Assembly (NCBI GenBank): GCA_010909165.1
Contig: VJWM01000068.1
Location: 248,001 to 312,000, forward strand
Length of the DNA stretch: 64,000 nt
From: Anthoceros angustus
Lineage: Eukaryota > Plantae > Anthocerotophyta
Direction: 5' to 3'
The position numbers and the translations under genes were made by a program. This document shows, piece after piece, positions 1-64,000 of this stretch (its first letter is position 1; each line of letters opens with the position of its first letter). The notes beneath the pieces are model-generated. The model was not told where the DNA came from. It was given only the letters and a program-made list of their open reading frames with translations, and searched no databases.

Positions 1-299
1 ACGTGTCATTTGTTTTAAGACTCATTGGAGTGGGGCGCCGCATGCGCCCTCTCATTTCCTTCGTTTGGTTGTAACACGTAGGTGGGGAAGGCGCGCATGC
101 GCGCCTTACCTATCACTTCACGGTTTTCGACTGACGGTGGGTGTGCGGCAAGTGAAAGATGTGCGATTTGAAAAACTACGAGGACTTCCGTGCTTTCATC
201 GAAGTGCACACATGGAAGGGTCCGGAGAACGAACAAAGGACCCTAGCGACATGGACATGGAAGAAGGCCTGCGATGTTCACTGTTCCAACCACGGTGTA

Positions 300-925
300 T
301 CGTGAAATACCAAGTGGTAGCGAGAGATGTGTTGGACATCCGAGGGTTTTACGGAAGAGGAATTACACTTTATTGGTTATGGATGTGCCTGTGGGATTCA
401 ACAAGGAAAGCATGATGTAAAGATGGACCAAACACGGATGGGCGCATGTTCACTCTTTCCATGACATGACGAGTTGTGAGGAAATCGCATGATAGTTATG
501 CATGGGGTGGAGGAGCCGCAGGGAGGCTGCACGGCTGGTGCACGTGGAGGATGGTCTCCTTCGTATGGGACAAAACTAACATGCATAATGATCAAGGTGG
601 ATATGATACCGCCGAGTACATCACGGTAGGGTGGGGGTAACTACAGCAAGAAGAACAAGGTTTCAATGTTACCTAACACCGTCCTTGGCTCGTTCAATAA
701 TGGTCGCTCATTGGGCACAACGTCGTCAAGAAGCTTCTTTATATGTCATTGGACAAGCTCGTGGTATGTGCTTATCGAGGCCATTAGGGTTGATGCGTAA
801 GATGATCAACAACTTCTCCAAAGAAGGAGATTGGATATTAGATGCGTGTGCGAGGAGCGGGACGACCCTAGCAGTACGCTATGTGGCCGCTGCATGCGCG
901 TGGACTTGGACAAACGATGTGCGAA
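300..925 (+). pseudogene. Beta-class N4-cytosine/N6-adenine DNA methyltransferase (N6_N4_Mtase-like), frameshifted
   Basis: Motifs occur in beta-class order across frameshifts: 'KYQVVARDVLDI' (~304-340); 'NYTLLVMDVPVGFN' (361-402, resembling DLIxTDPPY motif IV); 'SFVWDKTN...TAEYITVG' (557-631, the WxK...E motifs); 'RPLGLMRKMINNFSKEGDWILDACARSGTTLA' (778-873, resembling KP..L...I...S.eGD.VLDPFxGSGTT motif I); 'GRCMRVDLDKR' (885-917, resembling GR.fiGiEld). Confidence 0.72.
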
Positions 926-2236
926 TTCATTCCCCAAAGGATACATGGATATGAGGTACTTCCGACCGAGGAGGAATTGAATCATGAGCCACCGGAGGAC
1001 GCTCAGTCAGGCAAAGGAATTAAGCTTGTCAGAAGGGTCACTTTCATGGCTGTCGTACCTTTGGGGTTCAACAGATGAAAGAGAAAACGGGCAAATCGTT
1101 GATGACGGGCAGAGAACTCGGCAGTGCCATCCAGACTACAACACCCAAAGCGGTCCTCGTCTCTTGGATGTGGAGAATGCCATGCGAGAACGACAACTTC
1201 GAGGACCCCGACAACGCCTCCTCGTAAAGCGTTGATGTTGTGTTCGATAGCGTGTCGGGCAATGCCCACCCGAGACTCAAGTCGGCGAAGATTTTGGTAG
1301 TTAGGTTATTGGAAATTTACGCTTGCTATGTCCGACTTAGAAACCTTTAGGGGCCGCATGCCGCAAACATTCCCTTTAATCTTTTATTGCTTTTAGTGCT
1401 ATGTATTGCTTTTCAAGTAGGTGTGAAAATCGACAAGCGGCTCTAATATCATTGCGGAAGGCGATTGGGGCCTTCGGGCATACTACGACCATAGCAGTGT
1501 GCACTTGATGTGAAAAGTAGGCGATGCGTAGGGAAGGAGGAATGAACCATCACCAAGAAAATTAAAGCGTCGAAATCGTGGAATTCGGTGCCCACCATGT
1601 TTTCCAGTTGGGTTTTCTGTGAGCGGCTTTGTATATTCGCTTCAAATATTATGCTTGTTTATTGCCCATCACGTGAGCGATTCGGTACCTTGGGCACAAT
1701 TGGTACACTCGGGACTACAATATCGAATTTGATCTTCTTGTCCGAGCTGCTATCCTTCCGGCTAGTTATCGATCGTTCGTCTCTTCCCAAAACCGATCGG
1801 TCCGGACTTCTAGCAGCGGTGGTGGACAATCCACCTAAGCGTATTCGAGCTTGGCGCACTCCTTAGGGAGGCATCCCGCTTCAACTCGGCACATCTAAAC
1901 ATGGTGGAAGCGGTGATGTTTGTGACTCGGGGTCACAAAATCAACAGAAGAGAGAATAACCCGGGAACAACAACTCCGGCACATCAAAGGCCTCCTTGCC
2001 TCTTCCTCCTCCAAGCACAAAGCGTCAAGGGGCGTGCAATTGGTGTCGATCACCCGGCCCGGGCGAGTGGTGAAGAAGCGAGCCGGTGAGGCCAAGCGTG
2101 AGATCAAGGCGCTAATCTGACTATATCTCCAAGGCCAAGAACCGGTCAAGTCTGAGATTGCTTAGTGTGCTTGGTAGCAGTTCGGGACCTCACAGTTCTT
2201 GGACTCATGACCTTGCCCATATCTGCGCTCCAAGCA

Positions 2237-5200
2237 CATGTTTACTTCTTGGCGACAAGCGACACTCAACGTTTTGTCTTTGTTGGCGATGACTCGGCCT
2301 TGCTATTCTTTGGAGTTGGTTCCGTGACATTCTGTGGAGGATGGTTCCTCCCTTGTGCTAAATAGTGTGCTCCACGTCCGCGGATGGCTAAGAATTTGAT
2401 TTCCGTTCGCCAACCGCTAGATGGAGCTTTTTTGGAGTTTGGACGTGAGGATTGTTTCTCTATCGTTCCTCTCGGCCAAAAAGTTGTCGCGGAGGCAGCG
2501 ATGATCTCTACATCTTCACAGCACCGGCACACTACACTAACTGCGTGGTAGCATCTTCTAAGGTTGTCTCACCACCAGGCCCTCAGCAGAATGCCCTACT
2601 TTGCTTTGTCGACTTGGGCACCTCAATCACCTTAAGCTCCTTGCCATGACTCGGCGGGACTTGTATCGAGATAAGTTGCCCTCCTTGGCCAAGACACCAC
2701 CTCTTTGTGAAGCGTGTGTGCTGTGGCGGAGCTCTCCTACTCTCTTCACCCGCTCATAGGGCTTCTCGGCCTTTGGAGTTAGTTCACGTAGACTTGTGTG
2801 GACCTCTCCTGTTACTTCTTTAGGCGGAGCACGCCATTTTATAGCGATAGTGGATGATTATTCCGCTACTCTTTTGCGTACCGTCTCAAAGTGACTCCTT
2901 TCTTTGTGTTCTCACCTTTTGTTTCTATGGAGTTGCTGGATGCAAGCTACGGCATCGAGATCCGAATGCGGAGAACTCAGCAACCATCGATTCAAAGACT
3001 ACGTGAGGAGCGTGGGATCTTGAGACAATTCCTTTGTTCCCTACACTTACGCTCGAATGGCGTTCTTGAGAAGGCCAATGGCGATCTCATGGCCATGGCG
3101 CGAGCTATGTTAGCCAGTCTCAAAGTCTTTTTGAGGCGGTCTCTGGCGACATACATCAAAGCAGTTCTTGACCAAGTCCGTTGTTGGCCGTACTCCTTTC
3201 AGTCTTGGCATGGGTACAAGCCGTTGATCACCCATTTTGCGTCTTTGGCTCTCCTGCTTATGCCTATGTCCCTCATCCGTGATAAGCTTTCTTCCCGGAA
3301 GGCGGTGTTTGTGGGTTATGGTGAGGATCGCAAGGCGTACAAGTTGATTGACGTGGCTACTCGGACTCCTGTTTATGCTCGGACTGTCACTTTCGACGAG
3401 GCTAGCATTCTCTCCTCTGGTCCGCTTTTGGATGAGGATGATGATGCAGCTTCTATCCCCAATAGTCCCCGCTCTACTGACATTTCTGTTCACTTTGATT
3501 TAAGCCCTTCGTCTTTTCCTGCTGGTGCTGTTCCTGTCCCTGCCATGGCTCCTTTACCTCAAGCAGTTCCGGTTCTTCCGGTTCCTGCTCGAGAGGGGGA
3601 ATATGATCGGCCCATGGATGATGCACAGAGACGATTACCTCTGGATTTGGGGACATACATCTTTGGAGAGGCTCGGACATTCCTTTACCGCCTCCATCAC
3701 CCCGAGACACAGTCGTTGTTCACAGGTGGGTACCCTCACGTCGAGACTACCAAGACACCTGGAATGAGAAGCCATTTGACTTGGAGTTCAATCAAGTGGT
3801 TATCTTGATCTTGATCTAGCCTATTCTCTTGCTATGAGTTACATTGTTTGAGGAGGAGATCCTCTCACACTTCAAGAAGCATATGCTAGACTGAGTCTAA
3901 CAAGTGTGGGCTGGTGGCGATGAGTATAACTCTTTAGTCAAGAATAACACTTGGGCGTTAGTGGATCTACCCCGGGAAGGACTCATCAGTGCAAGTGGGT
4001 ACTCAAAACCAAGTTTCAAGAGGTTGAGCCCGCATACGTTATAAAGCGAGGCTAGTGGCCAAGGGCTATAGTCGAAAGAGTCGACTATCAAGGCGATCAA
4101 GTCTACTCACACATCGTCAAGCGACCGATAAGGATGCTCCTTGCTTTATGTCTTGAACTTAACTTGGACATCTATCAATTTGGGCGTTTATGACTTTCCT
4201 CTATAGTCACTTGGAAGAAGAGATCTACATGGATCAACGAGGATTATGAGGATAAGAGATTCCCACAAGGTGTGTAAACTCCTTCGTTCTATTTATGGGC
4301 TCAAACAAAGTCCTCATTGTGGTACAAGAGAATTGACTCTTATCTTAAGAAGATTGGCTTCGTGCAAAGCGAAGCGATACTAACACTGTATGTGCTACAA
4401 AGGACAGCTCACTTGTTTTGATAGCGTTATCGTGGATGACTTAGTTATCCCCGGTAACAATGTGGAGTTGGTTAACGGATCAAGGCGATCTCGGCAAGGA
4501 GTTTGAAATGAAAGATGGGTCAAGTTAAATACATTCTTGGAATGCACGTACACAAAGCAGTCCTTTGGAGCAATCTACCTTCATCAAGGTCGATATGTAG
4601 GGATGCTCAAGAGGTTCAACTTGGAGAATGCAGCGCTACCACTCCAGTCTTTGTTGGTGTTAAGCTCTCCTCATCTTCTTGTCCACAGTGAGAAAAGAAA
4701 TGGAGAGTGTACCTTGTATGGCGGTTGGCACTCTCATGTTTCTTCAAGCTGGACAAGACCGGACATATCTAATCTTTGTGTCACGGTTGCCCAATTCTCA
4801 CGAGAACCGGAAGGGATCATGGGTAGCACTTAAAGAATTATGCGGTACCTCAAGGGTACTTCTAACTATGGTCTCTGCTACAAGCCTAGTGGCAAAGGAG
4901 TCTACAATTGACTTGCTATGTCGATGCAGTTGGGCGAGACACCGAAGAGTCTATCGGCTTATTGCTTCCTCATGGCTCCTTTGTTGTAAATTGGTCTTGT
5001 AGGAAACAAGCCTCAATATCTTTATCTTCCACGAGTCGAGTACAAAGCTCTCGAAGCCACTAAGGAGGCAGTGGGAAAGGAAGTTGTCACGAGACTTGGG
5101 TATGCAACAAGTAGGACCTCGCTTATTAAGCTGATAATATATGCCATACAGTTTCTAACCACATGTTTCACGCACTAAGCACATTGAGATTCAACATCAT

Positions 5201-8200
5201 TATGTTAGAGATGCTCTTGAGAGGGCTTAGTGAAGATCGGTGTATCAACAGATGATAATCTGACGATGTTACGGTGAAGTCTACAAGTTTAAACATGTTT
5301 TCCACGGAGAAGGGCTCGGACTTGTAGATTGTAGTAGCTATGTGACTAGACAAATCACTCATTTGGTGAGGCTTTCCATGTTTACTTCACTACATAAGCG
5401 ACACTCAACGCTTTTGTCTGGGCGATGACTCCGGCCTTGCTATTCTGGAGTTGGTTCGGATATCTACACCGGAGGATGGTTCCTCCTTGTGCTAAATAGT
5501 GTGCTCCACGTCCCAGATGGCTAAGAATTTGATTTCCGCCGCCAACCGCTAGATGGAGCTTTTCTGGAGTTTGGACGTGAGGATTGTTTCTATCGCTCCT
5601 CGCCAAGGCAAGTTGTCGCCGAGGGCAGCCCCGCATGATCTCTACATCTTCACTGGCACCCCTGTACACTACACTTGCTGCAGTGGTAGCATCTTCTAAG
5701 GTTGTCTCACCACCGGGCTCCCTCCATCCGGAATGCCCTACTTTGGCACTCGACTTGGGCACCTCAATCTCAAGCTCCTTGCCATGACTCGGGACTTGTA
5801 TCGAGATAAGTTGCCCTCCTTGGCCAAGACACCACCTCTTTGTGAAGCGTGTGTGCTGCAAGTGGAGCTCTCCCTACTCTGGTCTTCCCGCTAGGGCTTC
5901 TCCCTTTGGAGTTAGTTCACGTAGACTTGTGTGGACCTCTCCTGTTACTTCTTTAGGAGCACGCCATTTTATAGCGATAGTGGATGATTATTCCGCTACT
6001 CTTTTGCGTTTTCGTCTCAAGAGTGACCTTTGTCGTGTTCTCACCTTTTGTTTCATGGCGAGTTGCACACCGGATGCAAGCTACGGCATCGATCCGGCAA
6101 TGCGGAGAACTCAACAACCATCGAGTTCAAAGACTGAGGAGCGTGGGATCTTGAGACAATTCCACGTTCCCTACACCGTAATGGCGTTCGAAAGGCCAAT
6201 GGCGATCTCATGGCCATGGCGCGAGCTATGTTAGCCCGCCTCGCTTGCCTAAGTCTTTTTGTGAGGTCTCTGACGCATACATCAAACAGTTCTTGACCAA
6301 GTCGTTGTTGGTGTACTCCTTTCAGTCTTGGCATGGGTACAAGCCGTTGATCACCCATTTGCGCGCCTTTGGCTCTCCGCCTATGTCCCTCTCCCTCCGT
6401 GATAAGCTTTCTTCAGCACGGAAGCCGGTGTTTGTGGGTTATGGTGAGGATCGCGTATGTTGATTGACGTGGCTACTCGGACTCGCTTATGCTCGACTGT
6501 CACTTTCGACGAGGCTAGCATTCTCTCCTCCGGGTCCGCTTTTGGATGAGGATGATGATGTAGCTTCTATCCCCAATAGTCCCGCTCTCGACGACATTCT
6601 GCTCACTTTGATTTAAGCCCTTCGCCTTTTCCGCTGGTGCTGTTCGCCTCCATGGCTCCTTTACCTCAAGCGCCCGGTTCTTCCGGTTCCCGCCGAGAGG
6701 GGAATATGATCGGCCCATGGATGATGCACAAGGACACCTGGATTTGGGGACATACATGCTGGAGTGGCTCCAGACGTTCCTTTACCGCCTCCATCACCCC
6801 CCGAGACCTGAAGTCGTTGTTCCTGAACGTAGGTACCCTACGCGTCAGAGACTACCAAGACACCTCTGGAATGAGAAGCCATTTGACTTGGAGTTCAATC
6901 AAGTTATACTGATCTTGATCTAGCCGCCTATTCTCTTGCTACGAGTTCTGTTGTTTCAGAGGGAGATCCTCTCACACTTCAAGAAGCATATGCTAGACCT
7001 GAGTCTAACAAGTGGAAACTGGCTGTTGACGATGAGTATAACTCTTTAGTCAAGAATAACACTTGGGCGTAGTGGATCTACCCCGTGAAGGACTACATCA
7101 AGTGCAAGTGGGTACTCAAAACCAAGTTTCAAGAGGTTGAGCCCCGACACGTTATAAAGCGAGGCTAGTGGCCAAGGGCTATAGTCGAAAGAGGAGTCGA
7201 CTATCAAGGCGATCAAGTCTACTCACTGTCGTCAAAGCGATGATAAGGATGCTCCTTGCTTTATGTCTTGAACTTAACTTGGACATCTATCACCGGACGC
7301 CAGCCTTTCCTCTATGGTCACTTGGAAGAAGAGATCTACATGGATCAACCCGAGGATTATGAGGATAAGAGATTCTCAAGGTGTGTAAACTCCTTCGTTC
7401 TATTTATGGGCTCAAACAAAGTCCTCGATGTGGTACAAGAGAATTGACTCTTATCTTAAGAAGATTGGCTTCGCAAAAGCGAAGCAGATATCAACAAAGC
7501 AAAAAGGACAGCTCACTTGTTTTGATAGCGTTATCGTGGATGACTTAGTTATCCCGGTAACAATGTGGAGTTGGTTAACGATCAAGGCCGATCTCGCAAG
7601 GAGTTTGAAATGAAAGATCCGGTCAAGTTAAATACATTCTTGGAATGCACGACACAAAGACAGTCCACTTTGGAGCAATCTACCTTCATCAAGGTCGATG
7701 TAGCCGGATGCTCAAGAGGTTCAACTTGGAGAATGCACGACTACCACTCCAGTCTTTGTTGGTGTTAAGCTCTCCTCATCTTCTTGTCCACATCGGAGAA
7801 AAGAGAAATGGAGAGTGTACCTATCGTATGGCGGTTGGCACTCTCATGTTTCTAGCAACCGGACAAGACCAGACATATCTAATCATAATGCAGCTTGCCC
7901 AATTCTCCGAGAACCTGTGAAGGGATCACCGGGTAGCACTTAAAGAATTATGCGGTACCTCAAGGGTACTTCTAACTATGGTCTCGCTACAAGCCTAGTG
8001 GCAAAAGGAGTCTACAATTGACTTGCTATGTCGATGCAGTTGGGCTTCTCTGAGACACGAGAAAGAGTCTATCGGCTTATTGCTTCCTCGGCTCCATCGT
8101 AAATTGGTCTTGTAGGAAACAAGCCTCAATATCTTTATCTTCCACGAGTCGGAGTACAAAGCTCTCATGGCCACTAAGGAGGCAGTGGGAAAGGAAGTTA

Positions 8201-8503
8201 TGCTAAGACTTGGGTATGCAACAAGTGACCTACGCTTATTAATCGTGATAATATGTCGCCCATCGCCCGGTTTCTAACCTCGTGTTTCACGCCGCACTAA
8301 GCACATTGAGATTCAACATCATTATGTTAGAGATGCTCGAGAGGGCTTAGTGAAGATACGATGTATCAACAGATGATAATACCGATGTTACAAGTCTCTA
8401 CTAAGTTTAAACACTGCTTCCACAGAGAAGGGCTTGGACTTGTAGATTGTAGTAGCTATGTGACGCTAGACAAATCACTCATTTGGTGAGGCTTTCCATG
8501 TTT
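2237..8503 (+). repeat. Direct tandem duplication (~3.14-kb unit x2) of the Copia protease-to-RNase H region
   Basis: 2237-5383 matches 5377-8503. The junction falls on CATGTTT, present at 2237, 5377 and 8497. Confidence 0.9.
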
Positions 8504-8704
8504 GTTCCATCATCTCTGAAGATAACTTAAGTTGAAGACTTGCTTCGCCTCTGGTCATGATCGGTGCTCTGCGTGAGTTGTCACGACGAGACGGCCAAAG
8601 TGCGACTAGAAGATGTGACAAGCCGAAGATGGTTTCTGGCGCTTTCTTTTAGTAGTGACCTCCTTTTCTTAGTTCGGAGCTAACGCAACGTGTCCGAGAG
8701 GAGA

Positions 8705-8901
8705 GTTAGAAATACAGCGCACACGCTTGGTTCCGTACCAATATGGTTAGTCACCTAGACCTGGCGTTAGTATAGGTAGTTAGCTAGGCTAGCGAAGGAC
8801 ACACCCTTACGAGACCACCTATAAAAGCCCACCTATGAACACACTTGATTCATTGTTAATATAGCATCTTTGCTTAAGACGCTTCCGCATGCAATTCTAA
8901 C
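8705..8901 (+). repeat. 3' LTR of the first Copia (~197 bp)
   Basis: Inverted ends GTTAGAA (8705-8711) and TTCTAAC (8895-8901), directly after a purine tract, with an internal TATAAAA (~8820). The outer T and A of the canonical TG...CA are missing. Confidence 0.7.
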
Positions 8902-8904
8902 TGC

Positions 8905-9930
8905 GAGGTCCTAGATTATTGGAAAGCTGGCATTTGCTGCTTCCTTACTGTCTGTACAGCGAGGGGGTTACTGTGGGATGAATATTTTATTCAGGGGAAA
9001 AAACGATGGGAAAAAACTCATCCATCAGGGGACAACCAAGGAGGACTCCGAGGGTCGAGGTGAAAGAAAGCGACTGAGCTCCCTACCTATAGATACCTAC
9101 TACTCCCAAAACATTACATGCAGGAAGAACAAATGGCCTGCAAACCACGGCCATGGAGGATGCCTTTTCTTTTTGGTGAATAGTGATCACGGTAAATAGG
9201 ATAACTAGAAAGACGAGGAGGACAGTAACGATTGGGGATGAACCTAGCTGTTAGGTTAGGGATTGGAGAGGGCTTGTGAGGAAGTCAGATGGCTTCCCCA
9301 CACCCAGACTTTTCATATGCCTTTCGTGAAGCTCTCTTCCACGAGGTACAATTGCTAGCAAAAGAAGGAGTAGTCACCGGGCAAAAAGGGTAGTCAACTC
9401 AGCCGAAGGGTAGCAAACAAGTGTTGGAAAGAGGACAAATAGCGAGGTGCAAAGGGTACCAAGCTGGATTCTCCCAATGATGGATTATCCCTTTTGTATC
9501 AGTGTATTATTTTCTGTGACAAAATATTGCTTGCGAGTGAAGCTTTGCGGCTGGGCTGGTGGTCAAAGGTGTTTGCTCAAGATTTTATTACTTCAGGTTT
9601 GTGCTCGTCGCGTGGAGGAGGGGGATTGGGAGGTGCCCATGCTCACGATTCCTTGGAGGCTATTCGCTCATGGATCTTGAAGCTGGCCTAATGTCTCCCC
9701 GTCTGCTTGGCCGCCCCTGCTCTTTTGTTGCCTTTCCTTCGGGGTGTGTCTAGCTACATTTTTTGCTTGCGGCCCTTAGTATCTCCTTACCCTCGTATGT
9801 TTCTTGGGGGTGCTCAGTTTTTTTTTTCATTCCTTCCAGTTTATTTATGGAGTTGCCTTGGCTCTTGTTTTTGGGCGCCATTGTAAGATCCGTTCTTTTA
9901 TAAAGCTATACAGATTAACTGATAAACAAA
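8905..9930 (+). mobile_element. Possible degenerate 3' end of an L1-like LINE
   Basis: Decayed ORF fragments with a weak zf-RVT-like Cys/His pattern (GHGGCLFF..DH) ending at ~9691, then a T-rich UTR and an A-rich tail (~9900-9930). Weak. Confidence 0.25.
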
Positions 9931-10744
9931 AGTACTTCATTTTATTCTTTGTTTAATTTACAAGCTTCCAATTTTATAACGCCCCCTGGCTTGGTGCCCT
10001 TTTGTAAGTTGTCCCCATTCGCCCCAGGGCAGATAGGATTTCCCATCTCGTTCTTTTCATATAGTCTCCACATTCGTCTTTTATAACTGGCAATCCAAGC
10101 ATTGTACATGAACATAGAATAAGGACAAATACTTCCCCGAGGGTAGGTCTTTCACTCAGCTGCCTATTATATGCGTTGAATAACCCTCATAAATTTATCG
10201 AACGGATAAGTGTTACGATATTCATAATACAAAATTATTTTAATTGTTTAAATAATAAAAACATGAGAAAAATTAGAACCGCAATTCTCGATGCGGTGTG
10301 ATGAACGTCAAGCGCGTAATGTGATGCCGTCCAAATTGCGACACCGTTCGGAAACGGACGTTTCACAGCAACCGACGCCGACCAGGCTTTGAATCCTGCC
10401 TCCGTTCACCACCCGGGATTTTGGTAGGGAGTAGAATGCCCTCGGCTTCGTTGTTGACTCTCAAAGCATGGAATCGCAGGCAGCTGGCAGGCGAGTGCCG
10501 CCGTCCAAGGAAGATAAGCGCACCGAGCGATGGGTGCAGGATTGCGAGAAGCCTGCCTTCCGGATAGTGCCTGACGACTCCAAACCAACTGTCAGAGACC
10601 CTGTACGTACCCTTCCTTCCGTCTTCTGTTCTGTTGTCCTTTTACCCTCACAGTAACCTTGCTCCTACGAAGTTCTCTGAGCTGGAGAATTTTTTTTCCA
10701 AAGCTGTCTACTGCAGATCGCATTGAGACCGAACAGATTCTTTG

Positions 10745-11616
10745 CCTAGAGGCGTCCTCGAGGCAGCCAGAGGCATACAATATCTCGACAATCTCCGCAT
10801 AGCTGCATGTGACGAATCCCCTCAACAGCAATGGTTCTTCGATTCCGAGAGCACGATTCGCGGGCTGAAAACTTCGGATGGAGAGAACCTGTTCATGGTG
10901 CAAGAGCTCCAGCCCGTGGCTCAGAACCTCTCCTATACAATATCGGCAGCTCAGACGGCTTCGATGCTTCTGCTGACTTCCTGTCCTCTTAGTTCACTCT
11001 TCTTCCTGTGCCTAACTACATGTCTTTCCTGTCGTTGAGGGATCCGGAAGCTTCCGGTCCGAACTTGGTTCAAAATGGTGGGTTTGAGAAAAGCACACTT
11101 CTCCCGGCGAACCCAGACTTTTATGACGGGGAGATCTTTCCTCTGTGTGAATGGGCCATTCTACACGCTCCGAAGCTGGTTCCAAGAGAAAGCCGGGTAC
11201 CAGCAGATGGAAATTTCAGCCTCCTCATGAGCAAGAGTGCCTCCATCAACCAGACCATTCCTGCTATACAAGGCTCGGAGTATCTTCTCACATTCTGTGT
11301 CTGGTTACATCGGCCATGATGCTGATGCACTTCCAGCCCTGCACCAATGAATCGACTAATCCAGCGTATGTCACTGCAAATGCACAAACATTCGGGTCAG
11401 TAAAACATTCCAAGCATCTGAGACAGAAATGGACGACCGAAAAGCTGCCATTCATAGCCGTCGGCAACTCTACAATGATTGTTTTCGAGTCTCATGCAGG
11501 AATGACAACTGTGGACCACTCATAGATGCTGTCACAGTTTCCCTCAAACCAGCATTACCATCTTGGTTTACCAGGACGAGAATCCTCGCACGATGTATAG
11601 CAGGGCTAGCTACATT
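10745..11616 (+). pseudogene. Partial RLK ectodomain copy 1 (part of lectin-like region + DUF642-like), cut within the TM
   Basis: Contains ACDESPQQQWFF, PNLVQNGGFE and NCGPLIDAVTV. Truncated on both sides by array junctions. Confidence 0.75.
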
Positions 11617-13329
11617 TTTGCTTATGCCCTTAGTATCTCCTTACCCTCGTATGTTTCTTGGGGTGCTCAGTTTTTTCATTCCTTCGGTTTATTTATGGAG
11701 TTGCCTTGGCTCTTGTTTTTGGGCGCCATTGTAAGATCCGTTCTTTTATAAAGCTATCTGATTAAGCGATAAACAAAAGTACTTCATTTTATTCTTTGTT
11801 TAATTTACAAGCTTCCAATTTTATAACGCCCGGCTTGGTGCCCTTTGTAAGTTGTCCCCATTCGCCCAGATAGGATTTCCCATCTCGTTCTTTTCATATA
11901 GTCTCCACATTCGTCTTTTATAAGCGGCAATCCAAGCATTGTACATGAACATAGAATAAGGACAAATACTTCCCCGAGGGTAGGTCTTTCACTCAGCTGC
12001 CTATTATATGCGTTGAATAACCCTCATAAATTTATCGAACGGATAAGTGTTACGATATTCATAATACAAAATTATTTTAATTGTTTAAATAATAAAAACA
12101 TGAGAAAAATTAGAACCGCAATTCTCGATGCGGTGTGATGAACGTCAAGCGCGTAATGTGATGCCGTCCAAATTGCGACACCGTTCGGAAACGGACGTTT
12201 CACAGCAACCGACGCCGACCCGGGCTTTTGAATCCTGCCTCCGTTCACCACCCGGGATTTTGGTAGGGAGTAGAATGCCCTCGGCTTCGTTGTTGACTCT
12301 CAAAGCATGGAATCGCAGGCAGCTGGCAGGCGAGTGCCGCCGTCCAAGGAAGATAAGCGCACCGAGCGATGGGTGCAGGATTGCGAGAAGCCTGCCTTCC
12401 GGATAGTGCCTGACGACTCCAAACCAACTGTCAGAGACCCTGTACGTACCCTTCCTTCCGTCTTCTGTTCTGTTGTCCTTTTACCCTCACAGTAACCTTG
12501 CTCCTACGAAGTTCTCTGAGCTGGAGAATTTTTTTTCCAAAGCTGTCTACTGCAGATCGCATTGAGACCGAACAGATTCTTTTGCGACCTCCTCCAACAA
12601 AACCTCCTACAGAGTGGATGCGATGACCACCTGCAGAGTGGATGCAATGCTTTGTTGGAGGCAAGGATGTGCTCACTTTGACATGTTTCTGGCCAGGAGA
12701 ACATTGTAATGGATAGCTTTATAACGGCTACAGCATTAGCCAAGATTCGGAGAAGCTGACTGACGATTATGCCCTCCTCAACTCTTGTATTATTCAGACT
12801 GCAAATTTCCTCCTCCACTGGTGTAATTACAGTGCAAATTTCTAAAAACCCCATTTCTGTACACATGGGTTGCGAGTCCAGAAAAAGGGAGGACAGATTT
12901 TCATATCCTCAACAGCTACGTTCATGGAAAGGGACTGCAACAGATGAGCAACTGTGGTGGTGGTGCGTATGAGCATAGCACTGTCCTCGAGCTCACGATC
13001 TAAGCTGGTTCCATCGACAGTTCCATCGCTACCAAGCTAGCAAAGTGCATATTGTCGTTCAACAATCGAGGCTTCCAGCAACCTTTAGGGTCTGCCATGG
13101 TAATCGATAGAAGCGAGCCGCCCTGACATATGGTAGTTGGTCCCTCCACTTTACAAGGGCAGTGACGCTCCGTTTCAATCCCAGGGTCTCCACTTTTCAA
13201 TCTACTTCAACTGATTCTCTAGTGTACTACCACATACGAGAACTGCACGTAAGGTTGGCAAGCGCATCACGTCGATGTCAGTGGCGTGCGGACTTTTCTA
13301 GCCTAGTCAGTTATCAGCTTGACTACAAA

Positions 13330-13404
13330 CGCATGACGTTCACCCGATTTTGGCAAGCCCCGACCAGACCATGCTCTGAGGGGCTTCGTCTGAGGCAGGC
13401 TCTA
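13330..13404 (+). repeat. 75-bp dispersed hairpin-containing element (also 16103-16176 and 17747-17820; inverted at 32014-32088 and 32858-32932)
   Basis: CGCATGACGTTCACCCGATTTTGGCAAGCCCCGACCAGACCATGCTCTGAGGGGCTTCGTCTGAGGCAGGCTCTA is 74/75 identical to the reverse complement of 32014-32088, in unrelated flanks. Confidence 0.9.
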
Positions 13405-13590
13405 TGACAGGAGCAGAAGGCAGGCCGCGTGAGCCCTTTTGAGACTTTGAGGAGAAAGGGAACTTGCGCCCGTCTCCTGCACTTCGCCAGCCATGCACAC
13501 AAGTTGGTTGTCTGCGCACTGGGTGCAGCAAATTTTTGTTCTGGTGTGCCTCTTCATTCGACGGCAGTAGTATAAGCTGGTTCGTGGCAG

Positions 13591-14840
13591 GAGCTAACAA
13601 AACTGCACTTGAGGTTCCTACTTGCTCCTTTTGTATCAATGCTCTGGGTGCCAATGTGCATCCCAACTTCACACAGCTCAACGTCTCCATATACAGGTGC
13701 CTCAAGTTTGATGAAAACGAGCTATGGGGATATGTCAACACAACTCTGCGGCTGCAAGACAGGACCGGCCAGATTCCGTGCCTAGAGGCGTCCTCGAGGC
13801 AGCCAGAGGCATACAATATCTCGACAATCTCCGCATAGCTGCATGTGACGAATCCCTCAACAGCAATGGTTCTTCGATTCCGAGAGCACGATTCGCAGCG
13901 GGCTGAAAACTTCGGATGGAGAGAACCTGTTCATGGTGCAAGAGCTCCAGCCCGTGGCTCAGAACCTCTCTATACAATATCGGCAGCTCAGACGGCTTCG
14001 ATGCTTCTGCTGACTTCCTGTCCTCTTAGTTCACTCTTCTTCCTGTGCCTAACTACATGTCTTTCCTGTCGTTGAGGGATCCGGAAGCTTCCAGTCGAAC
14101 TTGGTTCAAAATGGTGGGTTTGAGAAAAGCACACTTCTCCCGGCGAACCCAGACTTTTATGACGGGAGATCTTTCCTCTGTGTGAATGGGCCATTCTACA
14201 CGCTCCGAAGCTGGTTCCAAGAGAAAGCCGGGTACCAGCAGATGGAAATTTCAGCCTCCTCATGAGCAAGAGTGCCTCCATCAACCAGACCATTCCTGCT
14301 ATACAAGGCTCGGAGTATCTTCTCACATTCTGTGTCTGGTTACATCGGCCATGATGCTGATACCGAGCACTTCCAGCCCTGCACCAATGAATCGACTAAT
14401 CCAGCGTATGTCACTGCAAATGCACAAACATTCGGGTCAGTAAAACATTCCAAGCATCTGGAGACAGGAAATGGACGACCGAAAAGCTGCCATTCATAGC
14501 CGTCGGCAACTCTACAATGATTGTTTTCGGAGTCTCATACGGGAATGACAACTGTGGACCACTCATAGATGCTGTCACAGTTTCCCTCAAACCAGCATTA
14601 CCATCTTGGTTTACCAGGACGAGAATCCTCGCACGATGTATAGCAGGGCTAGCTACATTGCTACTGCTGATGGCAGTCCCTGCTCTTGTTCTCAAGGGCA
14701 AAAGCTACTACACAACCTACGCACTTGCCAAACGATATGAGCTCGACCAAGAGCGACGTGTACAGCTACGCCGTGGTGGTTCTGGAGATCATCACCGGGC
14801 AGCAAGCCATCATCAACAGCGACCTGCTGGCCCGAGCGTG
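13591..14840 (+). pseudogene. RLK copy 2: ectodomain + TM, most of kinase deleted
   Basis: Matches copy 4 up to 14751, then jumps 672 bp at ACCAAG into kinase subdomain IX (SDVYSYAVVVLE). Confidence 0.8.
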
Positions 14841-16362
14841 AGCTCGCCTTCATCAGGCATTCTCGAAGGACGCTGAGGATTTCTGAGCAACGTGTCATCT
14901 TGTTGAAGGCACAGACGCGCAAATGAAAGCTTTACGAGCACATTATTCTCTGTTTGTATGTATGTAGGTACTGTGCATATGCAGGCAGTAACGCAAGAAT
15001 AGCTGCCTTTGTGAAAGCGCGGTCCGCCAAGTACGGTACAAGAGCGTTGGCCGCGGGCGTTTTGCCTTCGGTTCTGTTACGATGATGAGTCCGTTTAAAA
15101 TCAAGAGCGATTCTTGGGCAAGATCGGCGCTTCCTGGAAGCCTAATATTCTCCAGGCTGCGCCGGTTGTGAAGAATTTCGGCGCGCAATTGTTGTGGTTT
15201 CGTGTTCCGGGATTAGGCTTTATGGCCAGTGGTAAGGAGCATGGGTGGAAGATCACGCGTTTGGAGCCGCAGCTCCAGGTTAGATCCTTTCCGTTGTCTT
15301 GATGCCTGGTTGCGTGAGTTCTCGGCAGGAGGCTGCGGATGGGGTTTCAGGAGGTTCAATTGCGTGGCAACTGCGTGGCTAAGGTTTTGTTGTGCGTGCA
15401 GGTCTGACGTGATGTCAAGGATCAGGAAGCTGGCGCGGTTTCGGCGTAGGATTCAATGGCATCATCGTCTGTCGGATCGCAGGATGGTCGGTTGAGATCT
15501 GCCAGGTTTTGGCCTGCAATCCTGAGTTCCTTAGCAGATCGGAGGTGGTGAATCTGCTGTGTTGTGTTCCATGGCGTCTCCTGTGGAGGCCATGACAGCT
15601 GTTGTCTCATCTCTGCAGTGGGGCTTTCTTCACGATGACTGACTAGGTAAGCGTATCGGTGACCTATTTTTTCCTGGCATGCTTGATAGAATGTAGCTGT
15701 TGTGAAGTTCCAACAGATGAGCAACTGTGGTGGTGGTGCGTATGAGCATAGCACTGTCCTCGAGCTCACGATCTAAGCTGGTTCCATCGACAGTTCCATC
15801 GCTACCAAGCTAGCAAAGTGCATATTGTCGTTCAACAATCGAGGCTTCCAGCAACCTTTAGGGTCTGCCATGGTAATCGATAGAAGCGAGCCGCCCTGAC
15901 ATATGGTAGTTGGTCCCTCCACTTTACAAGGGCAGTGACGCTCCGTTTCAATCCCAGGGTCTCCACTTTTCAATCTACTTCAACTGATTCTCTAGTGTAC
16001 TACCACATACGAGAACTGCACGTAAGGTTGGCAAGCGCATCACGTCGATGTCAGTGGCGTGCGGACTTTTCTAGCCTAGTCAGTTATCAGCTTGACTACA
16101 AACGCATGACGTTCACCCGATTTTGGCAAGCCCGACCAGACCATGCTCTGAGGGGCTTCGTCTGAGGCAGGCTCTATGACAGGAGCAGAAGGCAGGCCGC
16201 GTGAGCCCTTTTGAGACTTTGAGGAGAAAGGGAACTTGCGCCCGTCTCCTGCACTTCGCCAGCCATGCACACAAGTTGGTTGTCTGCGCACTGGGTGCAG
16301 CAAATTTTTGTTCTGGTGTGCCTCTTCATTCGACGGCAGTAGTATAAGCTGGTTCGTGGCAG

Positions 16363-17185
16363 GAGCTAACAAAACTGCACTTGAGGTTCCTACTTGCTCC
16401 TTTTGTATCAATGCTCTGGGTGCCAATGTGCATCCCAACTTCACACAGCTCAACGTCTCCATATACAGGTGCCTCAAGTTTGATGAAAACGAGCTATGGG
16501 GATATGTCAACACAACTCTGCGGCTGCAAGACAGGACCGGCCAGATTCCGTGCCTAGAGGCGTCCTCGAGGCAGCCAGAGGCATACAATATCTCGACAAT
16601 CTCCGCATAGCTGCATGTGACGAATCCCTCAACAGCAATGGTTCTTCGATTCCGAGAGCACGATTCGCAGCGGGCTGAAAACTTCGGATGGAGAGAACCT
16701 GTTCATGGTGCAAGAGCTCCAGCCCGTGGCTCAGAACCTCTCCTATACAATATCGGCAGCTCAGACGGCTTCGATGCTTCTGCTGACTTCCTGTCCTCTT
16801 AGTTCACTCTTCTTCCTGTGCCTAACTACATGTCTTTCCTGTCGTTGAGGATCCGGAAGCTTCCGGTCGAACTTGGTTCAAAATGGTGGGTTTGAGAAAA
16901 GCACACTTCTCCCAGCGAACCCAGACTTTTATGACGGGAGATCTTTCCTCTGTGTGAATGGGCCATTCTACACGCTCCGAAGCTGGTTCCAAGAGAAAGC
17001 CGGGTACCAGCAGATGGAAATTTCAGCCTCCTCATGAGCAAGAGTGCCTCCATCAACCAGACCATTCCTGCTATACAAGGCTCAGGTATCTTCTCACATT
17101 CTGTGTCTGGTTACATCGGCCATGATGCTGATACCGAGCACTTCCAGCCCTGCACCAATGAATCGACTAATCCAGCGTATGTCAC
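16363..17185 (+). pseudogene. RLK copy 3: ectodomain fragment only
   Basis: Matches copy 4 up to GTATGTCAC (17177-17185), then jumps to downstream flank sequence. Confidence 0.75.
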
Positions 17186-18006
17186 ATCTGTTGCTGCAGT
17201 TTTTCATGGCGGGATTTCATGTCCTTCGAACACAAATGACAGACCTCGCAATGGCTACCTCGATTGAGTTGCTTCGAGGGCTTTCATGGCCAGAAGAATT
17301 TCCTCGTCAGCCATAACTCTGGCCTTATGGGGATACAGTGTACATACATTCCAGGCAGACAAAACTCTCACGAGTTTCACTACTTTTCTGTGAGAGCTGT
17401 GTCGCCGTTATCCCTGTCATGGGTTACGGTTGTTACGGTTGAACAAAACTTCAATGACTGCTTACTGAATAGTATATCTTTGCATCTACGGAAACTTTGA
17501 CATGAAATCTGCCATGGTAATCGATAGAAGCGAGCCGCCCTGACATATGGTAGTTGGTCCCTCCACTTTACAAGGGCAGTGACGCTCCGTTTCAATCCCA
17601 GGGTCTCCACTTTTCAATCTACTTCAACTGATTCTCTAGTGTACTACCACATACGAGAACTGCACGTAAGGTTGGCAAGCGCATCACGTCGATGTCAGTG
17701 GCGTGCGGACTTTTCTAGCCTAGTCAGTTATCAGCTTGACTACAAACGCATGACGTTCACCCGATTTTGGCAAGCCCGACCAGACCATGCTCTGAGGGGC
17801 TTCGTCTGAGGCAGGCTCTATGACAGGAGCAGAAGGCAGGCCGCGTGAGCCCTTTTGAGACTTTGAGGAGAAAGGGAACTTGCGCCCGTCTCCTGCACTT
17901 CGCCAGCCATGCACACAAGTTGGTTGTCTGCGCACTGGGTGCAGCAAATTTTTGTTCTGGTGTGCCTCTTCATTCGACGGCAGTAGTATAAGCTGGTTCG
18001 TGGCAG

Positions 18007-19929
18007 GAGCTAACAAAACTGCACTTGAGGTTCCTACTTGCTCCTTTTGTATCAATGCTCTGGGTGCCAATGTGCATCCCAACTTCACACAGCTCAACGT
18101 CTCCATATACAGGTGCCTCAAGTTTGATGAAAACGAGCTATGGGGATATGTCAACACAACTCTGCGGCTGCAAGACAGGACCGGCCAGATTCCGTGCCTA
18201 GAGGCGTCCTCGAGGCAGCCAGAGGCATACAATATCTCGACAATCTCCGCATAGCTGCATGTGACGAATCCCTCAACAGCAATGGTTCTTCGATTCCGAG
18301 AGCACGATTCGCAGCGGGCTGAAAACTTCGGATGGAGAGAACCTGTTCATGGTGCAAGAGCTCCAGCCCGTGGCTCAGAACCTCTCCTATACAATATCGG
18401 CAGCTCAGACGGCTTCGATGCTTCTGCTGACTTCCTGTCCTCTTAGTTCACTCTTCTTCCTGTGCCTAACTACATGTCTTTCCTGTCGTTGAGGATCCGG
18501 AAGCTTCCGGTCGAACTTGGTTCAAAATGGTGGGTTTGAGAAAAGCACACTTCTCCCAGCGAACCCAGACTTTTATGACGGGAGATCTTTCCTCTGTGTG
18601 AATGGGCCATTCTACACGCTCCGAAGCTGGTTCCAAGAGAAAGCCGGGTACCAGCAGATGGAAATTTCAGCCTCCTCATGAGCAAGAGTGCCTCCATCAA
18701 CCAGACCATTCCTGCTATACAAGGCTCGGAGTATCTTCTCACATTCTGTGTCTGGTTACATCGGCCATGATGCTGATACCGAGCACTTCCAGCCCTGCAC
18801 CAATGAATCGACTAATCCAGCGTATGTCACTGCAAATGCACAAACATTCGGGTCAGTAAAACATTCCAAGCATCTGGAGACAGGAAATGGACGACCGAAA
18901 AGCTGCCATTCATAGCCGTCGGCAACTCTACAATGATTGTTTTCGGAGTCTCATACGGGAATGACAACTGTGGACCACTCATAGATGCTGTCACAGTTTC
19001 CCTCAAACCAGCATTACCATCTTGGTTTACCAGGACGAGAATCCTCGCACGATGTATAGCAGGGCTAGCTACATTGCTACTGCTGATGGCAGTCCCTGCT
19101 CTTGTTCTCAAGGGCAAAAGCTACTACACAACCTACGCACTTGCCAAACGATATGAGCTCGACCAAGGAAAGATGTACACCTGGAGGGAGATCAAGAGGA
19201 GCACCAAGAATTTCACCACAGTGATAGGGGGAGGGGGCTTCGGCATGGTCTACAAAGCAGAATTCGCAGATGGAACAGAGGGAGCAGCCAAGGTGGAGAA
19301 ACGACAGAAGAGGCGAACGAGTCAGTTTTCCAGAGAAGTGGCTGTCCTGCAGCAACTTCATCACCGGAACCTTGTGAACCTACTTGGCGTGTAGTTGAAA
19401 AAGGGTAGGATACTCGGCCCTCACCCTTGCAATCTCCATTCACCACCGCAGCTCTAATCACGAGGCTTCACCTGCAGGAATGCACATCCTGGTGTTCCAA
19501 TACATACCGAATGGCAGACTTCATCCTAGCGACAGTCCAAGTTCCGAAGCCAGAAACAAGCCCATCCTGCCATGGAGCTCCAGAATGAAGATATGCTACC
19601 ACGTGGCCTGCGCTCTGGAGTACCTGCACCACGACATAACCCCTCCCATCGTGCACAGGGATGTGCAATCTGCCAACATCCTCCTCACAGCCACAGACTC
19701 CGCCAAGCTAGCAGACTTCGGCCTCTCCAAAGCGGCTCCAGCAAATGCCAGCGCCTTCCAGTCCATCCAGACCGACGTCAAGGGCTCCTTAGGTTACCTG
19801 GACCCCAAGTACGTCCGCTCCGGCATCTTCTCCACCAAGAGCGACGTGTACAGCTACGCCGTGGTGGTTCTGGAGATCATCACCGGGCAGCAAGCCATCA
19901 TCAACAGCGACCTGCTGGCCCGAGCGTGA
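18007..19929 (+). pseudogene. Receptor-like kinase: R-type (ricin B) lectin-like + DUF642-like ectodomain, TM, RD Ser/Thr kinase; most complete copy, disrupted
   Basis: Exon starts after a ...GGCAG acceptor at 18006. Contains C..W/QxW lectin-like repeats, NLVQNGGFE and CGPLIDAV, TM CIAGLATLLLLMAVPALVL, then YTWREIKRSTKNFTTVIGGGGFGMVY, HHRNLVNLLG, an intron at 19405-19477, HRDVQSANILL, DFGLS, GSLGYLDPKY and KSDVYSY. Defects: TAG at 19392-19394 where Cys is usual, ectodomain frameshifts, stop before subdomains X-XI. 5' exon not identified. Confidence 0.8.
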
Positions 19930-21424
19930 GCTCGCCTTCATCAGGCATTCTCGAAGGACGCTGAGGATTTCTGAGCAACGTGTCATCTTGTTGAAGGCAC
20001 AGACGCGCAAATGAAAGCTTTTACGAGCACATTATTCTCTGTTTGTATGTATGTAGGTACTGTGCATATGCAGGCAGTAACGCAAGAATAGCTGCCTTTG
20101 TGAAAGCGCGGTCCGCCAAGTACGGTACAAGAGCGTTGGCCGCGGGCGTTTTGCCTTCGGTTCTGTTACGATGATGAGTCCGTTTAAAATCAAGAGCGAT
20201 TCTTGGGCAAGATCGGCGCTTCCTGGAAGCCTAATATTCTCCAGGCTGCGCCGGTTGTGAAGAATTTCGGCGCGCAATTGTTGTGGTTTCGTGTTCCGGG
20301 ATTAGGCTTTATGGCCAGTGGTAAGGAGCATGGGTGGAAGATCACGCTGTGTTTGGAGCCGCAGCTCCGTTTCCAGGTTAGATCCTTTCCCGTTGTCTTG
20401 ATGCCTGGTTGCGTGAGTTCTCGGCAGGAGGCTGCGGATGGGGTTTCGGGAGGTTCAATTGGTGGCAACTGCGTGGCTAAGGTTTTGTTGTGCGTGCAGG
20501 TCTGACGTGTGATGTCAAGGATCGGGAAGCTGGCGCGGTTTCGGCATGGGATTCAATGGCATCATCGTCTGTCGGATCGCAGGATGGTCGGTTGAGATCT
20601 GCCAGGTTTTGGCCTGCAATCCTGAGTTCCTTAGCAGATCGGAGGTGGTGAATCTGCTGTGTTGTGTTCCATGGCGTCTCCTGTGGAGGGCCATGACAGC
20701 TGTTGTCTCATCTCTGCAGTGGGGCTTTCTTCACGATGACTGACTAGGTAAGCGTATCGGTGACCTATTTTTTCCTGGCAAGCATGCTTGGATAGAATGT
20801 AGGCCGTTGTGAAGTTCCAACAGATGACTGGCTCTCAAGTGTGTGCTACGTTGGAATGTGCTTGAGGAATGTTTTTGATGTATGTCACATCTGTTGCTGC
20901 AGTTTTTCATGGCGGGATTTCATGTCCTTCGAACACAAATGACAGACCTCGCAATGGCTACCTCGATTGAGTTGCTTCGAGGGCTTTCATGGCCAGAAGA
21001 ATTTCCTCGTCAGCCCATAACTCTGGCCTTATGTGTGGGGATACAGTGTACATACATTCCAAGGCAGACAAAAACTCTCACGAGTTTCACTACTTTTCTG
21101 TGAGAGCTGTGTCGCCGTTATCCCTGTCATGGGTTACGGTTGTTACGGTTGAACAAACTTCAATGACTGCTTACTGAATAGTATATCTTTGCATCTACGG
21201 AAACTTTGACATGAAATCTGCCATGTCTGCGTTTTGTATATATTTACTGCATGCGATTTCCAAAGCTGCATCTCTCAACTTCGAAATCCGGTCCTATGGT
21301 GACTCTCCACCTCTGACACGAGGGTGTCCTATGACCAGCAGACGAGATCTGAGATTCCCTCAACCCTAGGTGAGAATTTCGAGACATCTGAACTGCTGTT
21401 GCAACCCATGCTAGGACAAGGCCC

Positions 21425-21780
21425 TTGTCCCCAATCGCAACCGCCGTGGAGAAAACGTTGGAGGCCAAGGTGGATGCCAGGAGACAGAAGACTATGCCAG
21501 GAGACTATGGCGCTTACAAGGCTGCACAGCCAAGGACCCTGTTGCGTTGGCGTGTGGAGTGCACACATAGAAGAGATGCTGTTGAACCAGAAATGGCTAA
21601 AGATGCCCTGATCAGCAGTGGAGTCCTGGCTTACGGTTAAACCGGATCTCTATAATGGGCGATCCGAAGAGCAGTTTGGAACATGGAAGGAAAACTCCAT
21701 ACATGAGACTGGCCAGAGAGATTTGCATGGAACTTAGCGGATTCCCGTAGACACTCGATCTGTTCTAAACACAGCCTGAT
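21425..21780 (+). pseudogene. Internally deleted PR-10/Bet v1 paralogue
   Basis: LEAKVDARR...KAAQPRTLLRWRVECTHRRDAVEPEMAKDA matches the two ends of the 22914 protein, with the middle missing. Flanks 21110-21230 and 21930-22260 are homologous to 22510-22630 and 24170-24500. Confidence 0.75.
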
Positions 21781-22913
21781 TCACAAGGGCCGAACTTTTG
21801 AGTCAGTTCTTTCAAAAACTCCTGCATGATTCTAGAGTGATTCTGGATGAGACATCACAATACAGATATCACAACGAGAAGGTCAGCAACGACAGATGCA
21901 GAACATCTTGTTGCAACGCCCTGAGAAGTTATGTTTTCTTTGACGTCTGTGTTGGGACCCAGCAGGCTATTCAGTGAGAAACAGACAGAGCGCGCCCAAG
22001 GTTATGAAACGTTCTTGCCTTGTGGAGAGAGGCCTGAGAAGGACCCAATATGTCGAGCACCTCAGGTAGAGTGCCGCAATATCATTCAACTCAGCCAGTC
22101 GTCTTTTCCACGACAACACCTTCGTCGACGACCTCGACGGAGCATTACTGCATGACAAGCATAAAACCCTTGAGCCCTTCATACACCTCTGCGCCCGCCT
22201 AATCCATGCCAGAACAAATGCATACCTACAGGGCCTCCCATCTTGTCCTCCCTTCGATGACGTTGGGAAGTTTGTTTCGCAAGGCTTCCTTTATTTTGCA
22301 AGGCTCCCCAATCGGTGGGTTCTGCTAGAGGGCTTATTGTCTCAGCTGTTTCCATACCAGGGTTTGGTGAGGAAGGCTGTTCGAAGCTGGTAACCCTGCA
22401 TCTCGTCATAACCCACCCCTCATCCATCAAGCTAAACCTGCCCGCTCCATCTTCGGCTGCTGGAAATAACTGCGTCCTAAAAACCTTCCCTATTCTCTAG
22501 TGAGGACTGCGCGCCGTTATCCCGGTCATGGGCCATGGTTGTTACGGCTGAACAACCTTCCATGACTGCTTTCTGAGTAGAAGTTCTTTGCGTCTGCGGA
22601 AACTTGACATGAAATCTGCCATGTCTGCGTGTGCAGTTATCTCCTGTACGTGAATTACAAAGCGGCATCTGTCACCTTCCCAGGTGGAGAGGCAATATTA
22701 CACGAATTTGTCTTGTTGGAGACACTCTCGTGTCTCCAACGAACCGGCAGATGCGACAATTTCGACATATATACCTGAACTGCGAATTGCAACCCATGCC
22801 AACACAAGGCTCTTGTCCCCTCCCGCAACTGGATGCCCTAGTCGGCTTGCCGATGTGAAGAGCAAGCTCACATGCTGGCCTCAAACAGTTGAACACCGCT
22901 GGAGCTCAGCAAG

Positions 22914-23642
22914 ATGCTTTCCACCCTGGAGGCAAACTTCGAAGTCAAGGTGGAAGCCAGGAGACTATGGCGCTGTCAATTAGATGCTGGGCGAAGCTTG
23001 CCCATCGCTTCAGGCGGCCTGGTGGAGAGTGTGGAGTATGAATCGGGCAATGGGGATGCTGGGTCCATCAAGATTGTCAAGTATGGCGCAGGTGACGCTG
23101 TTGCATACAGTCAGGTCGCCGGGACTCCTGCTTTCGAAGCTTGCTGGTTTGCTGCTGAAAGTCTGAGGTTTGCTCCTGTACATGTGTATGTCCCTGCAGG
23201 GCTTCCCAATGTTACGTTCGCGAGGGAGCTCGTTGAGGTAGTGGACCACGAGAAGCTCATCCTTTCGTACTCGATTATTGGGGGAGAGCTGTTTGATCAA
23301 CTCTACAGCCTGTACAGAGGAACAATCTCCTTTACTCCCTTGCTGGAACCCGAAGGGATTCCTGAGTCACAGGAGGATAAGCCTGCAGAAAAGGCTGCAC
23401 AGCCGAGAACCTTGGTGAAATGGCATGTGGAGTACACGACTAGAAGAGATGCTGGTGGACCAGAATTTGCTAAAGCTGCCACGATCAGGCTCTTCAAAAC
23501 CATTGAGTCCTGGCTTACGGCCAATCCGGATCTCTATACTGAGCGACGGAAGGAAAACTCCATAGATGAGACTGGCCAGACAGATTTGCATGGAACTTGC
23601 CGGGTTCCTGCAGACACTCGAACTGTGCTGAAGACAGCCTGA
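22914..23642 (+). CDS. PR-10 / Bet v1-like (SRPBCC) protein; exons 22914-23091 and 23200-23642 (206 aa)
   Basis: P-loop-like ESGNGDAGSIKIVKY, then SYSIIGG, LVKWHVEY and a C-terminal LFKTIESWLTANPDLY helix. One phase-1 GT-AG intron (23092-23199) near the position typical of PR-10 genes. Confidence 0.88.
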   Translation: MLSTLEANFEVKVEARRLWRCQLDAGRSLPIASGGLVESVEYESGNGDAGSIKIVKYGAGDAVAYSQVAGTPAFEACWFAAESLRFAPVHVYVPAGLPNVTFARELVEVVDHEKLILSYSIIGGELFDQLYSLYRGTISFTPLLEPEGIPESQEDKPAEKAAQPRTLVKWHVEYTTRRDAGGPEFAKAATIRLFKTIESWLTANPDLYTERRKENSIDETGQTDLHGTCRVPADTRTVLKTA

Positions 23643-24321
23643 TGCACAGAACCCAGAACAATGACGCTGGGTGGAGCACTTTTAGAGGTAAATACTAGCT
23701 GGCAACTATGCACTCTCCATCCCTGTACTTGGACTGGCACGAGAGATTTGCATAGAACTTTCCCTGTAGACACTCGAACTGTGCGGAAGATAGCCTGAAT
23801 CACAAACCCAGAGCAATGATGTTTGGTGGTGTAGGACTTGGAGAGCTAAATACTAGCTGGGAACTGTGCACTTTCCATCCCTGTACTTGAACTTTCGTGG
23901 TTGGACAATTTGACCTGCTCACAAGTCACTTTTGACTAATTAAGGCAAAGACATTACAAGGGTTCATGTCACTACTGATGCTGCACTGCCTGTTGTTTGA
24001 TGGTTTTCAAAAAGGTACATGTTCCTTGCCTGCAAAAGAGCACACAAAGGCCAACTTTGAGTCAGTTCTTTGGAAAACTCCTAGTTGATACTACAGTAAA
24101 TCCAGAACGCAACACTGAAGCATAGCAATAGAGCAGGCGACACATCACTTATGATTTCACACAAAGGAGTCATGTTTTCTTTGACGTGTGTCCCAGCAGG
24201 CTCGTCAGTGAGAAACAGACGGAGCGCCCAAGGTTATGAAGCTTTCTTGCCTTGTGCAGAAGCCTGAGAAGGACCCCATAAGTCGAGCATCTTCAGGTAG
24301 AGCGCAGCAATGTCATCCAAC

Positions 24322-25246
24322 TCAGCCGGTCATCTTTTTCACGACAACACCTTCGCCGACCACCTCGACGGTGAAGGCTGAACTGGAGCATTTACTGCAT
24401 GACAAGCATATAAAACCCTTGAGCCTTTCGTAGATATCTCAACCCGCCTAGTCCATGCCAAAAAACATGCATACCTCTGGGGCCTCCCATTATGTCCTTC
24501 CTTTTGTTTCTTGGCCAACCGCCTCCTCTGCGTCCTCGACGTCACCGGCATCTCTAACCCTACAGCGTGACCAACAAATCAGTTCCTGCCATTTCAACCA
24601 ACCCGATCCAAGACTTCTTCGTAACAAAGAGAACCTGCGGGAGAAGCGTCTCGTGTATCCCGATCCTTATCGCACAGCGTCGGAGCCACAGGCACCGCAC
24701 TGCCATCAACAGGTTCACCTAACCCCGAGTACCCTGGGAGGCCTCCAGGTAACCTCGGACCTATGAACTTTCTACCAACTCCGTTCTGCGGGTCCGGCTG
24801 CTGCTGCTTCGTCTGCAACAACTTCCTCCGCTTCAGCCTCTTCCGCTGAGCTCGGCCCAAGCTCCGCTCGCCGGGCTTTTCACCTTCATCCTTGTCACCA
24901 CCTGCGACAACACGATGAGTCAAAACACGAACACACACATGCCATCAACAAGGCAAGCCACTGAAACATCCAAAATTGAAGAGTACCGTCTGTATCCGAA
25001 GCATCGGATCTGCACTCGGATTCTTCCCTCTCCCGGAAGCCATCTTCCTGCCAGACCACACAATTCGGTCACGCTTCTGCGCTCAAAATCAAAGCAGGCA
25101 GCAGAAAACTGGCCGTCCAGTTTGAGGCTGACCAGATCGGGTAGCTCGTACTGCTGGAAAGTCTCATCACCACGAGGAGGCTCCTGCGCTGCTGGATACA
25201 GCAGCCGAAGCACGGCGGCCTCGAACTTGAGGACTTTGCTGGACAT
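24322..25246 (-). CDS. Small spliced protein of unknown function, basic/NLS-like motifs (RAQRKRLKRRKL...FIGPRLP)
   Basis: Phase-consistent GT-AG exons 25246-25133, 25047-24987, 24901-24719 and 24559-~24476, plus a probable last exon ending in TGA at 24322. Last exon uncertain. Confidence 0.6.
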
Positions 25247-25614
25247 GACGGGTATTGTGTGGCGGTATATAGTTAACTGTGCGGAATGCTTGGTTGTTCA
25301 CATGGATCCCTTCATGTGCGAGGGAGAGCAACAGAGGTGAGACGGCCGGTTGGGATCAGAGTTTCAAGCTGCTTCTTTCAGCGTTGGCGACTTGTGTGTG
25401 CTGGGGAGAGGGAACATCAGATAGTTCCTTTTCGAGATCGATGTGCCGGAACATGCGTTAGGACGTGGTTATCGAGCTCGCGTCCGGCCAAGCCAGTCCA
25501 CCCAGAGCCTCCGCCCGGGCCATTTCGTACCCGAATGGTTTGCAGAGGACTACATGGAGGGCTCCGTCCTTTCCCGAGCAGGCGTGCGGCGTGCGATGTG
25601 GAAGTAGTTTTTTA

Positions 25615-25925
25615 GGGTATGAGCTTGGAAGAATCCCTTGGGGGTTGAGCTTGGAAGGATCCCTTGAGGGTTGAGCGGGGAAGGATCCCTGTACGACTGA
25701 GCTGGGAAGGATCCCTTTAGGACTGGGCTTGGAAGGATCCCTTTACGACTGAACTTGGAAGGATCCCTTTAGGATTGAACTTGGAAGGATCCTTTAGGAT
25801 TGAACTTAGAAGGATCCCGTTAGGGTTGAGCTTGGAAGGATCCCTTTAGGGTTGAGCTTGGAAGGATCCCTGTAGGGTTGAGCTTGGAAGGATCCCTGTA
25901 GGATTGAGCCTGGAAGGATCCCTTC
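25615..25925. repeat. Minisatellite, 26-bp unit (GGGTTGAGCTTGGAAGGATCCCTTTA) x ~12
   Basis: Directly visible degenerate tandem units, no spacers. Confidence 0.92.
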
Positions 25926-27441
25926 ACCTTGGTAGACTCATTTAGGGTTGGAGGTTGGGGAGGCCTTTCTAGGGTATGTATTTAGATTTTAATATAGGCA
26001 TGCACGAGGACCTTTGTTCGTGTCCGACTCATCTCACCTCGAACGCGTGACCAACTTTATCCGCAGTGTAGGACATGGTTAAGCACATCCCCACGAAAAC
26101 GCAGCCCCATCAGGGCTGTCCAAATGGGAACTCTACCACGTACCTGGGAACTCTAACGGATGTACGCAAGTTCGAAGATTCAGTCTCCCCATGAACTCCA
26201 GCAGTCTTCCAGTTCTCCTGCGCAACGATACCTTGTCAACAAGGTTAGCAAGTCGGCAATTAGTCTCATCATACCCTACAGCCCTAGGAAGTGCCTCCGG
26301 CTGGAATCCAGCAATGAGTCCATTCAGATGCACATGAATATTCCTCATGTCATTGTCATTCACTTGATGCTTGCTGAGCCAGACTTTGTGTTTTGTGCCA
26401 TCCTGCAAAGGCACCCGACCACAACACATGTTCCCACATATTTGGACCATGTTGATGGATAACACTGCACCAAGTGTGCACAGGGCCAAGAAAACCACGA
26501 CCATAACCAGTTGCAGCACAGGACCACCAGCAGGAGAACACAAAGGTGATTGTCAAATGACCTGTACTCCAGAACACCCCTGCGGCTCCTACTGAAGGCC
26601 ACTGTATCTCTTTCAGCTCAAGTGTAGGCCAGCAATAAGTGGCTTCAGTTCCTGCTCAGTTGAGACTCAGATATAGCGGACAATGGTAATGTCAGGTGAG
26701 TGACTAGTGTGTGTTGCAGATGTTCAGAGTAGAACAATCTTAGATCCAACAGAAGGCTATCCTGGGGAGGTGAAGGCTTGCTGGGAGATGCTTGTAGGAA
26801 CTGTAATCAGGAGTACCCGGCGTAGACTTGATGCTTAAAGATGCAGTGAGAAGCTAGAGACAACTCTCACTGACATGGTCTGAGTCGAATGCATGCTAGA
26901 TATCAGCGCCCACCGGACAGTATAGGCAGTCAGCCCCTAGGATCTACTCCCAGGAGTCCAAATAAGAACGTTTCCCTCCTCGTACACATGCAGCCGACTT
27001 ACATCCCAGAAGATATTATGTAGGAGCTCAGGGCACCTGGGGTTACTGTTGACAGAGCATATAGAGTAAACCAGCGTCTCTCTGTGAAGTGATCTGACTT
27101 GTTCACGTGTCTGCTGGTGACGAGTTCAGATGTGGCAGACACCCGCTTTTCCTCATCTTGGAACAACAGTGTTTCTGAGCTGCATAAATGCCTCTAGCCG
27201 CTACATGCGTCTTACCCACAACCTAAAAAGTCCATCCATGCATCTCCACCAGTTGTAGCCTGGACTCCACCCCCATGTCGTTTCTCCTCGTGGGCATCTC
27301 CTGTGCCTGCTCCCACATCTGTACCTTCCTTCCTGGGGGACATTGGTTCGGCTTTTGATGTGTGCGCCATGGCAGTGCAATGACCCAGCATGAACCCACA
27401 GATTTTGCAGAATCCGTTTGTGGTCTCGTAAGATGTCTTAA

Positions 27442-29730
27442 TTAGCCCATGTCATCAGTCATGTCTGCCAGTAACGAGTCCAAACGTGGCACATAGCCTT
27501 CTTCCTCCATATTGGAAAGAAGATGGTTCAGCCTTGAATATATGGCTTCAGTCTCAGGATGCTCCTTGTCCCCAACCAGAAAAGTATGCACCCGTCCGTC
27601 TATGTCTGTCCACCAGCTCTGGCCTGGATGCTTCTTCCACGCCCCGATTCCTGTTCGCCTCTCTTGCATCTCCTCTGCCTGCTCCCACATCTGGGCACCA
27701 ATGTATATATTCGACATCAACACGTATGCAGCAGCATCTTTATTGTCTAACTTCAATGCTTCATTGAAAGCAAGGAGTCCCATCTCCACATTGCTCCACT
27801 TCCGACACGCACCCAGGAGAGTGAGCCACACTGCAGCATCAGGCAGTACAGGCATTGTCCTTACCAAAGTCAATGACTCGTCCAGTCGGCCTGCACGACC
27901 AAGGAGATCCACCATGCATGCATAGTGCTGCACCGTGGGAGTGATGCCATATTCTTTGCTCATAGCATCAAAGTACTCTTGGCCCTCATCCACTAGACCC
28001 GTATGACTGCACACTGTGAGTAGACTAAGGAAGGTGATGCCATCGGGCTGTATGCCACCCTCTCTCATTCTGAAGACTAAGTCAAAGACCTTGTCACTGT
28101 CACCTTGACGGGTGTACCCTGCAATCAGTGCACTCCAGGTGACAACATCTCGTTTTGGTAGCAAATCAAACACATGCTGTGCATCAAACATGCTCCCCGC
28201 CTTCGAATACATATTTATCAAACTGTTGCCTACAGTTGCATCAGCTAGAAACCCTTGATCTTTGATCTGTGAATGAAGCTGCCTTCCCACATCCAACGCT
28301 GCAACATTTGCACATGCCTGCAGGAGGCACACAAATGTCACATAATTGGGTGCGACAATGCCTTCTTCTCGCATAGCACCATATAGATGAAGGGCTTCCT
28401 GACCCATGCCCTGCTGGGAATATCCAGCTATCAGAGCAGTCCAGGTCACCACATTTTTTTCACCAAGTCCATCAAACACATTCCGGGCATCATCTAAGCT
28501 GCCACACTTTGCATACATATTCACCAGGCTGTTGGCCACAAATACATCAGCCTGAAGTCCAAGTTCTCTAATTTGTGCATGAAGCTGCTTCCCCTTCTCC
28601 AAAGCCGAGGTACCCAGACTTGCACATGCCTGCAGGAGGCACACAAATGTGACAGGATCAAGTGCAATCACACCTTCATCTTGCATAACTCTATAGAGAC
28701 GAAGGGCTTCATCCCCCATTCCCTTCTGGGAATAGCCTGCTATCATGGCATTCCATGTCACCACATCCTTGCGAGGAAGCCCGTCAAACACTCTCTCTGC
28801 ATCTTCGACGCTGCCGCACCGTGCATACATGTCCACCAAACAACTACAAACAAACAAATCAGGCTCAATACCACTAGCCAACACATCTGCATGCACCTGC
28901 TGCCCACTTTTCAAGTCTGCTGCCCTTGCACAAGCCTGAAGAGCTGCCACAAATACATGACCATCTGGCTTCGCACTTGACATGCGCATCCGTTGATACA
29001 GCTGTATGGCCTGGTTTACTTGCCTGTGTTTAACGTGAGCAGAGATTATAGCAGACCACATGAAAGCATCTGGTTCGGCAACCACCGCGAAAACATCCAT
29101 CGCATCTTGCAGCCTGGCCTGAGAAGCATACATCCGCAGGACGTGGTTACATAAGAACGTGTCCGACTCATAACCCCCTTTTACGATGAGAGCATGGACA
29201 TGGCGACCCAGAGTCAGATCCTTGTGAAGCACACATTTTTTCAGGACTGCATAGAAGAGAGACTGAGAAGTACAAGCTCCTGTCTGCACCAGAACTCCCA
29301 GTGCCTCAACAGCCTCAGTGAGCTGCCCCTGCTTACACAGTTGGTTAACGGTTTCAGCCGTCACGCCCATATCGTACTCTACAGGCCTGCGAGGATCACG
29401 ATCGCCCTTCTTCACATCCAGGGCAGCCAGTCTCGAAGTCACGACTTCCTGGAACACCCTACGCCGAAAGCTATGGGAACGAGAGCTCTTCCCAGGTTGC
29501 TTGTCATCATTCCAGCAAAGTGGATAGCAAATAGAGCCCTCCCTAGAGCTCCTGCTATCCCAAAGCTTCTCCTTCGTCGGGCCCAGAAAAGATGTTGCCA
29601 CCCGATGCGCCGTCTCCCTGTGTGCCAGATGTGCAAAGCAGCCGAGACCCGCAGAACTGTACGTGATCCCATAGCTCAGCTCCAGTGAGCCAGCTGGGCT
29701 GCTTGGGCAAATCATATTGTCGATCTCCAT
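27442..29730 (-). CDS. PLS-class PPR protein, E1-E2-E+ (truncated DYW), probable organellar RNA-editing specificity factor
   Basis: Intronless ORF from first ATG 29730. About 14 P/L/S motifs ending P2-L2-S2 (HYACMVDLLGRAGRL), E1 (VWLTLLGACR), E2 (AYVLMSNIY), PG box KKHPGQSWW...VHTFLVGDKEHPE. Stops after GYVP without HxE/CxxC. Confidence 0.93.
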   Translation of the reverse strand: MEIDNMICPSSPAGSLELSYGITYSSAGLGCFAHLAHRETAHRVATSFLGPTKEKLWDSRSSREGSICYPLCWNDDKQPGKSSRSHSFRRRVFQEVVTSRLAALDVKKGDRDPRRPVEYDMGVTAETVNQLCKQGQLTEAVEALGVLVQTGACTSQSLFYAVLKKCVLHKDLTLGRHVHALIVKGGYESDTFLCNHVLRMYASQARLQDAMDVFAVVAEPDAFMWSAIISAHVKHRQVNQAIQLYQRMRMSSAKPDGHVFVAALQACARAADLKSGQQVHADVLASGIEPDLFVCSCLVDMYARCGSVEDAERVFDGLPRKDVVTWNAMIAGYSQKGMGDEALRLYRVMQDEGVIALDPVTFVCLLQACASLGTSALEKGKQLHAQIRELGLQADVFVANSLVNMYAKCGSLDDARNVFDGLGEKNVVTWTALIAGYSQQGMGQEALHLYGAMREEGIVAPNYVTFVCLLQACANVAALDVGRQLHSQIKDQGFLADATVGNSLINMYSKAGSMFDAQHVFDLLPKRDVVTWSALIAGYTRQGDSDKVFDLVFRMREGGIQPDGITFLSLLTVCSHTGLVDEGQEYFDAMSKEYGITPTVQHYACMVDLLGRAGRLDESLTLVRTMPVLPDAAVWLTLLGACRKWSNVEMGLLAFNEALKLDNKDAAAYVLMSNIYIGAQMWEQAEEMQERRTGIGAWKKHPGQSWWTDIDGRVHTFLVGDKEHPETEAIYSRLNHLLSNMEEEGYVPRLDSLLADMTDDMG

Positions 29731-31841
29731 TTCCCGGGCAAACCACACCGATGCCACAGGGCTGGCCTGATCCGAGTTTGTGTATAAGCCCGGTGGGTTA
29801 CCAATTCCCGAGGCGTTCGATTAGGATATCGTGGTGGGCACTGATGTACAGTAGGGTCTGAATTTCGAGACGCGAATTATGCGGCGCTTGCACGATGAGC
29901 TACGTTTCGAGGTAATGCTGAGGAGGCGATGGGCAGCAGTTGGGTTTCCAGGCTGCGCAGGGAATCTTGCCCCCTCTCCATGACGCAGAGCAGTGAGGTG
30001 GGCGAGGCACGGAGGATGGTGATCACTGGACGACCGACGCAAGGGATACTCGACTGTTGTGCCGCATGCACATGATCGGTCTTCCGCTTCCGCTTGCAGC
30101 TGGCATCAAGTCGCATGGAAGGTGGGAAGCACAGAACCCTCAGCCTGAAGTTGCGGACGGTATGTTGCAGGGTTGTTGTGCGCGCGGGTTGCAGAAAGCA
30201 TGGATGCGTGTGATGTTCTGAAAGGTTCGGGCATAATTGGAGCGATGTTGCTTGGCGACAGGTGTTGCCGGTGCAGGGAGGCGGTGGAGAGATGTGGCGG
30301 CGGCTTGTGAGGCTTGAAAGACCCACCTGACGGTTGTGGTTGGACCAGTACCATGGGGGATCCATCCGGTGGCTCCTGAGTTGAAATTACGGCAGGTATC
30401 GTGGCAACAAATTGGAACCCATTGTGTAGCTTGGTTTTTCTCACGACCTCCTCTCGCATTCTCCAGCTATTTGGTTGCAGATGCTCATCCAGCAACCTGT
30501 GATGCTGCACAGACACTCTGACACCTGTTCCCACCCACGCTGAAACCACTGCAGATAAGCTGACCCTGGAAGACTGGTTGCGATAAGCGGCGGCTGCAGC
30601 TACTGGAGCCCTTGGGCCATCCTCAAGGTAAAGTTTACTCTCATCCTACCCTGTAACGCGAGGTATCAGGATGGTGTACTTGTTCCTCGGTCATGTGTGT
30701 GCCGTGACGATAGGAAAGACATCTCGAGAAGCAGCACTCGAGGGGTTGGTGTGTCGTGTGTGATGTGGAAGGGTTGGTAACGACAGAGAAGCTGTGTGAG
30801 TTTCTTCAGAGTTCAGTGCATGAACGGAGAGAGTATGCTGCTCCTTGTATGCATTCTTGCAGGCAACTGTGCAGAGAGTGGCAAAGCAGCACAACCTTCT
30901 TCAAGCACACTCCCAGCTTCCTTGCCTCAGGCAGCAGCTGCAGCAGCAACAGCAGAAAGTGCAACAAGCAAGGATGCAGTCCCGATTCCCCAGAGCAATC
31001 AACTGCGAAGCTGGCCCTTACAGAGCGATGGCGCGAGGTACAAGCCGCCATCTCGCCCCCTCGCTGCTCTTTCAGGCTGGAGGGTGAGGTCAGGCCACGG
31101 CACCTCTCTGACCCATCTCCCATGTCAAGTGCAGCCAGCAGGAAAACAAACCCACACTCCAAGCTGCTGCACAGCAGAGAATAGGTGCCACTCCTTCCTC
31201 CCCCCCTGCTCCCTCTCCTTCTGTGCTGGCAACAGTGATGTCTAACTGAACCCTCTTCTGTCCACTGTGTGTCCTCACAGGACAGAAAAAGGGAGGCAAA
31301 CGAACGTAAGCCTCCCCGACCATGGCCATGGCAAGCAGCCTGCCCCTGCCACAAACAGTGCTGACTGAACAAGCTGTCTGGCCGCCTGGAAATGACAAGG
31401 AAAAGAACAGGCTCGTGCGACGTGACGCGACAAGCATTCCTTCCACCCATTCCTCCCTTCCATTCTCCTTCCATTCCGTTTCCATTCCCGACGGCAGGAC
31501 GTGCTCACGTCACGCCGCGCCGATGCCAGCATCAAGCCCGTGGAAAGAGCAAACCCACACGTGCCAGACGCGGCAGCGAAAAACGTGATCGAGGCCCCAA
31601 TCATTTGCGTGGCGCGCCCTCACGTGTATAAAGCGCCCCAGATTCTCACGACAGCAAACGCCCAAAAACCCACAAGCTCCCCATCTCCCATCGGGACCCA
31701 GTCTCCCAGCCTGTGCTTCACGACGCCACCTCGCTCCCCGTCCCGTCCCGTCCCGTCCGGCCCCGCCCCGTTCCGTCCCGCCCCCACGGCCCGTTCCTCT
31801 CGCCATCCCGCCCAAAACGAGATAACGGGCCCCGTTTCTCC

Positions 31842-33543
31842 CGTTCCCGTTGCGTCCAAAACAGCACCGACAGTGACCAAAACCGGGGTGCCGAGTGGCG
31901 AGCCCGCCTCAATCAGTGCAACGCTGCGAAGCACAAGAGGCCTCGAGACACGAGTGAGGTCAGTGATGAGACAAAGCGAGTGCGATATTTTCGTTATTGC
32001 AACAACGTCAAGTTAGAGCCTGCCTCAGACGAAGCCCCTCAGAGCATGGTCTGGTCGTGGCTTGCCAAAATCGGGTGAACGTCATGCGATTGTGTCGCGA
32101 CCGCGAACTCGTATTCCCTATCTCTTTCACTTTACCTTTACTCGGAAATTGGATATGCAGGGAGTATGGCTTGGCGCGTATGAGCTTTCAAGACGTCTCC
32201 GAGTCGCATGTCGCATAGGAGCACGGCGCGGCGCGGGGAGCGAGGGCGACGATGGGAAGAGGAACGCAGAAGGCACGAGCCCAGGCAGGCAAAAGCCATG
32301 CATAACCGCCGACCAGCTAAGGTGTGCCCAGCACGGCCGGGACAGGGGCCGTTGCCCCGCTTGCTCGGCCTCGTGTCGTCAAACCTGGACTTGACCCGGG
32401 CCGGGCCGACCCGGGCCGCGCACCCCATGGGATCACACCGCGCCCGGCGCATTACGCCTGGCCACGCCACATCGTGCGCATTCCGGACGCGGATGCCATG
32501 GCCGCGTCCGCACGTGCGGGTGGACGGGCGTGTCTCGGTACAGGTACTCCTGTACATACCTTCGCGCGCTCTGACACAGTCACACACGCACGCTCCGGGA
32601 GCGGGAGCCGGGGAGGTGGGTAGGTGGGAGTTGCAGCTACCGAGACAGCTCACGCGCAACGCGCGTCCGGCCCCAACCGTTCGTTCCGTTCCCGTTGCGT
32701 CCAAAACAGCACCGACAGTGACCAAAACCGGGGTGCCGGTGGCGAGCCCGCCTCAATCAGTGCAACGCTGCGAAGCACAAGAGGCCTCGAGACACGAGTG
32801 AGGTCAGTGATGAGACAAAGCGAGTGCGATATTTTCGTTATTGCAACAACGTCAAGTTAGAGCCTGCCTCAGACGAAGCCCCTCAGAGCATGGTCTGGTC
32901 GTGGCTTGCCAAAATCGGGTGAACGTCATGCGATTGTGTCGCGACCGCGAACTCGTATTCCCTATCTCTTTCACTTTACCTTTACTCGGAAATTGGATAT
33001 GCAGGGAGTATGGCTTGGCGCGTATGAGCTTTCAAGACGTCTCCGAGTCGCATGTCGCATAGGAGCACGGCGCGGCGCGGGGAGCGAGGGCGACGATGGG
33101 AAGAGGAACGCAGAAGGCACGAGCCCAGGCAGGCAAAAGCCATGCATAACCGCCGACCAGCTAAGGTGTGCCCAGCACGGCCGGGACAGGGGCCGTTGCC
33201 CCGCTTGCTCGGCCTCGTGTCGTCAAACCTGGACTTGACCCGGGCCGGGCCGACCCGGGCCGCGCACCCCATGGGATCACACCGCGCCCGGCGCATTACG
33301 CCTGGCCACGCCACATCGTGCGCATTCCGGACGCGGATGCCATGGCCGCGTCCGCACGTGCGGGTGGGACGGGGCGTGTCTCGGTACAGGTACTCCTGTA
33401 CATACCTTCGCGCGCTCTGACACAGTCACACACGCACGCTCCGGGAGCGGGAGCCGGGGAGGGGTGGGTAGGTGGGAGTTGCAGCTACCGAGACAGCTCA
33501 CGCGCAAACGCGCGTCCGGCCCCGGCCGTAACGCGTTCCCGTT
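31842..33543 (+). repeat. Direct tandem duplication, ~845-bp GC-rich unit x2
   Basis: 31842-32696 matches 32687-33543. Junction on CGTTCCCGTT (31842, 32687, 33534). Confidence 0.92.
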
Positions 33544-36500
33544 CCCCGTTTCCTAAATTTCAATTTTCAACTACCCAATTCATAACTCAGATAATGTCTG
33601 AGGAGTTTTTTAAGGATGTAATCACTAATTTTTTCGAAATGCTATTGCCATAATTTTATCTACTCTATGTGCAGGCCCAATTTGGTTCGGTCCTCCGATA
33701 AGCACCAGCCACGTACTTGGTTGTGTGGAATTGTTGCAGCGAGAGGGGAGAAAATTGGTAGGCCAATATATATGGGGCAAGGTCTTGAAACTTTGCGTGT
33801 CTGCGAGACAGTCAAGAGATGTATAAGTACAGCTATCTTGGACATATGGAGCGACCTGCTATGCTAATTGGTGAAGACGAGGTAGGGTAGTCTATTGAAG
33901 ACTCCAATGTTAATAATTGAGTGGCATAGATCAAGTATGAAAGCTTGTCATCTCTACCTTGTAACAGTTACTACTTAATGAAAAAGCAGGACGATACTTA
34001 AGGCATTAAACCAAGATTCACTCTATACTTCAGAATGTGACAAGTACATTAACAATAAAGTTAGAGTTTCGTCTGAAAATATTTCCTCAACGACATTCAC
34101 AAGCAACACCTCACCTGCTGCGCAACACCATCTCTAAAAATCTTCTCTAAATGTCTCAATCTCCACTTTACTATTGCAAGTTAGTTGTTTAGATCTTCTA
34201 CATTCTATTGTAGCTTTTTCCAGAGGCGTATTGAAGGACCTTGTACTGGGGGATCCTATACTATAGGACATTACATTTTTTGATTCAACTAATAGTTTTC
34301 CTCGCCTTTGTTTCGCATCATCTGGCGATTCAATTATTTTTTCCTCGTGTTCAAATACGCCTTATATCTTCAACCCTGGCCCACTAGGTATGATATCTCA
34401 TTAATTCTCTTTGTTCACCATACTATTCACTTCTTCATGAGTATCCAACGAACTGAACATGTGTACAAGCAGGCTACTTTACACTTGCAAAGGTCATTTT
34501 ACATGAGTATTGACTTGAACCTGCCTGACTTGCCTGGTTTCAGGTGCAAGTGTTCGCGTGACCACCTTAAATATGAACCCTTCTTATGCCAAATATCATA
34601 TTTGATAAGTTATTATTGGGAATAGCAAGTTGATAGCTTGAACCGTGCCATAGTGGGATACGAAAAGAAAGGCGCCCCGGGATGACATGATCGTCAACAC
34701 CGACTAATCAACACGGCCTTCTGAGCCTTGTCTGAGGGCGTTGAAGCGATAAAGGTCCGCCATCCTACTCATACCTACCACCTCTTGTTACAAAAGCCAA
34801 ATTGTAGATAAGCTAATTATCTCTAGAGAAGTATGTTATCAATTTATAAGTACATCAAATAAATATTTAGCTTTTCCTCTAGCTTTGTATCAAAATTTGG
34901 ATTCTACAAGGATTGTTAAGGTCCACAATCAGACATAATTTATTTATTTAAGGATAACATGAAAGATCCACAATCTGACACAAAGCGTTATGCCTAAAAA
35001 GACTTGGAGATCACGCAGGAATGAGAACAAATGTTGGAGCCCAAACGCCCTTGTGCTCCACACTTAGAATATTCTCACTAATTATTTAGAATCTTAAGGA
35101 TTTATATGTTGAAATTCTATTGTTAAGGATTTTTAGCTTCTGATGATTTCTACATAGAATTCTCCAACAAATAAAGACTTCTCTAGCAAATAAATATTCC
35201 ATTGTCAACTCCTATCATCAAGGATTTCTATCATAGAAATTCTTAACAATTGTTTCTGCTAGTACCTACCTTAAGCGTTTGCATGAATTTATTGTCAAGG
35301 ATTTCTCTGTTTCTACTAATTTCTAGCCTTCTACATGAATCCCATTGTCAAGGATTTCTATGTCCTCACTAATTTGTACCTTAGTCAGTAGACTGAATTT
35401 GGAGCTAAAGTAGTTTCGTGACCGCCTTCTTAAGGAGTAAGACCGTCGTGTTGAAGAGAAAGGAGATCCTGAAGGCGCAAGAAAAGTATGTTTCCCATTT
35501 ACAAGAAGGACATCATTCGATTAGAATATAAGCTCAGGCCTGAAGGCCCGCAACGCCAACACATTGCGAAGTGCGTTCGAATTTTTCAAAGAGAAATTTC
35601 TCATCTCATATGCCGAATTCCGAGTTGTAGAGGGGGAATTCGAGATGTGACAATTAAAGGCCATTCCCAAGCAACAATGACAGACTGTCTCGAGCTTTGG
35701 CAAATGACCGAGGGTGTCACTCAATCGAAGACTAGGCGAGAGACATCGCGTATATATACAAATTATTATCTAAGCATGTGCATGATTCTAAGCACATTGC
35801 TAGACTCATGGCCCGGAATAGTGTGTGTAGGATATGCAAGTATCCACTGACTAAGGTACAAAATGGTGCAATGATGCATGTGGCTCACTATTTGGGATGC
35901 GATCTTTAAGTTGGAGTAGCTAGAATAGAGCAACAATAGGGGTCTAAGACTAGCAGTGTCTTGGAGATTTTTATTACCTGTCTTGACCATCTATCTTCGT
36001 AGGCATCCAACCCCTTAAAGGTCGAAAGGGATTGATGACAGTTTGTTGCAGACAATCAGCTCTGCTGAACATAGGTGATGATGCTAAAGCCTTGTGCAGT
36101 TATTCTGAAATACCTTTATGGCGATTGATGGACACAAATATTGTGACTTCATGCCACAGAAGGATATACCATCCCAACCTCCAACTGAGTGGTCATATAG
36201 TGCTGGGTCGCTTAGGGTCCAGCCTTGCTGTTTGGGGTCATGCTTATGTTCTGTGTTGTTTATCCTCCGAGCTGCTCAAAGAAAAGCAAGGCATGAACTG
36301 TTCTCCTATTCGTTCGTGTCGCTAACCAATGATTCGTTTCTTCCATCTCAAATGTATAATGATATCACACCAATAAAAATAAGCACAAGCAATAAATGTG
36401 CAACCAGTAGCCATAGCAGCAAGAATGATTGTGAAATCAACAACCCAAGGTGATAGAAACACAGGAATTTCTAGCAGTACAGGCCTTCTTTGCAATGACA

Positions 36501-38379
36501 GAGACAAATGACATGCACTACGTTGACTGAATTGGCGTTCCTGAGAACCCAAAGAGAATAAGTACAATGGAGGAAGATGGCCACTTTGTCATCCGATGAT
36601 ATGTTTGAAAGTCCAACTAGAAACAGGTTCAATGAAAGCAAATAGTACAGGCCATCTCTACAATGGTAGAGACAGATGACATGGACTAGGCAAATTGAAT
36701 TTGTGTTCTTAGAAAGCCACACCGAAGAATGACAATGAAGGAAAACTCTTTGCCATTCGACGATATGTTTAATAGTGCAACTATGTACAAACTGAATGAA
36801 GGCTAAGATAGGGAAAAATGAATGTTCCTGAGGGAACCAGTAGGAACGCTATAGTAAGTAACTCCTTCCCCACAACGTTCATTTCTTCGCACCTTTCCCA
36901 GAAGCAAAGCACAGGTTGCCTGCAAGCACAGTCCGCGGAGCGATGCAGTGTACTCCACGAAGGATTGCCAGTAGGACGCAACTTTTGGATGTGCTGGGCA
37001 GCTCCAAAGGGCTCTTCTGAAAGTGTGGCAAGGAGAACCAGAGATAACCAGACACTAGCTCCTTCCTACAAACCGATGACTTCTCTGGAAATGTTTTCAA
37101 AAATGTGGTTTACTCACAAAGCAATGGACAAAGCTTATCAGATATATTACATCATATCAAATTATATTATCATACTATAATCTCATGTCATGTCATTTCT
37201 TCACGTGTATCGTTCAGGCGTACGAAGTCCACACACGGCGAAGGGGCGGACAGCATAGACCCGCAAAGGTAACATGGCCTTTGATTGTTGCCATGTGGGT
37301 CTTTACACCGACTGAATCACATGTGCATACATGCGCAAATCCCAGAGAATATCTATATTCCAATCTATATTAAAGAAGTATGTATTCTACACGACGGCAG
37401 TCCGCAACTGCAACTTCCGAGGTAATGGGAAGCATTGAATCGGTCGAACGGTGCCATTTCCCACATTATGAGTCCGCCATGGCAGCATGGCCCCGCATCG
37501 CGTCGCTGACAAACATCCGCATACCGGGGGACCGGGTAATGTTTGTACCGTCCGTGTTTTTCATCCCCCCAAAAAGTCGCGTCTCCAGTCTAAGTCGACT
37601 CCCACGCTTCACCGGCGCTGCCAGTTCATTAACTGCATGTGACACCCCCACGCCCGTTCTGTTGCAGCGGACGGAGCGCAGCGAGTGGGCCCCACCCTCC
37701 TAAGTACTGTACATACATACCGCACATACCTTCCGACTGCATACGCGACGCCCACGAGCCTACACCCCATAAATACCCCGAAGTACGTACATACCTGCTA
37801 CCGCGCCGTACGTTAAAACGAAGCCCGGTCGGGGCGGGTCGGGGCGGATCGGTCGCCACGCCAGCCGGGCTATGACTTGTCAAGCCGGTGCGCCGCCACG
37901 TCCTCCTGGCCGGCCCACCACGTCACGGGCCTCCGGTTCCGACGCCACGCCATGTGCTAACGACGTTATTCCAGGCCTGCCGAGTGTGCATATATACATG
38001 TCATAGGTGGAGCTTCGGGGAGGGTTTGGTTTAATTTAACAAATTTAACAAATTTAACATGGAAGTGGGATTCTGCGTCGTATTGGGACGTGGGATGCGT
38101 TGCTGGTCGTAAGCTGTGGGGGGGGCGAACAAGAAAAATGCAGTCCAAGGCAAGCCAAATGTGGTTGGTTACAACAATGGGTGGGTGGGAGAGGAGGTGA
38201 AATGAGCCATGAATCGAAATGATTGCTGTGAGTTTCTGTTGGCGAGAGCGGGGGGAGGGAGGTGAGGCTGTTGTGTTCCCTGCTGTGCTGTACTTTGTCT
38301 TTGCCCTAACCGAACCGCCACCTCCCGCGTCATCATGGTCACCTCTTCCGCTTCCCCAGCCAGGCTCTTTAGGGCTTGC

Positions 38380-41300
38380 GGCAGGCCCGGGCCCGGGCCC
38401 GGGCCCGGGGCCAGCCATGCCGTTTGCCGGTGTGGGGAATGCGCAAATCGGATTGCTCCAGATTTACGCAGATCCGGTGGGATAGCGTACAGAAAAATAA
38501 CGCCACAGGGATGCAGTGATACAGGGATGGGATAGATGCAGGCAGGGTTGCATAAAAAAATAAGAGCACTGGGATCCGCGAATATGTATACAGACGGGGA
38601 GAGGATGGAGGGATCGCATGTCTCCTTATACGTGTCTGCGCCTTGCTTGTCTCCACTGCCCTCTTCTTGTGCGGCCTGCAATGCCTCCGAATTTAGGCCA
38701 GGTGCATTACGCAGAGCGATGTAGCGGAGGTCGGGCCGGGCCCGGTCAAAGTCAGCCAGATTTTTTGGGTGCACCGCCAGAGGCAGGGGCAGGGGCAGGG
38801 GCAGGGGCAGAGGCAGAGGCAGAGGCGGAGCGTGGCAGGCGCTGGCCTGGCGTGGCCAGTAGCTAACAGCCGCTTGCTTCTTGTTTCAGGATCCTTTTCG
38901 CTCTTCAACACAGCCACACAAGGCTCGCCTCGCCCTTCCACAAGGATCTCCTGCAGCGGGAGTCTCGAGTTCGCCTTGCCTGGCTTTGGTTACCTGTTTG
39001 GTACGCCCGTGCTTGTGGTGTATATAATAGGCGTGCCAGCGTCATTGAATGGGTAACGGAGCCCTAGATTTCCAGAAACGGAAGCCTTGACTCGGATGCG
39101 TGCGATGGGTGTTTGTGGGTGGGATCATATGGCGGGCACAGCCCTTTTGGGATAGGAGGGAGGGAAGGGGAGTGGTGGGTTTTTTGGTTTCGGGATACGA
39201 GGGGAGGAGGGGTGGGAGGGGGATGGTGGGTGTGTTGTTTTTTGGGTTGTTGAAAGGGTCTGGCATCACGGCATCGCGGCATCGCGGCATCAGGGCATCA
39301 GGGCATCAGGGCAGGCCCACACGACATGGTGGGCGACACATTCCTCGGCCTGCATGCGCCTCGGGAAGGAAAGAAGGAACGGGGATATGGATGCGTATTA
39401 TGCAGCCAGTGCGGGAGGCGGGACGTGAGTCGCATTGCATGGCATGCGGATGCAAATGCATGGGAGGGTGTGAGGGAGGAGGCACCTGAGAAACAGTGCT
39501 CTGGCCCTCTTGAAGAATAAGAATCGTTACAGACCCACCAGCCTGCTGGCCGGCTGCCTGCTGCCTGCTTGCGACGTTATGAGCTCATCAGGCGACGGTC
39601 CCACTTCCGAGCTTCCGAGCGCAGGCCCAGTCGCCCAGTCGCCCAGTCCACAGTCCAGCCCGGCCGATATTTCCTTTCCATGCCGTCGTCACTGACACTT
39701 CCGCATTCCAGCAGAAGCAGCCCACATTCCTCTGCTTTCCGGGCGCAAAAATAGAAATGGCATCCTTCCATGGGCATGCAACGAAGGGGAAAAGGCCTGA
39801 TCCGGGACCGGGACTGTCGTGTTGCTGCTGGCCGCCAATACAGCAGGGTTTTGTTCCATGCGCCTGTTGGGAGCAACTGGCAGCCCGATTCGGGCCGCCA
39901 GTCAACTGCAGAGCCAAGCCAAGGGCGAGCCAACGGCCGGCTATGCCGGGCGTATGTGTGTGTAGGCATGTATGTACATACGCCATAAGTTTGCGGGGCA
40001 GTGGGCAACAATAACCATGTACTTGTGTCTGGGTTTTTTGTCTGGGGATCCTTTGTCCTGTGGATGTGGATGAAGCCCCAGGACAAATCCCGTTATTGGG
40101 CTCTGCGAAAACCGCATTATGCAGCAGCTGTAGCTGCAGCAGCTGTTGCTGTAGCTGTAGCTGTAGCTGTGTAGCTGTAGCTGTAGCTTGTTGCTGCTAC
40201 ATGCATACTGCCATCGCTCCCACTCCTGGGTCCCCCGGCTGCTCATCTGATCATTGCCTTGCCTCTCATCGACCCTCTGACCGCCCACTCCGCCAACCCC
40301 AGCTGGTTAACGTGCAGTGCAGCATTCCTGTCATGCTGGTGGCCACAACTTCACAAGCTCCCCCTCCAACCCTAACAAAATATCTCACCTTCTCCTTGGC
40401 TGCCCATTCCCAGGCTCTCAGCCGAGCCCAGCCAAAGGCAGCGGCAGCGGCAGCAGCAGCAGCTGCTGGGGCTCTCCTGTGCCAAGCAAATATGCTAGGT
40501 AGTACGAAAGAGAGCTGCTCCTGCTCTCCCACCCACAGCTAGATAAGCTATTTGAGATGAATGTAGGCAGTATTATAAGCGTGCAGTTGGCACTGCAGTA
40601 GAGACAAAGCCGAGCCAGCCCATGCCTGTGCCTGTGTGCCTGCACTGTGTAGCCTGCGTACCACACAAACGTTCTCGCCCGGATCGCAGATATCAAGCAG
40701 AAAGCAGGTGTCATGGATGAGGAGGGCCCCCAGTGGAGTCCCCACCAGTTCGAACCAGGCCCAGGCCCAGGCCCAGGGGACTGGCTGGATTGGACTGCTC
40801 CCTGGTCCCTGGTCCCTGGTCCCCGGTCAGTGGGACTGGGAAGAGAAACAAATTCTGCGGTTTTGTTTCTTTCTGTCGCCTGTTGGATCTCGAAGGCAGT
40901 TGCAACAGGTGGGTACACACTACATACCTATGCCATACATGCCATAGCCACCCACCCTTGGTAAGGAAGAGGTCCCGTTCCGTCCCGGGTCCCGACTCCC
41001 GGGTCTCGGGCTCTTCACCTCCCCCTGCAACCCACCCGCAGGACAGTGGTTGGGAAAGGACGGATTACTGCACCCTCTACGCTCCTGTTGCAGGTTTCTA
41101 GTTGCAGCTTCAGCCCTTGTCATGCTTTGTTTCCGCCCAGGAGTGGCAGGAGCAGAACGAAGGCTTGCTTTTACATATCCAGCTGAGCAAGCTCCCTTTT
41201 CCAGAATGGCTGCAACTGGTTGCTGGGCACCCAGTTCTGGGCCGACATGAGATGACATGACACCATATGACATGACATGACAGGACGTCACAGCCCGAGT

Positions 41301-43565
41301 GTGAGGAGAGGACGCACAGCCCAAACAGTTGCACAGTGCTGTAGGACTAGCACCGCCAGAGTGAGCAGTTTCAGGTGTGACGAAACCTGCCTGCACATGC
41401 TTGGAACGGACTTCGTGTTATGCATGCGATGCAATTCCCAATGCCATACATCCACTGTTACGAGTAGTGTAGTCACAGGTCACCTCCGCTCGCTCATCTC
41501 TCACACAAATCACACAAATGGGAGCAGGCTGGCGCAGGGCATTAATGGTGGGCATGGCAGGGAAGTGACCACTGACGTCCCACTCGTAGCGCGGGCAGTG
41601 GCCAGAGCGCCCACTTCCCCCTGCCCTTCCCGGCTGGCTTCCACGGGAATTGGACGCCCTCCGTTGACCCCGTAACGACGACGACGATCCGTTCCCTCCC
41701 TTCCCGACCTCCGCTCACAACTGTGGCCCTCCTCAGCCCAGAGGCGGGGAGCCCACCATGGCAGCAGGCTCTCCAAGCTCGTGACATCGTGTACTTTGGC
41801 CCCACCCTGGGTGAGGTCAGAGCTGTGGTAATGTGTGTGTCAAGGGGAGACTGATGGGTTGGGTTGTGTTGTGTTGCGGTGTGTGTTGTTGTGTTGTGTG
41901 GATGTGTGTGTGTCGCCTGGACAGGTGTGGGGCCAATGCCCATGGGGATGGGGCCGGCCGGCCTTCCTCGGCCCCTCTGCATGCTGAATGCACTGGTCTA
42001 TTATACGCCTATGCAGTGGGCACCGCTGCAAAAATCCACGTACCAGCTTCCAGGCCTGCGCCTCCGGTACACTCATCAGTCTCTGTGAGAGAGGGCTGGT
42101 CACTGGTGGGAGCCGCTCCCTTGCAGTTGCACTACTTTATGCCTTTATCTGCCGCTGCTCTGCTCAGCGGCCTGCAACTAGTGAAGTTATTATCTCCCGC
42201 TCCAGCTCACAGGTCACAGCTCACAGCTGCAACTGCAACTGCAACCGCTGCTTGTAGCAGCAGCACTTCCAGAAGCCGCTGTAGCTGCACCGATTTGCCA
42301 ATGGCTGCAGCATGAGTGGGAGTCGGGGCAGGAAAGCATTAGCGGTTACCTGCTCACGCGCCAGCCTCTCCCACGCAGATAAGGTTGCTCCTCCTCCTGA
42401 CCTTCCTTCCTTCCAACCCAACCCATAATATCCATCCCATTCCATCCCATCCCGACGATGCTGCTGCCGCTGCTGCCTATCGATTCGAGAGGCCTGTCAT
42501 GGCGTGTCGCCTCTGTCTTGGCCCTCGCCCTTGCCCTTGCCCTTGCCCTTGTGCTTGCGGATACCCATGGCAATGCCAATGGCGTGCAAGGGCACAACAG
42601 TGCAATGCGCGCCTTTTGCGCCTCATGACTCACCCACAGCTAGACTACGTATGTACACGACCCATCAGCTACACAGCTGGTTTGCGACAAGCAGGCCAGA
42701 GCCCACTCCTCCCATGATATGTGCAATGTACTGCTCCTACGGAGTCACGGACACAAAAGGAGGAGAGGCGGGCTGAGGCAAGGCCATGGCCATGCCCTGC
42801 TGCCCATCTGAGATGATGCAATACCGATGACAGTGCCCAGTGCCCATGTCCTTCTTTTTACCTTACCCTCCGGGATCCGTTCGGAAGCCATGGCCAGGCA
42901 TGGCCCATGATTGCCGCATCGCATCGCAGGGCGGGGAGCAGAGGTAGATTCGTGAATCGGGGCAACAGGCGGGGACCACACTGCACAGGCCAGGCGCAAA
43001 CTATTACATTCCAGCCACATGCAAGCGAGCGACCAAAGTGCAAAAGTGCAATGCGCGTACGCTCACAGCTATCGGGGCTTCATGCCATCTACCGCCAACA
43101 TTCAATCGCCACCTTCATGTGGGTCCTGGATCATCACACCAGCACTCAGTGCCAACCCCGCGAAAGCCCTATCCAATCCTACGATTTGGCTGCACTGTCC
43201 TCCGGGATCCCACTATCCCTTGAATCGCTCGCCCTCCCTTTTTTCTCACTTGCGATGCAGCAAACAAAATGGGCAGGATGGCAGTAGACACAGGCGCCAG
43301 TGACAGCTTTCATTGAACATGGGCATCAACAAAGATTCATCTTATACGTCCTGCCATTCCTGGCTGTAAAATGTCTACAGTTGAAGGAACCAGCGTGAAT
43401 CAAGAATCACAAAATTTGCCTTCCGTTTTTCACTACATTAAATTATCGCAACCAGAGACATATCAACCTTAGCAAATTGTCTTACAGACCCCAGCCCAGC
43501 CCAGTCTAGCCCAGCCCAGCCTGTGTGTGTGGCCAATGGCCCAGCCCAGCCCAGGCCCAGCCACC
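38380..43565. repeat. GC-rich non-coding region dense in 5-8-nt microsatellites
   Basis: (GGCCCG)n ~38385; (CAGGGG/CAGAGG)n ~38780; (GCATCAGG)n ~39262; (TAGCTG)n ~40130; (CCAGGC)n and (CCTGGT)n ~40755-40820; (ACATG)n ~41250; (CCTTGC)n ~42530; (CCCAG)n ~43490. Confidence 0.7.
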
Positions 43566-43925
43566 TAGCTAGCTAGCACCTGTTCGCCTTCAGGTCTGCA
43601 CTGCACTCCACTGCACAGCTCCAAACATATAGGTAGTAAAGTAAAACATCCTCCTATATAAGATCACTCGGTGCAGAAATCCCATGCCCTTTTCCATGCT
43701 TGCATCCATCCTGTGTTGGGGAGCCGTCCGGAGTCTGGAGCCCAAATTGCCACCAGAATCCAACACGACTCCCCTGCCTCCTGTAACCCCCCAGAGGGGA
43801 GAGGGGGATCATGGCTCGACTCAACTTGCCGACGGCAGATTCGATGGATCAATCCACCAATAAAATTTGCATGGCAGCAAAATACCCTGTTTCCCTATAC
43901 CCGCTTCCACCCTTCCACCCTCTTG

Positions 43926-45910
43926 CTATTGAGCCTCCAGGCTGAGGGGAAGGCCACTACCAAAATTGTCAATCTTCCGCTTCTTTACAACTGGTACGCT
44001 CACCAAGCTCACACTCGGACTGGATTCCAGAGACCTCATGGTACTCTCACTGGCACAGCTGATCATTGAAGCCGCCTCCAGTACCCCTACAGGGCTCCGG
44101 GGGACAGTCGTGGTGAGCGAAATTTTCCGTTTTGCTGCCAAGCTGACGGGATTGAAAAACTGTTCCTGCATGAGCCGATAGCAGCGATCTGCAACTTCCT
44201 GTAGGCAAGCCGCAGAGAAGGAAACACCGAGGTCAGAAGACGGAACAAAGCTTTCGAAACCCCGACACTACAAAACATCAAAGCATGCAGGCAGTATGCA
44301 CTCACTCTGTCGATAGGAAGACACGCGTAGAGAAGTCGTCTGCAGTTCCCTGCTTGCGCAGGGGGCAAGTTGTCGAGTGCGCACAGAAGGGCTGCGGCAG
44401 CCACCGCCGACGGCCGAGATGCAAGGAATCTCTGATCTGCAAGCAATGCGCGCATGAGTTAGACGACAATCGATTCAGGTCGCAGGAACAGATATCTGCA
44501 CGCGAAACACGGCAACATGACTCACCTCTGAGACTAGCAAGGACCAGCTCGCTGATACGGGACAGCAGAGATCGATAGAGCATGCTGGACACCCCAAGCT
44601 TGTGTAGGAAAAAGTCGACGTAAGAGAAGGGGGTCACAGGAATCATGCGCCATTCAAGCGCGCTTAACACGAGCAGCTCCATGCGCTGAATGCTACGTGC
44701 TTCAAAGAGGAGTTCTGCATCCTCGACCTGGAGAGAGACAGCCCATATCAGGACATGGACAGAGGGAAACAGTGACAGGGCGGGCACGACTACGGGCGGA
44801 CCACATCACTTAAACGTGAAAAACTACCTGCAGGTCGAGAAGGATTGGCACTTCAGATTCTTCGACTTTGGCTGCTAGGGAGATGCATGCCACTGACAGG
44901 AGCTGAAGCATCCAGTCTTTGCCGACCTGAAGCAACCGAGTGAATCATGAGAAACGCAATGCACGAACACACACGACAACAGGAACATACAGCGGCGGGA
45001 CGGTGGCAGTCACTTACCGGCAGGCTGTTTCGAGACAGAAAACGATCGAGGTAATTGACGGCAAAGAAGACCGTGAGTGGGCCGAAGCTGTAGTAGGCTT
45101 GCACCTGCGCGAAAAGTCCGAGAATGAGCACCCGAGGGCATCTTGCAGAAACTCAAGACGCGGCGGCGCCTCACGACAGGGATACCGCCCCCACAGACCC
45201 AGACCAGCTCACGAACCCGCCGTACGTTCACTCTCACAGCTGGAGGGGCGATGACCAGCCTCCCAGTGCATCCTCTCACAGGTACATCATCCAGCCGTCC
45301 AGATCTGGATGACGGACTCACTTCAATTCTTGAACTCGCCTAAGTTCACTCCTTCCATCCAGACAAGAAAGAGACCAAAGAAGAGAGCGCAATGAATTGC
45401 AAAATTGCATCGGATGCAATCTTGCGCAAAGAAGCAGGCGCACAACGCAAGCAGGAAGCGATGTGGAAGGTGGAGGGGGGGAGAGAGCAGTAAACCGCAG
45501 CACTCCTCTCACAATTGGACAGACAAGCTCCCAGACTCCACCAGGCAAAGCAAGTCAGCCGCATTGCAGTCAAATTCCATAATCAGGCTGCGCAGGCGAC
45601 GGTATAGCTGGAAGGAGCTGGAAACTACCTTGAGCATCCAGCAGACGGCGCTCTCACGAGCTGCAGCATTGATGCCTTTGCAGTGAGATCTGTCGAGGTA
45701 ATAGGCGTCGGGCAAGAGCCGGGCTTCCTTCTCCACAAGCACGGCAATTGCCTCCTCGTCGTCCACAGGGAAATCAAGTAGAGCAGTATGCATCTCCCCG
45801 GGGCTCACCTCCTCATCCCCGCAGCTGTTGTCGTCCTCATCCCCCCATGCGCTTCCAATAGCATCCTCGGCGCAGAACAAACTGGTGGAGCAATCAATGC
45901 TGGGAGCCAT
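43926..45910 (-). CDS. CYCD: D-type cyclin (357 aa); exons 45910-45629, 45104-45018, 44926-44828, 44727-44526, 44436-44306, 44198-43926
   Basis: N-terminal LxCxE (LFCAE); cyclin box [48 protein letters not shown]; C-terminal SPVGVL and KKRK. All introns GT-AG and phase-consistent. Confidence 0.96.
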
Positions 45911-48900
45911 GCCTGTTCAACGAAATCCCGACTGCGAGTTGCCAGCACCTCATGAAAGAAGCGAGCCAGCCGCGGCCATATCCACAAAAGGTAATCGTTC
46001 GACACAGGCGACCCTGCCCCTGCGTTCTTCTTTGAGATTGAGCCTCGGCGGCAGCTTCCAAGCTTTCAAGCCCGATCACGCAATCCTGGCCCGAACTCCG
46101 TATGTACTTATTTACGAATGCAAGAAGGTGGAGCAGAGAAGCGTGGTGTGATATGTACAGCTCGGGGAAGCAAGCGCAGGCCGGAAAAAAAACCAGCACA
46201 GCAGACAACGCAAGACCGTGCGCCACACCAGACGGCCAGAAGAAGCAGAAAAGAAGAGAACAAGAATGTACAAAAAAGACGTCCCTACCACAGCCTCCGG
46301 CAGCTCAAGAGCCAGCCACAGTCAGGCATTCAATCCAGCACTCCCCCGGCAGCAGCGATTCGCGCTTGCCACAAAGCGAGAACGGGAAAGAAAGGCCCCG
46401 GCATCAGCCAGCCAGCGCGGGCAAAGAAGGGGCCACCACGCAGCAGAGGGAAGCCAAAATCCACACTCCGAAACACACACAGACCACAGCACAACAAAGC
46501 CACTCCCCTCTCCTTCTCAAAGAGCGCAATCCCGATTCCACCTCAGAAGGCCAGAGCAAAGCGAGAAGACGCCGCCAGCAGCAGAGGCTAGCGCATATGC
46601 AAGGGCTGGCTGGCGGGCTTGCTCGCAGGGCAAAGAAAAAATCGGCGGCGGCTCACACGAGAGGGAATGCAGCAGGGGGAGAGAGCAGGCGGCTGCGGGA
46701 GATGCGGCAAGCGCGAGCAGACCTCGGGAGGAGAATGGCGCAGCCAAGCGCAGGCTGGCAGGCAGTCGCGCGCGCCGGGGGCGGGGCAGGCGGCAGCGGC
46801 CAAGGATGAAGAAGAGAAGAGAGCGCCGGGCGAAGCGAAGGGCGAGGCGAGGCGAGGAGGAGGAAGAGGAAATGTTTGAGGGCTTGCCTGGCTAAGAGAG
46901 AGGAGGCGGTGGCGCGGCCAGGGACAATAAAGGGCGTGAAACCTCCACACTCCGCACTCCAGTAGAACTCGCCCGGTTTCCGTTTCCTCCCCTCGCCAAC
47001 TTAACCCCAGTCCCGCCAACTCCCTAAACTGAACCCGGGCCAAAGGGCCAAAGGGCCAAAGCTGGCCGCTGGCGTGTCCACGGCCCTGTTTGTTGGCCAA
47101 GCTGCTGCTTTCGAGAGTAAAGCTGTCTGTTACTTTGTCGTGGCTGCTCCCGTCGAGAAAAAAAGCATGGCACCTGGGTAGGTGTCGAAACTCTCGAGGC
47201 CCCCTAATAGGGAAACGCAACACAAATCTATCTCAATCTCTCCCCCCTCCAACCTTACCTCATCCCTTCCATTTTTACTCCCAACACATCCATCCTCAAG
47301 ATTATCTAAGCTTAGCGGAAGACCGAATACCTAAAGCTCATCTCACATCCTCTAAGATTTAACACAGGTTTGCATACCTCAGCACATGTTCTCTACTCTC
47401 GCATCCCGCTAACTTAGCAAAGATGATCCATCGCACCAACAGTTAGTCACCCAACTAGAGAGAGAGCCCCAAAAAATCATGAACGCCTCTCATAAATCTC
47501 CCAGCAAGCATGACGTCCCGATACTCCCGCCACCACAACCATAGTACTCTCCGACATCACTTCACTCCGACTCCTTTCAAACTCGAAGAAGTCTTCGCCT
47601 GCTCGCTCGTCAGCCTCAACTTAACTGACACCGCCAATGTAAGGTTGCATAGTACTTAGCGTTAATGACTATGAGCTGGCTGCCGCCACCGCATAACAAG
47701 ACTGACGGGGCGCAGACACAGACACGAACCTTCTCGAGCCCTCCTCGAGCGGTCATAATCACTATCGCACGCATCATAACTACAATGACACTACGTGCGA
47801 GATTTGATTTCGATCCCGAAAGGATCGTTTGACAATGGACCGACGCGGAGTAGCCGACCCCGCCATCCCTCCCATCAACACGCCGAGGATCTCCGCCTAT
47901 CGCATACAATGCATGGAGTTACAGCGCTTAATACAAAGTAAAATAATGAAGCAAGCATAATCATCCAATAAGTAACCCACAAGAAGAAGGGGAAGCCATA
48001 ATGGCAAGCAAGCGGGATGGATGACGCAAGGAGAAGGCGCGAATGATTTAATTTATGATGGGTCTGGTGTAGAAGGCCAGCAGCAGCGGCAGGAGCAGGA
48101 GCAGGGCAGGGCAGGGCAGGGCAGCTTTTGGTTGAATCGGGGAAAAAAGGCGCCAGATATTTTGGGGTCCAAATTGGCAGGAGGGGCGCCATACATTCAA
48201 TCGGGCGCGCGTAGAGAGAGATGCGGCCCGCCACTGCCACTCTTTCAAAGACCTGTTTGGCGGGCCTGCCCGCTTTCCGATAAATCTCGCCGCGGCACCC
48301 GCCCCCTCCTGGCCCCGGCCCCGGCCCGGGCCCCGGCCCCTGCGCCCACGTACATTCTTGTACATAGCCAGGTATGGCATGGATGGTGTACGTATTTGGC
48401 TCAGGATTACGAGGATTTTTTCGCAATCGAGGGAACATTTCTCACAATTATTGACCTTTTCCATTCCAGATTTGCTATGTGGGACTTGGCCAATGTGCCT
48501 CGCGCAGGTGATGTCACCCCCATGTATGTGCATATGATCGTGCAAAAGACTCGCCTCCCAGGAAGTCAATATGCAAAAAGCATGGTTGAATCCTCATCTC
48601 ATCTTGGCTCTCATGAATTCTATTTATAAAACAAAACTCATAATATACAAAAAAAATTATTTCTTTATGAAATATTTACATCCTCGTAAGTTATGTATCA
48701 TGCTTGTGTACTTTGCCCCGTGTAGCCACTCTATCCATGCATTTGTGAAGCATGAGAGAAGAAATATCCCATATCCCACCTGATTCAGAACATCAAGTCG
48801 GGAACTTGTGGGGATGTTGGTGAGCTTTGTCTTTTCATTTGTCTCTTCACGGTGCATCCGGGTTTGAGCATTGTGTGATAGTGCAACACAGGTATCAATA

Positions 48901-51900
48901 CCATAATTCCCTTTCTCCTCTTCGGGGAGGCAATAAAATACCCCTTATTATATTATGTAAACTTCTCCTCATGTGTGCTGCTCAACAAATCGACTCACAA
49001 GTAATTGATCTCGTGGAAGGTTGTGGAGAGGAAGAGCGTCGTCCCGAGCAGGGATAAATTAGAGTTGGAGGTGGAGGGAGGCGCCTTGGTAGACGCGAGG
49101 AATTACACGGCTGGCACTGGAATTAAAAATGCGGGGCCGGGGACGGTGGGCGGGGGGCCGGGCCTGGCGGGGCCCACCGGGCAATAAATAAGGGAGGGGA
49201 CGGTCGGACGGCACGGGGGTAGGTTACGTTAGGTTAGGGAGTGGCAGTGACCGGGGCCACCGGCGTTTCATGATGCGGGCTGTACCGGCATTAAGTTTAA
49301 GTGGGGTAATGGGCGGGGTAAATAAATCAGCGAGCGGGGCCGAGCATGTGAGCGGGGAAACGCCAAGCGGGGAGGGAGAGTTACGCTGGACTCCGTCACC
49401 TCGCACACTTGGGTACTTGGCTTGCAGGCCTTTCCCATTATTGGGGCCTGCAATCACAGCCGGTTGACCACCGTAAATCCCGAATTCAGCCCCGCTCCAT
49501 AGATCTACCTCCTTTGACCCCGGTAAAACTGCTCCGCCTTGTTGACCCCGGTTCCCCGTCATCCTCGCTTACTCAACACCCCACCATCATCCCGCATCAT
49601 GCTCATTCAGGCTCTTCAATTCCATATCCGGATGGTTGTGTGGCGAGAATATATGTGAGGGGTCGTGGGTTCCATCCTTGTGCCACCTTCCCTTTCGAAA
49701 ACTGCCCATAAAGATTATTACACTTACCAATCCCTCCGACTCCTTGTGAATGAAGCTGCGATACTCTTGAAGAGTTCAAAATAGGGAAGTGATGAAATAT
49801 TGTGTGATTTTATTCGAGTATTTATCTCAAGGATAGATTCTTTTTTGCTATATATTTTTATTCTATTAGATATTTTTGATGTAAAAATCAAAATATAACA
49901 TTTATTAGTTGAAGTATGGACAAAAGATATAAAAACGTTCATCACCATATTCTTGTTTGAAAGGTTGATTGTTGCACCCCTTGCTGGGTGTAAGAAACTC
50001 CCAAGTTATATCTTGATTGGCTTAATAAGGCTTGGAAAGGTAGAAAGAAGGTGACCCAGGTAGGGAGGGGAAAGCTCACAGGTATGCCGAACGTACTGGT
50101 CTCGGATTCCGATGAAGCCTAAATGCAAGGGATGGTGGGCATGGCCGGCTTTATGGGAGAAACCTCGCCAAAGCGCCCTCTAGGTGTGGAGGAGGCATGG
50201 GGCTGGTTTTCAAGGCGGCTGTGGCATCATGACATGGCCCTGGCCCTGGCCCTGGCCAGCCCTGACCTTGGCTTGAAGGAAAGTGGGGGATGCTCTTTGG
50301 CTTTGGCGGCTACTTTGGCGCCGTTTGCTGTTAGCTTTTCGTTGACATGCCCTGGCCAGAAAGCATGAAAATCTTTGTGGGATGACTCCACCCTGCACCC
50401 TGCACCCTGCACCCTGCATCCTCCACCCTCCACCCTCCACCCTGCGCCCTGCACCCTCCACCCGGAGAGCCGCTACCTCTTTCCCGTTCCACGCTCCACG
50501 CTCCACCCACCATCCAGGGTTTGTGTCAGTGAGACTCCCTCTTGACCGCACCCTTTTGGCCAAGGGAATCTGGGACTCGGCCATGGCCCCAAGGCAATGC
50601 GGTGCATTGCGTTGCTTGGCCCGGCCGGACTAGGATCCTGCAACCAGCACCAGCTGTCGCCGATCATCGAATTATGTATGCAAGCAGGCCTGTTCCCCTC
50701 GCCCGCCTCATGAGTACGGCCATGCGTGCCATGCGTGTGGGCCGAATGCTCGATGCATCGAGCAGCCCACAAAAATGTTTTGGCAGCGATGGAATGTGCT
50801 CCCAAAACCCACCAGGAAGCCGTGAAAACCTGCCTGCCTGCCTGCCGCCTCGGATAGGATCGGAACAGGGCAAGTTGGGACACCCAAATAAGGCAGCGTC
50901 GGGCCGTGAAACCGTGCAAGCCACAAACGATCGAACCGCCCACAAAAATGGCGTTGCGGCCCCGTAATGTGCTGCTGTGCTGCGAAAACCCACCAGGTCA
51001 CGATGCGATGGAGGCGACCCAGAAACAACAAGAGGCGGAGGAGGCACAACACGCACCCCGTTCGATCGTTGGGTCGTACCGAAATAGGGCAAGCTGTGGC
51101 CGGGCGGGCCCAGGGCCCCCGGGGAGTCGGACGCGTTGCAGGTCCAGGACTCCAGGTCCAGGTCCAGATATTGGGGCCATATTTTTCGAGGCATGCACGA
51201 ATGGGGGGGCATTCAATGCATTACATTGACCGAGAGCGGGACAGGCCGACCGTAATCTGGAACGGGGCCCGTTAACGGAAGGTGAAGCTGAGGCCCCCGG
51301 GGGGCCCTTCACTGAACCCAAAGCGGATTTACCTCGGGCCGCATTATCCAGGTGGCAGAGCGGAGGCATGATTCCCGGGCCTGCACTTCCCGCGGCCCGG
51401 ATCGGGCCGCGGCCTCGCCCGCGGCCGCCATCATGTGCCAGGCTCCTGGCCGCCTCGCCCCATCTCGTTTCGCCTTTCCTTCCATCATTGCCCATGCCCG
51501 CCCCCCAATCTCATCTGACAAGTATGCCTGTGCCGCGGCCTGATCCGGGCCGCCACCGCTCACCGGCTGCTGCCGGTGGCGCTTCGCTCGTATCCCCTCG
51601 TATGCCACCCGCCCCATACGCTCTTCCGTATGCCGTATGCGGCACGGTGGATACGACAACCCACCCGCCTGCTTTGTCGCCACCAACCAGGAGCAGGGAC
51701 CAGGGCAGAAACACACAGATCTGCCTCCCGCTTTTGGGACCTCGAATCGACAACGGCCCGGATCGGGCTGCTGCGCTGCCTGTACTTGCCTCCTGCAACT
51801 GCCCTTGCCACCGACCCTTGCTGTATTTTACATTTATGCGCATACCCATGCAATCCACAACAAACAAATACAAATACGGCCCGATTCGGGCCGAATCTAC

Positions 51901-53234
51901 GCTACTGTGTATTTCTTGTACACGCCCTGAGCATACACCACCCTTCCACTCGCCGCTTTTCAGCCTCCTTTCGCTACGCAGGTACCTACCCACCGCTCCG
52001 TCCATACTCTTCTGGGCCGCTTTACTTTCCGCTCATTCCAATTTAACATCATTTAGATTTATAAGTAGATTCATTTACTATATATTACTATTTCAGGGTA
52101 TATAATCTCATTTCTGCCTTCTACCTTCAGTTTAGCTTTAAACGAATCCAGACAATTTAAGTTTCATCTTATCTACCTATTTATTCTATTTCACTATTCT
52201 GACGAGCATCAATCCTTGGATATTAAATATACATTTTTATATTTTTTCTTCTTGATTATAATTGGAACATTTTTTATAGCGATGTGATTTCAGAGACTTT
52301 AAAGATATATCAAAGTTTACATCGAAGCCTAGCGCAAGGCTCTCATTCCTGAATAGCCCTATGGGGCTATTACAAGAGAGCGGCCCTGCACAAACGAGGG
52401 TATGATTTCATTCAATCTCTCAAAACAGAGTACACTGCAAATGAGGGTAAGATTTTATTTAGGCGGCCCCGTATGACCATGAAACAGGAGGGAGATGGAT
52501 AGCACCTCATCCTAGTATTGATCTGTCCATAGGGCGCTTAGACATACTTGGTATATTTGCTACGAATGCATAAACAAGTGCAGGATATTTCTTCATCTAT
52601 TGGTATTTGGGTACTTCATCTTTCCTTTTTTTTTATATATCGTAGGTACTCTCTAACAACTCTAGGTTCCATAGAACATAACTCTTTACGAAATTTTAAC
52701 TTGTATGTTCTTCTTTCACTGTTGATATCATTAGCACAGTAGGTCCCATAAAACATGAACTTTTTAGCGCCAGAATTTCAAAAAAAAAAAACATAAACTT
52801 CTCACATGCGTATCTTCTTTTTTTTGCTTTTAAGTTTGTTAGAGCATAACATTGTGGCCTCATTGTTCTAGAAAATACTAGATAAAATTATTACATCTAC
52901 TCATATACAATAAAATATGTTCCTACTTAATAATTTTGATTTCTTCAATAAATGACTAAGGTGCAATAAGAATGCCAATCGTGATGGCACTGTTGTTGAG
53001 GACGATTTCTAATACCTTTAGCAAAACACTTGTAATGTATGATCAAAACTTTTTAACAAAATTTGAAAGAGAGAGATATATTATATAGGTAGATACATAA
53101 CACAATGAAGCACACTTTGTAGCATTTTCTATCATTGATTGAATTCTTACACGATTTTAACACTTATTTTAAATAATTATATACATCCGTAGCAATTGTA
53201 GGAATTTTCGTCTAAAAAATACAAGCTAGATTGT

Positions 53235-53347
53235 GGCGGGAAAGCCTCTATGTGCGTGGGGAGGCTCTTGGAAGGTGATGAATTTTGCAAGGGTACATCC
53301 AGGTACCGGATCCATCCATCCGTTCGAGACGTCGTTCAAATTCCCGC
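53235..53347. promoter_or_regulatory. Two E2F-type sites upstream of HAT1/HAG2
   Basis: GGCGGGAAA (53235-53243, reverse complement TTTCCCGCC) and ATTCCCGC (53340-53347), 65-180 bp upstream of the ATG. A third GCGGGAAA lies in intron 1 (53553-53560). Consistent with an S-phase gene. Confidence 0.6.
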
Positions 53348-53411
53348 GACATATGTAGATCGTTTTGAACGTCGCGGACGTGGACGGCAAGCTTGTTGAG
53401 GCATTGTCGTG

Positions 53412-56065
53412 ATGAAGAAATCTGGAGGCAACCCGTCCGTGAAGTCGCCTTCGAAGCGGCGCAGAGTTGGTTTTCAAGCTGGTGAGTCTTCTGCTTCCTT
53501 CTTAGCAGCCGTGTTGGGTGGTGGCTGCTTTCCAAACTGGGACCTGCAGAATGCGGGAAAGTTGTGAAGAGCTGTTGCCTAACCACTTGGGTTTTTTTCC
53601 CTGTGAATTCTGCATGCAGAAGGAGAACCTGCGTTTGTGCTGGCCACTGACTGTATCAAGCTGCACTTAGGTTAGCCCTAATTCTGTCGTCCGGATTTGT
53701 CATGCGCGAGCCCTCGCGGAGATCTTGTGTGAAGGCTAGCTGGCGCAATGCTTGCAACCTGAATTGCGATGCTTGTTGTTGTGGCAGTCAGTAGTTCAGA
53801 TGATATGCTGGAGAAGGGCGCCTCTACGAGTGACGACTTGTCATTTTCTCCAGTGTATATCCATCAGTACTTTGGTGAAGATGCACGGATATATGGCTAC
53901 AGGGGTCTCAAGGTGTGTGGTGTAAGCCAGAAGCATTTGGGTTGTACTTATTTTCACCGTCCAGCGAGTTATGACATCTGAATTACATCATTTAGCAAAT
54001 GTGGATACCGTTGTGACAGATCGATGTCTGGATACATGCTGCTTCCTTCCACGTTTATGCAGAGATTCAGTTCGCAAGCAAAAACCAGGTGATGTGAATG
54101 ACCCATGCAGTGTCCTCCTTTTCAAGTCATTTCACCCAAGGTGAGGGCCCGAGCTGACATTGGCTGGACTGCTATTGTTTTTAAACGGTTCATCTTGCAG
54201 ACGGTTGCGCCTGGAAGGTTTACCACTGATATCCAAGCAAAGTTGCAGGTATGTCTGTACCTCTGGCTTTTTCCAGTTTTGCATTTGATCTTGACATCAG
54301 GTCATTGACCCTCATGATGAAACTTCAGGAGATGTTTAAGGTCGGTCTAGTCCAAAGCCGTGAAGATTTTATCAACAACTTCTCCGTCTACTCGAGTTCC
54401 TTCGAGTACGATGACATTCAACTGTGCTTTTGAGTTTGCATGTTCTTTTATACAAGCCTTTCATTGTTGTAGCGGTAGATAGCAGCTATTGGTGGACTTC
54501 ACCATCCATGTTTTCTACACTGTTCTAGCAACTCAGTACAATGTTCCTCATGCTGACAGGGAAATGAGAAAAAACCATGGAGAGCTTGTGGCAGATTTTC
54601 ATGAGCCAGATGTACCAGGAGATGAAGGAGGCAGTCATTCTGAGGTATTGAAAGGGTTTGTGTATTGCAGAGACAAGTTTTTTGAACTCCTCCTTCTTCT
54701 TGTTCTGTAAGTGTGTTTTTCTAGATATGATGCAAATCTCTCAAGGCAACTGACATGATGGAGTCCTTTTTGTAGATTGCCCGCTTCAAACTCTTGGATA
54801 AGGAAGTAAGGGAGTGGCAAGAACGAATGTCCTCACTAGCCTTGCTCTTTATTGATGGTAAGGGCAATTTTTGACCTTGCTTAAATTATTTTGTTTTGTC
54901 GAAAGTGACAGGCTGCCTGTGAATTACTGCTGCTGACCACTTGTACATGATCAGGAGCAAGTGCAATTGATGTAAAGGATCCACTTTGGGAAATATATGT
55001 TTGCATTCAGCCATTTTCAGAGAATCAGCCTAAATTTGCCTCTTCGAAGGTGATCGGATCGTCAACTGTTTACAACTTCTATCGTCATCCAGAGAGCACA
55101 AGGCTTCGTCTTAGTCAGGTCTAAAAGTGATGTACTACATCTGCTTGTCTTGATAGTTGCTATGATGCCTTATTCAAATGTCAGTAACACTTTCCATCGG
55201 CTGCATGCAGATTCTTGTATTACCGTCTTACCAGGGAAAGGGCTATGGGCGCCATCTGTTGGAGACTCTCAATGCCAGCGCCATTGAGAGGAATTGCTTC
55301 GATGTGACAATGGAGGACCCTTCTGAGTCTTTACAGACACTGCGGGAATCCATAGATGTCTTGCGCTTGATTTCTTTCGACCCAGCCAAGTCTGCATTAA
55401 AGGAAGCAATTTCACGAATACAGAGTCACATGGCGCACAGCATCTCCAAGGGGGAGAACGCTGTGGACAAGATTTCTGTAACAGGTGTTGGGGAGGGTGA
55501 TGTCACTGACGCAAAGCATGTACTTCTCCCTCCACTTTCTTTTGTTGAGTCTGCAAGGTCAACATTCAAAATATCTAAGACCCAACTGAGGCGATGTTGG
55601 GAGGTCCTCTTATACTTATGCTTGCACTCCACTGATGCGGCAGTGGAAAAGGTGTTCAAGCAGCTGCTTGTTTCGCGGCTGACATCTGAACTTGTGGGCA
55701 AAGTCAAGATAAACAAGAAGGGGAATCGGAGGAAGTGTGTTATTGACACATTCAATGAATATGGAAATGAACGAACCTTTGTTATGCTCCCAGTCCTCCC
55801 TGAAGAAGCAGAGGCCATTTTCAAGGCACATCGTGGTGATGATGATGAGAGCATGGAGTTTGAAGAGCCTTCTGGTGAAGAAGAGGGTAAACCAGATCCT
55901 GCACAGGTGACGGAGGCTGTGGAGGCACTACTGAAGGACAGAGAAGAAGAACTTGAGACTGTTGCCAGAAGAGTGTGTCTGAGGTGTAAGAGTAGAGGTG
56001 ATGATCAGTTAGGTAGGATTGATGCTTCCCTTTTCCTGAAGGCAAATTTCCTGCTTGAGCGATAG
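53412..56065 (+). CDS. HAG2: Type-B histone acetyltransferase HAT1/HAG2 (541 aa); exons 53412-53481, 53620-53670, 53788-53912, 54020-54088, 54201-54248, 54329-54405, 54560-54644, 54776-54857, 54955-55118, 55211-56065
   Basis: KRRRVGF, FGEDARIYGYRGLKIDVW, LLFIDGASAID, RLRLSQILVLPSYQGKGYG (GNAT motif A), DVTMEDPSESLQTLR. Ten phase-consistent GT-AG exons. Confidence 0.95.
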
Positions 56066-56317
56066 GTGATGTCACACTGGCTGCTGACTGATTCAGGGAG
56101 TGCATGAGCTCTAGAGAAACTTGTACAGTACACAGTATTTGATAGCTGACAGTCAATACTCCAACGTCTGCATAGTGCCAGTGCACTGGACAGACTCGCA
56201 TTGAACTTACAGGAGCTTTGTGCAAAGCTAATAACTCACTTGTCAGGAATTTTCTTCGTTTGGTGGAAGACCAGCCTAAGGCTCCGGCTCAGGTATTTAC
56301 TAGACCAGCCTCCGCAT

Positions 56318-56427
56318 AGCTCCTGCGCAGGGATTTGCTTCCTGTTGTGGAAGAGATCAGCAGAGAGCTCCTGCGCAGGGATTTGCTTCCTGTTGTGGAA
56401 GAGATCAGCAGAGAGCTCCTGTGCAGG
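56318..56427. repeat. 48-bp tandem repeat x ~2.3 downstream of HAT1
   Basis: AGCTCCTGCGCAGGGATTTGCTTCCTGTTGTGGAAGAGATCAGCAGAG starting at 56318, 56366 and 56414. Confidence 0.9.
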
Positions 56428-58487
56428 AAATGTCTAAGTTACTTTATGAAGAGATGTTACCAACAATTAGGTGCTTATCAGCCACTCAAGTCGTTGGAAC
56501 TTGGATGTCGATGCTGGAAATACCTGGTCCTCGAAAACAACATGTGCCTGCGACCGCTCTGGCTTGCTTTCCCCGGATGTGACTCTTGCAGTACCACACA
56601 ATGTACATAGGGACCTATTGAATTCCCACCCGCTCACACAGGCTCTGGTAAGTTGCTGTCCGCCTCCACAGTCATGTCTGGTGGCTATCTTGTCATACCA
56701 CTCAACAGCTTCCTTGCTACCTAGGTCTTCAGTCGTACTGGAATTTTGTAAACAACCCTCTCACGACGTACTTACACACATCCCTCAGGCGACCTCCACG
56801 GTGACCACCCATGAAGAATCCCCAAAAGCCCATAACAAATTTGATTAGAGGCGTTGAACACTACATTCATTGAAAGTACTGGTGAGAGAAGGATGGGGAG
56901 CGTCCTCCCTTGAGGAGCCGCGGGTCCATTGGAACTCCACGGTCGAGCACCCTTGAGTCGGATCCCACTAGGGATGGGGTGTTTTCATCCTGTTGTGAAA
57001 AAGCTCTACTGGGCCGCCTGCTTTCGTGCATCGTGCTGATTTGAGACGAGGATGTGAGCTTTTGTGCATCATCACGACCGGGGGGCCTTTGGAATGTTGA
57101 CAACAGCTTTGAAATGGGTGTGCAGTAGAGAAAAGTTTGAAAGGACGAGTCTCTCACATCGCTTGTTGGTTGTAGATCGGCAGATCATATGAGGCACACT
57201 CTTGTGTCATACCATAGAGACGGAGAGAATCTTTCCTGCTTCTACCTATCAGGTATGGGCCTCTGCTGCCTCTCATGCCTCTTATGGCTACGCTGTCTCT
57301 AATGCTGAACGATCTGCAGGACGATTATCTGTGAATTTTATTGGTGGTATGCGGCATGGTTGTCATGTTCAAAAATCTAACTAGTTACTTGACCAACAAA
57401 ATCTAAGATATTGCCGATAGAGTTTGCTACGGCCGCAATCGACTCGACCAAGACCAATGTGGGGCTCGAACTCCGATTTCGCTGCAACATCTGTCTTCCA
57501 ATATTGAAAGACAAGTAAGATGCGTCCCTCTTACAGTACAGCTAGTTTCATCTCCCTACCATCACGCATGCGCGTCCCAAAACTGCAGAAATAGAGCTAC
57601 CGGAAAGTCCTAACAGTAAATGTTCGGTATAGCGGCCAGCGTGCGGCATGCCAAACGAGGGTTGTCATGTTCAAAAATCCCCGCATATGGAGGATCGATT
57701 TTTACAATATCGGTTTTTCTACTCTTTCCGTCGGGAAAATTTGAAATTTTGGCAGAAAAGCCCAAAACCCACGAATAACCCTAGTAAAGAACTACCTAAC
57801 ACCACCCCTTTCGAAAGATGGCATGGTAATAAACCCAGGATCTCTCACCTCTGGGTCTTTCAGAAGTCCAGCTTTTGCTCACATTGCCGATGGATTCGCT
57901 AGAAGTGGGATGACAAAGGTCGCAAGCTGCTCTTCATCGATTACTCCAATCAGGTCGCCTACAAACTTTTCGACCCACTCTCCTGAGAGGTACTCCTTTC
58001 CCGCAATGTTCACTTCAACGAAGCTCATCTTTTCCACACTTACCTTCATTCCTCAACCACTTCTGACCCTCTACCTGCACCTAGCATCTACGGCCCTTCT
58101 TCCTCACTTGAGTCCCCTCTCGACCTGGAGGGGACCACACATTATGACCTTCCAGTATCCGAATTCTTTCAAGCTCCAGAGGTAACTCACCGCACCTCAA
58201 ATTGCTCCTCAAAGAACCCACGCCCACACAACCAGTAGACCAAGACAAACACAACCGATCTGCAAAACCGGTTCCATCCCAGGTAAGCCAACTCATCCCT
58301 GAGCAACCAGACATCATCCTTCCTGAAGTACATCCACCGGATTCCCAACCTAGCCCATCCTTAAGGCTAAATGATGCAAGTCCAATTGCGCGTGAAGGTT
58401 GCTGGCTATCATCACGTTGACTAGCTTGAGTATCACCCCCGATGGATGCTCTCTTCGAAGTGCGTCCTCATCATTGATCCATACTAA

Positions 58488-59030
58488 CCCCCTTGGTATG
58501 TCTTTATACCCTATGGTCTGAGGCGTTCAGCTCTGACAGCCAAGTCGCGCGAGTTATGCATCTCCACATCAGCCCCTTATATCATGCTATAAACATAAAT
58601 GATTTCAAGTGAGTAGTTCTGACTTCGTTGGAGTAGTAGCTAGCTAGTCCATTTGTACTTCTAGGCCTACTTGTCCTTGGCCTTGATGATTGCTTGCAAG
58701 CAAGCTAGAATATCTCGATAAAACTAATGATATTACAAGTTAATATGATCCAAAGATAAGAATCTAGTTCACCAAAGATAGAAGGTTCAAGCCCTATTCT
58801 ATCATAATTGATATAATTCGCAAAGCAACAAATTGCTTACATTTGCAAGTAATTATACAAGGAAGTGTTAGGGAAAAAGGCCGTTTGTGGTGACAACAGT
58901 GATGTGAGTGCTATATCAACGGAGTGCTAAGTTTGGGAGATGTTTAGTCGTGTAGCAGGCTTTTTAGAAACGAAATACCTCGGAAATAGAGGAGGGGTGT
59001 AGTCTTAATTTGTATAAAGACATCAATGGG
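58488..59030. mobile_element. ~540-bp non-coding insertion with terminal inverted repeats, nested in Copia (piggyBac-like MITE or solo LTR)
   Basis: ATGTCTTTATAC (58498-58509) is the exact reverse complement of GTATAAAGACAT (59012-59023). Outer ends CCC...GGG are flanked by CTAA and TTAA. Confidence 0.55.
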
Positions 59031-60841
59031 TTAAGGCTCCTCGTGAAGTGATAGAACCACCTTTCACTTTGACGGTCCACAAGCTATTGGCCACCAAGTC
59101 ATGAATGGAGGAATCCACCTTCAATTCCGCAAGATTCTTTCACTTGTCCAACGCTCACTTCGACTCAAGAGATACCTGCCAGCTTTCAAGTAGCCAACTC
59201 GAGCATGCCCTATAATGGAGAGCTACTGTCAAGTCTAAGTACAACTCGCTGATACTAAATAAGACATGGAAGCTCACAGACTTGCCATCCGGAAGATAGT
59301 CAATTTCGTGCAAGTGAACATTCACGAGAAAGCTAAACCCTGACGGGACTGTAGCAAGGTACAAGGCACGCCTTGTGGTTCGCGGTTTCACCCAGGTGCC
59401 CAACTTTGACTATGAAGAAAATAAGTTGTTTAACCTTAAGGTGAAATCGACATCGATAAGGATTATATTGGCCTTTGCTTCACAACACCACCTACAAGTA
59501 CACCAGGTTGATGTAAAAACGGCATTCCTCTATGGTACCCTGCACGAGGACATCTATATGCTACGACTACCTGGTTTCGTGTAAGACCCCATGAAGGTAT
59601 GCAAACTTTTGAAATCCATAAACGGGCTCAAGCAATAAGCGTAGGTATAGAACAAAATCGTAAACTTTTATCTGCGGTTTCATTCTATTCACCTCAGACA
59701 CTAGTGTGTACCTCCTCAAGGACAAAAACAGATTTATCATCATCACGCTCTATATGGACGATAACTTCATTCAGCAATGACATATCTTCCGTCCAATACG
59801 TAAAAGACTTTCTTTTCAAAGAGTATAATGTGGTAAACATCGAACCCCTTCGATTTGCCCTCAGAGTGCAATTCGAATACAACCTGGCAAACCACTCATA
59901 CTTCATACACCAAAAGCATAAAGGACGCAAAGCCGATGTCAACTCTAATAGCAATAGGAGATAAGGTCTCTGCCGAAGACTGTCCGACAACATTAGAGGA
60001 ATTACAAGAAATGTCTCAAGTGCCTTACAACGACTCTTCTACTTGTCCATCTGGACAAGACCCGATATCCCTCAAGCTGCGCACATCACTTCAAAATTTA
60101 TGTCCAATCCTGGACGAGCTTATTGGATCAGTGTGAAGCGAGTGTTCCGCTATCTCAAGGCAACAAATCCCTCAGATTAGCATACAGAGGTAACTCTACT
60201 AGCAGATCCAATCGAAGATCAGTTCTAGCCCACCGATTTATTCTGCCATAACCAATCTGCAATAGCAATGACACACAACCCTATATTTCACGCAACGATA
60301 AAGCATGTGGAGATGCAACACCACTTCATCCGCCAACTAGTCCCATACAAGCAGGTTCTACTGCGCCATGTCAACACTTCAGACAACATCTTCGATCTTC
60401 CGACCAAGCGACTCTTGAAGCCCCTACACGATTCAACTCGCGAGTCACTTGATCTTAGCTGTGAGTGAAAGGATTGAAAGTCTCGCGGAAGTGCATAGGG
60501 CCAAAGTAGAAAAGTCGGAGAGGAGGTGTTCTCATTCAATTGTACAGCAAGCTTGCCATTGCATCAGTGTGGAGGAGTTCTTGATGGCAACTTTCCAACC
60601 ACTTCCACATGATGAAGAAGAAGGTGGATGATTTGGCGGTGTTGATGAGGACGGTTGCCGCGGTCTGGTAGCTCCTCAAGTTGAAGTTAATGCCGCTCAT
60701 CCTCCACCTCCCAGATAAGCATCGATGTTGAGCAGCACTATATACTTAACATCAGGCTAAGGAATAGTTGGATGCAAGCATGAGAGATCGACGCCATGAA
60801 TTTTGAAGCCAGGATATTGGCAAATCCGCAGCGAGAGGGAG

Positions 60842-61120
60842 TGTTGCAGCAGTCTAGTGGTTTAGCGCTTGCAGATCAGATCAGAAGTTTAGGTCACGTT
60901 TCGTATTAAATCATAACTTAAGCCTAGGCGTGCATTTCAATTATGAACACCAATTGCAAAATCATAGATGAGCAGTCGCAACCAGACTCGTGTATATAAA
61001 CCTTCCTGTTGTATAACGTTCTGCAATCGTTTGGTGTTTTCACTTGTAGCTACAAGCTGTTGCTCTTCTTCGAGAAATGTGTGCAACTTTTGTTCCCAAT
61101 TTTATGAGGTCACTGCAACA
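60842..61120 (+). repeat. 3' LTR (279 bp) of the second Copia
   Basis: TGTTGCAG...CTGCAACA perfect 8-bp inverted ends, immediately after the PPT, with TATATAAA at ~60993. Confidence 0.85.
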
Positions 61121-63577
61121 ATTTGAGAAGCCACATCTAATTTTAGCTCACACCAAGCAGAAACTTGCGATCAGGCCGAACTCCTCGTTGGGCATTCCAT
61201 TATTGATGAATGTGATCTTGTGTGGACCAAGGTGATGTCCACTTGTCACTTATGATGCAAAGCTAATTACTTGAATATTGTACTTGGTTAGGATTTCTGA
61301 TGTATAGCAATTCTATGCAGTTTCAAGCTTTGAAGGAGAGACATTTTCAAGAAATGCAGTATGTGATGAGCATGCTAACACATAAGAGTGATAAGTTAGT
61401 TCCATTTCATCCTTTCCCTCCTTTTGCCTCTCCCTCCCTATCCTCTTCTGCCCTCCATGCCCTCCATGTTGCTGATGCAAGGGTTGGTATATATGGTAAG
61501 TGCTGCAGGCAGAAAACCACTTGAAGCTGTACCACTGCAAACTTCTTTAGCAGATGATTGTGAATTTCTTGTTGCCAAAGCATAAAGTGAGTTGAACATG
61601 GAGGAGATTGAAGTGTTAGACAGGAAAATCGGTCAAATTATGGACTTATATAAGGGAAAGAAGAAACTATCGCAAAATGGAGGCGAGTCCTCTCTTTAGC
61701 CCGTAGAGGAGAAGGCTACTTTGGTGATGTTGAAGGTTGAGCCAATAGACTCGACGTTAGACCAAGTTGTGCATCCCCAAGAAGCTGAGAAGCAGTAGGC
61801 AGAGCAAGGAGTTCACCTGTCTGTAGTAGGACGCCTACGGAAGTGGCTGGTCAACGGGATTAGGGCTAGCCTGGATTGCCCGGTCACCGAAGTCAGGGGT
61901 CTGCGTGCAATTGGAAGAAATCTATAGCGGTTCTTCCACTTGTAGTGGTTCAATACTTCGGTGTTCAGATGTCAATCTTGCTGATCACAGTGCACACCAC
62001 TGCCAGCCAGCCAATGGTTTATCATTCCCAGCCTCTTAATATTCCAATATGGATTGCTTTCTCTTCCTCAACCAGGTCTGTCATTGACAAACTTCAAATT
62101 GCAGGCTATTATCAGTTTTGTGCCTACAACTTATAATGTGCAATATTCTTGCCAAAGCTATCCAATAAACGGATGCAAAGTGAGAGCTTGGGATTATTCT
62201 GAGATTGACAAGAATCCGTTGTTGTGTATGCCTTTTGCTAATGAGTGGATATTTGCCATTTGAAGCCCTGTTAGTAAGAAAGGATATAGGATTTTCGATG
62301 CAGTAGCAGTGAACTTCCCTGCAAAATAATACAACAAAGGTATGCTAATTTACCCAGCCAGGTTCTTCAGCTCGGGAGTTGGTTTGAGAAGTGCAGGGTT
62401 AACAGTTGACAGTAGCCAGTGCTTGGCAATGGCAAGGATGGCCAATCTTCAGGATAATGGCATTTAAAAGTATGTGAACGTGTATTGCACCCCAAAAACT
62501 ATCCGAGGGGGAATGATAAACGCAAGTTAGTAACCTATCCCTGGCCAACACAATACCCATTCGATTTTTACTTGTAACATTTATTGCGGAGAAGGTGTTC
62601 ACCTCAAACACACTCTTCAACAAACCACCCGGTGTCAGCAAGTACATGTTGCATACTAGAGGTTGCCTCCGTGGTCTCCGTGTGACCCTGTGTGATTAGG
62701 GCACATAACACCTCTTTAACGGACTGTCTTAGCGGACTGTTTGCGGAACTGTCTTAACTGTCTGTTTGCTACCAGAATTAATAGCCTATCAGGATGAAAT
62801 AGTGATCTCAGTTTCCACGTTAGACAAATGAACGGCCGGAGCGAAGAATCTGGAGTGGAGAGACGGTAATTTTGAAAACTGCGAACTCGCGCTGGCTCTC
62901 GGACGCTGAAGTGTCGAGGCCAGGGAATGCGGTGACCGGAGACTTCTCTTTGGGACTCAACTGCGGCTAAGATGCAGCTCCGGCCCTGCTTCCTGTGGGA
63001 TAACTTCATAGCAGTCTCAATTTCTTCTCAATCACTTAGTGTCGGTTCAGAGCGTTCAGCTGCACTGAACGTGGGAGACTTGATATTTAGTGTGCGAACT
63101 TCATCCCGGTACCATGGACCTATTCCGCCCTTCACACCAGGTCGAATTCTCACCCTTTGACCGCATCTCCGCATACTTTTTGTCAACATTGCTGCTGATC
63201 ACAAGGGCCTCGATAGTTTTGTACACCTCCTAAAGCATAATCCTATTGTCCAAAGGCAATTGCAGCCACAACAGGTCACAGGTTGGTAAGATTGCCCAGC
63301 TGCGGGGGGATGCGTCCCGCTAGTTCCTGCGAGTTCCCTTGAAGTTAAGCCACTCTAAACCCTTGGCAAGGTTCCCGATGGCATGGAAGCGGGGATGCTG
63401 CCTTCGAACAAGTTGAAACTGAGGTCCAAAACCTAGAAACTTGTGCTGGCATTGTCGGGAAAGCTTCCTTGCAAACTGTTCCCCGAGAGATTCAAGGAGG
63501 TGAGCAATGGCATGGAGAAGAGCAGACAATGTTGATTCTATGAGCAGACAATATGGCATCACGCCCACAGTGGATCT

Positions 63578-64000
63578 ATATTGTCTGCTCATAGAATCAA
63601 AGTACGCTTGCCCCTTGCTCACTAGACCTGTATGACTGCATACTGTTAGAAAACTCAGAAACATGACGCCATCTGGTTGTATGCCATCCTGTCTCATGCT
63701 TACGAACAGGTCAAAGACCTCTTTACTGAGTCCTTGACGTGTGTATCCTGCGACCAGTGCTCTCCAGGTGATAATCTTCCTTTTGGGCAACGCATCAAAC
63801 ACCTGCTGGGCATCAACCATGCTCCCAGCCTTTCCGTACATGTTTATCAAGCCGCTGGCTATAAGCACATCATCTTGAAGGTATTGTACTTTAATATGGG
63901 CGAGTAGCTGCCGTCCCAGGTGCAAAGCTGCTAAATTTGCGCAAACTTGCAGGAGGCAGACAAATGGAATTGAGTCAGGTGCAACAACACCTTCTTGCAT
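63578..64000 (-). pseudogene. PLS-PPR paralogue of the 27442 gene, 3'-truncated in the L2 motif; continues beyond the window end
   Basis: FVCLLQVCANLAALHLGRQL, GLINMYGKAGSMVDAQQVFD and LTVCSHTGLVSKGQAYFDSMSRQY align with the intact paralogue. PPR similarity ends at the fold-back inversion. Confidence 0.8.

What the first reader, a model, noticed from the sequence alone, without database searches (positions are those of the whole stretch)
300..1235. Bacterial-type beta-class N4/N6 DNA methyltransferase in a land-plant TE neighbourhood
Seen: five motif blocks in beta-class order (D-V-L-D entry, LLVMDVPVG motif IV-like, VWDK...EYI, RP..LMRKMI..FSKEGDWILDACARSGTT motif I, GRCMRVDLD). There are no evident introns, a hydrophilic tail follows, and a truncated Copia lies ~1 kb downstream. 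Established: this fold typifies prokaryotic restriction-modification and phage MTases. Eukaryotic cases are few and notable (horizontally acquired 4mC MTases in bdelloid rotifers and Marchantia; Dam-like MTases in DIRS elements). The D-x-P-x signature here differs from the SPPY of typical N4C enzymes. Inference: this may be cargo of an undescribed mobile element or endogenous virus that writes 6mA/4mC in a bryophyte genome. The neighbouring repeats are full of small indels that look like consensus errors, so intact copies may exist.
Basis: partly seen in the sequence, partly recalled or inferred. Interest (0 to 1): 0.85.

Follow-up and report, generated by a model that had tools for sequence, protein, structure and literature searches.

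The report
Plant repeat-borne ParB–methyltransferase gene fragment
This frameshifted stretch of plant repeat DNA is the back end of a many-copy gene whose relatives join a ParB-like domain to a bacterial-style DNA methyltransferase domain; it is likely transposon cargo that would mark its own DNA, but this copy has altered catalytic residues and no activity is shown.

Summary
The methyltransferase-like sequence is real, but it is not a fresh bacterial import. Pfam finds only motif I (E=2.7e-5). A motif scan fetched 34 eukaryote-type, intron-bearing relatives. Their profile aligns collinearly with window 165-976 (124.7 bits; background at most 22.6). The part upstream of the search motif passes alone (0 of 300 shuffles), where a prokaryote/phage profile fails (76 of 300).

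In relatives the domain follows a ParB-fold domain. It keeps DIPY under purifying selection (dN/dS 0.016-0.11), and 4 of 34 loci carry palindrome arrays. This architecture is published for algal DNA-transposon accessory genes; I found no report for land plants.

The window copy is multi-copy, lacks the relatives' two introns and shares the Copia's CWG-depleted signature. It reads DVPV/DACARSG and has 11 frameshifts, mostly likely read errors. No transposase, termini or expression were found, and the ParB half is not in the window. The scan noted similar genes on other plant DNA before. Verdict: new member of a known kind; activity unproven.

The parts
165..976 (+). Linker helix plus beta-class amino-MTase-like domain of a ParB-MTase fusion gene; 11 frameshifts as assembled (9 deletion-type, 2 insertion-type)
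   Evidence: Frameshift-aware alignment to profile columns 3-283 of 287, 124.7 bits, 82 of 257 identical to consensus; best elsewhere in the window 22.0 (+) and 22.6 (-)
165..300 (+). Linker helix that in relatives lies between the ParB part and the MTase domain (F.AH.E)
   Evidence: 15.8 bits, 5 of 500 shuffles as high; weak alone
302..340 (+). Entry strand, motif III-like; R-D where relatives have G-D
370..399 (+). Motif IV, D-V-P-V at 382-393 (relatives: DIPY 16, DIPH 6 of 22 loci that show it)
   Evidence: hmmsearch E=7e-4 among 2,753 ORFs; same letters in the depth-44 contig of run X1
445..515 (+). SFHDMT helix and RMIVMHG strand (motifs V/VI-like; relatives: DFAELT...WRIVVFHS)
551..634 (+). 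VSFVWDKTN...EYITVGW block; no intron at the Trp codon where relatives have one
   Evidence: covered by several diverged X1 contigs, depth up to 122.6
778..876 (+). KP-helix and motif I (SAM binding), DACARSGTT at 841-867; first Gly read as Arg; no intron after S-G
   Evidence: Pfam PF01555 E=2.7e-5; PHROG 67 E=2e-6
879..911 (+). Motif II-like strand GRCMRVDLD, acidic residue kept
929..1235 (+). C-terminal helix and hydrophilic tail; aligned to about 976, the rest inferred from the acidic tails of relatives
85..110 (.). 26-nt palindrome (core GGCGCGCATGCGCGCC, 90-105); looser look-alikes near 32-51 and 1351-1362; possibly an array unit, weak
   Evidence: pattern chosen after seeing it; 19 of 100 shuffles reach one match at 3 mismatches
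1725..8901 (+). Neighbouring 5'-truncated Copia: weak gag trace, zinc knuckle about 2030-2075, tandemly doubled pol (2237-5383, 5377-8503), putative PPT and 3' LTR about 8697-8901; no 5' LTR in the window
   Evidence: gag match E=1.0, weak; the LTR was read by eye

Best explanation
Window 165-1235 is the 3' part of one copy of a many-copy eukaryotic gene whose relatives fuse a ParB-fold domain to a beta-class DNA amino-methyltransferase-like domain, and it is likely accessory cargo of a large plant DNA transposon rather than a host gene or a recent bacterial import. Inferred mechanism: the ParB-like half binds the palindrome arrays on the element (as ParB binds parS) and delivers the SAM-binding domain, which in DIPY members would methylate an exocyclic amine on the element's own DNA, more likely 6mA than 4mC, to mark it or shield it from host silencing. 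This copy cannot be translated as assembled. Most of its frameshifts are probably base-calling errors at methylated cytosines, but its D-V-P-V motif IV makes it likely catalytically impaired. My odds: family membership 0.95, transposon-borne 0.7, DIPY members catalytically active 0.4, this copy active 0.1.
For: Shown: collinear match over profile columns 3-283 of 287, 124.7 bits against a background of at most 22.6; upstream-only test 0 of 300 shuffles. The window groups with the 17 eukaryotic rows, SH-aLRT 98. Relatives have GT-AG introns (intron 1 in 8 of 8 checked, intron 2 in 6 of 8); one lies beside a gene whose best solved matches carry plant enzyme names. The N-terminal domain of a relative folds like ParB: Foldseek top 10 are all ParB/Noc, E 4.6e-5 to 7.3e-4; VIA Z 9.2, rmsd 3.0, 98 aligned. 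Regular palindrome arrays occur in 4 of 34 loci. dN/dS is 0.016-0.11 in 16 computable of 24 DIPY pairs; 8 are saturated at synonymous sites. The best PDB sequence hits of the family are N6-adenine beta enzymes: RsrI, CcrM, MboIIA, DpnA. The sequence is multi-copy in this organism: 15 X1 contigs laid on 330-980, several diverged. CWG observed/expected is 0.38 here, 0.52-0.55 in the Copia, 1.48-1.93 in genes. Small indels between the Copia copies are enriched at CG (37% vs 18%) and CWG (12% vs 5%), 0 of 1000 each. Literature: a 1104-aa ParB + N4C/N6A MTase accessory protein in Ectocarpus Sola1-1 (PMC12477816); PF01555 and ParB accessory genes with inverted-repeat arrays in Bostrychia Plavaka.
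Against: No transposase was found in 117 flank ORFs of the 34 relatives (50.5 kb of flank; only RVT_2 and a Copia gag hit) or in the window ORFs scanned, and no element termini were defined. The ParB half is not seen in the window: 1-170 does not match the upstream exon (9.3 bits, 391 of 500 shuffles). The window copy is only 30-34% identical to its relatives and sits on a long branch; the tree is a quick one, and the window row was read through under the eukaryotic profile, which favours that grouping. Motif IV departs from DPPY throughout the family (DIPY/DIPH), and the DIPH group evolves almost neutrally (dN/dS 0.59-0.80, 3 pairs). The X1 contig shares D-V-P-V and does not give one open frame either; X1 may be the source data and is not independent. 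The AlphaFold model of the MTase part is poor (pLDDT 42; best Foldseek hit CcrM, E=0.028).
Confidence: 0.68

Rival explanations
1. Same family and same mobile origin, but the MTase domain is a pseudo-enzyme throughout: it is kept as a SAM-binding, dimerising or DNA-binding module that helps the ParB half organise or de-silence the element, and writes no mark.
For: The first proline of motif IV is replaced in all 22 loci that show it, and the aromatic residue varies: Y 16, H 6, V in the window. DIRS1 MTase domains are a precedent for inactive transposon cargo (PMC4738411). Earlier scan notes read it this way (unchecked).
Against: DLPY is the commonest motif IV in the phage/prokaryote set I fetched (65 of 72), so loss of that proline is ordinary, although activity of those enzymes is not shown. 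D, P, Y and the SAM motifs are under strong purifying selection in DIPY members.
Confidence: 0.4
2. Cargo of a retro-element (for example carried inside or ahead of the neighbouring Copia), retro-copied and so stripped of introns.
For: The window copy lacks both introns of its relatives. It lies in the same orientation just ahead of a Copia that has no 5' LTR in the window. Copia pieces flank 2 of the relatives.
Against: No listed X1 contig joins the MTase to the Copia (a hole proves nothing, and the table was cut). Relatives keep their introns. One subfamily already lacks intron 2, so intron loss needs no retro-element.
Confidence: 0.12
3. A domesticated, horizontally acquired host methyltransferase like Marchantia DN4MT1 or rotifer N4CMT, writing 4mC.
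For: Same beta order and Pfam family; the precedents exist.
Against: Motif IV begins with D, not the S of TSPPY/SPPY. The rotifer-type N4C entries 8s9m/8s9n are not among the 10 PDB hits of the family profile at E<=10 and score only E=1.7-1.8 with the motif I fragment. The sequence is multi-copy, diverged and TE-like in CWG depletion.
Confidence: 0.05
4. Bacterial or phage contamination, a chimeric join, or a gene of an endogenous virus.
For: Single-motif searches return only prokaryote-type proteins. No read-level join to the plant genes could be tested.
Against: Those hits cover only motif I. The whole domain matches the eukaryotic family and not the prokaryote profile. The two motif patterns tried gave 0 viral-contig matches. 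The segment has the same CWG depletion as the plant's Copia, and X1 holds both the MTase and Copia repeats.
Confidence: 0.04

Closest known systems
ParB-like + N4C/N6A MTase accessory protein of Ectocarpus Sola1-1_Ec32 (1104 aa; PMC12477816, passages seen) and similar proteins reported there for green and red algal transposons
   Same: Same two-domain architecture in the window's relatives (ParB fold then PF01555-type domain), multi-copy, eukaryotic; same proposed role of binding and modifying the element's own DNA
   Different: Land-plant host; no transposase or termini shown here; sequence identity to the algal proteins not tested; the window holds only the MTase half, with DVPV
Bostrychia Plavaka (EnSpm/CACTA) accessory genes PAG2 (PF01555 + SET) and PAG3 (ParB + 2OG oxygenase) (bioRxiv 2025.02.11.637652, passages seen)
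   Same: PF01555 domain and ParB domain carried by giant DNA transposons; tandem arrays of inverted repeats next to the ParB gene, as in L095, L103, L118, L123
   Different: There ParB and MTase are on separate genes with other partners; no SET or oxygenase domain was seen here
Prokaryotic and phage beta-class N6A MTases (M.RsrI, CcrM, M.MboIIA, DpnA; PHROG 67; DLPY-type phage enzymes)
   Same: Motif order IV...I, KP helix, D-x-x-x-G-x-G; best PDB and PHROG hits
   Different: Only motif I is significantly alike; the family is spliced and ParB-fused, with DIPY/DIPH/DVPV; no restriction partner
Marchantia DN4MT1a/b and bdelloid N4CMT
   Same: Eukaryotic beta-class amino-MTases of prokaryotic descent
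   Different: Those have (T)SPPY, are low-copy host genes with shown 4mC activity and no ParB domain; not the nearest relatives here
DIRS1 retrotransposon MTase domain; chlorophyte ParB-HTH + Dam family (PMC4738411)
   Same: Transposon-borne or ParB-linked amino-MTase domains in eukaryotes
   Different: Those are unpermuted group-2 MTases; this one is permuted (beta)

Membership tests
Beta-class amino-MTase fold (PF01555) | Motif IV N-terminal to motif I, collinear blocks | tested here: met
   a relative passes the Pfam cut-off (34.0 bits), the window fragment does not (24.7 < 26.7)
Active beta-class amino-MTase | [DNSH]PP[YFW] catalytic motif | tested here: not met
   Window D-V-P-V at 382-393, same in the X1 contig; relatives DIPY 16, DIPH 6
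Active beta-class amino-MTase | SAM-binding motif I with G-x-G and acidic motif II | tested here: inconclusive
   Window reads DACARSG; two diverged X1 loose ends have G at the base where the window has A, but are themselves one or two letters short there. Most relatives keep G-x-G
Active beta-class amino-MTase | Methyl transfer to A-N6 or C-N4 | not testable with these tools
   needs a biochemical assay
Eukaryotic ParB-MTase fusion family (loci L091-L124) | Whole-domain homology beyond the motif used to fetch the loci | tested here: met
   60.3 bits, 0 of 300 shuffles; prokaryote profile 14.5 bits, 76 of 300; tree
Eukaryotic ParB-MTase fusion family (loci L091-L124) | N-terminal ParB-fold domain in the same gene | tested here: inconclusive
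   Met in relatives. In the window only the linker is seen; the rest would lie before base 1, and no genome is held
Eukaryotic ParB-MTase fusion family (loci L091-L124) | Two conserved GT-AG introns in the MTase domain | tested here: not met
   The window is contiguous at both sites; intron 2 is also absent in 2 of 8 relatives checked, so the trait varies
Transposon accessory ParB-MTase (Sola1-1, Plavaka type) | Lies within a DNA transposon with transposase and termini | tested here: inconclusive
   No transposase in 117 flank ORFs or the window ORFs scanned, but flanks are short; multi-copy and CWG-depleted
Transposon accessory ParB-MTase (Sola1-1, Plavaka type) | Tandem palindrome array next to the gene | tested here: inconclusive
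   Clear in 4 of 34 relatives; one palindrome and two loose look-alikes in the window
Transposon accessory ParB-MTase (Sola1-1, Plavaka type) | Sequence homology to the algal proteins | not tested
DN4MT1 / N4CMT 4mC enzymes | (T)SPPY motif IV; low-copy host gene | tested here: not met
Endogenous virus cargo | Viral hallmark genes or viral relatives | tested here: inconclusive
   0 viral-contig matches; only a weak v110 hit 34 kb away (E=0.0035); DNA upstream of base 1 unseen

The most novel reading that the evidence does not exclude
Land plants harbour a widespread, undescribed class of large DNA transposons that carry their own ParB-parS-like targeting system fused to an active N6-adenine (or N4-cytosine) methyltransferase, so the elements write a bacterial-type mark on themselves against host 5mC silencing. 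This plant's intronless subfamily, once read errors are removed, includes intact copies and would be a genuine enzymatic source of 6mA/4mC in plant repeats.
Probability: 0.22. Interest if true: 0.85.

Novelty: new member of a known kind. Interest (0 to 1): 0.5.

Why it matters
Land plants are described as having few amino-MTases (PMC4738411), and the rotifer enzyme was said to have no eukaryotic homologues (PMC8885841). A multi-copy ParB-MTase family under purifying selection, with its own palindrome arrays, extends an idea so far proposed for algal transposons (elements that bind and modify their own DNA) to land plants. It also gives a concrete test: one protein, one predicted binding site, one predicted mark. 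If active, it offers an enzymatic source for 6mA/4mC signals in plant repeats and a possible anti-silencing strategy. This particular copy matters mainly as a deeply diverged, intronless lineage of the family.

Tried and rejected
No genome is held, so no genome-wide copy search was possible. Protein searches with single fragments or fragment alignments found no close relative: 1 hit, 0, 5 of which 3 were MTases at 34-48% and 2 spurious, and 16 prokaryote-type motif I hits. Alignments A1, A2, A3 and A5 stacked unrelated fragments and were dropped. The Atlas gave generic PF01555 clusters under 0.9 and one blank. Strict motif patterns gave 0 in metagenome and viral contigs; one viral locus rested on 12 residues and was ignored. 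No RNA holder was listed, which says nothing on expression. The prokaryote/phage profile could not validate the upstream blocks. The MTase-domain fold was too poor to use. No 5' LTR or long inverted repeat bounds the segment. Window 1-170 against the upstream exon gave no signal. 13 of 34 loci lacked one exon by my parser and 4 were duplicates, leaving 17 for the profile. dN/dS pairs of unequal exon length were skipped. The careful tree did not finish, so the quick tree is reported; DN4MT1, N4CMT and the algal proteins are not in it. Literature searches for a land-plant description found none, nor a paper on DLPY/DIPY activity. Iyer 2011, cited for green algal cases, is not held. The search meant to place the host by its PPR motif returned nothing.

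Full report
Observation. Pfam PF01555 matches 1 of 13 fragments from 2-1232, the motif I block 778-876 (E=2.7e-5, below the curated cut-off). A frameshift-aware alignment to a profile of 72 prokaryotic and phage beta-MTases scores 46.1 bits, all from that block. With the block held fixed and the rest shuffled, 19 of 200 (cheap frameshifts) and 107 of 200 shuffles do as well. Against bacterial-type enzymes, therefore, only motif I is more than chance.

Setting. The window is land-plant nuclear DNA: a receptor-like kinase with DUF642, Bet v 1, PLS-type PPR with E/E+ motifs, cyclin and HAT1 genes. The lineage was not determined. Downstream of the finding lies a 5'-truncated Copia whose pol region is doubled in tandem (2237-5383 and 5377-8503, 87% identical); no second LTR is in the window. 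CWG trinucleotides are depleted in 165-976 (observed/expected 0.38), in 1240-2080 (0.23) and in the Copia (0.52-0.55), but not in five genes (1.48-1.93). The segment thus shares the signature of the plant's repeat compartment, which argues against contamination.

Frameshifts. The two Copia copies differ by 175 gap events and only 117 substitutions. Of 147 small indels, 37% touch CG and 12% touch CWG, against 18% and 5% at random (0 of 1000 each); homopolymers are not enriched. I infer base-calling errors at methylated cytosines; that such errors occur in long reads is my own knowledge. One DNA run, X1, holds the region. Fifteen of its contigs lie on 330-980. The longest (depth 44.4, 355-611) differs by 2 substitutions and 14 gap letters and is identical over motif IV. 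Others are diverged paralogues with depth up to 122.6. The sequence is therefore multi-copy. X1 may be the source data, and its contigs also appear to miss single letters, so it cannot show an intact copy.

Finding the relatives. Protein searches with short fragments returned only prokaryote-type motif I matches. A degenerate DNA pattern for the motif I block, partly guided by a recalled motif, found 0 viral contigs in a slightly stricter form and 34 metagenome contigs. These are eukaryote-type. GT-AG introns sit at two fixed sites (intron 1 in 8 of 8 checked, intron 2 in 6 of 8). One locus lies next to a dehydrogenase whose best solved matches carry plant enzyme names, and two lie next to Copia pieces. 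The hosts of the others were not determined.

Family test. Twenty-one of the 34 loci gave both main exons, 17 distinct. Their profile aligns with window 165-976 over columns 3-283 of 287 at 124.7 bits, with 11 frameshifts (9 of deletion type) and 82 of 257 residues identical to consensus. The best score elsewhere in the window is 22.6. Because the loci were fetched with motif I, I tested the upstream part alone: 60.3 bits, null maximum 23.9, 0 of 300. The prokaryote profile gives 14.5 bits, 76 of 300. A quick ML tree groups the window with the 17 eukaryotic rows (SH-aLRT 98) on a long branch, at 30-34% identity. The window row was read through under that profile, so the tree is supportive, not independent. 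The window copy has neither intron.

Anatomy of the family. In the longer loci a large exon precedes the MTase exons. Its model (pLDDT 65.5) matches ParB and Noc as all ten best Foldseek hits (E 4.6e-5 to 7.3e-4) and PadC at Z 9.2, rmsd 3.0, 98 aligned. Pfam and PHROGs miss it. Regular arrays of palindromes with 41-63 nt spacing occur in 4 of 34 loci, directly upstream of the gene in L118, L103 and L123. Motif IV is DIPY in 16 and DIPH in 6 of the 22 loci that show it. DIPY members are under strong purifying selection across the domain (dN/dS 0.016-0.11 in 16 computable of 24 pairs; 8 saturated). Three DIPH pairs are near neutral (0.59-0.80). The family's best PDB sequence matches are N6-adenine beta enzymes. 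No transposase was found in 117 ORFs from 50.5 kb of flank. In the window, the linker before the MTase is weakly detectable (5 of 500), 1-170 is not (391 of 500), and there is one 26-nt palindrome at 85-110.

How it most likely works. Shown: family membership, ParB fold and palindrome arrays in relatives, multi-copy status, constraint on DIPY members. Inferred: the gene is accessory cargo of a large DNA transposon; the ParB half binds the palindromes and brings the SAM-binding domain to the element's own DNA; an Asp-led motif IV and the PDB hits favour 6mA over 4mC. The main rival is a pseudo-enzyme with a structural role. Loss of the first proline alone does not decide this, since DLPY is the commonest motif in the phage set (65 of 72). 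The window copy reads D-V-P-V, and Arg for Gly in motifs I and III. Both Arg codons begin with A directly after a GCG codon, which fits damage or misreading at methylated sites (inference). It is unlikely to be an active enzyme as it stands.

Comparison with what is known. PMC12477816 (passages seen) describes a 1104-aa ParB plus N4C/N6A MTase accessory protein in an Ectocarpus Sola1 transposon and proposes that such proteins bind and modify their own element. bioRxiv 2025.02.11.637652 (passages) describes PF01555 and ParB accessory genes with inverted-repeat arrays in red algal Plavaka elements. Marchantia DN4MT1 has TSPPY (bioRxiv 2021.02.12.428880, passages) and rotifer N4CMT has SPPY (PMC8885841, passages); neither motif fits. 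PMC4738411 (parts 2-3 of 8 and passages) lists eukaryotic clades, none described with this architecture in land plants in what I read. PMC12344493, PMC8566409 and PMC7027989 (passages) added nothing specific. Iyer 2011 was not available. The supplements of the two algal papers were not seen and may list land-plant cases or sequences. Eight searches found no land-plant description. Earlier notes of this scan report similar genes in a moss, a flowering plant, other plant DNA and an animal; they gave me the lead to the algal papers and are otherwise unchecked.

Verdict. A real, diverged, intronless and error-ridden copy of a eukaryotic ParB-MTase repeat gene: a new member of a kind known from algal transposons, apparently unreported in land plants in the library searched. 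Interest 0.5. The family is testable and intriguing; this copy shows no activity and no element boundaries.

Noticed in passing
window 2237-8503: Copia pol region doubled head to tail without an LTR between; the copies differ by more indels than substitutions, enriched at CG/CWG, likely a read-error signature of methylated DNA or an assembly duplication
   Followed up: partly
window 1-9000 versus genes: Repeats are CWG-depleted but only mildly or not CG-depleted, while genes are CG-depleted (0.43-0.62) and CWG-rich
   Followed up: partly
window 9750-22600: Cluster of near-identical partial duplications of a DUF642 receptor-like kinase region, 2-4 copies per segment
   Followed up: no
window 27442-29820 (-): PLS-type PPR with E and E+ motifs; its PGQSWWTD motif I recall as a variant of non-seed plants (recalled; one search found nothing). 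A second PPR fragment lies at 63320-64000
   Followed up: partly
window 13325-13404, 16133-16176, 17777-17820, 32014-32093, 32858-32937: A short dispersed repeat of 44-80 nt in both orientations, possibly the end of a small mobile element
   Followed up: no
window 25584-25976: Tandem array with a 26-nt period
   Followed up: no
window 57700-60500: Second degraded Copia (RVT_2 E=1.5e-21 at 59318-59581)
   Followed up: no
window 35473-35847: Weak Pfam v110 hit (E=0.0035) in a low-GC stretch; probably chance
   Followed up: no
L119 2-703 (-): An unannotated ORF runs head to head with the ParB-MTase gene; no Pfam or PHROG hit; a candidate for the partner transposase gene's first exon
   Followed up: partly
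L095 547-1729: A palindrome array directly abuts a 5'-truncated copy of the gene, like an internally deleted non-autonomous element
   Followed up: no
L096, L104, L105, L116, L120, L121: A subfamily with DIPH at motif IV; three pairs tested show near-neutral dN/dS
   Followed up: partly

What the first reader, a model, noticed from the sequence alone, without database searches (positions are those of the whole stretch)
18007..19929. Receptor kinase with an R-type lectin-like plus DUF642-like ectodomain
Seen: Cys/Trp repeats (SIYRCLKFDENELWGY...IPCLEA...IAACDESPQQQWFF, best preserved in copy 1) precede NLVQNGGFE...SINQTI...YLLTF...CGPLIDAV, a TM and an RLK/Pelle-type kinase. Established: QxW with paired Cys marks ricin-B beta-trefoils, and NL.NGGFE/CGP.IDAV marks DUF642 cell-wall proteins, which are normally secreted or GPI-anchored. 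Standard plant lectin-RLK classes are L, G, C, LysM and malectin. Inference: a dual carbohydrate-binding receptor class I do not recognise as described, possibly sensing wall or symbiont glycans. All copies here are disrupted (TAG at 19392, HRDVQ in place of HRDxK, no subdomain XI).
Basis: partly seen in the sequence, partly recalled or inferred. Interest (0 to 1): 0.7.

Follow-up and report, generated by a model that had tools for sequence, protein, structure and literature searches.

The report
Unnamed lectin–DUF642 plant receptor kinase family
This is a broken copy of a real but apparently unnamed plant receptor gene whose intact relatives in a liverwort and a fern join a predicted ricin-B-type lectin fold and a DUF642 module to a membrane-anchored kinase; the family likely senses cell-wall or microbial sugars, and flowering plants appear to have kept only its kinase, as STRK1-like enzymes.

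Summary
The architecture is real. Intact lectin-like + DUF642 + TM + kinase proteins occur in the liverwort Calypogeia fissa and the fern Pteridium; a Ginkgo model has both domains and the kinase but no clear TM. One paper's supplement lists 11 such RLKs from ferns and Isoetes, filed as 'Lectin-RLK'. A relative's ectodomain folds as a beta-trefoil plus a CBM4/61/16-type sandwich. I found no paper describing the class (10 searches), but it is not unseen.

The window gene is a pseudogene: after removing five read errors, two stops, three frameshifts and a C-terminal deletion remain. The extra tandem copies are probably assembly artefacts. HRDVQ also occurs in an intact relative.

New lead: two angiosperm ectodomain-less kinases, one in an Atlas cluster named STRK1, nest inside the family beside Ginkgo (99/96; AU p=3.8e-5), suggesting ectodomain loss. 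Glycan binding is untested; the canonical galactose sites are incomplete.

The parts
17909..17968 (+). Putative start and signal-peptide-like segment, in a different frame from the mature ectodomain (an inferred frameshift near 17967, or not the true start)
   Evidence: Hydrophobic ORF start; alignments of organisms B and C begin only at about 17965-17969; not verified
17985..18470 (+). R-type (ricin-B-like) beta-trefoil domain; alpha and beta repeats with Cys pairs and E/QxW, gamma repeat degenerate; frameshift at about 18388-18417 and TAG at 18444
   Evidence: fold of relative P0147
18511..19004 (+). Single DUF642 (PF04862 / TIGR04362-like) CBM-type beta-sandwich; frameshifts at about 18748 and about 18852-18906
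   Evidence: folds of relatives
19041..19109 (+). Transmembrane segment followed by basic residues
   Evidence: Sequence; hydropathy peak at the matching place in 6 of 6 Calypogeia relatives
19206..19404 (+). Kinase N-lobe (GxGxxG, AAK, alpha-C Glu); TAG at 19392-19394 replaces a conserved Cys
   Evidence: X1 and X2 contigs cover it without a substitution
19405..19477 (+). 73-nt phase-1 GT-AG intron at the position where genomic ORFs of relatives leave the kinase frame; retained in the X2 and X12 contigs
19478..19929 (+). Kinase C-lobe (HRDVQ, DFG) with a 4-residue in-frame deletion in subdomain V; truncated after subdomain IX, about 283 nt present in organisms B and C are missing at 19916-19923
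   Evidence: (table 5)
10727..11616 (+). Partial ectodomain copy, 97.6% to 18179-19075; probably an assembly artefact
   Evidence: outside the laid stretch, tested only through X1 contigs unbroken across 18179 and 19075
13091..15720 (+). Copy of ectodomain+TM (99.7%) jumping by a 10-bp microhomology to the kinase end and 3' flank; probably an assembly artefact
15711..17516 (+). Third ectodomain copy (99.8%) plus a 3'-flank piece, with 9-10 bp microhomology junctions; probably an assembly artefact
19930..21177 (+). 3' region with two spliced GT-AG introns (about 20376-20500 and 20747-20903) on the X2 contig that also covers the gene; 3' UTR or a neighbouring transcript

Best explanation
The locus is a decayed copy, likely still transcribed, of a land-plant receptor-kinase family whose intact members carry a predicted ricin-B-type beta-trefoil and a DUF642 module outside the cell, one membrane helix and an RLK/Pelle kinase, and which likely signals on binding cell-wall or microbial glycans. 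Shown: the architecture in intact proteins, the single-exon fusion, the lesions in this copy, and one kinase clade. Predicted: both folds. Inferred: ligand (my guess is wall-derived galactan/pectin-type or other cell-surface glycans, held in the CBM-like groove, perhaps with the conserved alpha site of the trefoil), activation by ligand-induced pairing with a co-receptor as in other RLKs (established knowledge, not tested), with RD, non-RD and pseudokinase-like sub-lineages. Inferred: flowering plants lost the ectodomain and kept the kinase as STRK1-like cytoplasmic kinases. This copy cannot make the receptor; the three extra copies are probably assembly artefacts.
For: 5 of the 120 listed kinase hits carry PF00652+PF04862 and a sixth PF04862; all six are Calypogeia fissa, and 6 of 6 match both families. 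Six more two-domain proteins among 267 held: Pteridium, Adiantum, Ginkgo and three unnamed Logan proteins; P0268 and P0270 add two. DUF642 passes the gathering cut-off in 9 of 9 and Ricin_B_lectin in 4 of 9. The ectodomain profile's best PDB sequence matches are ppGalNAc-transferase lectin domains (E 3e-8). AF2 model, pLDDT 78.6: residues 1-153 trefoil, Z 15.6, rmsd 2.5 over 125; DUF642 alone, pLDDT 87.9, TmCBM61 Z 14.2 and CBM4-2 Z 14.0. Kinase clade 100/99; fern+Ginkgo and Calypogeia groups recur in the ectodomain tree. Lesions persist in the X2 contig. DUF642 proteins bind cellulose or PME in vitro (PMC6651502 passages).
Against: No binding data. Canonical R-type triad incomplete: alpha-site Asp is Asn in 11 of 14 and never Asp; the beta site has Asp in 12 of 14 but an aromatic in 0 of 14 (the triad itself is recalled). 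Shared folds show no function, and MAM, ephrin-binding and toxin domains also score Z 10-11. The models are of relatives, not of the window gene; 4 of 5 ectodomain models had pLDDT 58-67. X2 is only guessed to be RNA, and its contig retains the kinase intron. The Ginkgo model lacks a clear TM segment. The window gene's deep placement differs between trees (sister to the Calypogeia RD clade by kinase, with Logan P0130/P0265 by ectodomain; those two have no full kinase). The tree background is only what my two searches retrieved.
Confidence: 0.7

Rival explanations
1. Same family and same pseudogene, but the ectodomain binds proteins or peptides (for example pectin methylesterases or secreted peptides) rather than glycans; the lectin fold is a scaffold.
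For: Both checked trefoil sites lack the full canonical residue set; DUF642 proteins BDX and At5g11420 bind a PME (PMC6651502 passages); protein-binding trefoils and sandwiches appear in the fold lists.
Against: The top fold and sequence matches of both domains are carbohydrate-binding modules; the alpha repeat keeps a conserved aromatic (12 of 14) and Asn (11 of 14).
Confidence: 0.25
2. The gene is intact in this organism and all breaks are long-read errors.
For: Five breaks are homopolymer errors corrected by the X2 contig; the window's copies differ mostly by small indels.
Against: X2, which corrects those five, keeps both TAGs, three frameshifts and the 3' deletion; X1 shows no substitution at the stops either; organisms B and C have about 283 extra nt at 19916.
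Confidence: 0.03
3. The tandem copies are a real microhomology-mediated complex rearrangement in this genome (template switching) rather than an assembly artefact.
For: Six junctions show 9-17 bp shared ends and all are direct; contigs drop rare variants, so absence is not proof.
Against: X1 contigs run unbroken across the junction positions; depth is 14.4 inside the repeated unit against 14.9-16.1 on flanking contigs; bins 14637-17546 have no X1 cover; at 17508 X1 and X2 continue into the 13090 flank; organism B joins 13180 to 17965 in one contig. X1 may be the source run, so it is not independent, and the tool warns that depth is no copy number.
Confidence: 0.15
4. The nesting of angiosperm STRK1-like kinases is a tree artefact, or the ectodomain was gained several times on a cytoplasmic kinase lineage.
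For: Only two angiosperm rows; the group was named after seeing the first tree; no curated RLCK set; the STRK1 name is an automatic cluster label.
Against: Starred support for Ginkgo+angiosperms (99/96) and ferns+Ginkgo+angiosperms (97/92), in species order; AU p=3.8e-5 against a receptors-only clade; the ectodomain tree also joins ferns and Ginkgo (98/97).
Confidence: 0.2

Closest known systems
Fern and Isoetes 'Lectin-RLK' rows Ricin_B_lectin|DUF642|kinase in Table S2 of PMC12512272
   Same: Identical domain string; 11 of 11 'ricin' rows are this architecture (Adiantum capillus-veneris 1, A. nelumboides 1, Alsophila 7, Isoetes sinensis 2).
   Different: Lumped with other lectin RLKs; the passages seen mention only DUF642-kinases of ferns and Taxus. 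No bryophyte rows; no link to cytoplasmic kinases in the passages seen.
L-, G- and C-type lectin receptor kinases; LysM and malectin (CrRLK1L) RLKs
   Same: Signal peptide, carbohydrate-module ectodomain, one TM, RLK/Pelle kinase.
   Different: No such ectodomain Pfam hit in the relatives scanned; trefoil plus CBM4/61-type folds; kinase clade separate from the malectin-bearing background rows.
DUF642 cell-wall proteins (BIIDXI, TEEBE, At3g08030)
   Same: PF04862 domain with NGxFE and CGPxxD motifs.
   Different: One domain, not two; fused to a trefoil and a kinase; present outside seed plants; scores higher on bacterial TIGR04362 (70-98 bits in four proteins) than on PF04862 (51-65) (different models, so only a lead).
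R-type lectin domains of ppGalNAc-transferases and CBM13
   Same: Beta-trefoil, Cys pairs, QxW-like motifs.
   Different: Binding residues altered; gamma repeat lacks Cys and Trp; an ectodomain of a kinase, an arrangement absent from the 13 ricin-B architecture rows in Table S3 of PMC6362431.
STRK1-like receptor-like cytoplasmic kinases (RLCK-XIII; subfamily label recalled)
   Same: Ulmus P0217 (Atlas cluster named STRK1) and Coptis P0267 nest in the same kinase clade and share the non-RD HGD motif with the fern members.
   Different: No ectodomain; Coptis keeps a TM-like segment, Ulmus none.
SPARK / At1g49730-like receptor kinases
   Same: Next kinase clade, with an algal LRR-RLK P0215 in between (99/97).
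   Different: SPARK (PF19160) ectodomain instead.

Membership tests
RLK/Pelle receptor kinases | Ectodomain, single TM and RLK-type kinase in one protein | tested here: met
   Intact relatives; colinear but broken in the window
RLK/Pelle receptor kinases | Open reading frame with kinase subdomains I-XI in the window copy | tested here: not met
   Two stops, three frameshifts, subdomains X-XI missing
R-type (ricin-B) lectin | Beta-trefoil fold | tested here: met
   Model of P0147 ectodomain, Z 15.6, rmsd 2.5, 125 aligned; prediction on a relative
R-type (ricin-B) lectin | Cys pairs and QxW in three repeats | tested here: inconclusive
   Alpha and beta Cys 14 of 14, beta Trp 14 of 14; gamma repeat has neither
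R-type (ricin-B) lectin | Canonical Gal/GalNAc site (Asp, aromatic, Asn; recalled) | tested here: not met
   Alpha Asp 0 of 14; beta aromatic 0 of 14
R-type (ricin-B) lectin | Carbohydrate binding | not testable with these tools
   Needs a glycan array
DUF642 cell-wall protein family | PF04862 domain above cut-off | tested here: met
   9 of 9 relatives; window fragments below cut-off
DUF642 cell-wall protein family | Two tandem DUF642 domains, secreted or GPI-anchored, no kinase | tested here: not met
   One domain plus TM and kinase; definition from PMC6651502 passages
L-/G-/C-type LecRLK | Legume, bulb/S-domain or C-type lectin ectodomain | tested here: not met
   No such Pfam hit in the 6 and 9 relatives scanned
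Malectin / CrRLK1L RLKs | Malectin(-like) Pfam ectodomain and kinase clade | tested here: not met
   No PF11721/PF12819 hit; malectin-bearing rows fall in the background clade
Malectin / CrRLK1L RLKs | Malectin-type sandwich fold of domain 2 | tested here: inconclusive
   Top matches are CBM61, CBM4 and CBM16; an unlisted family is not excluded
STRK1-like RLCK clade | Kinase in one clade with STRK1-like kinases | tested here: met
   two angiosperm rows only; rice STRK1 itself was not in the tree
STRK1-like RLCK clade | No ectodomain | tested here: not met
   The window gene and relatives have a two-domain ectodomain
SPARK / At1g49730-like RLKs | SPARK ectodomain | tested here: not met
   PF19160 only in P0213 and P0277

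The most novel reading that the evidence does not exclude
An overlooked fourth class of plant lectin receptor kinase ('R-type LecRLK': trefoil + DUF642) dates to the ancestor of land plants, senses wall or microbial glycans, and survives in flowering plants only as decapitated STRK1-like cytoplasmic kinases. Those orphan kinases would then be the remnant of a glycan receptor, and DUF642 would have been a receptor module before the seed-plant wall family expanded.
Probability: 0.45. Interest if true: 0.72.

Novelty: new variant of a known kind. Interest (0 to 1): 0.55.

Why it matters
Plant lectin RLKs are usually counted as L, G and C types, and DUF642 is described as seed-plant-only and non-signalling. 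A receptor family joining both modules across a liverwort, lycophyte, ferns and Ginkgo gives testable candidates for glycan perception in seed-free plants, and offers an origin for a stress-related cytoplasmic kinase clade of crops (rice STRK1). The window copy itself is a pseudogene and matters only as a pointer.

Tried and rejected
No whole genome is held for this window, so other paralogs could not be sought.

Homolog searches: the TM/DUF642-end region gave 0 hits among 460 candidates; the ectodomain profile gave only 4 hits among 7997 scored and missed known members, so neither bounds the family. A metagenome locus search with P0130 matched 49 stretches and confirmed none; the alignment had no stretch conserved enough. 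The Atlas feature search on the P0032 ectodomain gave weak leads only.

Tables for X3 and X12 were cut, so I cannot say whether organisms B and C have open frames. No malectin structure stood among the 50 VIA rows or the Foldseek rows shown for the DUF642 model; this does not exclude kinship. The first ectodomain tree had one window segment in the wrong frame and was replaced. 23 other window ORFs had no Pfam hit. Three look-ups of earlier findings returned nothing. The STRK1 paper was not held, and no search tied STRK1 to the label RLCK-XIII.

Rejected: HRDVQ as a decay mark (intact P0032 has it); a separate lectin exon; four real paralogs. The organism group was not tested: a compact, about 50% GC land-plant genome with a PLS-E+ PPR gene fits a hornwort or similar seed-free plant (inference only). 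No complex prediction was run, since no binding partner is claimed.

Full report
OBSERVATION. Self-comparison shows four near-identical ectodomain segments, at 10727-11616, 13091-14751, 15864-17185 and 17508-19167, 97.6-99.8% alike. Pfam on raw fragments gives kinase hits, sub-threshold DUF642 hits and a marginal Ricin_B_lectin hit. A profile of intact relatives recovers every part in order.

READ ERRORS VERSUS REAL BREAKS. Of 16 listed runs, two hold 0.84-0.85 of the words; four were laid and two again on the gene alone. The X2 contig (RNA is a guess) covers 17824-20378 with two substitutions and five one-base insertions, all next to runs of the same base; four of the five also appear in window copy 1. 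With these applied, the lectin part opens to 211 codons. A frameshift-aware alignment to an intact relative still needs frameshifts at about 18390-18417, 18748 and 18852-18906 and stops at 18444 and 19392; it also shows a 4-residue deletion in subdomain V and ends 60 residues before the kinase end. Organisms B and C carry about 283 more bases at 19916-19923. The gene is a pseudogene. It is likely transcribed: X2 depth is 43 over the gene, about 2.5 upstream and 0 in a downstream intron, and the contig splices two downstream introns. Against that, the 73-nt kinase intron (19405-19477) is retained and a contig can fuse two transcripts. HRDVQ is not a decay mark: of 10 relatives with the motif, 5 are HRDVK, 1 (intact Calypogeia P0032) is HRDVQ and 4 are non-RD.

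THE COPIES. Six junctions show 9-17 bp microhomologies. X1 contigs cross the positions where real repeats would branch, at even depth (14.4 inside, 14.9-16.1 outside), and nothing of X1 lies in bins 14637-17546; organism B joins 13180 to 17965 in one contig. I read the extra copies as assembly artefacts (about 85%). X1 may be the source run, contigs drop rare variants, and the copy-1 junctions were outside the laid stretch.

THE FAMILY. A search with the kinase C-lobe listed 120 of 455 hits; five carry PF00652+PF04862 and one PF04862, all Calypogeia fissa, 58-60% identical in the kinase except P0032 (50%). All six match both families and have a TM peak before the kinase. The representative search listed 150 of 4159 hits; local profiles found six more two-domain proteins among the 267 held, named as Pteridium, Adiantum nelumboides, Ginkgo Gb_14986 and three Logan proteins, plus a 5'-truncated Ceratopteris protein. 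P0268 (Logan) is another full receptor, and P0270 (Calypogeia) a model with ectodomain only. Four genomic ORFs carry lectin, DUF642, TM and N-lobe in one frame and leave the kinase at the window's intron position, so the fusion is exonic. The Ginkgo model has no clear TM.

STRUCTURE. The ectodomain profile's best solved-structure sequence matches are ppGalNAc-transferase lectin domains (15 sequences at E up to 1). The Pteridium ectodomain model (16 sequences, pLDDT 78.6, other models 58-67) aligns residues 1-153 to beta-trefoil lectins (Z 15.6, rmsd 2.5, 125 aligned) and 175-346 to CBM4-2 and CBM61 (Z 13.9, 13.5) (Foldseek). The Ceratopteris DUF642 domain alone (pLDDT 87.9) matches TmCBM61, a galactan binder (Z 14.2), CBM4-2 (14.0) and CBM16 (12.6). 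Across 14 lectin domains the Cys pairs are invariant; the alpha site has Asn for Asp in 11, an aromatic in 12 and Asn in 11; the beta site has Asp in 12 and no aromatic. The canonical triad is recalled. Galactose binding cannot be assumed.

PHYLOGENY. A FastTree of 130 kinase domains put all family rows in one clade of 18 (0.998), together with two angiosperm kinases, Ulmus P0217 and Coptis P0267. IQ-TREE on 34 rows (14 ingroup, 4 near, 16 background picked from 93; P0013, P0015, P0166, P0269 and N-lobe-only proteins left out; 276 of 350 columns) gave the family 100/99, ferns+Ginkgo+angiosperms 97/92, Ginkgo+angiosperms 99/96, and the window gene sister to the Calypogeia RD group 96/90. An algal LRR-RLK and SPARK/At1g49730-like kinases come next. 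The AU test rejects a clade without the two angiosperm rows (p=3.8e-5); I named that group after seeing the first tree. P0217's nearest Atlas cluster is named STRK1 (176 members); neither angiosperm protein has a lectin or DUF642 hit. The ectodomain tree (14 rows) also joins ferns with Ginkgo (98/97) and places the window gene with Logan P0130 and P0265 (100/98).

MECHANISM. Most likely a plasma-membrane glycan sensor: the CBM-like module and possibly the trefoil's alpha site bind wall-derived or microbial glycans, and the kinase signals after pairing with a co-receptor (inferred from folds and general RLK knowledge; about 60% against protein ligands). The window copy cannot encode it.

LITERATURE. 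PMC12512272 (passages; supplement rows): among 11,390 RLKs from 21 genomes, 11 rows are Ricin_B_lectin|DUF642|kinase, filed as Lectin-RLK; none from the four bryophytes, Selaginella, Diphasiastrum or seven angiosperms; no hornwort sampled; the text notes DUF642-kinases in ferns and Taxus. PMC13174206 (passages; supplement rows; file 14 not searched) counts Ricin_B_lectin in 4/15 and DUF642 in 30 RLK domains with no text mention. PMC6362431 (passages; supplement rows) and PMC5485960 (passages) list no ricin-B/kinase architecture in what I saw. PMC10868138 has no occurrence of ricin or DUF642. PMC6651502 and PMC13516882 (passages) describe DUF642 as seed-plant-only. 10.1101/2023.12.21.572927 (passages) and 10.1101/2023.12.18.572263 (part 1 of 3) do not name the class in what I saw; their supplements are closed, and the former's table of 1,046 domain combinations may list it. 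PMC10441961 (passages) describes STRK1; PMC13317940 (passages) only lists RLCK-XIII. Ten searches found no paper describing the class; subscription journals are not covered.

VERDICT. A real, previously tabulated but apparently undescribed RLK variant; the window holds one dead copy. The most interesting new point is the apparent descent of STRK1-like cytoplasmic kinases from this receptor family. Interest 0.55.

Noticed in passing
window 2237-8503: Tandem duplication of about 3.1 kb at 86.8% identity with many gaps, holding a retroviral-type SH3 domain ORF (2858-3808); probably a decayed LTR retrotransposon or another noisy duplication.
   Followed up: no
window 31832-33546: 98% tandem duplication of about 870 bp that holds the 80-bp repeat also found at 13325, 16098 and 17742; may be another assembly duplication.
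   Followed up: no
window 20186-21177: Spliced transcript with two GT-AG introns and no long ORF, seen in X2 and at depth 251 in X12 of another organism; a conserved non-coding or UTR transcript.
   Followed up: partly
window 12308-12910: Short ORF start with a possible intron at about 12445-12556; X2 contig at depth 42.8, close to the receptor contig's 43.1, so possibly the 5' part of the same transcript.
   Followed up: partly
window 22893-23642, 27442-29820 (-), 55166-56065: Bet v 1-family ORF, PLS-class PPR with E/E+ motifs, and a HAT1-like acetyltransferase fragment.
   Followed up: no
PMC12512272 Table S2: Ferns also have DUF642|DUF642|LRR|kinase RLKs (Adiantum, Alsophila), a second DUF642 receptor architecture.
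   Followed up: no
P0147, P0268, P0032, P0249: The receptor DUF642 domain matches bacterial choice-of-anchor C (TIGR04362) over nearly the whole model at 70-98 bits, above its PF04862 scores; its relation to bacterial versus seed-plant DUF642 is open.
   Followed up: partly
P0032: Intact Calypogeia member with a degenerate Gly-loop, HRDVQ and AFD in place of DFG: a likely pseudokinase receptor.
   Followed up: partly
P0270: Calypogeia gene model with lectin + DUF642 only, no TM or kinase; a secreted form or a split model.
   Followed up: no
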